This document shows, one piece after another, positions 1-38,082 of a DNA stretch of 38,082 nucleotides. Numbering within the stretch: position 1 is the first letter of the stretch; each line of letters opens with the position of its first letter. The notes below the pieces were generated by a model. The model saw nothing but the letters and a program-made list of their open reading frames with translations, was not told the origin of the DNA and made no database searches. The stretch covers positions 1 to 38,082 of the forward strand of contig JARYLH010000002.1 of the NCBI GenBank assembly GCA_029907755.1, in the 5' to 3' direction. The translations under genes and the position numbers were made by a program. The DNA comes from Candidatus Methanosuratincola sp. (GTDB lineage Archaea; Thermoproteota; Methanomethylicia; Methanomethylicales; Methanomethylicaceae).

Positions 1-22
1 TATTGGTCAAGTGGTGTTTTAT

Positions 23-2002
23 ATGATGCATCTTATCGCTAAAGAGGATCCGGGCGCAAGGCACCTCCTCCTCGGGAACGAGGCTGTCGCCAGGGGTGCG
101 GTGGAATACAACGTGGAGATCGCCGCCGCATACCCGGGCACCCCATCCTCGGAGATCGTTGAGGCGCTCGCGCTCGTGGCTGACGACGTGGGGATGCATG
201 TCCAGTGGTCCACCAACGAGATGGTGGCTTTCGAGGTGGCGCTGGGCGCCGCCCTCTGCGGGAAGCGGAGCCTTGCTTCCATGAAGCACATCGGCGCAAA
301 CTGGATCATGGACCCGCTCATGCATTCGGTCTACCACGGCTTCGACGCCGGAATAGCGCTCGTTTCCGCCGACGACCCCTCTGGTCACAGCTCTGCGAAC
401 GAGCAGGACAACCGCTACATGGCACAGCTGGCCGAGATACCTGCGCTCGAGCCCTCCGACTTCCAGGAGGCAAAGGACTTCGTCGGGCACGCCCTGGCGA
501 TCTCGGAGGAGCTGCGCCTGCCGGTGATGCTGAGGCTGGTCACGAGGATATGCCACTCCAGGGGGGACTGCACATTCGGTCCGATCCTCCGGGAGAAGAA
601 GCCGCCGAAGTTCTCTGACGACTACTACACGGACTTCGTCTTGGGCGAGGGCATTGTTGGGCCCAAGGTGATCCCGAAGATGCACCGCATACAGCACGAG
701 AAGCTGGGGAGGGCACAAGAGGTCGCCTCCAGGCTGGGCCTCTTCGTATCTGAGGATCCTGACGGTACTCCGTTGGGTGGCTTGGGCATAATCGCATCCT
801 CGGCGCCTGTCGGATACGTCCTGGACTGCCTCAACGCCAGGGGGATCAGGGGCAAGGTGGGGCTCCTGAAGCTGGGGCTCTCCAACCCGTTCCCGGGCAA
901 GACTGTCTTGGATTTCGCCTCGAAATACGAGAGGATACTTATCGTTGAGGAAGGCGAGCCGTTCATCGAGAGGCACCTTGCAGGGCTCTCCGGCTTTCTC
1001 CGCTCCAAAATCCTTGGGAAGCTCACCTCGCACCTCCCGAGGGAGGGCGAGCTGAATTTCTCCTTGGTAGATGACGCTGTCGCCGAGGTGCTCGGCTTGG
1101 AGAAGCGGGCGATCCCTGGCGAGAAGCTGAAGATTATGGAGGTCGCCTCGGGGATGGTCACGCCCCGCACGCTGACGATGTGCGCGGGGTGCCCGCACAG
1201 GGCAGCTTACTACGCGGCCAAGAAAGCTACAAGGACAGCCGCAAACGCCCGGTACATAGCGATAGGGGACATCGGCTGCTATACCTTGGGGATGTACCCG
1301 CCCCTCCGGTTCATGCAGGACGTCTTCTGCATGGGCGGGAGCATCGGCATTGCGAACGGGGTGGCGAAGTCGGGGGTCACAGATCCTGTTATAGCGACGA
1401 TAGGGGACTCGACCTTCTACCACGCGGGGATCCCTGCGCTCATCAACGCCACCTTCAACCAGGCGAACATAAAGGTGATGGTGCTCGACAACGAGGTGAC
1501 GGCAATGACCGGGTACCAGCCCCACCCGGGGTGCGGCGAGACCGCGACGATGAAGCCGACGAAGAGGGTCAAGATCGAGGACCTCTCGCAAGCCTGCGGG
1601 ATTGAGTTCGTCCGCATCGTCGACCCGTACGACTTCCAGGCGAGCGTCAAGGCAATGGAGGACGCCATCCGATTCAACGGACCCGCCGTGGTCATTTTCC
1701 GCCGCCTGTGCACGCAGGAGTACCTGAGGAAGGCAAGGAGGCAGGGGGTTCGCATAGCCAAGTACAGGGTGAACCAGGAGAAGTGCATAGGGTGCAGGAC
1801 ATGCGTCGCAGCCTTCGGTTGCCCTGCCATCGGATTCGACAGGGAAAGGAAGAGAGCGTTTGTAGTGAGGCTCGACTGCACCGGCTGCGCCGTCTGCGCG
1901 GCAGTCTGCCCGCAGGGGGCTTTTGAAGTCGAGCAGGAGAGGGAACAGGTGTCGGATGCTGGATCAAAGGAAGTGTCATCGAGGAAAGAGGGAGGTGCAT
2001 GA
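23..2002 (+). CDS. iorA: Indolepyruvate:ferredoxin oxidoreductase alpha subunit (TPP-binding, fused 2x[4Fe-4S] module)
   Basis: The longest ORF is 11..2002 (GTG), but the ATG at 23/26 is more likely the start. Motifs: LLLGNEAVARGAVE and AAYPGTPSSEI (N-terminal), GDIGCYTLG ... GDSTFYHAGIPALINA (TPP-binding), and C-terminal CIGCRTCVAAFGCP plus CTGCAVCAAVCP ferredoxin motifs. The size fits IorA and an iorB-like gene follows. Confidence 0.85.
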   Translation: MMHLIAKEDPGARHLLLGNEAVARGAVEYNVEIAAAYPGTPSSEIVEALALVADDVGMHVQWSTNEMVAFEVALGAALCGKRSLASMKHIGANWIMDPLMHSVYHGFDAGIALVSADDPSGHSSANEQDNRYMAQLAEIPALEPSDFQEAKDFVGHALAISEELRLPVMLRLVTRICHSRGDCTFGPILREKKPPKFSDDYYTDFVLGEGIVGPKVIPKMHRIQHEKLGRAQEVASRLGLFVSEDPDGTPLGGLGIIASSAPVGYVLDCLNARGIRGKVGLLKLGLSNPFPGKTVLDFASKYERILIVEEGEPFIERHLAGLSGFLRSKILGKLTSHLPREGELNFSLVDDAVAEVLGLEKRAIPGEKLKIMEVASGMVTPRTLTMCAGCPHRAAYYAAKKATRTAANARYIAIGDIGCYTLGMYPPLRFMQDVFCMGGSIGIANGVAKSGVTDPVIATIGDSTFYHAGIPALINATFNQANIKVMVLDNEVTAMTGYQPHPGCGETATMKPTKRVKIEDLSQACGIEFVRIVDPYDFQASVKAMEDAIRFNGPAVVIFRRLCTQEYLRKARRQGVRIAKYRVNQEKCIGCRTCVAAFGCPAIGFDRERKRAFVVRLDCTGCAVCAAVCPQGAFEVEQEREQVSDAGSKEVSSRKEGGA

Positions 2003-2003
2003 G

Positions 2004-2618
2004 GTGCCGCTCAAGAACGTTCTTGAAATCGTGATTTCTGGCGTTGGGGGGCAGGGCAATGTAAGGGCTGCCCAGATGCTCGGAGCTGCGGCAGTCAAGG
2101 CTGGCCTCAGGGTCAGGGTTTCAGATGTATTCGGCATAGCGCAGCGCGGGGGCCCTGTGCTCAGCCACGTCAGGATCGGCGACGTCCATGGGGCAATGGT
2201 CAGCGCGCACTCTGCAGACGTGGTTTTGGGATTGGAGCCGATGGAGGCGCTCAGGGCCATCTCCTCTTTCCTGAAACCTGGCGGCACCGTCGTGATGAGC
2301 ACCCGCCCCGTATACCCCGTGGAGGTTAGCACGGGCAAGGCATCTTACCCGGCACTAGAGGATGTGATGAGAACAGCTCAGATGGTGGCGGGGAGGGTTA
2401 TACCGCTTGATGCCACCGCGGTAGCCTCCAGCGTGGGCATGCCTATGGCTGCAAACGTGGTGATGTTGGGCGTGCTCGCCGGAACCGGTTTGCTGCCTTT
2501 CGAAGCGGAGTACCTGCGCGCTTCAATTAGGGAATACATTCCTAGGGGCCTCGAGGAGAACATGATGGCTTTCGAAAAGGGGCTTGCGGTGGGAAAGGAA
2601 GGGGTCGCCGAGGCTTGA
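2004..2618 (+). CDS. iorB: Indolepyruvate:ferredoxin oxidoreductase beta subunit
   Basis: The track ORF is 1923..2618. GTG 2004 is preferred because GGAGGTG lies at 1991-1997 and the start is 1 nt after the iorA stop (2000-2002). It carries the VISGVGGQGNVRAAQMLG motif of gamma-type 2-oxoacid:Fd oxidoreductase domains and is about 205 aa. Confidence 0.8.
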   Translation: MPLKNVLEIVISGVGGQGNVRAAQMLGAAAVKAGLRVRVSDVFGIAQRGGPVLSHVRIGDVHGAMVSAHSADVVLGLEPMEALRAISSFLKPGGTVVMSTRPVYPVEVSTGKASYPALEDVMRTAQMVAGRVIPLDATAVASSVGMPMAANVVMLGVLAGTGLLPFEAEYLRASIREYIPRGLEENMMAFEKGLAVGKEGVAEA

Positions 2619-2833
2619 AGTTAGGCTCTTTGGGATTTAGGGTTCAGGCGTGAGCGAGTTGGGGATCCCCCTAAGATCTTTAGCCGCCGTTTTATTTTTG
2701 CTAGTTCTCGCCCCCCATTTTTCCAGCCGCTGCCGCACAAACGGAGCCTGTCTGCTGCAATGGCGATTCCGCTGATCTCGGAAAAGCTTCGATTTTAGTT
2801 TCGGAGAGCGGGACAATCTACTGCTATCACAGC

Positions 2834-5809
2834 ATGACTGCCCGGGAGGTCGAATCCCTAAAAATATCCTTGGGACCTGGGGAGAGTGATGATTACAGTG
2901 CAGCCTTCGAAGGCTATGTTTCCGGTCTTCCTCCTCAATACGAGGAAGGCTACGAATCCCTTGTCGGCTCGGTGGTAATCGACTATGCAATCCCGGCGTT
3001 TGGGATGCCCCCCTCGAGGAGGCTGGACCTCGACGCCTATTTCCCGCAGATGGGCGACCAGGGGATTCAGGGATCCTGCGCTGCCTGGGCAAGCGTTTAT
3101 TATGCAAACACCTACCTCCAAGCGAAGATCCATGGCTGGACCGACGTCAAGACTAACCCTGCGCACGTGATGAGCCCTGCATGGACCTACAACAAAGCGA
3201 ATGGAGGATCCGACTACGGGTCGACATGCGACAAGAATATGCGCATAGTGTCTGAGATCGGTTCTGCAAGCATGGCTACAATGCCATACAATCAATACGA
3301 CTACTTGAGCTGGGGCGGGGAGGCGGCGTGGCGCGAGGCCCCGCTCTACAGGGCTGGCGGCTTCGGCACTGTGCGCCCCGACAACATCGAGGTGATAAAG
3401 GCATTGCTGAACGACGGATACCTGGTGACTTTCAACATAGACTCTATATGCACCTGGTACGCTTCGCCAGATTACGTCCTATCCTACGGCGAGTATGACG
3501 GAGGACGACCTAACCATGCGAACGTTATAGTCGGTTACGACGACTCGTTGGAGGACGGCGGCGATGTGGGCGCCTTCCGGGTCGCCAACTCGAGGGGCAC
3601 CTCTTTCAAGGACGGCGGCTTTTATTGGATAACATACGAGGCGATGAAAAAGCTGGCCTCTCTCTCGCCAATAGCCAACTACTACCTCCCGAAAAGCTCT
3701 GGTCCCTCTTACGAACCATCCGTCCTGTTTACCTGGCGGCTCGATCCCGCCGGCTCCATGGACGGCGTTAAAGTTGTTGCGGGGATCGGCGATCCTGAGT
3801 CGCCTGCCGCCATGAAAGTCCTCTCGGACTGCTGGAATCTGGGATCCTCTTCCAAGATCCCGTCCTTCATGTGCGTGGACATGAGCGAGTTCAAGTCGCA
3901 CCTCGACAATGGGATCAATGAATTCTACCTCGAGATAGGCAACGGGGCAGTTCCGAGTTTCATCACCTCTTTCGCTGTTGAAATCTATGGCAACTATTCC
4001 TCACCCCCTTCACAGGCTTACAGTTCGAAGAGGGTTCCTGCATCTACGCCTGCAATAGTGACGATCAGCGAAAAGACCCTGGAGTATTTCAGCTGGGCGC
4101 CAAAATCTCCCCTCACATTCGAGGAAGTTGGTTTCACCGATCTGTCATACTCCGGCAGCGGGGGCATCGCGGCGTGGTTCTGGTCTTTCGGAGACGGCTA
4201 TTACTCGACTTCACAGAACCCGTCTCACTCCTACTCTTCTCACGGCGAGTTCCCTGTGACGCTTACGGTTGTTGACGGTGCGGGCAAGTCATCGTCCCGG
4301 ACCGAAACGATTACCGTGAGAAATCGACCTCCTGCGGTTAGCATGCTTCTGCCCTTGGCAGGCGGATCCTGCGGCGGTGTAGTGGAATTGGCTGCGAATG
4401 CCTCGGATCTTGACGACGGAGTGGCTGAGGTCAGGTTCTTCTATTCCACGAACGACAATGTCTACTTCATTGGAAAGAACGACTCCGGTCCGAAAAGTGG
4501 TGTCTGGACCTACTCATGGGACACGACGCCTTTGACAATCCCTGATGTACTTGTGTACGCGGTCGCATTTGATGGGCACACTCTTAGCCAGAGGGCCTAC
4601 ATCAATGGCACAATAAATATGGACAATGCCCCTCCCGGGACACCCGAGATCATATCGCCTAAAGACGGCATCCGGTCCGATGCCTCCGCAAACTTCTCAT
4701 GGCTACCTGCTAAAGACATGGGGAGCGGAATACTCGGGTACACTCTGGAGATCTCACCCCATCCTGATTTCGGCTCGGGAATTGTCCGAGTCGAGACATC
4801 CGAAACATGCCACAGTGAGCCCCTCTCCCCCGGAATCTGGTACTGGCGTGTCAGGTCCCAAGATCTCGCAGGGAACGTCGGAAGCTGGTCTGAAACCCGA
4901 TCCCTCATTGCTGACGCATTTCTCGTCAATGAAAGCGGATCGAGCAGATCCAGGGCGGATGTCTCTTCCCAGCAATTCGTCTGGTTCAGGGTGCTTTACC
5001 AGTATGACCTCTCTATCTTCAACCCGAGCAACAGAACAGTCTTCGTGAACGGCTCGGCCGCACGATGGAACGAAGCCCTCAAGAGGTGGGAAGCCCCGGT
5101 CATCGAAACGACTGCAGGAGAGTACGTTTATTCAGTCTCAAAGGTGATCGATGCCGATAACCCCATTTCAACGGTCAACAGCAACGCCTCCATGCCATCC
5201 ATCCTATTTGATCGCATTGTCATTGATTCTGTTCGTTCGAACGGGGCAAGGGTGGGCGTCGGCAGGTGTGCCAGCCTCTACATTTCAGGGCATTACGAAT
5301 GCGATTCAAGCCCATGGTACGGCAAGCCCTTGTTCAACGACAGCCTGTGCAAGGATTCGATGGGCACTTACTGGTACTCCATCGTCGGCGTTGCTGACGA
5401 CCCTTACAACTTAACGGCCTTCAGCCAGCCCGCATCAGCTCTGGCCCTAACTTTTGATGAAATTAAAATCAAAAGTAACTTTGAGACCGGCACCATCGGA
5501 GCTTGCCTCGTCACGATCGAATTGAATTACGGCTTTGATGGAACTCCGGTGCATTGCGCCACAGTCAACGTCAATGGGTTCCCAGCAGAGGAGACTGTAG
5601 CCGGGCGCTATGAAGCGGCAATCGAGACACCGATGCCATACGCCGTCTTGACCACCTCTGTTTCGCTTACAGGCTTCGGCGATACCATCGACCAAAGGGG
5701 CATTCTCCTGATCGGCAACCTGGCAGTCTGGGCGGCCGCCTTCGCAGCCTTGGCGGTATTGCTCTTCATTCTGGTGCGTCTGTTGAGAACTAAATGCAGT
5801 TCAAGCTGA
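2834..5809 (+). CDS. Large multidomain surface protein: N-terminal papain-like (C1-type) cysteine peptidase, PKD domain, Ig/FN3-like repeats, C-terminal TM anchor
   Basis: Catalytic-triad-like motifs are DQGIQGSC(82)AAWAS, HANVIVGYDD and ANSRGTSFKDGGFYWITYE. A PKD signature (WFWSFGDGYYSTSQNPSHSYSSHGEFPVTLTVVDGAGKSS) lies at about 4087-4325. There are many N-x-S/T sequons. A C-terminal hydrophobic helix (LLIGNLAVWAAAFAALAVLLFILVRLL, about 5704-5790) is followed by basic residues. Confidence 0.7.
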   Translation: MTAREVESLKISLGPGESDDYSAAFEGYVSGLPPQYEEGYESLVGSVVIDYAIPAFGMPPSRRLDLDAYFPQMGDQGIQGSCAAWASVYYANTYLQAKIHGWTDVKTNPAHVMSPAWTYNKANGGSDYGSTCDKNMRIVSEIGSASMATMPYNQYDYLSWGGEAAWREAPLYRAGGFGTVRPDNIEVIKALLNDGYLVTFNIDSICTWYASPDYVLSYGEYDGGRPNHANVIVGYDDSLEDGGDVGAFRVANSRGTSFKDGGFYWITYEAMKKLASLSPIANYYLPKSSGPSYEPSVLFTWRLDPAGSMDGVKVVAGIGDPESPAAMKVLSDCWNLGSSSKIPSFMCVDMSEFKSHLDNGINEFYLEIGNGAVPSFITSFAVEIYGNYSSPPSQAYSSKRVPASTPAIVTISEKTLEYFSWAPKSPLTFEEVGFTDLSYSGSGGIAAWFWSFGDGYYSTSQNPSHSYSSHGEFPVTLTVVDGAGKSSSRTETITVRNRPPAVSMLLPLAGGSCGGVVELAANASDLDDGVAEVRFFYSTNDNVYFIGKNDSGPKSGVWTYSWDTTPLTIPDVLVYAVAFDGHTLSQRAYINGTINMDNAPPGTPEIISPKDGIRSDASANFSWLPAKDMGSGILGYTLEISPHPDFGSGIVRVETSETCHSEPLSPGIWYWRVRSQDLAGNVGSWSETRSLIADAFLVNESGSSRSRADVSSQQFVWFRVLYQYDLSIFNPSNRTVFVNGSAARWNEALKRWEAPVIETTAGEYVYSVSKVIDADNPISTVNSNASMPSILFDRIVIDSVRSNGARVGVGRCASLYISGHYECDSSPWYGKPLFNDSLCKDSMGTYWYSIVGVADDPYNLTAFSQPASALALTFDEIKIKSNFETGTIGACLVTIELNYGFDGTPVHCATVNVNGFPAEETVAGRYEAAIETPMPYAVLTTSVSLTGFGDTIDQRGILLIGNLAVWAAAFAALAVLLFILVRLLRTKCSSS

Positions 5810-5879
5810 AGGGTGTGGAGAAAATTGCAGAGTGGATTGAGACGCAGCATACCCGTTCTCTCGATGGTCTTCCAATCCT

Positions 5880-7352
5880 CTATCCGGTTCCCCTGATCTT
5901 CTCCAACCTCTCCCTTATTGCGGCGTTGACGATCTCAGGGTCCCCTTTCCCCCTCGTCTTTCGCATCACCTGACCGACCAGGAAGTGCGCAGCCTTCTCG
6001 TCCGAGAGCGCGTCCGAGACCGCCTTGGGGTTCTCCGCGAAGACCTCCTCCACAACCTTCTCGATCGCCTCCCTGTCCGCGATCTTGGTCATGTCGTTCT
6101 CCCTGACGACCTCCTCCGCGCTCTTCCCGGTGGTCACAAGCGCGGGGAGTATGATCTTCCCGATCTTCCCGCTTATCGTCCCGTCCCTGATCAGTTTCAG
6201 CATCCCCGCAAACGAGGATGGGGTTATCTTCGCCTCGTCTATCCCCAGTCCCTTGTCGTGGAGCACGCCGAGGAGGTCTCCCATTATCCAGTTGCTCACC
6301 GTCTTCGGCTCCCCGGAGATCCGCGCAGCCTCCTCGAAGAAGTCGGCTAGCCTCTTCTCAGCGGTGAGGACCTGCGCGTCGTACCGGGGCAGACCGTACT
6401 CCCTGACGAACCTCTCAGCCCGGGCGTCCGGGAGCTCCGGCATCCTCGCCCGGATCGCATCCACATACGCACTGCCAAGGTGTATTGGGGGTATGTCCGG
6501 CTCCGGGAAGTACCTGTAGTCATGCTCCTCCTCCTTCTCCCTGAGCGATATGGTCACCTTCCTCACCTCGTCCCAGTGCCTCGTCTCGCGCCTGACCCTC
6601 TCCCCCTTCTCTAGCAGGCTCCTCTGCCTCGAGATCTCGAAGTTGAGTGCCCTCTCGACCTCCTTGAAAGACGATATGTTCTTTATCTCGACCCTTGTGC
6701 CCCCCTTGATCGATATGTTCGCGTCGCACCTCATCGCCCCCTCGAGGCCGCCGTCGAAAGCCCCGATGTGTTCCATGATCGACCTGAGCTTCTGCAGGAA
6801 GAGCCTCGCCTCCCTGGGGGATGACATGTCCGGTTCCGTGACTATCTCGAGTAGCGCCATCCCGGCCCTGTTGTAGTCCACCAGCGTGTACGGCGAGAGG
6901 TCGATCGGTCCGATGTGGACGAGCTTCGCCGGGTCCTCCTCGAGCTGTATCCTCGTGATCCTGATCCTCTTCCTGGCACTCCCCACGTTGATGTCGATGA
7001 ACCCCCATTCGCAGATTGTCTTCGAACCCTTGGTCTCGTACATCGAGATCTGGAAGTTCTTCCCCATATCCACGTAGTAGTAGTTCTTCCTATAGAACGA
7101 GGTCCTCTCGCTTATCCTGCTGTTCAGCGCCAGGCCTGCCATGACGGCGAGCTCGACCGCCTTAGCGTTTGGCCTCGGCAGCGACCCGGGGTGCCCAAGG
7201 CAGACCTCGCAGACGTTCGTGTTCGGCTCCTTGCCCCTGTAGTCGGTGCTGCACCCGCAGAAAAGCTTGGTCCTAAGCCTGTTGAGCTGGCAGTGGACCT
7301 CGATCCCAATAACGACCCCGTCTCTCTGTTCCGGCACCTCAGCGACCGCCAT
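5880..7352 (-). CDS. gatB: Asp/Glu-tRNA(Asn/Gln) amidotransferase subunit B
   Basis: N-terminal GIEVHCQLN...KLFCGC and the C-terminal GatB/YqeY-like tail (KAVSDALSDEKAAHFLVGQVMRKTRGKGDP). It is 490 aa and sits immediately downstream of gatA. Confidence 0.9.
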   Translation of the reverse strand: MAVAEVPEQRDGVVIGIEVHCQLNRLRTKLFCGCSTDYRGKEPNTNVCEVCLGHPGSLPRPNAKAVELAVMAGLALNSRISERTSFYRKNYYYVDMGKNFQISMYETKGSKTICEWGFIDINVGSARKRIRITRIQLEEDPAKLVHIGPIDLSPYTLVDYNRAGMALLEIVTEPDMSSPREARLFLQKLRSIMEHIGAFDGGLEGAMRCDANISIKGGTRVEIKNISSFKEVERALNFEISRQRSLLEKGERVRRETRHWDEVRKVTISLREKEEEHDYRYFPEPDIPPIHLGSAYVDAIRARMPELPDARAERFVREYGLPRYDAQVLTAEKRLADFFEEAARISGEPKTVSNWIMGDLLGVLHDKGLGIDEAKITPSSFAGMLKLIRDGTISGKIGKIILPALVTTGKSAEEVVRENDMTKIADREAIEKVVEEVFAENPKAVSDALSDEKAAHFLVGQVMRKTRGKGDPEIVNAAIRERLEKIRGTG

Positions 7353-7379
7353 GTATCACACCATCCACCTGACCGCAAT

Positions 7380-8813
7380 TCATACCGGGGGCTTCAGCTC
7401 CAGCCCCAGCTCCTCCTCCAGCTTCCTAGCAGCGGTTAGTACCTTCCCCTCCCCGAGCGGCGGGCCCATTATCTGGAGCCCCACCGGGAGCCCGTCGGCG
7501 AACCCGCACGGGACCGAGATCGCGGGGATGCCCGCGAGGTTCACCGACACCGTGTCGATGTCGCTCATGTACATCTCCAGCGGGTCCTCCACCTTCTCCC
7601 CGATCCTGAACGCTGGGGTCGGCATCGTCGGTCCCACGAGCACGTCGAATTCCTTGAAGAGCCGCTCGAAGTCCCTCCTAATGAGCGTCCTGGCCTTCAG
7701 CGCCTTCAGGTAGTACTCCTCGTAGTACCCGGAGGAGAGCGCGAACGTGCCAAGGATTATCCTCCTCTTGACCTCGCTGCCGAAGTTTGCGCCCCTCGTC
7801 CTCGAGAACGACTCCTCCCAGTTCATGCCCTCATCCTCCTCCCTCGTGCCGTACCTGATGCCGTCGAACCGCGCGAGGTTCGAGCTCGCCTCGGACATCG
7901 CGATGATGTAGTAAGCGGGGAGTGCATACTTGAGCGAGGGCAGAGATGCTTCGTTCCAGGAGGCCCCGAGGCCCTCGAGGGCGTGGATCCCGCTCCAGAC
8001 CTCCTTCTCCACCCTGCTGTCGGTCCCCTCCCCGAAGAACTCCATCGGGACACCGATCCTAAGCCCCTTGACGTCCTTCCCGAGGCATGCCAGGTAATCC
8101 TCTTTCTTCCCTGGGATCGTGGTGCAGTCCTTCGGGTCGTGCCCGCTAATCACGTTGAGGAGGAGCGCGCAGTCCCTCACATCCCTGGCCATCGGGCCTA
8201 TCTGCTCGAGGCTGTTCGCGTACGCAACCAGGCCGTACCTGCTGACGAGCCCGTAGGTGGCCTTCATCGCAACTATTCCGCAGAAGCTCGCAGGGCACCT
8301 CACAGATCCGCCGGTGTCCGACCCGAGCGCCGCCAGGGCCATCCTCGCCGAGACCGCCACCGCAGAGCCGCCGGAAGACCCCCCGGGGACCCTTGTCTTG
8401 TCCCACGGGTTGCGGCACACGAAGAAGCCAGAGTTCTCGGTAGAGGAGCCCATCGCGAACTCATCCATGTTGGTCTTGCCGGTGATGACCCCCCCTTCGG
8501 ATTTTATCCTTGAGACGACCGTCGCGTCGTATGGCGGCACATAGCTGCTGAGGATCTTCGAAGCACAAGTTGTCCTCAGGCCCTTCGTGCATATGCAATC
8601 CTTGATCGCGATAGGCGCCCCCTCAAGGGCTCCGCCGATCCCTTCCCTGTTACTTGCCGCGCCAGCCCCGCTGACCGTTATGTATGCCCCGTATTCCGGG
8701 TTCAGCCTCCTGATCCTCTCAGCATACGCCTCGAGGAGTTCCTCCCTTTCGATTTCACCCCTCTTGATGGAATCTACCGCATCAAAGAGCGTCATATCCT
8801 CAAGCTTTGCCAT
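7380..8813 (-). CDS. gatA: Asp/Glu-tRNA(Asn/Gln) amidotransferase subunit A (amidase signature family)
   Basis: Amidase signature GGSSGGSAVAV and GSDTGGSVRCPASFCG. The track start is GTG 8822, but the ATG at 8813 (MAKLEDMTLFD) is preferred. Confidence 0.9.
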   Translation of the reverse strand: MAKLEDMTLFDAVDSIKRGEIEREELLEAYAERIRRLNPEYGAYITVSGAGAASNREGIGGALEGAPIAIKDCICTKGLRTTCASKILSSYVPPYDATVVSRIKSEGGVITGKTNMDEFAMGSSTENSGFFVCRNPWDKTRVPGGSSGGSAVAVSARMALAALGSDTGGSVRCPASFCGIVAMKATYGLVSRYGLVAYANSLEQIGPMARDVRDCALLLNVISGHDPKDCTTIPGKKEDYLACLGKDVKGLRIGVPMEFFGEGTDSRVEKEVWSGIHALEGLGASWNEASLPSLKYALPAYYIIAMSEASSNLARFDGIRYGTREEDEGMNWEESFSRTRGANFGSEVKRRIILGTFALSSGYYEEYYLKALKARTLIRRDFERLFKEFDVLVGPTMPTPAFRIGEKVEDPLEMYMSDIDTVSVNLAGIPAISVPCGFADGLPVGLQIMGPPLGEGKVLTAARKLEEELGLELKPPV

Positions 8814-8831
8814 CTTACGCACTCGCCTTGA

Positions 8832-9128
8832 TCAGACTATCTTGGGAGCGACAATGAAACCGTCCTTGACCTTAGGTGCAGTGGACAGGGCCTCCTCCCT
8901 CTTCAGCCCGCCCTCCTCCAAGTCTTCCCTGAATGTGTTCGCGAGGTCCAGTACATGGAATGTTGGCTCTGCGCCTTCAACCTCAGGGCTGTCCAGAGCC
9001 TTCGCGAACTCCAGTATCCTGTTCAGTTGATCCGTGAACTTTTCTACCTCTTCCCGAGTGAGGGCAATCTTCGAGAGCCAAGCGAGCCTCTCGGTCCTCT
9101 CCTTAGAAACGGTCCTTATGCTCTCCAT
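8832..9128 (-). CDS. gatC: Asp/Glu-tRNA amidotransferase subunit C
   Basis: RLAWLSKIALTREEVEKFTDQLNRILEFAKALD is GatC-like. The 98-aa form from ATG 9128 has a G-rich SD and an AT-rich box about 40-50 nt upstream. The 120-aa track form (9194) adds a non-conserved N-terminus. Confidence 0.8.
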   Translation of the reverse strand: MESIRTVSKERTERLAWLSKIALTREEVEKFTDQLNRILEFAKALDSPEVEGAEPTFHVLDLANTFREDLEEGGLKREEALSTAPKVKDGFIVAPKIV

Positions 9129-9333
9129 CGCGACCCCCTTACGTTTACGGTTAATATTCCCCTGTGCGTAATAAAAATGCTGATCTTGAAACATTCGGTC
9201 AAGACTGTTTTATAGCCTTTTGCCCTCGCCTGAGCAAACGAGTCTGCAAACAGGGGTTCCGAACCAGAGGTCAAACAAATCAGTCTTCAGGAAAAAAAGG
9301 ATATCGGAAAATCGGAAGCGGGTGCGCGGGAGC

Positions 9334-9777
9334 TCACTCGATCCTTATGGATTTTTTCTTTGCCTTTTCGAGCTTGGGCATCCTTACCTCGAGGACGCCG
9401 TTGTTGAAGGTCGCCTTCACCCTCGAGCTGTCCACCTGGCATGGAAGCTCGATCATCCTGTAGAAGTTCATAGACCTTCTCTCCCTCCTCCTGAAGCCTT
9501 CCTTCTCAACGGCGACCTCCTCCTTCTGGGAAGTCTTGATCTCGAGCGTATTGTCGACAAGGTTAAGCTCTATGTTCTCCTTGGGGACGCCAGGCAGCTC
9601 CGCAGTCACAATAACCTCATCTGCGGTCTCGTTGATGTCTACCAGCGGCTCCCTGAACCCAGGCTCCCTTACGGCGGGCAGCCTCTTCTGCATCTCTTCG
9701 GTCATGCTTCCCATGAACCTCTCCATCTCCCGCATCATCCTCCGGAAATCATCGAATATGTCGATCCCGTAGGACAT
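9334..9777 (-). CDS. hsp20: Small heat-shock protein, Hsp20/alpha-crystallin family
   Basis: Alpha-crystallin domain: VDINETADEVIVTAELPGVPKENIELNL ... RMIELPCQVDSSRVKATFNNGVLEVRMPK. GAGGTGG SD lies 7-13 nt upstream of the ATG. Confidence 0.9.
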   Translation of the reverse strand: MSYGIDIFDDFRRMMREMERFMGSMTEEMQKRLPAVREPGFREPLVDINETADEVIVTAELPGVPKENIELNLVDNTLEIKTSQKEEVAVEKEGFRRRERRSMNFYRMIELPCQVDSSRVKATFNNGVLEVRMPKLEKAKKKSIRIE

Positions 9778-9794
9778 GCTCGACCACCTCTGGA

Positions 9795-9840
9795 TTTAGA
9801 ATATATCGCAGTAAAATATATATCTTTCTGTAGTATATGA
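9795..9840. promoter_or_regulatory. Bidirectional AT-rich promoter region between hsp20 and cdc48
   Basis: ATATATC occurs twice (9801-9807, 9818-9824). The ATATATAT core (9816-9823) is about 41-42 nt from both start codons (9777 and 9860). Confidence 0.45.
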
Positions 9841-9859
9841 GTAAGGCAGGTGTATCAAG

Positions 9860-12019
9860 ATGACTGAGAGAAAATCAATAGAGCTTGAAGTTGCGGAGGC
9901 GCGCACCCGGGATGTGGGTCGGGCCTTGGCTAGGCTCAACCGACAGACGATGAGCAGGCTCGGGTTGAGGCCTGGCGACTTCATAGAAGTGGAGGGGAAG
10001 CGGCGGACCGTCGCCATAGCGTGGCCCGCGTACGCTGAGGACGAGGATCACGAAATAATCAGGATTGATGGGATAATACGGCACAACACCGGGACCTCCA
10101 TTGGCGACACTGTGAAGGTCTCGAGGGTCGAGCTCAAGCCCGCCTCAAAGATAGTGCTCGCCCCGACAGAGCCGATAAGGTTCAGCTCTGACTTCGGAAT
10201 GTACGTGAGGCAGATCCTTGAAGACAAGCCGCTGAGCAAAGGCGATACAGTTATGGTGCCGATCCTAGGCGAGGCCCTTAGGCTCGTAGTCGCATCGATA
10301 CAGCCAGAACAATCAGGATACGTCACGGAGGAATCGGAGGTCGTCGTGAAGGAGGAGCCGGTAAAGGAGATCGACACCTCCAGGCCTAAGGTATCCTACG
10401 AGGACATCGGAGGGCTCGCGGACGCAAAGGAAAAGATAAGGGAGATGATAGAGCTCCCGATGCGCCACCCTGAGCTCTTCAAGCACCTCGGCATAGAGCC
10501 CCCTAAGGGTGTGCTGATGTACGGCCCTCCGGGCTGCGGCAAGACGCTCCTCGCGAAGGCGGTCGCAAACGAGTCAGGCGCCAACTTCATCACCATCAAC
10601 GGCCCGGAGATCATGAGCAAGTTCTACGGCGAGTCGGAGCAGAAGCTCAGGGGGATCTTCGAGGAGGCCGAGAAGAACGCTCCTAGCATCATATTCATTG
10701 ACGAGATCGACTCGATCGCGCCTAAAAGGGAAGAGGTATCTGGCGAGGTCGAGAGGCGCGTCGTCGCCCAGCTGCTCGCGCTCATGGATGGGCTCAAGAG
10801 CAGGGGCCAGGTCGTTGTGATAGCCGCTACCAACCGTCCTGACGCGTTGGACCCCGCCCTGAGAAGGCCAGGCAGGTTCGACCGCGAACTTGCCATATCG
10901 ATGCCCGACAAGAAGGGGAGGCAGGAGATCCTCCAGGTCCACGTAAGGGGCATGCCACTAAGCGAGGACGTAAAGATCGATGAGATCGCTGCCATGACGC
11001 ACGGCTACAGCGGGGCTGACCTGGCTGCGCTCACCAGGGAGGCCGCGATGCGGGCACTGAGGCGGTTCCTCCCGAAGCTTGACCTCCAGAAGCAGACGAT
11101 ACCCGCCTCGATCCTGAATTCGCTGAAGGTCTCCAAGGCTGACTTCCTCGAGGCGATGAAAGACATAACCCCCTCTGCGCTCAGGGAGGTCTACGTGGAG
11201 GTTCCTGAGGTCCACTGGGATGACGTTGGCGGCCTCGCAGACGTGAAGAGGCAGCTGCAGGAGATGGTCGAGTGGCCCCTGAAGCACCCTGAGCTCTTCG
11301 AGCAGATGGGCATCGAGCCGCCGAAGGGCATCCTGCTCTACGGCCCGCCAGGCACGGGCAAGACGCTCCTCGCGAAGGCTGCAGCCACCGAGAGTCAGGC
11401 CAACTTCATCAGCGTCAAGGGGCCCGAGGTCCTCAGCAAGTGGGTCGGCGAGTCCGAGAAAGCGATCAGGGAGATCTTCAAGAAGGCAAGGCAGGCTGCA
11501 CCGTGCATTGTATTCTTCGACGAGCTGGACTCCATCGCTCCGAGGAGGGGCGGCCACACAGACTCGGGGGTCACCGAGAGGATGGTCAACCAGATCCTCT
11601 CAGAGATGGATGGGCTTGTCTCCCTGAAGAACGTCGTTGTCATTGGTGCGACCAACAGGCCGGAGCTCATCGACCCGGCGCTGCTCAGGCCAGGGCGATT
11701 CGACAGATCCGTCTATATACCGATACCCGACAGGGCTGCCAGGGAGGAGATCTTCAAGGTCCACACGAAGAAGATGCCACTTGACGAGGGCGTTGACCTG
11801 AAATTACTGGCAGAAAAGACCGAGGGCTACACCGGTGCTGACATAGCTGCGGTCTGCCGCGAGGCTGCGCTGAGCGCCCTCAGGGAGGACATGAAACCGA
11901 AGAAGATCCAGATGAAGCACTTCGAGTCCGCCCTCAAGGCCATACGGCCGAGCGTCTCCAAGGAGGACCTGCTCAGATACGACGACTCGAAAAAGATGCT
12001 AGGGAAGATGTTCGTCTAG
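9860..12019 (+). CDS. cdc48: CDC48/VCP-type AAA+ ATPase (N domain plus two AAA modules)
   Basis: Two Walker A motifs ([30 protein letters not shown]), two Walker B motifs ([16 protein letters not shown]), and a CDC48 N-domain-like start (LEVAEA...GRALARL). 719 aa. Confidence 0.9.
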
Positions 12020-12047
12020 GCGGACATCCCTCTCTTTCTCCCCTACA

Positions 12048-12055
12048 TTTTTTTT
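12048..12055 (+). terminator. T8 run downstream of cdc48
   Basis: TTTTTTTT lies 29 nt after the cdc48 stop, in a convergent intergenic spacer. Confidence 0.45.
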
Positions 12056-12074
12056 GCGGCCTAGTACTTCTAGT

Positions 12075-13643
12075 TCATTGGGGTTGCATTCCTTTCATCC
12101 GTTTGGAATAGATCCTGTTGAGGCTCTCCATTATGGCGTTCACTGAGGCCATCACGATGTCCCCCCCTACGGCGAGCCCCATGGCGGTCCTCCCGTCCTT
12201 GTCCTCTGTCATTACCTCGACTGTGCAGAGCGAGTCCGTCCCGCCTGAGATGGCTTCGAGCTTGTAGTTCAGGAGCCTGATCTCCTCGCCGAGCGCTGAC
12301 TGGATCGCCTTCGCGAGGGCATCGACTGGGCCGGTCCCTATCCCGGCGGCTACGCGCCTCTGGTTGTTGTGGGTGAGCTGGACCGATGCCGTTGGCGTTA
12401 TCTTGTTCCCCGTTACGACGAGTATCTCGTCGAGCCTCACGAGCCTCTCGGCATCCGGGACTCTCCCGAGCACCTCGTTCACGACTGCGTTGACATCCTC
12501 CTCGATTATCTTCTTCTTATGGATGGCGAGCGACCTTACCTTCTCTACGACTGCCGCGATCTGCTCGTCGGTTAGGTTGTACTTCTCCTTGACGAAGTTG
12601 GCTACGCCGTGCTTGCCAGTGTGCTTCCCCATCACTATCTTCCTCTTCTGGCCTACCATCTCGGGCGTTAGCGGCTCGTAGCTCTCTGCCTTCGCGAGGA
12701 CCCCGTGAACGTGGATTCCTGCCTCGTGCGCGAAGGCATTGTTCCCCACTATGGGGAAGTTCGGTGGCAGGGAGATCATGCTAGCCCTCTCCACCACCGT
12801 TGATGCCTCCTTCAAGAGATTGAGCCTTATGCCCGTCTTGACCCCGTACATCGCATGGAGGGCGGTGACCGTCTGCTCGAGGCTCGCATTCCCAGCCCTC
12901 TCTCCAAGGCCGTTGACAGTTACGTGAACCTGGGAGGCCCCTGCCTTTACCCCTGCCAGGGTGTTGGCTACTGCCAGCCCGAAGTCGTTGTGGCAGTGCA
13001 TCGATACTGGCTTCTTGAGCGCCGCCTTCAGCCTACTTATGAGTTCGGACATCGCCTCGGGCTCCATCACACCGACCGTGTCAGGGACGTTGTGCACATC
13101 AGCCCCGCGCTCCTCGACCGAGGTATAGAAGCGCAAGAGCCTCTCAATGGGGGTCCTGGTCGCGTCCTCGCAGGAGAACTCGCACTCGAGCCCGTGGGCC
13201 TTGACGTATTCCGTCGCGGCAAGTGCCTGCTCAAGCGCTTTGCTTTCGTCCATCCTGAGCTTGTACTTGAGGTGGATGTCAGATGTCGCGATGAAGATGT
13301 GGACGCGGTCCACCTCGCTGCTGATGCAGGCGTCTATGTCCCTTGTCACGCACCTTGCAAGGCCGCATATCTTGGCCTTCAGCCCCTCCCTCTTGATCTT
13401 CCTGACCGTGCTGCACTCCTCATCCGAGTTGACTGGGAAACCTGCCTCGATCACGTCCACCCCGAGCTCGTCCAGCTTCCTTGCGATCTCTATCTTCTCC
13501 TCGAGGGTGAAGCAGACCCCCGGCGTCTGCTCGCCGTCCCTGAGCGTTGTGTCGAGGACCTGGACCCTCTCCGGGAGATTCGATCTCGCCCTGATTGGCT
13601 CGATGAAGTTGCTGACGAAGACCCCTTCCATACTCCACACCAT
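12075..13643 (-). CDS. 2-isopropylmalate synthase / (R)-citramalate synthase family enzyme
   Basis: [48 protein letters not shown], and a C-terminal LeuA-dimer-type regulatory domain. I cannot separate LeuA from CimA by eye. An alternative ATG lies at 13631. Confidence 0.8.
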
Positions 13644-13846
13644 AGGAGAGATAAGATCCGCTCCCTCTTATTTAACACGGTCGGCGGAGATCTGATCCTT
13701 CATCCATCGGATATAGTCCGACTACATCAGCGGGTGCAGTACCCGCATGAACGTTTCACAATCCATTCAAATCCCGTGATGCCTTCTGCTCTGGGGCAAA
13801 GATTTAAGATTAAAGGTCGAATATGTATGTTGTAGCTGGTGAAAAA

Positions 13847-14224
13847 ATGACCAAGACCCTTAAGGAGAAATTCGACAAGAAGATGGGTTTCACACCTGCG
13901 ATAATGCACATAGCTGCCGAGATAGACCCGAAGATGGCCGAGTTCTACAATTTCTGCGACTCGGCGGTCCAGGAGGACGGTGCCCTCCCGTCCAAGTTCA
14001 AGATGCTACTCATAATGGCGATGGGTGCACAGCGCCACTGCAAAGAGTGCGTCGTGTCAGCCATGAGGGGCGCGCACAACAAGGGGGCCACCGACGCCGA
14101 GATAATCGAGGCCATACGCGTAGTTGCAGTAGCCGGTGGAGCGCCCGCGATCACTGCCTGCAAGGATGCCCTCCAGATGCTCAAGGACAAGTCCTTCGAG
14201 AAGATGGGCTGCGGGACAAAGTAA
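13847..14224 (+). CDS. Carboxymuconolactone decarboxylase (AhpD-like) family protein
   Basis: CxxC-containing helix (QRHCKECVVSAMRGAHNKGATDAEIIEAI) is typical of the CMD/AhpD fold. ATG 13847 is preceded by GGTGA; the track start is 13823. Confidence 0.65.
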   Translation: MTKTLKEKFDKKMGFTPAIMHIAAEIDPKMAEFYNFCDSAVQEDGALPSKFKMLLIMAMGAQRHCKECVVSAMRGAHNKGATDAEIIEAIRVVAVAGGAPAITACKDALQMLKDKSFEKMGCGTK

Positions 14225-14272
14225 TCGTTTCTTTCCACTTCTACCCTTTTCTTTTACTTTTTCGGACTCGGT

Positions 14273-14824
14273 CTACTCGTAAAGCACGTCCAGATCCTTT
14301 AGCTTCTGGTAAATCTTGTCTGCTGCTACCCTTACTTCGTCTTCCTGCTTCGCCCCTGTGCACACCATCTTCCCCGACGAGAAGATCAGCAGAACGACCT
14401 TGGGGGAGTCCATCCTGTAGATCAGCCCCGGGAACTGCTCGGGCTCGTACATCACGTTCTCGAGCAGGAAAGCCGCCTTCTCAAGGTTCACTTCTGCATT
14501 GAGGTTGGCCGAGGCAACGATGTTCTGAATCATTATCTCTGGGGTGCCTATTATCACGATGTTCCTGTCCTTCAGATTCTTTATTATCTTCTTGACGGCA
14601 TTGTGCACTTCCTTTATTGACTTCGCCCCTGTGCACACCATCTTCCCCGACGAGAAGATCAGCGTTGCAGTCCTCGGCTTCGAGATCCTGTAAACGAGCC
14701 CCGGGAACTGCTCAGGATTGTACTCCACCCCTGGCACATTCCCCGAGATCGCATCGAGATCTATGGTCTGGTTCATTGTCACAGAGGCGACGACATTCTC
14801 TATCCTGACGGATGGCTTGATCAT
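14273..14824 (-). CDS. tbp: TATA-box binding protein
   Basis: It has two TBP repeats. Each contains IxNIVAS, EQFPGLxYR and [28 protein letters not shown] (ATG 14824) is the likely N-terminus; the track start is 14848. Confidence 0.9.
14348..14390. repeat. Intragenic 43-bp perfect direct repeat, copy 1 (second TBP repeat)
   Basis: CTTCGCCCCTGTGCACACCATCTTCCCCGACGAGAAGATCAGC is identical to 14621-14663. The 273-nt offset is in frame. Confidence 0.9.
14621..14663. repeat. Intragenic 43-bp perfect direct repeat, copy 2 (first TBP repeat)
   Basis: Identical to 14348-14390. Both copies encode [14 protein letters not shown] on the minus strand. Confidence 0.9.
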
Positions 14825-14874
14825 TATGTTGCCCACCGAACAAAACAACTAGGTTTAAAGTTTTTTAATCTGGT

Positions 14875-14882
14875 TTATAAAG
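14875..14882 (-). promoter_or_regulatory. TATA box candidate for tbp
   Basis: TTTATAAA with an A-rich BRE-like flank on the minus strand. It is about 27-58 nt upstream of the two candidate tbp starts. Confidence 0.45.
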
Positions 14883-14893
14883 CTTTTTTATTT

Positions 14894-15481
14894 CTAAACA
14901 GACCCTTCCACTTTTTTTGCGTTCTCTTTTTCGCCAGAAGGCAGTATTATTATGATTATTATTGTCAGGATCACAAGCGAGACGCGCCAGATGTTCTTGA
15001 ACCAAAGGAATGGATAGCCAAGGTATGGTATTGAAAAGACAACTTTGCCTATTATCCTGTCTTCAGGAACCCAGCTCAGCGGGTTTGAAGGGCTCTGGTC
15101 AGGGTATGCGTTAGCATCCCCCTTGGTCAGGAAGTAGTAGGTCCCGTCCACCTCAACTTTTTCTATGACCCTGTGGGAGATCGGAAGTGGATCATACGAT
15201 GTGAATATGAAATAGTCCGCAACGCGCGTCCCTGGCTGCACATATATCACCGTGTCTCCCACTGGGGGCGGGCCAGCCACGATCTCCGATGGATCCACTG
15301 CCTGCACGAAAATCAGCGAACCTGTAGGGATGTTGGGCTCCATACTCCCCGATTGCACGGCTGCGACTGGCAGGTTGGTCCCAGAGACGATCCTTATCGT
15401 GTAGACTCCCCCGATGAAGACTACAAAAAATATTAGGGCTGTTATCAGTGTTGCCCTGAAGTTTAGACCCATTCCAATCAC
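14894..15481 (-). CDS. Signal peptidase I, archaeal/ER (Sec11) type
   Basis: An N-terminal TM helix, the catalytic-Ser box QSGSMEPNIPTGSL, a His box (PISHRVIEKV) and a C-terminal TM helix. The GTG start overlaps the porB stop (GTGA); an alternative ATG lies at 15472. Confidence 0.8.
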   Translation of the reverse strand: MIGMGLNFRATLITALIFFVVFIGGVYTIRIVSGTNLPVAAVQSGSMEPNIPTGSLIFVQAVDPSEIVAGPPPVGDTVIYVQPGTRVADYFIFTSYDPLPISHRVIEKVEVDGTYYFLTKGDANAYPDQSPSNPLSWVPEDRIIGKVVFSIPYLGYPFLWFKNIWRVSLVILTIIIIIILPSGEKENAKKVEGSV

Positions 15482-16404
15482 TGCTGCTCCCTTAATGGGC
15501 CCATCCCGAACCTCTTCGCGAGCCTGTCCGCTTTTTCCTGTATCCTCTTGACCGTCTCCTCATCCAGGTGCCTGAACCGGCCCTGCGCCTTGAGGTACTT
15601 TGTGACCGGCTCCCTCCTGGGCACTTGCACAGTAAGTTTCACCTCTCCGTTGACGAACTCGTACAGCGGCCAAAGGCCCGTCAGGACCGCGAGCTTTCCG
15701 AGCTCGATGCTTTCGCTGGTTTCAGTCCTCCACCCTGTGGGGCACGGCGCGAGCACATGGATCAGAGCTGGCCCGTCAACGTCCAGCCCCCTCCTGACCT
15801 TGTTCATCAAGTCGAAGGGGTAAGATGGGCAGGCAGTGGCTGCGTAAGGGATCCCGTGCGCTATTGCGATGCCCACTAGGTCTTTCTTCTCGGTCCTCTG
15901 CCCAATCGATCGCTTCCCGGGCGGCGACGTCGTTGTCGCTGCACCGAACGGCGTGGCTGAGCTGCGCTGAATGCCAGTGTTCATGTATGCCTCGTTGTCG
16001 TAGCAGATGTACAAGATGTCGTCGCCCCTTTCCAGCGCTCCGCTGAGTGACTGGAGCCCGATGTCGAAGGTTCCGCCGTCACCGCCTATCGCGATCACAT
16101 CTGCCTTCTCCCCTGATTTGCCCTTCCTTTGCAGGACCTTCAGGGCATTCGATATGCCGGCCGCTACTGCTGCAGCGTTTTCGAAAGCGACATGGACCCA
16201 TGGCACCCTCCAGGCGCTCTGCGGGAAGTAGCTGGTGGAGACTTCCAGGCAGCTTGTAGGGCTCACGACGATCGTATCCCTTCCAGACGCCTTGAGGATC
16301 TGCCTCACCGCCGTCCCTGCAGCGCACCCCGCACAGAGCCTGTGCCCTGGTGCCAACAGCTCCTCTTTTGTAACGTCCTTGACAGATTTGAAGACCTTGC
16401 TCAT
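15478..16404 (-). CDS. porB: Pyruvate (2-oxoacid):ferredoxin oxidoreductase beta subunit
   Basis: Cys ligands (CAGCAAG...C), the TPP motif GGDGGTFDIGLQSL ... YDNEAYMNTG, and an ATGA overlap with porA. Confidence 0.85.
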   Translation of the reverse strand: MSKVFKSVKDVTKEELLAPGHRLCAGCAAGTAVRQILKASGRDTIVVSPTSCLEVSTSYFPQSAWRVPWVHVAFENAAAVAAGISNALKVLQRKGKSGEKADVIAIGGDGGTFDIGLQSLSGALERGDDILYICYDNEAYMNTGIQRSSATPFGAATTTSPPGKRSIGQRTEKKDLVGIAIAHGIPYAATACPSYPFDLMNKVRRGLDVDGPALIHVLAPCPTGWRTETSESIELGKLAVLTGLWPLYEFVNGEVKLTVQVPRREPVTKYLKAQGRFRHLDEETVKRIQEKADRLAKRFGMGPLREQQ

Positions 16405-17567
16405 TCTCTCAGCCCCACGTAAATGCAGCGCCCTGCCCCCTCTCTGGCAGCTTTTTCGGTCGCGCTGTACATCAGTCTGAAGTCATCCTGCCTGATATCT
16501 CTGCCCCCGAGACCTGCCACGAAGCCCTGGATAGCCGGCCTCTCCGGCATGTCGTAGAGTGCGGCGGCTATCTCGTTGTAGAGGGGGTTCCCGACACCTC
16601 CCGGGGCCGTCGCCCTGTCCACCACGCCGACCGCCTTTATGCCCTCGACTGCCCTCCTGATCTCCTGGATCGGGAAAGGCCTGAATAGCCTCAGGGATAT
16701 GACGCCTACCTTCTTGCCCTCCTCGCGGAGGGAGTTGGCGACCTCCTTGGCCGAGCCGAAGATAGACCCCATGACTATCAGAGCGGCTTCCGCCCCATCC
16801 ATTCCGTATGCCTCGATCTCCCCGTAGCTCTTCCCGAACCTGGAGTTGAATTCCTTGTCGATCTCCTTGATCTTCAGCCTGCTCTTCTCGATCGCGTCTA
16901 TTGCCTGGTACTTCATCTCGTAGTAGTATTCGGGCGGCCCCACGACCCCGACTGCGTGGGCTTTCTTAGTAGAGACCCTGTTCTCGAGGGGTCTTGAGGG
17001 TATGAACTTCCTGACCTCATCCTCGTCTGCCAGCTCGACCGGCTCATACATGTGGCTGAGTATGAAGCCGTCCAAGTTCACCATCACCGGGAGGCGGGTC
17101 TCCTCCGCGATCTTGAAGGCCTCGATCGTGGTGTCGAAGGCCTCCTGCGCCGACCTGACCCATAGCTGTATACAGCCCGCGTCCCTCTGAGCCATCGCGT
17201 CCGAATGGTCGTTCCAGATGTTCAGGGGGGCGGAGAGCGCCCTGTTGACATTTGCCATCACGATGGGGGTCCTCAGCGCCGATGCCATGAAGAGTATCTC
17301 GTGCATCAGCGCCAGCCCCTGCGAGGAGGTGGCAGTGAAGACCCTGGCCCCTGTCAGCGAGGCCCCTACGCAGGCGCTCATTGCGGAGTGCTCCGACTCG
17401 ACGTTCATGTAGCTCGCGTCAAGCTCCCCGTTCGCCACAAACTCAGAGAGCTTCTCCACGATCGTCGTCTGTGGCGTGATCGGATACGCGGCGATCATGT
17501 CGACATCTGCCATCTTGACCGCGTACGCCACAGCGTAATTGCCGCTGATCCCGACCCTTCTGGCCAT
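16401..17567 (-). CDS. porA: Pyruvate (2-oxoacid):ferredoxin oxidoreductase alpha subunit
   Basis: GNYAVAYAVKMADVDMIAAYPITPQT... is a typical PorA N-terminus. 388 aa, positioned between the delta and beta subunits. Confidence 0.85.
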   Translation of the reverse strand: MARRVGISGNYAVAYAVKMADVDMIAAYPITPQTTIVEKLSEFVANGELDASYMNVESEHSAMSACVGASLTGARVFTATSSQGLALMHEILFMASALRTPIVMANVNRALSAPLNIWNDHSDAMAQRDAGCIQLWVRSAQEAFDTTIEAFKIAEETRLPVMVNLDGFILSHMYEPVELADEDEVRKFIPSRPLENRVSTKKAHAVGVVGPPEYYYEMKYQAIDAIEKSRLKIKEIDKEFNSRFGKSYGEIEAYGMDGAEAALIVMGSIFGSAKEVANSLREEGKKVGVISLRLFRPFPIQEIRRAVEGIKAVGVVDRATAPGGVGNPLYNEIAAALYDMPERPAIQGFVAGLGGRDIRQDDFRLMYSATEKAAREGAGRCIYVGLRE

Positions 17568-17863
17568 CAGTGCCCCTCCTTAACCATCGTAATAGCCTTG
17601 GGCGCGCACCCCTTCGCGCAGATCCCGCAGCCCTTGCAGTATGACAGGTTGACTCGGTAGTTCCCCGCCTCGTCAATCTCAATGGCGGAATCTGGGCAAT
17701 AGAGGAAGCACATCCCGCACTTTGTGCACTTGTTCTGGTCAATTACGGGACTGGAAGTCCTCCAGGCCGTCACGTCAAAGTTAACCGAGCTCCCGGGCTC
17801 TGTAATGGCGCACCCCTCCGGGATCTCCTTCCATCCCTTGAGCGTGGTTTTCACGCACTTCAT
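17567..17863 (-). CDS. porD: Pyruvate (2-oxoacid):ferredoxin oxidoreductase delta subunit (2x[4Fe-4S])
   Basis: CTKCGMCFLYCP and CKGCGICAKGCP motifs; 98 aa. Confidence 0.85.
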   Translation of the reverse strand: MKCVKTTLKGWKEIPEGCAITEPGSSVNFDVTAWRTSSPVIDQNKCTKCGMCFLYCPDSAIEIDEAGNYRVNLSYCKGCGICAKGCAPKAITMVKEGH

Positions 17864-18423
17864 TTTTTACCACCCGCCTCAAATACTACCGTCTCTTCGA
17901 ATGCCCTCCTCACAGCGTTGATGTTCTTCTCCGCATATTGCTTGAACTTCTGCCTCATGACCTCCTCGAGGGTTTCCAGCCCCACTACGCCAGTCGCCCT
18001 GACCAGTGCCCCTAGGATAGCCGTGTTAGTTATCGGCGAGCCCAGCTCCCTGAGGGCGATCTCGGTCGCGTCGACTACAGCAATCTTCCCTGCGTTGCCG
18101 AAGACCTGCAGGTAGTCTTCCGCTTTCTGGTCGGTGTTGAGCACAACAATGCCGTTGTCCTTCAGCCCGTCGCCAACCCCCTCCATGGTGCAGAGGTTCT
18201 TGTCGAGCACGACTATGATGTCGGGCTCATAGATCTGGCATCTGGTCAGAATCTCCTTATCGCTTATCCTTGTGAACGCTAGGACGGGCGCCCCCCTCCT
18301 TTCCGGGCCGAATGCCGCAAATGCCTGTGCGTATTTGCCTTCGTTTATCACGCTTGTCGCCAGGATCTCTGCGGCTGTGACTGCACCCTGCCCGCCCCTG
18401 CCGTGCCACCTGATCTCGAGCAT
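17860..18423 (-). CDS. porG: Pyruvate (2-oxoacid):ferredoxin oxidoreductase gamma subunit
   Basis: IRWHGRGGQGAVTAAEIL motif; 187 aa. It is the first gene of a gamma-delta-alpha-beta operon. GGAG SD and an AT-rich box (about 18461-18476) lie upstream. POR versus VOR specificity cannot be resolved by eye. Confidence 0.8.
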   Translation of the reverse strand: MLEIRWHGRGGQGAVTAAEILATSVINEGKYAQAFAAFGPERRGAPVLAFTRISDKEILTRCQIYEPDIIVVLDKNLCTMEGVGDGLKDNGIVVLNTDQKAEDYLQVFGNAGKIAVVDATEIALRELGSPITNTAILGALVRATGVVGLETLEEVMRQKFKQYAEKNINAVRRAFEETVVFEAGGKK

Positions 18424-18839
18424 TATCCAAGCACTCCTGAATATGGGTAGTCAGTAGCCTACATTATTTTTAACTTTATCGGATAGAACTCTACAGACTT
18501 AGCCTTCTTCCTTCACATGTTGTCCTACAAAGCTGAAAACACTGCAGGGCATTTTTGAAGTTGAACAAAGGAGCAACGAGCAGAGAATAAAAACACGGCG
18601 GACTCATCGTGAGTATAACGACCAGCCCAGCATTCTCGGGCGGGGGTTGTGGGGGTTGGACGATCCTCAGATCCTGTGGAGAGGTAACCCCTGCTTGCGG
18701 TTACACCAAGCATCATCGTTGAAGCAGAAAGCCCCTTCAGATAGCGAGGGGCAGTTCGCCATTTACGGTCTTATCTTCGCCATCTATAATTGCCTATTTT
18801 GGCGGGTTTCGTTAAGGATACTTTTAAAATAGGGCATAG

Positions 18840-19295
18840 GTGATACCTACGTCGGTGAGCTCATTGAGCGAGAATGTCGCCTCCCCCAAACTCGGAGAGA
18901 TCAGGGCATTCCTGGATCAGGGAAAGCCGTTTGAGGTCAGATTTGAGGGTGATGAAGTGTGCGTCTCTGAAGCGAAGGGGGTAGTCAAGATTTCGCTGTC
19001 TAAGGAAGAGACAAAAGGCATAAGGGTGAGGAAGTCTGCAAGGAAGATCCCCTCTGCGCAGAAAGAATTCGTGATGAACTCTGCCAGCATCCTGATCCCA
19101 AAAAAAGTCCCCTTCAAAGTGACGTTCGGGCCGAAAGAGACGACTTTCAGGTTCGACCTTGACCGCTACATCCACATTTACCCTGATAAGTGTGCGGTCG
19201 TCGGCTTCAGGAGCTTGGAAGAACACCCCGTCTCACTTGTCAGAGCGCTGTTGTCCGCGTTCCCGAACCTAAAGGTATACGCGCCGAAGAGTTGA
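18840..19295 (+). CDS. Hypothetical protein (no recognisable motifs)
   Basis: 151-aa ORF starting at GTG. The start is uncertain because a TATA-like CTTTTAAAATA box lies only 10-20 nt upstream; in-frame GTG 18855 is an alternative. Confidence 0.4.
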   Translation: MIPTSVSSLSENVASPKLGEIRAFLDQGKPFEVRFEGDEVCVSEAKGVVKISLSKEETKGIRVRKSARKIPSAQKEFVMNSASILIPKKVPFKVTFGPKETTFRFDLDRYIHIYPDKCAVVGFRSLEEHPVSLVRALLSAFPNLKVYAPKS

Positions 19296-19489
19296 TCGCC
19301 TTGGAGATCAAGAACATCTTCTATTTGGCAGGTCTCATCCTGGTCTTCATCCCTGCCTTCTCATACGCCTACCTTTCCAGATACGGCATTTGGGGGCAGC
19401 CCCTCCTCCCGCAGATCCTGAGCATCGTCGTCTTCTGCATCGGGCTGGTTTTGATCCTCTTCGCAGAAAGTGGGAAGGGTAAAAGATAG
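19292..19489 (+). CDS. Possible small two-TM membrane protein
   Basis: A TTG start overlaps the stop of the upstream ORF (TTGA). The product has two hydrophobic helices (IFYLAGLILVFIPAFSYAYL, ILSIVVFCIGLVLILFA). No homology is recognisable. Confidence 0.3.
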   Translation: MIALEIKNIFYLAGLILVFIPAFSYAYLSRYGIWGQPLLPQILSIVVFCIGLVLILFAESGKGKR

Positions 19490-19503
19490 CGCTAGGAGAT
19501 CCG

Positions 19504-20016
19504 TCATTGGGGCGCGCTTCTGTACATCTTCACCAGCCCTTGGTACGCCCCGGCGGTCTCTCTGATCCTCTCCTTGTCCCTCTCCTCTATGCTCCTGACG
19601 CTCTTTGCGGGTAAACCCATCATGACGCTGCCTGAAGGGACCGTCTTGCCCTCAGGTATGAGTGCGCCAGCCCCTATGACGCAGTCGTCGCCTATCTCAG
19701 CGCCGGTCAAAATGATCGCCCCCATCCCCACGAGCGTGTTGTTCCCTATCCTGCAGCCGTGGATGATGCAGCCGTGCCCAACCACCGTCCCCTTGCCTAC
19801 GTTTGTGGGGTAACCCTTGTCAGTGTGGAGGATCGCGCCGTCCTGTATGCTCGCACCGCTCTTGATTATTATGCGCTCTATGTCCCCCCGAAGGACTGCG
19901 CAGGGCCACACGTTTGCCCCCTCTTCAATTATAACGTCGCCTATCACCACCGCATCCTCATGGACGAATGCCTTGGGATCGATCTGCGGTCTAATGCCTT
20001 GAAGCTCTCTTATCAT
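19504..20016 (-). CDS. Gamma-carbonic-anhydrase-like hexapeptide-repeat protein (YrdA/PaaY/CamH type)
   Basis: Left-handed beta-helix repeats (VIGDVIIEEGANVWPCAVLRGD, VGHGCIIHGCRIGNNTLVGMGAIIL); 170 aa. Confidence 0.8.
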   Translation of the reverse strand: MIRELQGIRPQIDPKAFVHEDAVVIGDVIIEEGANVWPCAVLRGDIERIIIKSGASIQDGAILHTDKGYPTNVGKGTVVGHGCIIHGCRIGNNTLVGMGAIILTGAEIGDDCVIGAGALIPEGKTVPSGSVMMGLPAKSVRSIEERDKERIRETAGAYQGLVKMYRSAPQ

Positions 20017-20022
20017 TCCAAC

Positions 20023-20505
20023 CTACTCCATCGTCACTGCGAGGTCCGTGTCTATTAAGTACTTGAAACGGAAGGTGTCTGTCCAGTCCGGGCTCCTGAG
20101 CGACCCTTGTAAGCACACTGCAATCACGTCCTTACTTCCAGGCAGGCGCTCGATCGCCTCCTTCAGGACCTTTGGCGGAACCCCGTACTTCGGGATCGCA
20201 AGCCCGCCTAGCAAAACCACTATTCGATAATCGCTGCCTGACTTCAGTCCGCCCAGCTGGTAGCCGTAGCCTTCGTCCTTCACAAGCTCCCTTATCTTGC
20301 TCGAGTCCGATGAAGGCATGAAGAATGGCTTCAGATGTAAATCCCTTATGCCGTAGCACAGGAACTCTGCAAAGGGAAGGCAGGTGAATGGTGATCCGAC
20401 GAACAGCGCGTCCCCTTCCCCCCCAATGCTCTCAACCGCGGTACGGAAGCACTTGCTTAATCCTGAAAGTCCCTTGACCTCAACCTTGCTCTTCAAAAAC
20501 AACAC
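20023..20505 (-). CDS. Conserved archaeal hypothetical protein (possibly a methanogen-associated DUF family; unverified)
   Basis: 160-aa ORF with a GTG start and a GSPFTCLPFAEFLCYGIRD motif. It reminds me of small methanogen-specific DUF proteins, but I cannot confirm this without an HMM search. Confidence 0.45.
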   Translation of the reverse strand: MLFLKSKVEVKGLSGLSKCFRTAVESIGGEGDALFVGSPFTCLPFAEFLCYGIRDLHLKPFFMPSSDSSKIRELVKDEGYGYQLGGLKSGSDYRIVVLLGGLAIPKYGVPPKVLKEAIERLPGSKDVIAVCLQGSLRSPDWTDTFRFKYLIDTDLAVTME

Positions 20506-20712
20506 CCCAAAGTCTCCTTGAGAATAATAAGCCCGGCGCTCTATAAAAATTGAGCAGGGTCTCGGTGCGCTTATGGCTATGGCGCGGGCAAAACCGGTCT
20601 CCTTCCGGGCGTACAGAAAGGGTTTGCCCTCCGCACTTCTTCAAGTCTTGACTGGCTGCAGTATGCTGAAGAACCGAAATGGTATTATTGCTTCCTACCG
20701 AAATTATTGATC

Positions 20713-21348
20713 ATGTCTGACCCTTACAGCACTTTTGTCCAGTCTCTATCAAAGGCTGTACAGCCAAAGGGACCTGCTGCCGCATACACGCCCGTTCACG
20801 TCGTAAAGGCATTGCTGATAATCGAATCATCGAAATCGGTCGGGAGGGTGATGCTGGCGAGGGTTCTTGGGATAGGGGAGGGTTCGGTCAGGACAATTAT
20901 AAAGCGCTTGCAGCAGCAATCCCTCATAAGCATCGACAGCATCGGAGGTTGCGCCCTTACCCCCATTGGACGTGAAGTGCTCGCCCAGATCAAGAACGGC
21001 ATGGTGTCCTCTGGTCCGATAGACCTCAGCGGGATGGGAGTCACATACCCCTCGTTCGCGCTCCAGGTAAGACTTGACGTGTCGGCGCACTCCGTGCTGA
21101 AGCTACGGGACGTTGCGATCAGGTGGGGCGCGGAAGGGGGGATGGTCTTCCACTTCTCCGGGGGGAGGATAGTTGTGCCCTCGATAACAGAAGACCTTTC
21201 GCAGACCAGCCCTTCCACGTATTATGAGCTCATGAGCAGGTTCAGGCTCCAGGACGGCGACTACGTACTTGCTGCTTTCGCCAACGATGCAGCCTCAGCC
21301 GAAACGAGCGCACTAGCGGTCTTCCTATTCCTGAAGGGCATACAATGA
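20713..21348 (+). CDS. Winged-HTH domain protein with uncharacterised C-terminal domain (putative regulator)
   Basis: VGRVMLARVLGIGEGSVRTIIKRLQQQSLI is wHTH-like. ATG 20713 is preferred over TTG 20707. It lies 69 nt upstream of the ABC operon. Confidence 0.5.
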   Translation: MSDPYSTFVQSLSKAVQPKGPAAAYTPVHVVKALLIIESSKSVGRVMLARVLGIGEGSVRTIIKRLQQQSLISIDSIGGCALTPIGREVLAQIKNGMVSSGPIDLSGMGVTYPSFALQVRLDVSAHSVLKLRDVAIRWGAEGGMVFHFSGGRIVVPSITEDLSQTSPSTYYELMSRFRLQDGDYVLAAFANDAASAETSALAVFLFLKGIQ

Positions 21349-21417
21349 AGTTTTATCATCCAATTGTACACAAAAAGCATATATCGGAGCAAAAATAGGG
21401 TTTTTTGGGAGCAAGAT

Positions 21418-22386
21418 ATGGTGAATAAAATCCTTATTGTATCTTTGGTTGCCCTAGTTGTAATTATTGGCGGTCTCTACGCCTCCGGCATGATCTTCCC
21501 GCGCGAGGCCGAAACCATAAGGATCGGCCACCTGACAGGGGACCTCCATCACCTGGCGCTCTTCGTGGCAATCAATCAGGGGTACTTCGAGCAGTACGGG
21601 ATAAAGATACAGCTAAAGGAGTACGTTAACGGCCCATCTCTTATGCAGGACTTCTTGGCAGGTGAGCTGGACTTCGCTTACGTCGGCGCACCCCCAGCAA
21701 TATCTGCCAGGGCAAAAGCACTCTCTGATCCGAAATCACACCTGCCCGTAGTCATAGCTTCAGTCAACCTGGAAGGATCTGCAATAGTCGCAGAGGCTGG
21801 CATAGATACGCCTGACGACCTCGCCGGCAAAAACATTGGAACTCCTGGCACCGGCACAATACAGGACATAATGCTCAGCATGTTCCTCAGGGAGCGAAAC
21901 ATAACCATCACGAAGAGCCCGATGTCGATCTCCACGCTGCCCCTTGAATTCAGCAAGGGCGCAATCGACGGATTTATCGGCTGGGAGCCTGCCCCCTCGA
22001 TAGCTGTTGTCCAATCAGGGGCCCATGTGCTCCTCACATCCCATGAACTGTTCCCCAACCACCAGTGCTGCGTGCTGGTAGTCTCCAACAAGTACCTCGA
22101 GGCACACCCGGACATAGTCCAGAAGTTCGCGCAGGTGCACAAGATGGCAAACCAGTACATCCTTAACAACCCAGAATCGGCAAAGCAGATCGCGATGAAC
22201 GTAACCGGCTATTCCTCGGACATAATACAGCTGGCTCTTTCGCACATAGTCTACACCTCGACCCCTGACCCTGAGAGCATGAAGACATTCTTGCACTCGA
22301 TGATCGACCTGGGTGTCGTAACCACCGTATCGCACGATCAAGTCGACGGGTTCATAAACGCATTTATAGACACGCGTTTCATCTAA
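21418..22386 (+). CDS. ABC transporter substrate-binding protein, NitT/TauT (NMT1/THI5-like) family, N-terminal TM anchor
   Basis: ATG 21418 gives MVNKILIVSLVALVVIIGGLYASG, a signal anchor with no lipobox Cys. The fold matches type-2 periplasmic binding proteins of the sulfonate/nitrate/HMP type (IRIGHL...GELDFAYVGAPPAISA...GFIGWEP). Confidence 0.7.
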   Translation: MVNKILIVSLVALVVIIGGLYASGMIFPREAETIRIGHLTGDLHHLALFVAINQGYFEQYGIKIQLKEYVNGPSLMQDFLAGELDFAYVGAPPAISARAKALSDPKSHLPVVIASVNLEGSAIVAEAGIDTPDDLAGKNIGTPGTGTIQDIMLSMFLRERNITITKSPMSISTLPLEFSKGAIDGFIGWEPAPSIAVVQSGAHVLLTSHELFPNHQCCVLVVSNKYLEAHPDIVQKFAQVHKMANQYILNNPESAKQIAMNVTGYSSDIIQLALSHIVYTSTPDPESMKTFLHSMIDLGVVTTVSHDQVDGFINAFIDTRFI

Positions 22387-22401
22387 TGAAGAGTGATTTG
22401 G

Positions 22402-23184
22402 ATGGAGCGCCTCGATCGGGTAAAGGGCACACTGCTAGGGGCACTGTCCCTGGCAGTATTTTTTATCATCTGGCAACTGGTCGCTTGGTACCTTAATTCA
22501 CCGTTCCTTCCGGGGCCCTATGACGTGCTTCAGGCATTCGGAAGGATCTCCACGTCGGGGGACATCGACGGTTACACCCTGTATTCGCACTCGCTCATGA
22601 GCATCTACAGGGTAATGCTGGGCTTCGGCTTCGCAGGGATCACCGCAATCCCGCTGGGGGTCTTCATGGGGCTGAAGCCCTCCGTTAACAGTGTGTCCAC
22701 ACCGATAATAGAGCCTATAAGGTTCATACCCCCCATCGCATGGATCCCGCTTTCCATAATACTCCTCAGCGGCTTGGGGCGTTACATCTTCCTTATTTGG
22801 ATAGGCGCTTTCTTCCCTATACTCCTAAACACCATAGCTGGAGTGAAGCGCACATCGCCAGTCCTCGTGGACATGGCAAAGACGTTCGGTGCTGACAGCA
22901 GCACAATCACGTCTAGGATAGTCTTCCCCAGCGCACTCCCTGAGATTATGAGCGGACTGAGGGTAGGGCTCGGGGTGGGGTGGATGTGCATTGTGGCTGC
23001 CGAGATGATCGGCGGAGAGCCTGTTGGGTTGGGGCGTCTGATAATAAAGTACGCAAACCTCTACCAGATCGACGTTGTGATACTCGGCATGATAACCATC
23101 GGGATAATCGGTCTGGTGCTGAACTACGGCATCCTGACTGCAGAGAAGCGGCTCTTCAAGTGGAGGGTCGAGGTCAAGGCGTAG
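22402..23184 (+). CDS. ABC transporter permease, NitT/TauT family
   Basis: About 6 TM helices and an EAA-type loop (AKTFGADSSTITSRIVFPSALPEIMSGLRVGLGVGW). An alternative GTG lies at 22393. Confidence 0.8.
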   Translation: MERLDRVKGTLLGALSLAVFFIIWQLVAWYLNSPFLPGPYDVLQAFGRISTSGDIDGYTLYSHSLMSIYRVMLGFGFAGITAIPLGVFMGLKPSVNSVSTPIIEPIRFIPPIAWIPLSIILLSGLGRYIFLIWIGAFFPILLNTIAGVKRTSPVLVDMAKTFGADSSTITSRIVFPSALPEIMSGLRVGLGVGWMCIVAAEMIGGEPVGLGRLIIKYANLYQIDVVILGMITIGIIGLVLNYGILTAEKRLFKWRVEVKA

Positions 23185-23187
23185 GTG

Positions 23188-23952
23188 ATGGCTTTGGTAG
23201 CCGCTATTGAGCTCAACTCGGTCGGAAAATTCTTCGAGTCGGGAAAAGAAAAGATTGAGGTGATAAAGGACATCACCCTCAGCGTGGACGAGGGAAGGTT
23301 CGTCTGCGTCGTGGGCCCCTCGGGCTGCGGCAAGACCACGCTCCTGCGGTTGATGTGCGGGCTCCTCCAGCCGACGAGCGGCAAGGTGCTCGTCAATGGC
23401 AACCCGCCGGATCCTAAGAAGAACCGCTTCGGGGTCATATTCCAAGAGGACTCGCTGCTGCCTTGGAAAACCGTGCTCGAGAACGTCAAATTCGGCTTGG
23501 AAGTGACTAGGAGCAAGGGCAATGCCGATTCCACGGCGAGGGAGTTCATAGCCATGGTCGGCCTGAGGGGGTTCGAGGACTACTACCCGCACCAGATCTC
23601 GGGCGGCATGAAGAAGCGCGTCGCGATCGCCAGGGCTATGGCGGTGGATCCTGAGATAATACTCATGGACGAGCCATTTGCGGATCTCGATGCTCAGACC
23701 AGGCAGATACTCCAGAAGGAACTTCTGAGCGTCTGGTCGAAACTGAACAAGACAGTGATATTCATAACCCACAACGTCGACGAGGCAGTCTTCCTCGGGC
23801 AGGACATCGTCGTTTTGACCAAGCGCCCAGCGAGCGTGAAGGCACTGGTCAATGTGGATCTCGAGTACCCGAGGGCGAGGCTGAGCCCCCCCTTCATATC
23901 GTACCGGGAGAAGATCTTGCGTTATCTCCAGGAGGAGATCACCGCACTTTAG
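23188..23952 (+). CDS. ABC transporter ATP-binding protein, NitT/TauT family
   Basis: Walker A GPSGCGKTT, signature ISGGMKKR, Walker B ILMDEPF, H-loop ITHN. It starts 1-4 nt after the permease stop. Confidence 0.9.
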   Translation: MALVAAIELNSVGKFFESGKEKIEVIKDITLSVDEGRFVCVVGPSGCGKTTLLRLMCGLLQPTSGKVLVNGNPPDPKKNRFGVIFQEDSLLPWKTVLENVKFGLEVTRSKGNADSTAREFIAMVGLRGFEDYYPHQISGGMKKRVAIARAMAVDPEIILMDEPFADLDAQTRQILQKELLSVWSKLNKTVIFITHNVDEAVFLGQDIVVLTKRPASVKALVNVDLEYPRARLSPPFISYREKILRYLQEEITAL

Positions 23953-23962
23953 GGTGTCCTGC

Positions 23963-24517
23963 ATGGAAATGGACGGGTACGATCTCTACGAGGCACTGAT
24001 CTCCGCAGCAATGGAGTCAAATGAGAAGTTTGCAGAGATGCTGAAGTCGGTCATGAAAAAGAAAGGCATCACCGTCAGGGATCTGAGCGCTGGCTCGGGA
24101 GTCCCTGTAAGCACAATCAACAAGATGCTCTCGGAGGAGAGGGATATCCGGCTGTCGACCTTCAGGGAAGTGATCAGGTACATAGCGTCGCAGAGCATGG
24201 AGGTTGTGGGAGACATCACCGTCGGGATAATCGCAGCCCGCCCAGCCCTCAACGCTCTTTCAAGGCACCAGCTCCCAGTGAAGGGGAAAAAAGTGATCAT
24301 TAAGGAATACCCTGCCAACAATCTTGAGGAAGCCATAATCTGCGCCATAAGGGCTGAGCGCAATAGGGTGCAGGGGCTGGTATGTGCCTCCATCGTTGCC
24401 ACTACTGTGGAGAAGTTCGTGAGGATTCCCATCGTCACCATCAAGGTCGAGGAATCGAACATAATCGAATCGCTGAAAGTACTTGTCGACAAGATACTTT
24501 CAACCGAGCTTGTGTAA
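23963..24517 (+). CDS. XRE-type HTH protein with uncharacterised C-terminal domain
   Basis: GITVRDLSAGSGVPVSTINKMLSEERDIRLSTFREV is HTH_3-like. It starts 1-10 nt after the ABC ATPase stop and ends 132 nt upstream of mcrB. Confidence 0.6.
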   Translation: MEMDGYDLYEALISAAMESNEKFAEMLKSVMKKKGITVRDLSAGSGVPVSTINKMLSEERDIRLSTFREVIRYIASQSMEVVGDITVGIIAARPALNALSRHQLPVKGKKVIIKEYPANNLEEAIICAIRAERNRVQGLVCASIVATTVEKFVRIPIVTIKVEESNIIESLKVLVDKILSTELV

Positions 24518-24523
24518 CACAAG
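24509..24523. promoter_or_regulatory. Perfect 7-1-7 palindrome CTTGTGTAACACAAG spanning the stop codon of the HTH gene
   Basis: Read directly from the sequence. It could be an operator or a hairpin, and lies 127 nt upstream of the mcrB ATG. Confidence 0.35.
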
Positions 24524-24590
24524 TGATGCAAATATAACCTGTTGTTATTGCAGGGTTCTTAAGTGCAGATTATTACTGTGTTTAGGCAAG

Positions 24591-24620
24591 GCTTTAATAT
24601 TCCATACATCTTTAAAATAC
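24591..24620 (+). promoter_or_regulatory. Putative mcr operon promoter (two TATA-like boxes)
   Basis: TTTAATATT (24593-24601) and TTTAAAATA (24611-24619) lie in a markedly AT-rich 130-nt spacer, 30-57 nt upstream of the mcrB ATG. Confidence 0.45.
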
Positions 24621-24649
24621 ACGCAACAAAACTGAAAGAGAGGAGTTCT

Positions 24650-25984
24650 ATGGCGAAATATCCGGATAAAGTAGATCTATACGACGATCGTGGCCGCGTT
24701 TTCGCCTCCAAGGTTCCCGTTGAAGCTCTGAGCCCACTGCGCAACCCAGCAATGCAGAAGATAATTTCCTATGTGAAGCAGTGCGTTTCGGTGAATCTTG
24801 AGGGCATCGAGAAGGCCCTGGCGACCGGAGAAGTTGGTGGCAAATGGTGCATAATCAGGGGCAGATCCTTAAAGCTGGACCTTGTCAAGAATGCTGAGAG
24901 CATCGCCGACAGCCTCAAGAGTTGCCTGCAGGTGACGAAGGACGATGATACCGAGGTTAAGGTCCTCAAGGGAGGGAAGCACCTCCTTGTGAAGGTTCCA
25001 GCAAAGAGGCTGAATGCAGGAGTCGAATACACCACAGGGTTCACAGCTACTGCCGCTGCGCTCTGCTGCACAATTGTCGAAAACTTCAAGGTCAACCTAT
25101 GGGACGCTGACTTGATCCATGCAGCTGTCTGGGGCAGGTACCCGCAGACGATGGAACCGCTCGGCGGAAACGTGTCGTCACTATTGTCGGTTCCGCAACA
25201 GAATGAGGGTATGGGATACGCTCTGAGGAACGTTCCGTGCGCGCACATTGCCCTTATCACTAAGAAGAACGCAATGAACGCAGCAGCCCTCTCCTCGATA
25301 TTGGAACAGGCAGCCATGTTCGAGATGGGCGACGCGATCGGCAACTTCGAAAGGCTACACTTGCTAGGGCTAGCCTACCAGGGTCTGAACGCCAACAACC
25401 TTGTCTACGACATCGTGAAGGAGAACTCTAAGACCGGCACCCTCGGCGATGTGGCGATATCCACAGTCAAGAGGGCTATCGCAGACGGTGTCATCAAGCC
25501 GCTCGAGAAGAAGCCTTCTGGCTACACCGCTTACACGACTGAAGACCTCAACAAGTGGAATGCATACGCTGCAGCGGGTCTGCTGGCTGGCACAATGGTC
25601 ACCTGCGGCTCGGCTAGGTCGATGCAGCACTGCCCGTCCGTGTTCATATACTTCAACGACCTGATCGAGAGAGAAACCGGCCTGCCGGGAGTCGACTTCG
25701 GTAGGGTCGCGGGCACAGGAGTTGAGATGGCATTCTTCAGCCACTCGATCTACGGCGGAGGCAACCCCGCTGTGTTCCACGGCAACCACATCGTGACGAG
25801 GCACAGTAAGGGCTACGCGATACCCTGCGTGGCTGCAGCAGTCGCGCTCGATGCGGGCACAGTCATCTACACGCCCGAGAAGATCAGCGGCGTAGTCGGG
25901 GAGACTCTGAGCGAGGTGCCCGAGCTGAGGGAGCCGCTGAGGTATGTGAATGAGGCAGCAGTTTCAATCCATGGAGGTATCTAA
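24650..25984 (+). CDS. mcrB: Methyl-coenzyme M reductase beta subunit
   Basis: [39 protein letters not shown] is a classical McrB N-terminus. 444 aa. GAGAGGAG SD at 24638-24645. The track extension back to 24563 runs through the AT-rich promoter. Confidence 0.92.
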
Positions 25985-25985
25985 A

Positions 25986-26762
25986 ATGGTAGCGTACAAG
26001 CCACAGTATTACCCGGGAAACTCCAAGATCGCTAAGAACAGGAAGAAGTACCTGGACCCGTCCTACAAGCTTAAGAAGCTGAGGACGATCAGCGACGACG
26101 ACCTGGTGAAGCTGATGGGCCACAGGGTTCCGGGAGAGGCATACAAGTCGGTCCACCCGCCGCTTGAGGAGATGGGCGAGCCGGCATGCCCGATCAGGGA
26201 ACTCGTTGAGCCGACGCCAGGCGCGAAGGCAGGCGACAGGATCAGGTACATCCAGTTCACCGACTCGGTTTACTTCACACCGCTGACCCCATACATGAGG
26301 GCATGGATGGGACACACGAGGTACAGGGGAGTCGACATCGGCGTCCTCTCGGGGAGGGTCCCGCTCGAAGCAAGGGAACGTGACCTGGAGAAGGTCGCGA
26401 AGGAACTCGTCGAGACCGAGATATTCGATCCTGCAAGGTGCGGGATCAGGGGCGCAACCGTCCACGGGCACTCTCTGAGGCTAGACGAGAACGGAATGAT
26501 GTTCGACGCGCTCAGGAGATTCGTCTTCGACAAGAAGACTGGCGAGGTCGTCTACGTGAAGGACCAGATCGGAGTGCCTCTCGACAAGCCTATCTCTGTC
26601 GGAAAGCCGATCAAGGAGGAAGAGCTAAGGGAAATGACTAGCGAGTACAGGGTCGACGGCGTCCCGTTCAGGGAGGACAAGGAAATGGTTGAGTTCGTAC
26701 AGCGCCTGCACATGCTAAGGACGGAGGCTGGATTCGATCCAAATAAGGTGAAGGGGATCTAA
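25986..26762 (+). CDS. mcrG: Methyl-coenzyme M reductase gamma subunit
   Basis: [18 protein letters not shown]...[35 protein letters not shown]...[15 protein letters not shown] matches McrG. 258 aa. GGAGGT at 25973-25978, and the ATG is 1 nt after the mcrB stop. Confidence 0.92.
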
Positions 26763-26775
26763 GGAGGAGATATGA

Positions 26776-28446
26776 ATGGCAACTGAAAAGAAGATGTTCT
26801 TGGAAGCACTCAGGAAGAAGTTCAAGGAGTCTCCAGAAGAGAAGTACACCAAGTTCTACATATACGAAGGATGGAAGCAATCTAAGAGGAAGAAAGAATT
26901 CGTCGAGTGGGGCACCAAGCTGGCGAAGGAGAGGGGCATCCCATTCTACAACCCCGAGATGCACCTAGGCGGCATCCCGCTGGGTCAGAGGGTGCTGATG
27001 CCATACAGGCTATCGCAGACCGACATCTACTGCGAGGGCGACGACCTTCACTTCATCAACAACGCCGCGATGCAGCAGATGTGGCACGACATCAGGAGGA
27101 CTGTTATAGTCGGTCTCGATGCTGCCCACATGGTCCTGCAGAAGCGGCTAGGTAAGGAGGTCACCCCTGAGACGGTGAACCACTACCTCGAGGTGCTGAA
27201 CCACGCGCTGCCAGGTGCTGCTGTTATCCAGGAGCACATGGTCGAGACCCACCCAGGGCTCGTCTCAGACTCGTACGTCAAGGTATTCACCGGAGACGAC
27301 GAACTGGCGGACGAGATCGACAAGCGCTTCCTCATCGACATAAACAAGGAGTTCCCTGCTGACCAGGCTGCACAGCTGAAGGCTGCCGTAGGCAAGCGGA
27401 TCTACCAGGTCCTGCGCATGCCCACAATAGTTGCAATGACCTGCGACGGAGGAACGATGTCGAGATGGTCTGCAATGCAGATCTCGATGTCGATGGTCAA
27501 CGCCTACAAGCTGATGGCTGGTGAAGCAGCAATCGGCGAGTTCGCCTTTGCAGCGAAGCACGCCGAGGTAATCGAGATGGGTACCCTTATGCCATGGAGG
27601 CGCGCGAGGGGTCCGAACGAGCCAGGCGGTGTACCACTCGGATACCTTGTAGACATCTGCCAGGCTTCGAGGGTCAAGCCCGAGGATCCGACATGGGTCG
27701 CGCTTGAAGCCATCTCGATGGGGGCGGTGCTCTACGACCAGTTCTGGTTCGGCAGCTACATGTCTGGAGGCGTAGGCTTCACGCAGTACGCCACGTGCAC
27801 ATACACTGACAACGTCCTTGATGACTTCTGCTACTACGGCGCGGACTATGTCAAGAAGAAGTACGGCGGATTCGGGAAGGCGAAGCCAAGCTGGGACCTT
27901 ATAAAGGACATCGCGACCGAGGTCACACTCTACGGGCTCGAGCAGTACGAGCGCTTCCCAGCGCTGATGGAGACCCACTTCGGCGGTTCGCAGAGGGCTG
28001 CTGTTGTGGCCGCAGGCGCAGGCGTAGCCGTATCGCTCGCTACAGGCAACTCCACGGCAGGCATCAACGGCTGGTACCTGAGCCAGCTTCTCCACAAGGA
28101 GGAGATGGGCAGGCTCGGCTTCTACGGCTACGACCAGCAGGACCAGTGCGGTTCGGCAAACAGCTTCTCGTACAGGAGCGACGAGGGCCTTCCATTCAAC
28201 CTGAGGGGTGTGAACTACCCGAACTACGCCCTGAACGTAGGGCACCAGTCGGCGCACACGGGGATTGTCCAGGCAGCGCACAGCGGAAGGGGCGATGCGT
28301 GGACGACCAACCCGCTGATAAAGATCGCATTCGCCGACAAGGACCTGAAGTTCGACTTCACGCACCCGAGGCTCTGCTTCGGCAAGGGCGCTCTGAGGGA
28401 GTTCATGCCTGCGGGCGAGAGGTCCCTCATCATACCGAGCCGATAA
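26776..28446 (+). CDS. mcrA: Methyl-coenzyme M reductase alpha subunit
   Basis: 556 aa and collinear with canonical McrA as I remember it. Motifs: [81 protein letters not shown] and NVGHQ. AGGAGG SD overlaps the mcrG stop. Confidence 0.95.
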
Positions 28447-28459
28447 GCGACCAAAAACC

Positions 28460-28484
28460 TTTTTTCTTTTTTTCCATTGTTTTT
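28460..28484 (+). terminator. Oligo-T tract downstream of mcrA (archaeal intrinsic terminator candidate)
   Basis: T6 (28460-28465), T7 (28467-28473) and T5 (28480-28484) lie within 40 nt of the mcrA stop. Confidence 0.55.
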
Positions 28485-28495
28485 AATGATTCGAA

Positions 28496-29083
28496 ATGCC
28501 CTCGTCAATAGGAACCCTTTCATTCTCTGAACTGGCGAGCAAGATCAAGGCACTTTCTGTGGCATCTCCGGAGGAGGCTGAAGCGCAGTTCCCTGGATCC
28601 CCCAATTTTGCAAAGTACATAGCACAGCTATTCCTTGAAGACCGGCTTTTTGACATTCTGCCGAGGCTGGAAACTCAGCTCCAGATCGTGCGGCGGTTCT
28701 TCCCTCCAGTAAGGCCCGCTCTCGATCCCTACACATCCACCCAAATAGGGATCTTTTCCAAGCGATTCGATGACTACGAGATAGGTCGTTTTCTTGGTTA
28801 TCCTGAGTGCTGCATGCGGTCCTTCGCAGAGAATGTCAGGTACGGCATAGACGAGGGGCACGTCCAGGAACTAAAGGGATCCGGCATGAAAGCTTTTGCG
28901 ACGACCGCCGGCTTCATACCTTGCAGCATATTCTGTAGGGAAGCCCAGAACAGGGGGCTCCTGTCGTTCATTGAGCCCAATGAGATCGGGAATTTACGTG
29001 CTCTGGAAAAGGAAACCGCGATGCGGCTCCCACACTTCCACCCCGAGTACCGGGAGCATTACTTCGAGGTCAGGCTGCTCTGA
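28496..29083 (+). CDS. Uncharacterised Cys-motif protein (GYPECC ... CSIFC), possible metal-binding MCR-associated factor
   Basis: 195-aa ORF whose ATG is 49 nt after the mcrA stop. Cys105/Cys106 lie in FLGYPECCMRSF and Cys143/Cys147 in IPCSIFC. It vaguely recalls an archaeal DUF family with a GYPxCC motif (unverified). Confidence 0.5.
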   Translation: MPSSIGTLSFSELASKIKALSVASPEEAEAQFPGSPNFAKYIAQLFLEDRLFDILPRLETQLQIVRRFFPPVRPALDPYTSTQIGIFSKRFDDYEIGRFLGYPECCMRSFAENVRYGIDEGHVQELKGSGMKAFATTAGFIPCSIFCREAQNRGLLSFIEPNEIGNLRALEKETAMRLPHFHPEYREHYFEVRLL

Positions 29084-29847
29084 TCCACCGGTTTGATCTC
29101 GGAGGCTATCCTCGCGACCTCGTTCAGGGAATCCACGAAGTAATCGACCTCCGAGCACAGGCTCTCCTTCTGGAACTCGCCCCTCCGCCTGACGAGTACC
29201 GCGATGTCCGCCTCGCGCATCGCGATCAGGTCGTTTATATCGTTGCCTACCATCACAACAGATCCGTAGAAACCGCGGAGTCTCCTCACGAGCTCCCTCT
29301 TCTCCTCCGGGGATGCATCGAAGATCGCTGCGTGCCTCGATATGTTCAGGAGATCTGCGCACTTCATAGTCATCTCCTTGCAGTTCCCGGTGGCAAGGTA
29401 AACATCGACGCCACTCTCCTGCATGGACCTGACGGACTCCTTGACCTCGGGGTAGAGTTTCCCTCCGAGCCCCACAACGTCCGTTATATCGCCCGCCTGG
29501 CTGAAGACAACTGCAACGCATGCCCCAAGTTCGGAGGAGCAGTGGGTCAGGGCCTTCTGGTATGTCTCGCGTATCCCTTCCAAAACCACAGGATCAAGCA
29601 GCTTTGACTTGTCCATGGGGGGGTATCTTTTCAAAGCACAGCAGCTCACTTTGAACCTGGCCTTGGCGACGTTCCCTTTCATTATGTCTTGGATCTTGCC
29701 CTTCAGATTTACGAGAACTCCTCCCTTCTCGACCACGTACTTCAGCGTACTTATGTGGTAGAGCCACTTCCTCTCCTCGATGTTGTACACTACCCTGCAC
29801 GGATCTATTATGGTGCCTGACTTGTCCAGAACGACCGCTTTTCTCAA
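29059..29847 (-). CDS. Soluble P-type-ATPase-like HAD-superfamily phosphatase
   Basis: N-terminal LDKSGT (compare the DKTGT phosphorylation motif) and C-terminal MVGNDINDLIAMREADIAV (compare the GDGxNDxPAL hinge). No TM segments; 262 aa. TTG is the only possible start, with GGTGA SD, 9 nt after the upstream stop. Confidence 0.6.
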   Translation of the reverse strand: MRKAVVLDKSGTIIDPCRVVYNIEERKWLYHISTLKYVVEKGGVLVNLKGKIQDIMKGNVAKARFKVSCCALKRYPPMDKSKLLDPVVLEGIRETYQKALTHCSSELGACVAVVFSQAGDITDVVGLGGKLYPEVKESVRSMQESGVDVYLATGNCKEMTMKCADLLNISRHAAIFDASPEEKRELVRRLRGFYGSVVMVGNDINDLIAMREADIAVLVRRRGEFQKESLCSEVDYFVDSLNEVARIASEIKPVDQSSLTSK

Positions 29848-29856
29848 CTGCGGGTA

Positions 29857-30150
29857 TCACCCTGCGCCGCTGCAGCTTCCGCTGGTGTCTATCGTCATGT
29901 CCCCGCCCTTCAGCTGTTCCTCGCTGATCTTCACTTCCTCTTCCTTCACCTTTTCCTTTCCAGCCACCGGTCTTTGTTCCTCTGAAACCAACTCCTGCTC
30001 AACCGGCTCCAGAACGTTTTCGTCATATAGAAGGCCTGTCGCGTCCAATTCCGCCCAAGTCTTGCCGTCCATCTCAACGATTTTGGTGATGTGCCCCTTC
30101 GTCCCCGTCTTCTCGTAGACTACGGCTTCCCCTTCCTTGAACCTCAACAC
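29857..30150 (-). CDS. Small conserved archaeal protein (SH3/Tudor-like N-terminus, charged Lys/Glu tail)
   Basis: 97-aa ORF with a GTG start. FKEGEAVVYEKTGTKGHITKIVEMDGKTWAELDATGLLYDENVLEP resembles small methanogen DUF proteins (unverified). Confidence 0.45.
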   Translation of the reverse strand: MLRFKEGEAVVYEKTGTKGHITKIVEMDGKTWAELDATGLLYDENVLEPVEQELVSEEQRPVAGKEKVKEEEVKISEEQLKGGDMTIDTSGSCSGAG

Positions 30151-30215
30151 CCTTCCCCCACAAAACTTTATTATATATTGATCTCTCCTCTTTCCTATTA
30201 ACCTGAGGGATCGGA

Positions 30216-31145
30216 TTGGAGAGCCTCTCGAACATCATCGATGTCGCGAAGAATTTCAAGGGACTGAAGAGAAAGATCGAGATAGGCGAGATCACAGCGA
30301 TTCTGGGGGAGCACGAATACGACGACGCTGGCTTCATAGATCTCGGGGATGTTAGCATCGTCGTGTCAACGGACGGGATAACCGAAGATTTGGTGAAGTC
30401 CGATCCGTGGTTTGCCGGGTACTACTCCGTACTTGTCAACGTTAATGACGTGGTCGTGAAGGGGGCCAGGCCTATGGGCTATGTGAACGTGATGTCCGGG
30501 AGCAAGGAAAGCAGGCGGAAGATGGCCCAGGGCATAAAGGCAGGACTGGACAAGTACGGTCTAAAGCTCTTGAAGGGACACACGCACCCGGACTCCTCTT
30601 ATGAGGCGATCGACGCAGCTGTCGTCGGCATTGCAAGGCGCGTGGCAAAGGGGAATGCTGCCCGCCCAGGGGACAACATCGTGATGGCGATCGACCTAGA
30701 GGGCTCCTTCGGAGTCAAGGGGTGGGTGAAGTGCTTCGACAGCACGCTCAAAAAGGGCAGCAAGGAGCTCGGGATGATGATTGAGTCAATAATCACAGCC
30801 GTCGAGTCAGGCCTGGTAAAGGCATCGAGGGACATCAGCGCCCCCGGCATTCTCGGCAGCCTTGCCATGCTGTGCGAAGCCAGCGCGGTCGGGGCTGAAG
30901 TCGATGCCGGGAAGATACCCAGGCCCGAAGGGACCACGATATCAGAGTGGTTCGTATCCTATCCTGCGATGGGATTCATATTTGCATCCGATGACGATTC
31001 GCTGGTTTCGAAACTCTGCGACGCCGGTTTCCACGCGAGCGTTGTGGGGAAATTCAATGCCACAAAAAAGATATGCGTAAGGCTCGGCAGCGACCGCAAA
31101 ATTTTCATGGATCTCTCAAGGGAGTCGGTTTTTGGAATTCATTAG
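30216..31145 (+). CDS. PurM/ThiL/HypE-superfamily ATP-binding protein, methanogenesis marker protein 2-like
   Basis: PurM-like N domain (DDAGFIDLGDVSIVVSTDGI ... NVNDVVVKGARPMG) and C domain (SRDISAPGILGSLAMLCEASAVGAEVD). 309 aa with a TTG start and GAGGGA SD. It neighbours atwA. Confidence 0.6.
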   Translation: MESLSNIIDVAKNFKGLKRKIEIGEITAILGEHEYDDAGFIDLGDVSIVVSTDGITEDLVKSDPWFAGYYSVLVNVNDVVVKGARPMGYVNVMSGSKESRRKMAQGIKAGLDKYGLKLLKGHTHPDSSYEAIDAAVVGIARRVAKGNAARPGDNIVMAIDLEGSFGVKGWVKCFDSTLKKGSKELGMMIESIITAVESGLVKASRDISAPGILGSLAMLCEASAVGAEVDAGKIPRPEGTTISEWFVSYPAMGFIFASDDDSLVSKLCDAGFHASVVGKFNATKKICVRLGSDRKIFMDLSRESVFGIH

Positions 31146-32741
31146 CTCGTTTTTCTCCTCCGGCGTCAGCTCTTTTGCAACGTCTGATGGCTTGCCCCTG
31201 CTGACTATTTTCCCGTTTCTCATCAGTATCGTGTCTTCGCACGTGTTTTCAACAAACCCCATGTCATGAGATATTATTACGAACGTCTGACCAAGCTCGT
31301 TCCTAGCATTCTTTATCGACTTTGCCACATCCTGCTGGGTTATTGGATCCATAGTGCCTGAGGGCTCATCCAAGAGCACTATAATCGGCTCCTTTATCAG
31401 CACCTGCGCAAGGGCGACCCTATGACTCTCCCCTTCGCTCAGCTCGTCCGGATACTTGGAGAGCGTTCTCTCAATCGTGGATTCATCGAAGCCCGCAGCT
31501 GTGAGCACGCTCTGTGCCTTGAACTTGGCGAATTCGTCAGGGAGCTCAAGACCTATGGCATCGGTGAGGTTCTCCTGAACCGTCCTGTGGGGATAGAGCG
31601 CGTACTCTTGGTGCAGGAGCCCGATGAATGGCGTGGCCCTGCCCCTGCCCATCGGTCCAGGCTCCAGCATGTTGACCCACTCCTCACCGATCTTGAGCTC
31701 GATTATGCCCGATGTGGGCTGCGTCACGCCGACTATCGCCCTGGAGAGCGTGGTCTTGCCTGCGCCGCTCAGCCCAATTATCCCGAAGATCTGCCTTTCC
31801 CTGACCTCGAAGGTGACCCCGTCCAGCGCCTTGACAACCCCCTTGTCTATCGAGAAGTAGTACTTCTTCAGATCCTTCACCCTCAGGATGACGTCCCCGA
31901 GCTCTGGCGGCTTCGGTATCTCCTCGGGGGCGAGCCTTGAAAGGAACTTGGCAGTGACCTCCTTGGGGTTTCCAGCCGCACTGATCTTACCCCCTTCGAG
32001 CAGCACCGCCTTTTCGCAGAGCTCCTCTATGGCTTCAGGGAGGTGCGAAGTGATCAGAAGCGTGCTTTTGCCCGGCCCCGTTTCCCTCTTTATGATCTTG
32101 TGGATCATCCCCGCATTCAGGGGGTCTAGGGTCCCAGTGGGCTCGTCAGCCAGCAGGAGCAGCGGCTTTATCGCCAGCTGCCTGCCGAGGACTACCCTCT
32201 GCTTCTCACCGCCGCTCAGGTCCCTTGCTGCATGAAGTAGCCTGTTTGCCAGGCCAATGTCCTTGGCAATTTCAAGCGCCTTCTTGCTGGCATCCTCGGA
32301 GGATACTTTGTTGAGCGCTTCTACGAGATTCTCATAGACCGTAAGGCTGCCATAAAGCGCGAAGGTCCTCTGAAACATTATGGCTATCCGCTGCCTGAGC
32401 CATTTGGTCTTCGGATCCTCGCCGTAAATGTCTACCTCCGCCTTCTCCATCTCTTTTTGGCAGTGCGGGCAGCAGTTGGGGCACTTCTTTCTTGCCCAGC
32501 TCGGTCCTTCAACCGTCTGGCAGTGTTCGCATACGGCCACGTGGAAAACTATCTGTCCCGACTCTGGCTTGTACTCCCTTATCCCCTTCAGCATCGAGAG
32601 CAGCACCGTCTTCCCGGAACCGCTCTTGCCTATGATGCCTACCCTCTCTCCCTCTTCTATAGTTAGCGTTACACCGTCCAGGACTTTGTTGCCGTTGAAC
32701 GACTTTGAAACATTCCTGATCTCTATGAAAGGAACGCCCAT
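31116..32741 (-). CDS. atwA: Methyl-coenzyme M reductase system component A2 (tandem ABC ATPase)
   Basis: It has two nucleotide-binding domains (NBDs). Their motifs are GKSGSGKT/LSGGEKQR/LLLADEP and GLSGAGKTT/LSEGESHR/VLLDEP. A Cys-rich insert (CEHC...CPNCCPHC) follows the first Walker A. 541 aa. Confidence 0.85.
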   Translation of the reverse strand: MGVPFIEIRNVSKSFNGNKVLDGVTLTIEEGERVGIIGKSGSGKTVLLSMLKGIREYKPESGQIVFHVAVCEHCQTVEGPSWARKKCPNCCPHCQKEMEKAEVDIYGEDPKTKWLRQRIAIMFQRTFALYGSLTVYENLVEALNKVSSEDASKKALEIAKDIGLANRLLHAARDLSGGEKQRVVLGRQLAIKPLLLLADEPTGTLDPLNAGMIHKIIKRETGPGKSTLLITSHLPEAIEELCEKAVLLEGGKISAAGNPKEVTAKFLSRLAPEEIPKPPELGDVILRVKDLKKYYFSIDKGVVKALDGVTFEVRERQIFGIIGLSGAGKTTLSRAIVGVTQPTSGIIELKIGEEWVNMLEPGPMGRGRATPFIGLLHQEYALYPHRTVQENLTDAIGLELPDEFAKFKAQSVLTAAGFDESTIERTLSKYPDELSEGESHRVALAQVLIKEPIIVLLDEPSGTMDPITQQDVAKSIKNARNELGQTFVIISHDMGFVENTCEDTILMRNGKIVSRGKPSDVAKELTPEEKNELMNSKNRLP

Positions 32742-32879
32742 TGTGCCTTACACCCTAAAGACAACCTATTTTGAAAACCGATGTATTTAACTTTGTAGTT
32801 ATGACGCAGTAATGCTTCAAGGACCGATTTTTTCTTTTAGCTGACCTTACGAGTTGGTCGTTGCACTCAAACTCTCGAA

Positions 32880-33530
32880 TCAAAGGCATTTGCAATCCCT
32901 GATCCTTTCGAGGACTTTAATCGCATCCTCCCTCTTCAGGTCCACTCGAGTTTTTTTCATCAGTTCGAGTATCTCCCCTGCCCTCGTGCTGCTGAGACCT
33001 CCACGAACTGCCCTCTGGAGTATTCTAGTGTAGTTCCTCAGCTGGAAGGGGACTTCCTTCGCAGCAACTAGGATGGAGTCGTGCTCTTGTTGGGTTATCA
33101 TCCCCGAAGCCAGAGCCCTCTCAAGCGTTGCCCTGACGTTCACGAGGGGCTCTGAGAGCGGTCTGAGGCTTTCGGGATGGAATGCAAGGGCGACCTCGTC
33201 GTCAGATCTTATCTTGCCTGACTTGTACCATTCATAAATCGTGCCGATGCCAACCATGCCGTAGACATCCAGCTCGGATGCCCTCAGCGCGCCCATGCTA
33301 GAGCCGCCGAAGACCTTTGACCCCCCCTCAATCGCTCTGAGTATTTCCCGGTGAGAGACTGCTGCCTGCTGGTAAAAAACCCCGTCGATCAGGGCTATAA
33401 CCTTCGCCCCCGATTCAGCGACCCTGATGATGTCCCCCCTGGCCGCCGGCGGCAGGTATTCCGCGTCGCTCAGCAACTTCCGGGCAATATCCCATTCCAG
33501 GCTAGGCCCGAGGAATACAACTGCCCTCAT
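32880..33530 (-). CDS. tfuA: TfuA-like protein (partner of YcaO in McrA thioglycine formation)
   Basis: MRAVVFLGPSL...YLPPAARGDI...ALIDGVFYQQAAVSHREIL...GGSSMGALRASEL are TfuA hallmarks. ATG 33530 has a GGAGGGG SD; the track start is GTG 33539. Confidence 0.85.
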   Translation of the reverse strand: MRAVVFLGPSLEWDIARKLLSDAEYLPPAARGDIIRVAESGAKVIALIDGVFYQQAAVSHREILRAIEGGSKVFGGSSMGALRASELDVYGMVGIGTIYEWYKSGKIRSDDEVALAFHPESLRPLSEPLVNVRATLERALASGMITQQEHDSILVAAKEVPFQLRNYTRILQRAVRGGLSSTRAGEILELMKKTRVDLKREDAIKVLERIRDCKCL

Positions 33531-33566
33531 CTTATGCACCGCCGCCCCTCCTGAGCTTTCCCTGCT

Positions 33567-34769
33567 TTAATGCCCCTTGTCCGAATAAGTGGACAGCCTT
33601 CTCCCGGCTCTCTCCTTGTCTAGCGCATAGACCTCAAGCCCGGGGACTATCACGCGGACTGCAGGTACCCCTATCTCCCCTCGAGTGAGGTCGACTACTA
33701 TCACCTCTCGGAGTCCAGCCCTCCCCAGCCCCTCGATGGTGTACCTTATGTCCTCGAGAAAATCCTTTCCAGAAAATGACCTCAACTCGTCAAGGCTGAC
33801 CCTCTCTGGGCATGGGGCGAACCACTTCCTGTTTATCCTCTTCATCCTTTCGTAACCTATCCTCCTGGCGAATTCAGCCTTCACAGTGTCCTCCCTGGTC
33901 CCATGGATGGTAGTCAGCCTGCTCTGAACGGCCTCGGTCAAAGCCCTGACAGCTGCTATCTCAGCCATGAGATGCGTTCCCACGCCGAGCGAGAGGAGCG
34001 CAGGATCCTTCGTCAGCTCGTCGTCAATGGCCACTGCTACTGTTGGAATCCCCACATCCGAGGTGATTTCCTTTGCATATACCCCAATACCTGCCTTCTC
34101 GAGCTTTTCCAGTACCGCCCTGACCATCGGACTGCCGCAACCCGACAGATCGAGGTCCCTTCCCTGCAGCCTCCCTGCCTCGAAGAGGGACCATGCATCC
34201 CTCTCGATCACCTCCATGAGCCCGTGCACAATCGCCTCCTCGAGCGCATTCCCTACAGCGAGACCATTGGTGTTGGTTCGGAAGAGCTGGTTGTGCCTGC
34301 TGTACGGATGGAAAACAGCCTCTGCCGGGACGAGAATTGTCGCGTCCCGCGTCAGCGAGTGCCCTTCGACCCATTCTATCTCCTCGGAAGACTGGTACCT
34401 GCGGGGCAATATCAGCAGATTCGGATCCAACACCTCCCTGTCCCTGCTGATTTCCTTGTATGATCCCCTCACAAGCCTAAGACCCCTGGGCTCCGCAGAG
34501 AACCTCTCGATGCCCTCCATTATTGCCGATACTTCTGCCTCCTCTTGGGAGTAGCCCTTTCCTGTGTAGACCGTGACCGCCCCCTGCGATGCCATCGGTC
34601 TTATTGATGTGAAGATGGGTATGCCGATGCGGTCTAGCCCTGTTATTTCCGCAACCCTGGTGATTCCTGCCTTTTCCTTGACCCTGCTGACCAGCTCCAG
34701 CGTCTTAGCCGGGGGGATCTCCCTATGCATCCCCGCTGTGTATCCCTTGGGGACCGATCTCAGGTTCAT
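33567..34769 (-). CDS. ycaO: YcaO-type ATP-dependent thioamidation enzyme (methanogenesis marker 1)
   Basis: 400 aa with a YcaO-like core (GITRVAEITGLDRIGIPIFTSIRP ... GKGYSQEEAEVSAIMEGIERFS ... NTNGLAVGN). It sits directly upstream of tfuA. Confidence 0.85.
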   Translation of the reverse strand: MNLRSVPKGYTAGMHREIPPAKTLELVSRVKEKAGITRVAEITGLDRIGIPIFTSIRPMASQGAVTVYTGKGYSQEEAEVSAIMEGIERFSAEPRGLRLVRGSYKEISRDREVLDPNLLILPRRYQSSEEIEWVEGHSLTRDATILVPAEAVFHPYSRHNQLFRTNTNGLAVGNALEEAIVHGLMEVIERDAWSLFEAGRLQGRDLDLSGCGSPMVRAVLEKLEKAGIGVYAKEITSDVGIPTVAVAIDDELTKDPALLSLGVGTHLMAEIAAVRALTEAVQSRLTTIHGTREDTVKAEFARRIGYERMKRINRKWFAPCPERVSLDELRSFSGKDFLEDIRYTIEGLGRAGLREVIVVDLTRGEIGVPAVRVIVPGLEVYALDKERAGRRLSTYSDKGH

Positions 34770-34794
34770 GTGCGGCGCATCCCTTCATGCGAAC

Positions 34795-36036
34795 TTATTT
34801 TCTGGTCTCCTCTAGCTCCTTCATCCCGGATACCATCACAGCTGCGCCGACGCACCCGATCAGGTTGGGCTTTTGGGGGACTATCATCTCTACGCTGAGT
34901 ATCTCCGAGAGTGCCTTGACCAGCCCCTTGACAAGCGCAGTCGATCCGACTTGGATTATCGGGTACCTTATGTCTATCTCCTGGAGCTGCTGCTCGAAGA
35001 CCTGCTCGGCTACGCTGTGGCAGGCGGCTGCGGCCGCATCCTCTGGCTTTGCCCCGCCTGCGAGCCCAGCAACGAGATCCTGCAGCCCGAAGACGATGCA
35101 GTAAGCATTCATGGGCACCGCCTTCCAGTCCCCTTTCATCGCGAGATCCCCGAACTGCTCTATCGGGACGCCGAGCCTCTTGGCAGTGGTTTCAAGGAAC
35201 CTGCCGGAGGCGCCCGCACAGACGCCGCCGACAGTGAAGCTGTCGGGTATGCTGTCGTAGAGCGTTACTGCTTTGTTGTCCATGCCGCCGATGTCTATTA
35301 CGGTGGCGTCACCCCTCTGCTTGTCGGTCAGGAACAGCGCCCCCTTTGAGCAAGTAGAGACTTCCTCCATTGCCAGCTGTGCCTTGTACTTCTCCTTCAG
35401 GATCGTCCTGCCGTAGCCTGTCACCCCGATCCCCTCAAGCTTGGACTCGTCAATGCCAGCCTCCTTGAGCGCCTGGTTCAGCGCCGTCATGCCCGAGTCC
35501 AGCACACTGGTGGTGGGTACCCAACCGTGGCCTATGATCTCATTATCCTTCATAACAACTGCCTTCGTTGTTGTTGAGCCCGAGTCTATCCCAGCGGTTA
35601 TGCCTTCCTGCTTCATCCTTGCGAAGAGTGGCTTCTTGTCTATGATATTCACCAGCGCTTCCATGCGCAGCAGGAGCGCCCCTGCTTTCGTCCTCTCTGT
35701 GAATGAATAGGTCACTACTGGGATCTTAGTCTGGCTCTGGATGTACCTCCTGACGACACTCCTCACGAGTGCGCCCTCAGCGCACCTGAAGCAGGTCGCA
35801 ATGAACACCCCATCCGCATCGACCCTGCCTTCCACTATGGCTTTCGCCCTAGCCATCATCACCCTAAGTCCCGGGCTAGCCACATGGAAGCCGAGCTCGT
35901 CCTCAATCGTCCTGATCTCCGATACATCGACCTCAGGCACGAATATCTGCCCGCCTACGATCTTTGCCGCCTTCTCGATCTCAGCCTGAATCCCGCTGTA
36001 CTCAGAGCCGCATGATATTTGCGCTATCCTGACCAT
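34795..36036 (-). CDS. Methanogenesis marker protein 15-like, BadF/BadG/BcrA/BcrD-type ATPase
   Basis: N-terminal [37 protein letters not shown] module, then an ASKHA/BcrAD fold ([14 protein letters not shown] ... DIGGMDNKA ... [10 protein letters not shown]). 413 aa. Confidence 0.7.
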
Positions 36037-36132
36037 CTGCCCTCACCAGCCTCTGCGAACATCCTTTGATATTCCGTCTTCCTCGCTCAAAATAATCCTT
36101 TCTGCTGTGGCGGGCTGGAGCAACCGAATCAA

Positions 36133-37284
36133 TTACTTTATCCTTATCTCCACTATGTCCCCGTCCGCAAGCTCATGGTCTGCCCCAACCTTCTCGGCAT
36201 CATACTTTGCCGAGGGTCCCCAGATCCTCGCTATCTTGAAGTTCTTGTAGAGGTGCGAGTGGACCACCTTCGCCACATCGATGACCTTCGAGCCCTGCCT
36301 CATCACTATTGGTTTCTTGGCGGGTTCTCCCCCGACCTCCTTGGTATAGACCCTGATTATCCCTAGCATCCTGAAGATCTCCCTGCCAAGGACATCAAGC
36401 CCCGCGCCTGTCCGCGCTGAGACCCCAAGCGCCTCCCTCCCAGTCAGCCTTTTGAACTCCTGCAGCGCCCTTGGGTACATGTCAACTTTGTTTATAAGGA
36501 TCAGCGATGGCTTGTAGGTCTTTGTCTGCTCCAGTGCCCCCAGGATGTCCTCCTTCCCCGCGTCCCCCCATATCCTGACGATCGCGTTCCTGACCCCTGC
36601 CTCCTTCAAGATCTTGTCGATCTCCTCCACTCTGCAGGAGATCCTGCCGGTGCATGCTATCTGGATCCCGCCGCCCGTGGTCCTCTCGATCTCGATCCTC
36701 CTCGCAGCCCTGTCGGTCGTTATACCCGCCATTCCAAGCTCTTTAGTCACCATGCCGTACTGGCCAACCGGATCGGATCCGTCCAGCACGATAGCCAGCC
36801 CGTCCGCATTCCTTATAACGCTCATTAGCTGCGATCCCCAAGAGAGCCCATAGCTTGCCCCTTCAAAAATCGCCGGGGTGTCCACCAGCTGGAACTGCAG
36901 GTCTTCGAAGTCAAGCATCCCTGGTACTGGCTCTTTGGTGGTGAACTGGTAGTCGTCAACCTCAACCTTCGCATTAGTCGTGGATGAGAGTATGCTGCTC
37001 TTGCCGGAGCCGGTAGCCCCGACCAGCACAACCTGGGCGGCCCCTTCCTTCTTGACCGAGAAACCGCCGCCCCCGCTGCCTGATTTCCTCTTCTTCTGCT
37101 CCTCGAGCTCCTCCTTAAGTTCAGCAAGGCGCCTCCTCAGGTACCTCCTCATCTTTTCATTGCCTTTGTGTTCTGGGATCGATGAGATGAATTCTTGGAG
37201 GTATCTTATCTTCTCGGGCAGCGTCTTGGCCTCGATGTATCTCCTCTCTGCGGCCCTTGCCTGGGGAGGTAGGTTTGCGGGCAA
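36133..37284 (-). CDS. OBG/DRG-family GTP-binding protein with C-terminal TGS domain
   Basis: G1 GATGSGKSS, G3 VDTPAI, G4 NKVD, and a C-terminal TGS-like beta-grasp ending in GDIVEIRIK. TTG start (MPANLPPQ). Confidence 0.75.
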   Translation of the reverse strand: MPANLPPQARAAERRYIEAKTLPEKIRYLQEFISSIPEHKGNEKMRRYLRRRLAELKEELEEQKKRKSGSGGGGFSVKKEGAAQVVLVGATGSGKSSILSSTTNAKVEVDDYQFTTKEPVPGMLDFEDLQFQLVDTPAIFEGASYGLSWGSQLMSVIRNADGLAIVLDGSDPVGQYGMVTKELGMAGITTDRAARRIEIERTTGGGIQIACTGRISCRVEEIDKILKEAGVRNAIVRIWGDAGKEDILGALEQTKTYKPSLILINKVDMYPRALQEFKRLTGREALGVSARTGAGLDVLGREIFRMLGIIRVYTKEVGGEPAKKPIVMRQGSKVIDVAKVVHSHLYKNFKIARIWGPSAKYDAEKVGADHELADGDIVEIRIK

Positions 37285-37343
37285 GTACTACACCGTTTCC
37301 CAAGACTCTTCCTTTCCCTCTCGGGATATAATAAATGTATACC

Positions 37344-38069
37344 TCACTTATGCGCCTTCCTAGCGGATACCATTCTAGCTACCCTGACGATCCTGTCCGC
37401 CAGCCTGAGCGCGTTTTTCTCGAAGAAATAGGCATTTGGCTCTATCCCGACCCCGCCCGTATCGATAATCACGTCGACCCAGCCCCTGTTTTCCTTGAAT
37501 GCACCTTCTGCGAATTCGAAAAGCTCCTCCTCGCCCTTCTGCACCGGCGTCCGATCGAATACAGCACAGTTGAACCCCATCTTGTTTATAACCTCTGCAA
37601 CGTCCTCGTTGTAAGCAGTGTTCATAACCGACCTCACCTCGGGTTTCACGCTCATCACTCTCAAGAGTAGATTCGCCAAGTGGCTCGAGACGCCGAACTC
37701 CGGGTCCATCAGGGACATCACCTTGCCCCTTATTTTGACCAGCCTTCCTGGGATCCCCGCCACATCGGCGACACCCTTCGCATTCTTCAGCGCCATGACC
37801 ATGTTGGACAGCACCTGCGGCTCCAATTCAACGAACTCAGGGGTGTTCTCGATCATCGAGACTGCAACAGTCAGGTCGCTAAGGGTCGCCCTCCTCATGT
37901 CTGAGAGGTCTGTAAGGCTCATATGTAGCTGCATGCATATGCTGCACTTCTCGTCCTCAAGCTCTTGGATCCTCCTCTTATGGGCATGGCATATCGAACC
38001 TCCACGCCTCAGGTTGAGGCAGATCTCGCAGATGTTATTGATCATGTCCGCGTTCGAGAACCGCTTCAT
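37344..38069 (-). CDS. ThiN-type thiamine-phosphate synthase domain protein with N-terminal Cys/His-rich module
   Basis: C-terminal 180 aa: VAGIPGRLVKIRGKV...PEFGVSSHLANLLL...VRSVMNTAYNEDV...CAVFDRTP...VDVIIDTGGVGIEP matches my memory of the ThiN (COG1992) pattern. The N-terminus carries CEIC...CHAH...CSIC. Confidence 0.55.
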   Translation of the reverse strand: MKRFSNADMINNICEICLNLRRGGSICHAHKRRIQELEDEKCSICMQLHMSLTDLSDMRRATLSDLTVAVSMIENTPEFVELEPQVLSNMVMALKNAKGVADVAGIPGRLVKIRGKVMSLMDPEFGVSSHLANLLLRVMSVKPEVRSVMNTAYNEDVAEVINKMGFNCAVFDRTPVQKGEEELFEFAEGAFKENRGWVDVIIDTGGVGIEPNAYFFEKNALRLADRIVRVARMVSARKAHK

Positions 38070-38082
38070 TGTGATCTCGGAT

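Follow-up and report, generated by a model that had tools for sequence, protein, structure and literature searches.

The window, as the whole 38,082-nt stretch of DNA analysed here is called, carries mcrB, mcrG and mcrA in close succession with neither mcrD nor mcrC between them, raising the question of whether this archaeon's methyl-coenzyme M reductase (MCR) has lost an assembly factor or whether its accessory proteins are encoded elsewhere in the genome. The locus is very probably the single canonical methane-type mcrBGA operon of a Methanosuratincola species, whose accessory proteins come in trans from separate gene clusters.

Structural genes and putative signals of the mcrBGA operon

The structural genes were identified with equivalog hidden Markov models, and all three far exceed the curated cut-offs:

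24650..25984, + strand: mcrB, MCR beta subunit, 444 aa (TIGR03257, 651 bits, cut-off 516; PF02783 and PF02241)
25986..26762, + strand: mcrG, MCR gamma subunit, 258 aa (TIGR03259, 393 bits, cut-off 172; PF02240)
26776..28446, + strand: mcrA, MCR alpha subunit, 556 aa (TIGR03256, 1008 bits, cut-off 768)
24569..24649, + strand: candidate promoter and 5' UTR of mcrBGA (SD-like GAGGAG at 24640-24645; two TATA-like boxes)
28460..28473, + strand: oligo-T stretch TTTTTTCTTTTTTT, 14 nt 3' of the mcrA stop (direct reading of the sequence)

Re-reading of the sequence reproduced exactly the gene coordinates and spacers of the original prediction: mcrB (ATG at 24650, TAA at 25982-25984) is separated by 1 nt from mcrG (ATG at 25986, TAA at 26760-26762), which is followed after 13 nt by mcrA (ATG at 26776, TAA at 28444-28446), and no gene intervenes. 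The best solved-structure match of McrA is the methanogen MCR 5n28_A with 892 bits, compared with 672 bits for the ANME-1 MCR 3sqg and 548 bits for the ethyl-CoM reductase 7b1s_A, placing the protein nearer the methane-type MCRs. In the alignment to 5n28_A, the GFYGYDxQDQCG and QEHMVE motifs are kept, as are the region of the axial Gln and the active-site and modification-site positions His, Arg, Gln, thioGly, Asp and Cys; the residue modifications themselves are predicted sites read from this alignment. Judged by the profile scores of all three subunits and by the canonical active-site motifs and structural matches of McrA, McrABG is a methane-type methyl-coenzyme M reductase.

The TATA-like boxes before mcrB lie at 24592-24601 (CTTTAATATT) and 24610-24619 (CTTTAAAATA), within a stretch of approximately 85 nt 5' of the mcrB ATG that is near-invariant across six Methanosuratincola loci, while the DNA around it shows only 78-89% identity; this conserved stretch is a putative promoter. 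A GGAGG-type Shine-Dalgarno sequence had been ascribed to each start. Exact GGAGG is present at mcrG (GGAGGT, 7-nt spacer) and mcrA (AGGAGGAG), and at mcrB there is just GAGGAG/AGGAG, 4 nt ahead of the ATG, so that the ascription holds for two of the starts and is approximate for the remaining one. The oligo-T stretch after mcrA is likely the archaeal terminator of a three-gene transcript. From the spacing, the conserved upstream region and the T-run, mcrBGA probably forms a separate transcription unit.

Lineage and closest relatives

The encoded McrA is 98% identical to those of Ca. Methanosuratincola verstraetei LCB70 (CP186953.1) and M. petrocarbonis LWZ-6 (CP130488.1), the latter being an isolated, validly named type strain and a methyl-reducing methanogen (PMC12244365). 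McrB and McrG are likewise 98% and 97% identical, the gene order is the same from the gamma-carbonic anhydrase gene to the GTPase gene, the B-G and G-A spacers are near-identical (tblastn hits 4 and 16 nt apart) and the upstream leader is conserved. The window is collinear with both genomes over 21 kb at 88-89% nucleotide identity, indicating another species within this genus, and it matches the public metagenome-assembled genome (MAG) GCA_050411035.1 at 99.8-99.98% identity. By McrA identity and collinearity, the source is Methanosuratincola, class Methanomethylicia ('Verstraetearchaeota'), phylum Thermoproteota. The earlier assignment of this MCR to a non-classical lineage is thereby borne out, as Methanosuratincola lies outside the classical euryarchaeal orders.

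Location of mcrD and mcrC

When every large open reading frame (ORF) of the window was scanned against Pfam and NCBIfam, none matched PF04609, PF02505, TIGR03264 or TIGR03260. Only two unannotated gaps longer than 300 nt are present; one contains a minus-strand HSP20 gene, and the other (18424-19503) holds a 151-aa ORF with no family match even at E<=1. A 206-aa ORF at 9220-9840 (+) was considered as an McrC candidate by its length and rejected, as it has no family match and the actual gene there is the minus-strand HSP20 gene. Searches of the window by tblastn gave a best E of 0.11 with McrD and McrC from the same genome and of 0.36 with the Archaeoglobi proteins. Family scans, gap inspection and tblastn thus all confirmed the claim that the 38 kb contains no McrC-like or McrD-like ORF.

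Both genes were found beyond the window in GCA_050411035.1, where a metagenome scan with a 181-aa neighbour protein located the pair (cluster P0030, member P0195); an exact 40-mer taken from contig sequence past the window edge had no match in metagenome contigs. In the numbering of the JBNVBW010000003.1 region (locus L058), the two genes are:

9669-9995: mcrD, 108 aa (PF02505; matches to McrD in the PDB)
10001-10660: mcrC, 219 aa (TIGR03264, 283 bits, cut-off 213.5)

On the full contig JBNVBW010000003.1, mcrDC lies at 75941-74950 and mcrA at 100942-102612, placing mcrD, directly 5' of mcrC, on the same strand as mcrA, 25.0 kb downstream of the mcrA stop and 15.4 kb past the window edge. The expectation that mcrC must be encoded elsewhere proved correct, and the suggestion that McrD may be missing did not, since the 108-aa mcrD adjoins mcrC. 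The proposed profile search beyond the window gave a divided outcome, with McrC above its cut-off and McrD below it (TIGR03260, 51.6 bits against a cut-off of 100, covering model positions 73-120 only). The 108-aa protein does match PF02505 (E<=1e-5), and its N- and C-terminal motifs align with the PDB McrD chains 8gf5_X and 8w33_A, the central insertion being absent; many McrD sequences are without this insertion according to Chadwick et al. (PMC10288656). In this lineage, the short McrD is assumed to serve as the F430-insertion chaperone.

Beside mcrDC lie methanogenesis marker (mmp) genes rather than mcrB or mcrG; the pair faces mmp3-mmp6-mmp17-mmp7 along with genes for a RACo-type activase and an A2-like ATPase. 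The Mmp3, Mmp5, Mmp6, Mmp7 and Mmp17 proteins encoded beside mcrDC all exceed their own family cut-offs.

Helper genes downstream of mcrA

Further genes associated with MCR lie within the window:

29857..30150, - strand: DUF2098 small protein, 97 aa (PF09871, 63 bits)
30216..31145, + strand: AIR-synthase-like protein related to methanogenesis marker 2 (TIGR03267, 241 bits, under the cut-off of 365; PF00586 and PF02769)
31116..32741, - strand: atwA, component A2 of the MCR system, a double ABC ATPase of 541 aa (TIGR03269, 722.5 bits, cut-off 517)
32880..33539, - strand: TfuA-related McrA-glycine thioamidation protein (NF033432, 267.7 bits, cut-off 235)
33567..34769, - strand: YcaO-related McrA-glycine thioamidation protein, methanogenesis marker 1 (TIGR03266, 468.7 bits, cut-off 365)
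34795..36036, - strand: methanogenesis marker 15, BadF/BcrA-type ATPase (TIGR03286, 652 bits, cut-off 456)

The A2 and DUF2098 genes are located approximately 1.4-4.3 kb downstream of mcrA, and those of YcaO and TfuA approximately 4.4-6.3 kb downstream. The MCR activation complex consists of McrC, Mmp7, Mmp17, Mmp3, A2 and DUF2098, and in M. maripaludis the DUF2098 family co-purifies with the complex and binds a loop of McrC (PMC12176620). All six components are encoded in this genome (A2 and DUF2098 in the window, McrC, Mmp7, Mmp17 and Mmp3 at the mcrDC locus); with the gene set present, their association in this organism is predicted. Considering the helpers found at both loci, none of the MCR assembly and activation genes is missing; they form two clusters instead of one mcrBDCGA operon.

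Distribution of the arrangement and competing explanations

The tight B-G-A layout was found in 25 of the 30 loci with complete genes, these being all 25 such loci from Methanomethylicia and Nezhaarchaeota. Twenty-five independent assemblies, of which two are closed chromosomes, have this same gene order, their spacers ranging from a few nt to at most 79 nt. A separate mcrDC-mmp cluster is present in every Methanomethylicia locus retrieved and in every genus examined; the loci of other genera were reached via McrC (P0076, P0022, P0123, P0121, P0097, P0124 and P0167) and have approximately 70% nucleotide identity to the contig of the window. With its contiguous mcrB-mcrG-mcrA, its distant and adjacent mcrD-mcrC and its Methanomethylicia affinity in identity and collinearity, the locus fits the 'BGA // DC' type given for these genomes by Shao et al. 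2022 (Suppl. Data 1; PMC9584954). A literature search for Methanosuratincola together with mcrC found no papers.

Several known systems differ from this arrangement. Classical mcrBDCGA operons (Methanothermobacter, Methanococcus, Methanosarcina) share the five gene products, the B...G-A order and the active-site motifs; unlike in those operons, only 1 nt lies between the Methanosuratincola mcrB and mcrG, and mcrD and mcrC form a pair 25 kb off beside mmp genes. In the Archaeoglobi WYZ-LMO2 / 'Methanomixophus' type, also classical and with a McrA 73% identical, mcrD and mcrC occupy a B-G gap of 1053-1058 nt. The Nezhaarchaeota (Nezhaarchaeales) loci L021 and L034 have a tight BGA operon, McrA 81-82% identical and DUF483, Mmp15 and A2 nearby, but their accessory genes are close at hand and split rather than paired: mcrC is on the opposite strand approximately 3.4 kb upstream, and mcrD is approximately 2 kb downstream of mcrA.

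The comparison with ANME-1 bears directly on the suggestion that McrD may be missing; an ANME-1-like loss of McrD would imply a different route of F430 insertion. ANME-1 does carry mcrBGA without mcrD (PMC9081873, PMC9584954) and the window does lack a McrD-like ORF, but the same genome encodes mcrD beside mcrC, recognized by PF02505, TIGR03260 and the PDB McrD chains, as does every other Methanomethylicia genus examined. The McrA is also nearer to methanogen enzymes (892 bits) than to the ANME-1 MCR (672 bits), and the cultured Methanosuratincola relatives, unlike ANME-1, produce methane instead of oxidizing it (PMC12244365). Loss of McrD is consequently considered extremely unlikely. It is also very unlikely that the BGA genes are a second, isoenzyme-type copy accompanying a canonical mcrBDCGA operon elsewhere in the genome. 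Some Methanobacteriales, Methanococcales and Methanomicrobiales do combine BDCGA with BDGA or BGA (PMC9584954), but the table of Shao et al. gives only 'BGA // DC' for the present genomes, the neighbours of mcrDC are mmp genes rather than mcrB or mcrG, and each genome, including the two complete Methanosuratincola chromosomes, has one mcrA locus (by a pattern-based genome scan, which a very divergent second copy could escape).

An assembly or binning artefact, by which mcrD and mcrC were dropped or a chimeric contig was formed, has a negligible probability. The window crosses point 10590, which corresponds to a contig break in the GCA_050411035.1 assembly; this break is 14 kb away from the operon, and the order is identical across the 25 independent assemblies noted above, with the two closed chromosomes among them.

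Proposed organization and its implications

Under the preferred reading of one canonical mcrBGA operon served in trans, the host would be an H2-dependent methyl-reducing methanogen of the Thermoproteota in which mcrBGA is transcribed alone, as the conserved promoter and leader, the coupled starts and the oligo-T end suggest. McrC and McrD would be supplied in trans from the same-strand pair lying 25.0 kb downstream, with the neighbouring genes providing Mmp7, Mmp17 and Mmp3 as activation-complex partners of McrC, in addition to Mmp6, Mmp5, the A2-like ATPase and the RACo-type reductive activase. The cluster downstream of mcrA would contribute A2 and DUF2098, then YcaO and TfuA. In pull-downs and with truncated operons, both McrC and McrD were shown to function in trans (Shao et al. 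2022, PMC9584954), and by analogy with Methanococcus we infer the same here; the grouping of mcrC with the genes of its activation-complex partners, and not with the structural genes, is consistent with such action.

The mcrBGA arrangement is real but ordinary, being already documented for the class Methanomethylicia. The original prediction had regarded the organization as remarkable, which does not stand given a genus with an isolated type strain, a BGA layout that is the norm of the class and an mcrDC pair 15.4 kb outside the window. The locus carries little weight as a discovery: a published survey already tabulates the arrangement, which is this class norm, and annotated genomes of the class are publicly available. 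Its value as a correction is modest: one review credits Verstraetearchaeota with a 'complete mcrBDCGA operon' and states that methanogens without exception retain both accessory genes in at least one operon (PMC9081873), and Methanosuratincola, a proven methanogen, is a counter-example. For heterologous expression of Thermoproteota MCRs, both clusters would be needed, the mcrBGA operon alone being insufficient.

Genes flanking the operon

The genes on either side of the operon were also inspected:

20707-21348, + strand: DUF4443 wHTH regulator
21364-22386, + strand: SsuA-like binding protein
22393-23184, + strand: ABC permease
23185-23952, + strand: ABC ATPase
23954-24517, + strand: HTH_3 protein
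28496..29083, + strand: DUF483 protein, 195 aa (PF04467, 107.6 bits)

The DUF483 gene starts 49 nt 3' of mcrA, which it follows immediately in every Methanomethylicia locus. The protein has invariant Cys and His residues, and its AF2 model (pLDDT 93.5) gave no match in a fold search of the PDB. A role as McrA methyltransferase or McrD-like chaperone was considered and set aside, there being no sequence or fold match to any solved structure; a literature search for DUF483 found only unrelated DUF483x families. The five close-packed genes immediately 5' of mcrB (20707..24517, +) constitute a NitT/TauT-type ABC importer with two regulators, in an order before mcrB common to nearly all Methanomethylicia loci. 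The NCBIfam 'Sao' names for the ABC genes scored far under their cut-offs and were read as NitT/TauT-family similarity only.

Conceivably, though rather improbably, DUF483 and/or the importer could be lineage-specific parts of the MCR system, the former as a new metal-binding factor for MCR assembly or modification and the latter for import of coenzyme M or another sulfonate. Such a role for DUF483 is disfavoured by the relatives examined in a MAG cluster of Methanopyri type, which have KaiC-like ATPase genes on both sides and are not beside mcr. If the importer does take up coenzyme M or another sulfonate, this would point to cofactor scavenging.

Gene content and position of the mcrDC cluster

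Judged from the sequence, the full gene set for MCR assembly and activation is present in this genome, split between two clusters. Within the window, mcrB, mcrG and mcrA each exceed their NCBIfam equivalog cut-off by a wide margin, with Pfam domains concurring.

Features of the window
20707-24517, + strand: NitT/TauT-type ABC importer block, five genes, tightly packed, directly upstream of mcrB
24650-25984, + strand: mcrB, 651 bits
25986-26762, + strand: mcrG, 393 bits
26776-28446, + strand: mcrA, 1008 bits
28496-29083, + strand: DUF483 gene, 49 nt after mcrA
29857-30150, - strand: DUF2098 gene, activation-complex component
31116-32741, - strand: A2 gene, activation-complex component

The positions and spacers in the original prediction (1 nt for mcrB-mcrG, 13 nt for mcrG-mcrA) proved exact; of its GGAGG-type SD motifs at each start, those of mcrG and mcrA are exact, but mcrB has only GAGGAG, 4 nt before the ATG. 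A stretch of approximately 85 nt that precedes the mcrB ATG (24569-24649) is almost invariant across six Methanosuratincola loci, whereas the DNA around it is 78-89% identical; it contains two TATA-like boxes, suggesting a putative strong, dedicated mcrB promoter and leader. A T-run of 14 nt follows mcrA, and to judge from these upstream and downstream signals mcrBGA is probably transcribed as a separate unit.

The claim that the window has no ORF similar to McrC or McrD was borne out by family scans, gap inspection and tblastn. No McrC or McrD family match was found by family scans among all large ORFs, and just 3.3 kb lies outside confident genes, with only two gaps of gene-sized length: one contains a minus-strand HSP20 gene, the other an ORF without a family match. 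Queried by tblastn, McrD and McrC of the same genome gave a best E value of only 0.11 against the window. The HSP20 gene (9334-9777, - strand) lies beneath a longer, spurious 206-aa plus-strand ORF (9220-9840). In M. maripaludis, Hsp20 was recovered together with McrC on purification (PMC9584954); in relation to that result, the position of the HSP20 gene in the window is probably a meaningless adjacency.

Using the McrC of Archaeoglobi and Nezhaarchaeota as a profile returned many Methanomethylicia-named McrC proteins, and in every Methanomethylicia genus looked up mcrD lies next to mcrC. In these genera one flank of the pair carries, divergently, DUF8179, DUF2102, DUF2113, an MCR_C-like gene, a double-ABC ATPase and a RACo gene, and the opposite flank carries DUF2112. 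Two metagenome contigs, which run collinear with the sequence immediately past the window (82-88% nucleotide identity), carry the same mcrDC cluster and thereby identified the Methanosuratincola McrC cluster. One member of it, P0195, is encoded on JBNVBW010000003.1, the same contig to which the right half of the window aligns.

Genes on JBNVBW010000003.1, all on the same strand
75941-75615: mcrD (9669-9995 of the extracted locus, L058)
75609-74950: mcrC
100942-102612: mcrA counterpart

These positions put the start of mcrD 25.0 kb downstream of the stop codon of mcrA and 15.4 kb past the right end of the window. The expectation that mcrC is encoded elsewhere was thus correct, and the suggestion that McrD may be missing was wrong, since mcrD lies beside mcrC in the same genome. 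NCBIfam matches in the mcrDC cluster comprise McrC (283 bits, cut-off 213.5), Mmp3 (499.5, 234), Mmp5 (208, 140), Mmp6 (135, 126), Mmp7 (392, 349) and Mmp17 (127, 67), together with a 558-aa A2-like double-ABC ATPase at 316 bits, below the cut-off of 517; a RACo/AcsV-like reductive activase is also encoded. At L058 2612-6176, this second A2-like ATPase and the RACo/AcsV-type activase adjoin mmp7, an arrangement repeated in every Methanomethylicia genus examined.

The McrD is short (108 aa) and falls below the NCBIfam cut-off, yet matches PF02505; its N-terminal EIEVMPRRL and C-terminal PYGYDVRVGQFTKPRPTVKDYLRG both align to the solved structures 8gf5_X and 8w33_A. It lacks the central insertion that forms a wedge in M. 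acetivorans McrD, a segment absent from many McrD sequences, and mcrD is dispensable in M. acetivorans (Chadwick et al., PMC10288656).

Lineage and enzyme type

When McrA was scanned against a set containing a single genome for each prokaryotic species, 38 loci were returned, among which the closest matches were Ca. Methanosuratincola verstraetei LCB70 and Ca. M. petrocarbonis LWZ-6 (98% amino-acid identity), followed by other Methanomethylicia ('Verstraetearchaeota'; 79-93%), Nezhaarchaeota (81-82%) and MCR-bearing Archaeoglobi (73%). Two closed Methanosuratincola chromosomes are collinear with the window across 21 kb at 88-89% nucleotide identity, and contigs of the public MAG GCA_050411035.1 and one JGI metagenome contig are 99.8-99.98% identical to it; the window therefore derives from a third Methanosuratincola species. 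A GCA_050411035.1 contig ends at window position 10590, inside a CDC48 gene, so the window represents a less fragmented assembly of the same population. The type strain of the genus has been isolated and is a methyl-reducing methanogen that depends on H2 (PMC12244365). Against solved structures, McrA scored 892 bits with methanogen MCR, 672 with ANME-1 MCR and 548 with ethyl-CoM reductase, and its modification-site motifs are conserved; by these comparisons, it is a canonical methane-type enzyme.

Conservation of the BGA layout

The tight BGA layout is not unusual for the lineage. Among the 30 related loci with complete genes, 25, namely all Methanomethylicia and both Nezhaarchaeota, have B-G gaps that do not exceed 70 nt and G-A gaps that do not exceed 79 nt (distances from one tblastn hit to the next, with the stop codon counted in), whereas a 1053-1058-nt gap, filled by mcrD (PF02505, 89.7 bits) and mcrC (PF04609), was confined to five Archaeoglobi loci. 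Gene order is kept across the class Methanomethylicia far beyond these three genes: regulator, binding protein, permease, ATPase, HTH protein, mcrB, mcrG, mcrA, DUF483, HAD hydrolase, DUF2098, AIRS-like protein, A2, TfuA, YcaO, Mmp15 and GTPase.

In a survey of 307 mcr gene sets, Shao et al. 2022 tabulated Methanosuratus petracarbonis, Methanomethylicus and other Methanomethylicia as 'BGA // DC' (mcrBGA plus a separate mcrD-mcrC pair) and Nezhaarchaeales as 'BGA // C // D' (Supplementary Data 1, PMC9584954). The layouts found here match that table; therefore, the BGA finding is real, correctly described and already known. A 2022 review credited Verstraetearchaeota with a 'complete mcrBDCGA operon' and stated that in methanogens one operon carrying both accessory genes is always retained (PMC9081873), wording that is contradicted by the sequences of the 25 loci.

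Assembly, activation and neighboring genes

The mcrDC cluster would provide McrC and McrD in trans. In Methanococcus maripaludis, trans action of both proteins was demonstrated by pull-downs and by truncated operons from which fully assembled MCR was still obtained (PMC9584954); the solved MCR activation complex of that species comprises McrC, Mmp7, Mmp17, Mmp3, A2 and DUF2098 (PMC12176620). In the present genome mcrC adjoins mmp7, mmp17 and mmp3, 25 kb from mcrA, and the DUF2098 and A2 genes lie approximately 1.4-4.3 kb downstream of mcrA; Mmp15 and the thioglycine enzymes YcaO and TfuA are also encoded in the window.

DUF483 directly follows mcrA in all Methanomethylicia loci, and a profile search with it gave just 21 matching clusters among 1.84 billion protein representatives. 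Named relatives belong to Methanomethylicia, Nezhaarchaeota and one Methanopyri MAG; in the Methanopyri-type MAG cluster, those relatives that were looked up lie between KaiC-like ATPase genes, not near mcr. Residues C105, C106, C147, H122, H180 and H182 are invariant (motif GYPECC...PCS..C...PHFHPEY), and the AF2 model is confident (pLDDT 93.5), with no sequence or fold match in the PDB. The NitT/TauT (sulfonate/taurine/nitrate) importer block upstream of mcrB, which includes two regulators (a DUF4443 wHTH and an HTH_3 protein), is likewise kept across the class and may, hypothetically, take up coenzyme M or another sulfonate.

Follow-up and report, generated by a model that had tools for sequence, protein, structure and literature searches.

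Four systems come closest to the locus analysed here: the MCR activation complex, for which cryo-EM structures are available (8S7V/9H1L); the operon devoted to MCR activation in Methanosarcina acetivorans and other classical methanogens; the YcaO-TfuA thioglycine system of methanogens (TIGR03266/NF033432); and the mcr supercluster of Nezhaarchaeota. In the activation complex, the ligands of the [8Fe-9S-C]-type clusters are C12 of McrC and H84, C90 and C143 of Mmp7, and a DUF2098 protein, bound by McrC, co-purifies with the complex (PMC12176620). The 'MCR activation operon' of M. acetivorans consists of A2 and six Mmp genes, and the activation and thioglycine genes are viewed as conserved across MCR/ACR-encoding genomes (bioRxiv 10.64898/2026.03.18.712670).

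The window, by which we mean the whole 38,082-nucleotide (38-kb) stretch of DNA under analysis, comes from Candidatus Methanosuratincola, class Methanomethylicia, Thermoproteota. We consider it very probable (roughly 0.9) that the region beside its mcr genes is one half of a two-part MCR accessory set typical of Methanomethylicia, and neither a reduced nor an alternative system. Gene identities, motifs, positions and synteny are documented here; protein roles are taken from the literature on model methanogens, and operon structure and protein functions in Methanosuratincola are predictions from sequence.

The window half of the accessory set

The MCR structural genes lie on the plus strand in the order mcrB (beta subunit; 24563..25984; TIGR03257, 651 bits, cut-off 516), mcrG (gamma subunit; 25950..26762; TIGR03259, 393 bits, cut-off 172; about 25986 is the start in the public gene call, with a product of 258 aa) and mcrA (alpha subunit; 26776..28446; TIGR03256, 1008 bits, cut-off 768). 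Neither mcrC nor mcrD is present between them (24563-28446). McrA is 98% identical to the McrA proteins of Ca. Methanosuratincola strains LCB70 and LWZ-6, and is the protein on which both YcaO-TfuA and an activation complex would act. The ORFs of the neighbouring island occupy exactly 30216-36036, and island and mcr genes together form at least four transcription units on alternating strands. At its right edge the window truncates a ThiN gene (37344-), which encodes 320 aa in the public gene call.

Three island genes on the minus strand encode Mmp15 (methanogenesis marker 15; 34795-36036; TIGR03286, 652 bits, cut-off 455.75), the McrA-glycine thioamidation enzyme YcaO (methanogenesis marker 1; 33567-34769; TIGR03266, 468.7 bits, cut-off 365) and the TfuA-related McrA-glycine thioamidation protein (32880-33539; NF033432, 267.7 bits, cut-off 235.2; Pfam TfuA, E = 1e-44). 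The gaps between them are 25 nt (mmp15-ycaO) and 27 nt (ycaO-tfuA). YcaO and TfuA, adjacent and each above its equivalog cut-off, are thus identified as a pair, which is predicted to convert a McrA glycine to thioglycine, as in model methanogens. Mmp15, which shares 99% identity with its counterparts in LCB70 and LWZ-6, has a BcrAD/BadFG-type ATPase domain at residues 146-401 (Pfam PF01869, E = 4e-64, residues 149-401) and may take part in cluster maturation or in electron delivery coupled to ATP.

The tandem ABC ATPase known as component A2 (AtwA) is encoded at 31116-32741 on the minus strand (TIGR03269, 722.5 bits, cut-off 517.1). Residues 6-534 cover positions 1-528 of the 530 in the profile, and the protein matches chain K in the cryo-EM structures of the complex over its full length (576 bits). 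It has two Walker A motifs and, at C71-E-H-C74-x12-C87-P-N-C90, the N-terminal zinc-binding motif CXXCX12CXXC, by which A2 is told apart from related tandem ABC ATPases (bioRxiv 2026.03.18.712670).

Overlapping the 3′ end of the A2 gene convergently by 30 nt is a plus-strand gene (30216-31145) for an ATP-using protein of the PurM/AIR-synthase fold, with Pfam domains AIRS and AIRS_C. Its best family is marker 2 (TIGR03267), aligned end to end at 241 bits, below the cut-off of 365; the next best, the sll0787 AIR-synthase-like family, scores 203 bits. Since the score falls short of marker 2 membership despite the best-family, end-to-end alignment, we call the protein marker-2-like. Its orthologues in Methanomethylicus (245 bits) and Archaeoglobi (302 bits) also score under 365, and its nearest solved relatives are SelD, ThiL, PurM and HypE. 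The first-pass annotation had listed a marker-2-like protein, A2 and mmp15-ycaO-tfuA within 6 kb of mcrA: A2 and the three-gene run are confirmed above their cut-offs, the marker-2-like assignment stands only as a sub-threshold best match, and the distance was underestimated, as 7.6 kb separate the end of mmp15 from the stop codon of mcrA.

The genes at 28.5-30.2 kb had been regarded as unknowns; two of the three belong to canonical families. One encodes a small DUF2098 protein (29857..30150, minus strand; Pfam PF09871, E = 2.6e-17, 63.3 bits, gathering threshold 25). By this match it belongs to the same family as the sixth subunit of the activation complex, the one bound by McrC, and its sole matches in the PDB, weak ones at E = 0.19, are the DUF2098 chains of that complex (8s7v_L, 8s7x_L and 9h1l). 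The other encodes a soluble HAD-IC-type hydrolase (29059..29847, minus strand; Pfam Hydrolase, E = 8e-15). Full-length homologues (E = 1e-15 to 1e-18), with the same NCBIfam profile, are encoded some 100 nt upstream of A2 on three contigs of classical type (L062, L063 and L066); on these matches, the window protein is homologous to the HAD protein encoded immediately ahead of A2 in activation clusters of the classical kind. The third gene, on the plus strand 49 nt downstream of mcrA, encodes a DUF483 protein (28496..29083; Pfam PF04467, E = 5e-31). Across 32 orthologues, six of its Cys and His residues (C105, C106, H122, C147, H180 and H182) show conservation of 95% or more; a search of the PDB by sequence gave no meaningful match, and an AlphaFold2 model made with no alignment as input had a pLDDT of 40.

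The distal half on the same contig

Among 37 window ORFs compared with NCBIfam there is no match to McrC, McrD or markers 3, 5, 6, 7 or 17, and tblastn of the whole 38 kb with the organism's own McrC, McrD and Mmp3/5/6/7/17 as queries gave a best E value of 0.022. In this the first-pass annotation was right. It had offered two explanations: that the partners are elsewhere in the genome, or that the organism activates MCR with a reduced or different machinery, with the PurM-like protein, Mmp15 and the genes at 28.5-30.2 kb as candidates. Taken in full, the second would have MCR activated by A2 and these proteins, without McrC, Mmp3, Mmp7 and Mmp17.

Public contigs extend the locus to the right. 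Contig JBNVBW010000003.1 is 100% identical to the last 4.9 kb of the window (33190-38082), and a JGI copy of that contig, Ga0417229_000119, is 99.94% identical; over 14.5 kb, the window and the public contigs are 99.85-99.96% identical, and the window reaches beyond the left ends of both. Since neither contig matches the window byte for byte throughout, 'same genome' is used here in the sense of the same population rather than the same assembly. On this contig, at window-equivalent positions 49,984-54,904 (11.9-16.8 kb past the right end), lie mmp3 (NCBIfam score 499.5, cut-off 234), mmp6 (135, cut-off 126), mmp17 (127, cut-off 67) and mmp7 (392, cut-off 349), in this order on one strand, and, divergently transcribed on the opposite strand, a short mcrD-like gene (51.6 bits, below the cut-off of 100), mcrC (283, cut-off 213.5) and mmp5 (208, cut-off 140). 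Mmp7 and McrC match 8S7V chains H (E = 3e-82, 279 bits) and I (E = 1e-68, 234 bits), and in alignments to these chains the equivalents of all four Fe-S ligands are kept. The six-component set of McrC, Mmp7, Mmp17, Mmp3, A2 and DUF2098 is thus encoded in full, A2 and DUF2098 in the window and the rest in the distal locus.

These findings leave almost no weight on the reduced or different machinery. Its one support is the 38-kb window itself, which holds none of McrC and Mmp3/5/6/7/17; the same contig supplies them all, each scoring over its curated cut-off and the Fe-S ligands of McrC and Mmp7 retained, and four other Methanomethylicia assemblies do likewise. Two of the proposed substitutes, moreover, are ordinary partners: DUF2098 is counted among the subunits of the complex (PMC12176620) and the HAD hydrolase is a neighbour of A2 in classical clusters. 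The make-up of the canonical cluster and complex had been described accurately, except that DUF2098 was left out. The first-pass annotation had named two things that would count against its proposal, canonical markers with mcrC elsewhere in the genome and a layout common in the clade; the former are on the same contig and the latter is class-wide, and the reduced-set reading is therefore rejected. Partners placed 12-17 kb past the window edge indicate instead an ordinary full set in a rearranged order.

On the favoured, two-part reading, the half beside mcrBGA comprises YcaO-TfuA, A2, DUF2098, the HAD hydrolase, Mmp15, the marker-2-like protein and DUF483, and the half 12-17 kb further on comprises the predicted electron-transfer core of McrC, Mmp7, Mmp17 and Mmp3, together with Mmp5, Mmp6 and the short McrD-like protein. 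If A2 acts here as in model methanogens, it would bind McrG, hydrolyse ATP in a redox-sensitive manner when stimulated by MCR, and drive a conformational step in the activation of Ni(II) to Ni(I); the complex as a whole would use ATP to bring F430 to Ni(I). Together the two halves make up the complete canonical gene set, which the lineage has split and reshuffled relative to the classical order, where mcrD and mcrC lie within the mcr operon.

The distal locus also raises the question of which tandem ABC protein is the activation ATPase. A second such gene (558 aa) begins 21 nt after mmp7 and overlaps a gene for a RACo-type ATP-dependent reductive activase, and the two are predicted to be co-operonic with mmp3-mmp6-mmp17-mmp7. 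This position, and an orthologue adjoining mcrA in Nezhaarchaeota, might suggest that the protein beside mmp7 is the true activation ATPase and that the A2 of the window has another role. We think this very improbable: the paralogue scores 303 bits against the TIGR03269 cut-off of 517, has no zinc-binding motif and shares just 30% identity with the window A2, and A2 homologues without the motif are already recognised as a separate class (bioRxiv 2026.03.18.712670). The window protein has the score, the motif and the end-to-end match to structurally defined A2; on the profile score and the missing motif, the protein encoded beside mmp7 is rejected as the real A2.

Gene order across Methanomethylicia and other lineages

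Between mcrA and mmp15, gene order does not vary among 17 loci that span the class Methanomethylicia, although protein identities fall as low as 45-70%. These loci include enrichment strain LCB70 and M. petrocarbonis LWZ-6; the latter is an isolate, a methanogen of the methyl-reducing type grown in culture (PMC12244365). The bipartite layout recurs in L076 (99.4% identical to LWZ-6), L072 (95.7% to LCB70), L044 and L039. A literature search, the Nature papers on LWZ-6 and LCB70 excepted, returned no paper pairing Methanosuratincola with mcrC or the markers. Other Mmp7 matches led to two Bathyarchaeota-like contigs (P0012 and P0013), which are examples of the canonical order.

Such conservation could mean that the island is a selected, co-regulated unit, with modification, activation and structural genes placed side by side through joint expression or assembly of their products, and with DUF483, the HAD hydrolase and the marker-2-like protein as unrecognised maturation factors. 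The unchanged order at these identities speaks for it, as do the tight spacing of mmp15, ycaO and tfuA, the HAD gene adjoining A2 in classical clusters, the marker-2-like gene adjoining mcrB in Archaeoglobi, and the Nezhaarchaeota, in which DUF483, DUF2098, mmp15 and A2 recur in linkage with mcrBGA, arranged differently. Against it are the number and alternating strands of the transcription units, and the conserved block also takes in unrelated housekeeping genes (por, gamma-carbonic anhydrase, a GTPase and ThiN), which suggests that rearrangement is generally low in the clade. Kept proximity alone, extending as it does to housekeeping genes, is weak evidence of functional coupling. Unrelated insertions of 3.3-3.7 kb are tolerated within the island in two loci (L007 and L012); their contents, ABC fragments and a carboxyltransferase, dismiss them as further MCR genes. 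On balance the co-regulated unit is a tentative proposal, somewhat less probable than its absence.

An unlikely proposal is that DUF483, the HAD hydrolase, the marker-2-like protein, the A2 paralogue and the RACo-type activase, neighbours conserved wholly or largely within the MCR lineages of Thermoproteota, are unrecognised parts of MCR maturation or activation. In every Methanomethylicia locus DUF483 adjoins mcrA; in Nezhaarchaeota its place is between DUF2098 and mmp5. If the proposal were true, the ABC/RACo pair could be a low-potential electron-input module of the activation complex, and DUF483 or the marker-2-like protein could install a McrA modification that lacks an assigned enzyme. 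Recurrent linkage to mcr and mmp genes in several lineages in any case places DUF483, the HAD hydrolase, the marker-2-like protein and the paralogue without the zinc motif on a shortlist of candidates for MCR maturation.

Comparison with known systems

The gene set itself is already known, and what remains particular to this locus is the lineage-specific split and reshuffling. Cultured Thermoproteota methanogens carry the complete euryarchaeal-type machinery for MCR activation and thioglycine formation, DUF2098 included, in keeping with the conservation of these genes described for MCR/ACR-encoding genomes. The locus also serves as a caution that a gene missing from 38 kb of sequence need not be missing from the genome.

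All six non-MCR subunits of the activation complex (8S7V/9H1L) are encoded here, in two loci about 14 kb apart; the similarity of DUF2098 to its PDB chain is weak. The mcr operon is mcrBGA, with mcrC and mcrD outside it, whereas it is mcrBDCGA in the system from which the complex was described. As in the methanogens described, YcaO and TfuA are adjacent and above their cut-offs, but in Methanomethylicia the pair lies in a row between mmp15 on its upstream side and A2 on its downstream side.

The families A2 and Mmp3, 5, 6, 7, 15 and 17 are those of the M. acetivorans operon and of classical contigs, in which the order is HAD-A2-mmp3-mmp6-mmp5-mmp15-mmp17-mmp7; the HAD neighbour of A2 is shared with the three classical-type contigs named above. 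Here, by contrast, HAD, A2 and mmp15 lie beside mcrBGA, where ycaO-tfuA and the genes for the marker-2-like protein, DUF483 and DUF2098 join them; mmp3-6-17-7 stay together, followed by the A2 paralogue and the RACo-type activase; and mmp5 accompanies mcrC and mcrD on the other strand. The mcr supercluster of Nezhaarchaeota (L021 and L034) links the same families to mcrBGA, among them DUF483, DUF2098 and the A2 paralogue that has no zinc motif. There, ycaO-tfuA and the marker-2-like gene were not found within the fetched flank; the supercluster is gathered into one cluster of about 17 kb, in another order and with a glutamine C-methyltransferase in addition.

Gene content of the window

A gene map was drawn from an ORF listing together with NCBIfam and Pfam scans. 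The left 20 kb is occupied by housekeeping genes (iorAB, gatCAB, CDC48, leuA, TBP, signal peptidase, porGDAB and a gamma-carbonic anhydrase), followed by a DUF2124 gene (20023-20505, minus strand; Pfam E = 3e-30) and then, on the plus strand, by an HTH regulator (20707-21348), a sulfonate/NMT1-type ABC transporter (21364-23952), a second HTH protein (23954-24517) and mcrB-mcrG-mcrA (24563-28446), between which mcrD and mcrC are absent. To the right lie genes for DUF483 (28496-29083, plus), a soluble HAD-type hydrolase (29059-29847, minus), DUF2098 (29857-30150, minus; Pfam E = 2.6e-17) and a PurM-fold protein (30216-31145, plus), whose best family is methanogenesis marker 2 at a score under the cut-off (241 versus 365 bits). 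The minus strand then encodes component A2 (31116-32741; 722.5 bits, cut-off 517), TfuA (32880-33539), YcaO (marker 1; 33567-34769), Mmp15 (34795-36036), an Obg-like GTPase (36133-37284) and a ThiN-domain gene (37344 onward) that runs past the window end. The five genes named by the first-pass annotation are positioned exactly as in the ORF listing. It is also correct, as that annotation said, that the window has nothing resembling McrC or markers 3, 5, 6, 7 or 17: HMM scans found none among the window proteins, and a six-frame search of the window with the genome's own copies gave a best E of 0.022.

The ABC transporter lies directly upstream of mcrB, and consists of an SsuA-like binding protein (21364-22386), a permease (22393-23184) and an ATPase (23185-23952), all on the plus strand; with the two flanking HTH regulators it forms a block (20707-24517) that is kept in essentially all Methanomethylicia loci. 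The Archaeoglobi loci L023-L029 also encode, upstream of mcr, a permease and an ATPase of this type. The transporter is a plausible candidate to import coenzyme M, itself a sulfonate, or some related compound. The DUF2124 gene, between the gamma-carbonic anhydrase and this block, is syntenic class-wide, and Pfam describes the family as 'conserved in archaea'. Further left, a 991-aa ORF (2834-5809, plus) has PKD as its sole recognised domain (residues 431-495) and zero NCBIfam matches; it is probably a surface protein.

Location of the activation partners

There were two proposed explanations for the missing partners of MCR activation: either they are encoded elsewhere in the genome, or the organism uses a reduced or different activation set. 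Query sequences for McrC, McrD, Mmp5 and Mmp7 were taken from Nezhaarchaeota and Archaeoglobi loci. Many Methanomethylicia proved to encode 'methanogenesis marker 7' proteins when searched first with a Nezhaarchaeota Mmp7 and then with a Methanomethylicia one, and several of these proteins are encoded on contigs shared with mcr loci. A second cluster is present on the contig of the Methanomethylicus-like locus L012 and on a contig of Methanosuratincola MAG bin.90. In these relatives, one strand carries genes for a 167-168-aa HTH protein, mmp5, mcrC and an mcrD-like gene, while the divergent strand carries mmp3, mmp6, mmp17, mmp7, a 558-aa tandem ABC ATPase and a RACo-type activase; all exceed NCBIfam cut-offs except mcrD.

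Exact look-up of the window YcaO returned public copies on JGI Ga0417229_000119 (118,117 bp) and on NCBI contig JBNVBW010000003.1 (GCA_050411035.1), along which the pieces L073, L074 and L075 were reached by stepwise exact-protein look-ups. L074 is 100% identical to window 33190-38082, and identity to L048, L049, L073 and L074, from two public contigs of the same population, is 99.85-100%; the window reaches ~10.6 kb past each public contig's end on the left side, which means that it comes from a third assembly.

The distal genes were found on JBNVBW010000003.1 at window-equivalent positions 49,984-54,904, 11.9-16.8 kb past the right window end and ~14 kb from mmp15. They encode Mmp3 (NCBIfam 499.5, cut-off 234), Mmp6 (135, cut-off 126), Mmp17 (127, cut-off 67), Mmp7 (392, cut-off 349), McrC (283, cut-off 213.5), Mmp5 (208, cut-off 140) and a 108-aa McrD-like protein that falls below its cut-off (51.6 versus 100). 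The intervening genes encode ThiDN, NAD synthase, triose-phosphate isomerase, a PALP enzyme and regulators. The mcr operon is mcrBGA alone, with mcrC and the short McrD-like gene ~15 kb away (L075 8940-9931), next to mmp5 and a gene for a 167-aa ArsR/MarR-type HTH protein. In the cryo-EM activation complex, Mmp7 is matched by chain H (E = 3e-82) and McrC by chain I (E = 1e-68), and the reported ligands of the [8Fe-9S-C]-type clusters are kept (Mmp7 H84, C90 and C143; McrC C12). The window A2 gives an end-to-end alignment to the A2 chain in this complex (8S7V/9H1L; 576 bits) and has two Walker A motifs and C71-x2-C74-x12-C87-x2-C90, matching the CXXCX12CXXC zinc-binding motif that sets A2 apart from related tandem ABC ATPases (bioRxiv 2026.03.18.712670). 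L076 and L072, which have 99.4% identity to LWZ-6 and 95.7% to LCB70 respectively, show the same two-part arrangement.

A McrA-guided scan with one genome per GTDB species gave 38 loci, which were compared with the window proteins by tblastn. Over 20 kb the window shows collinearity with two genomes: that of Ca. Methanosuratincola petrocarbonis LWZ-6 (CP130488.1; ~89% nucleotide identity), an isolated H2-dependent, methyl-reducing methanogen (PMC12244365), and that of Ca. M. verstraetei LCB70 (CP186953.1; 85-89%). The window therefore belongs to a third species of Methanosuratincola, class Methanomethylicia ('Verstraetearchaeota', Thermoproteota). The kept order is porG, gamma-carbonic anhydrase, DUF2124, regulator, ABC transporter, HTH, mcrBGA, DUF483, HAD, DUF2098, Mmp2-like, A2, tfuA, ycaO, mmp15, GTPase and ThiN, apart from small gaps that a few loci show at individual flanking genes; shorter contigs are consistent with it over their extent. 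The island tolerates interruption, since in two Methanomethylicus-like genomes 3.3-3.7 kb of unrelated DNA is inserted at the junction of DUF2098 and the Mmp2-like gene (L007 13561-16889; L012 13509-16455), one insertion consisting of ABC-ATPase fragments and a 488-aa ORF and the other of a carboxyltransferase.

Partners encoded elsewhere in the genome is therefore the correct explanation, as McrC and Mmp3/5/6/7/17 are all on the window's contig and over their NCBIfam cut-offs. A reduced or different set is refuted on the terms that the first-pass annotation had set in advance, namely a distal marker set, which was found, and a layout common in the clade: the mcrA-to-mmp15 order is identical in 17 loci of Methanosuratincola, Methanomethylicus and further family-level lineages, across which identity falls to 79-84% for McrA and to 45-70% for other proteins. 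The apparent absence of partners is a window-edge effect on a lineage-specific gene-order variant, one that occurs in genomes already published and annotated.

Neighbouring genes and their possible roles

The genes at 28.5-30.2 kb had been put forward as substitutes for the missing partners, but two of the three fit the canonical picture. In the activation complex, McrC, Mmp7, Mmp17, Mmp3 and A2 are reported to co-purify with a 10.6-kDa DUF2098 protein, which a McrC loop holds (PMC12176620); in the PDB, ORF 29857-30150 matches nothing but the DUF2098 chains from this complex, and these weakly. The HAD hydrolase recurs beside A2: homologues over its full length (E = 1e-15 to 1e-18) are encoded ~100 nt upstream of A2 in the classical-type contigs L062, L063 and L066, where the cluster reads HAD-A2-mmp3-mmp6-mmp5-mmp15-mmp17-mmp7. 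The third gene, DUF483, comes directly after mcrA throughout the Methanomethylicia; in Nezhaarchaeota it is placed between DUF2098 and mmp5. Its near-invariant C105, C106, H122, C147, H180 and H182 suggest a metal site; a PDB sequence search found no solved relative, and AlphaFold run on the sequence alone gave a model too poor to use (pLDDT 40). Linkage of DUF483 to mcr or mmp genes extends over two classes of Thermoproteota.

Three genes follow mmp3-mmp6-mmp17-mmp7 at L075 13424-17520 (window-equivalent ~45.9-50.0 kb). The first, 21 nt beyond mmp7, encodes a 558-aa tandem ABC ATPase without the A2 zinc motif; the second, which overlaps the first by 11 nt, a 632-aa RACo/AcsV-like ATP-dependent reductive activase; and the third a 181-aa protein. 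This arrangement is kept in 10 Methanomethylicia loci. The ABC protein has 30% identity to the window A2, is devoid of the motif and, at 303 bits, falls short of the cut-off of 517, in agreement with a known class of A2 homologues that have no zinc-binding motif; its Nezhaarchaeota orthologue (46-47% identity) adjoins mcrA. The ABC-RACo pair may serve activation of MCR or of a corrinoid methyltransferase. An unrecognised role in MCR maturation or activation is unlikely for DUF483, HAD, the Mmp2-like protein and the ABC-RACo pair.

All published components of thioamidation and activation are encoded, with their diagnostic motifs. By the NCBIfam equivalog definitions and established background, YcaO-TfuA of methanogens carries out thioamidation of a McrA glycine. 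In the literature, A2 binds McrG and hydrolyses ATP, and McrC, Mmp7, Mmp17 and Mmp3, with DUF2098, pass low-potential electrons via three complex Fe-S clusters to F430 (PMC12176620; bioRxiv 2026.03.18.712670). These proteins would act in the same way in Methanosuratincola, while Mmp15, a BcrAD/BadFG-type ATPase, might couple ATP to electron delivery or cluster maturation, and the Mmp2-like PurM-fold enzyme might activate a substrate in an ATP-dependent manner. The island genes alternate in strand, forming at least four units, and synteny extends over unrelated housekeeping genes, which leaves a single co-regulated 'island' as a possibility.

Comparison with other lineages

Other lineages arrange these genes differently. 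The classical-type contigs have their own order (HAD-A2-mmp3-6-5-15-17-7), as do Bathyarchaeota-like contigs (mmp3-6-5-15-17-7-mcrD-mcrC), whereas in Archaeoglobi with a horizontally related MCR the Mmp2-like gene adjoins mcrB-D-C-G-A. Nezhaarchaeota have one supercluster, running mcrC, mmp3-6-17, mcrBGA, the ABC gene without the zinc-binding motif, mcrD, (Gln C-methyltransferase), DUF2098, DUF483, mmp5, mmp15, mmp7 and A2. Judged by gene order, the Methanomethylicia look like a split version of this supercluster, with one half in the window and the other ~14 kb off, and with mmp15 separated from the remaining mmp genes and set beside ycaO-tfuA.
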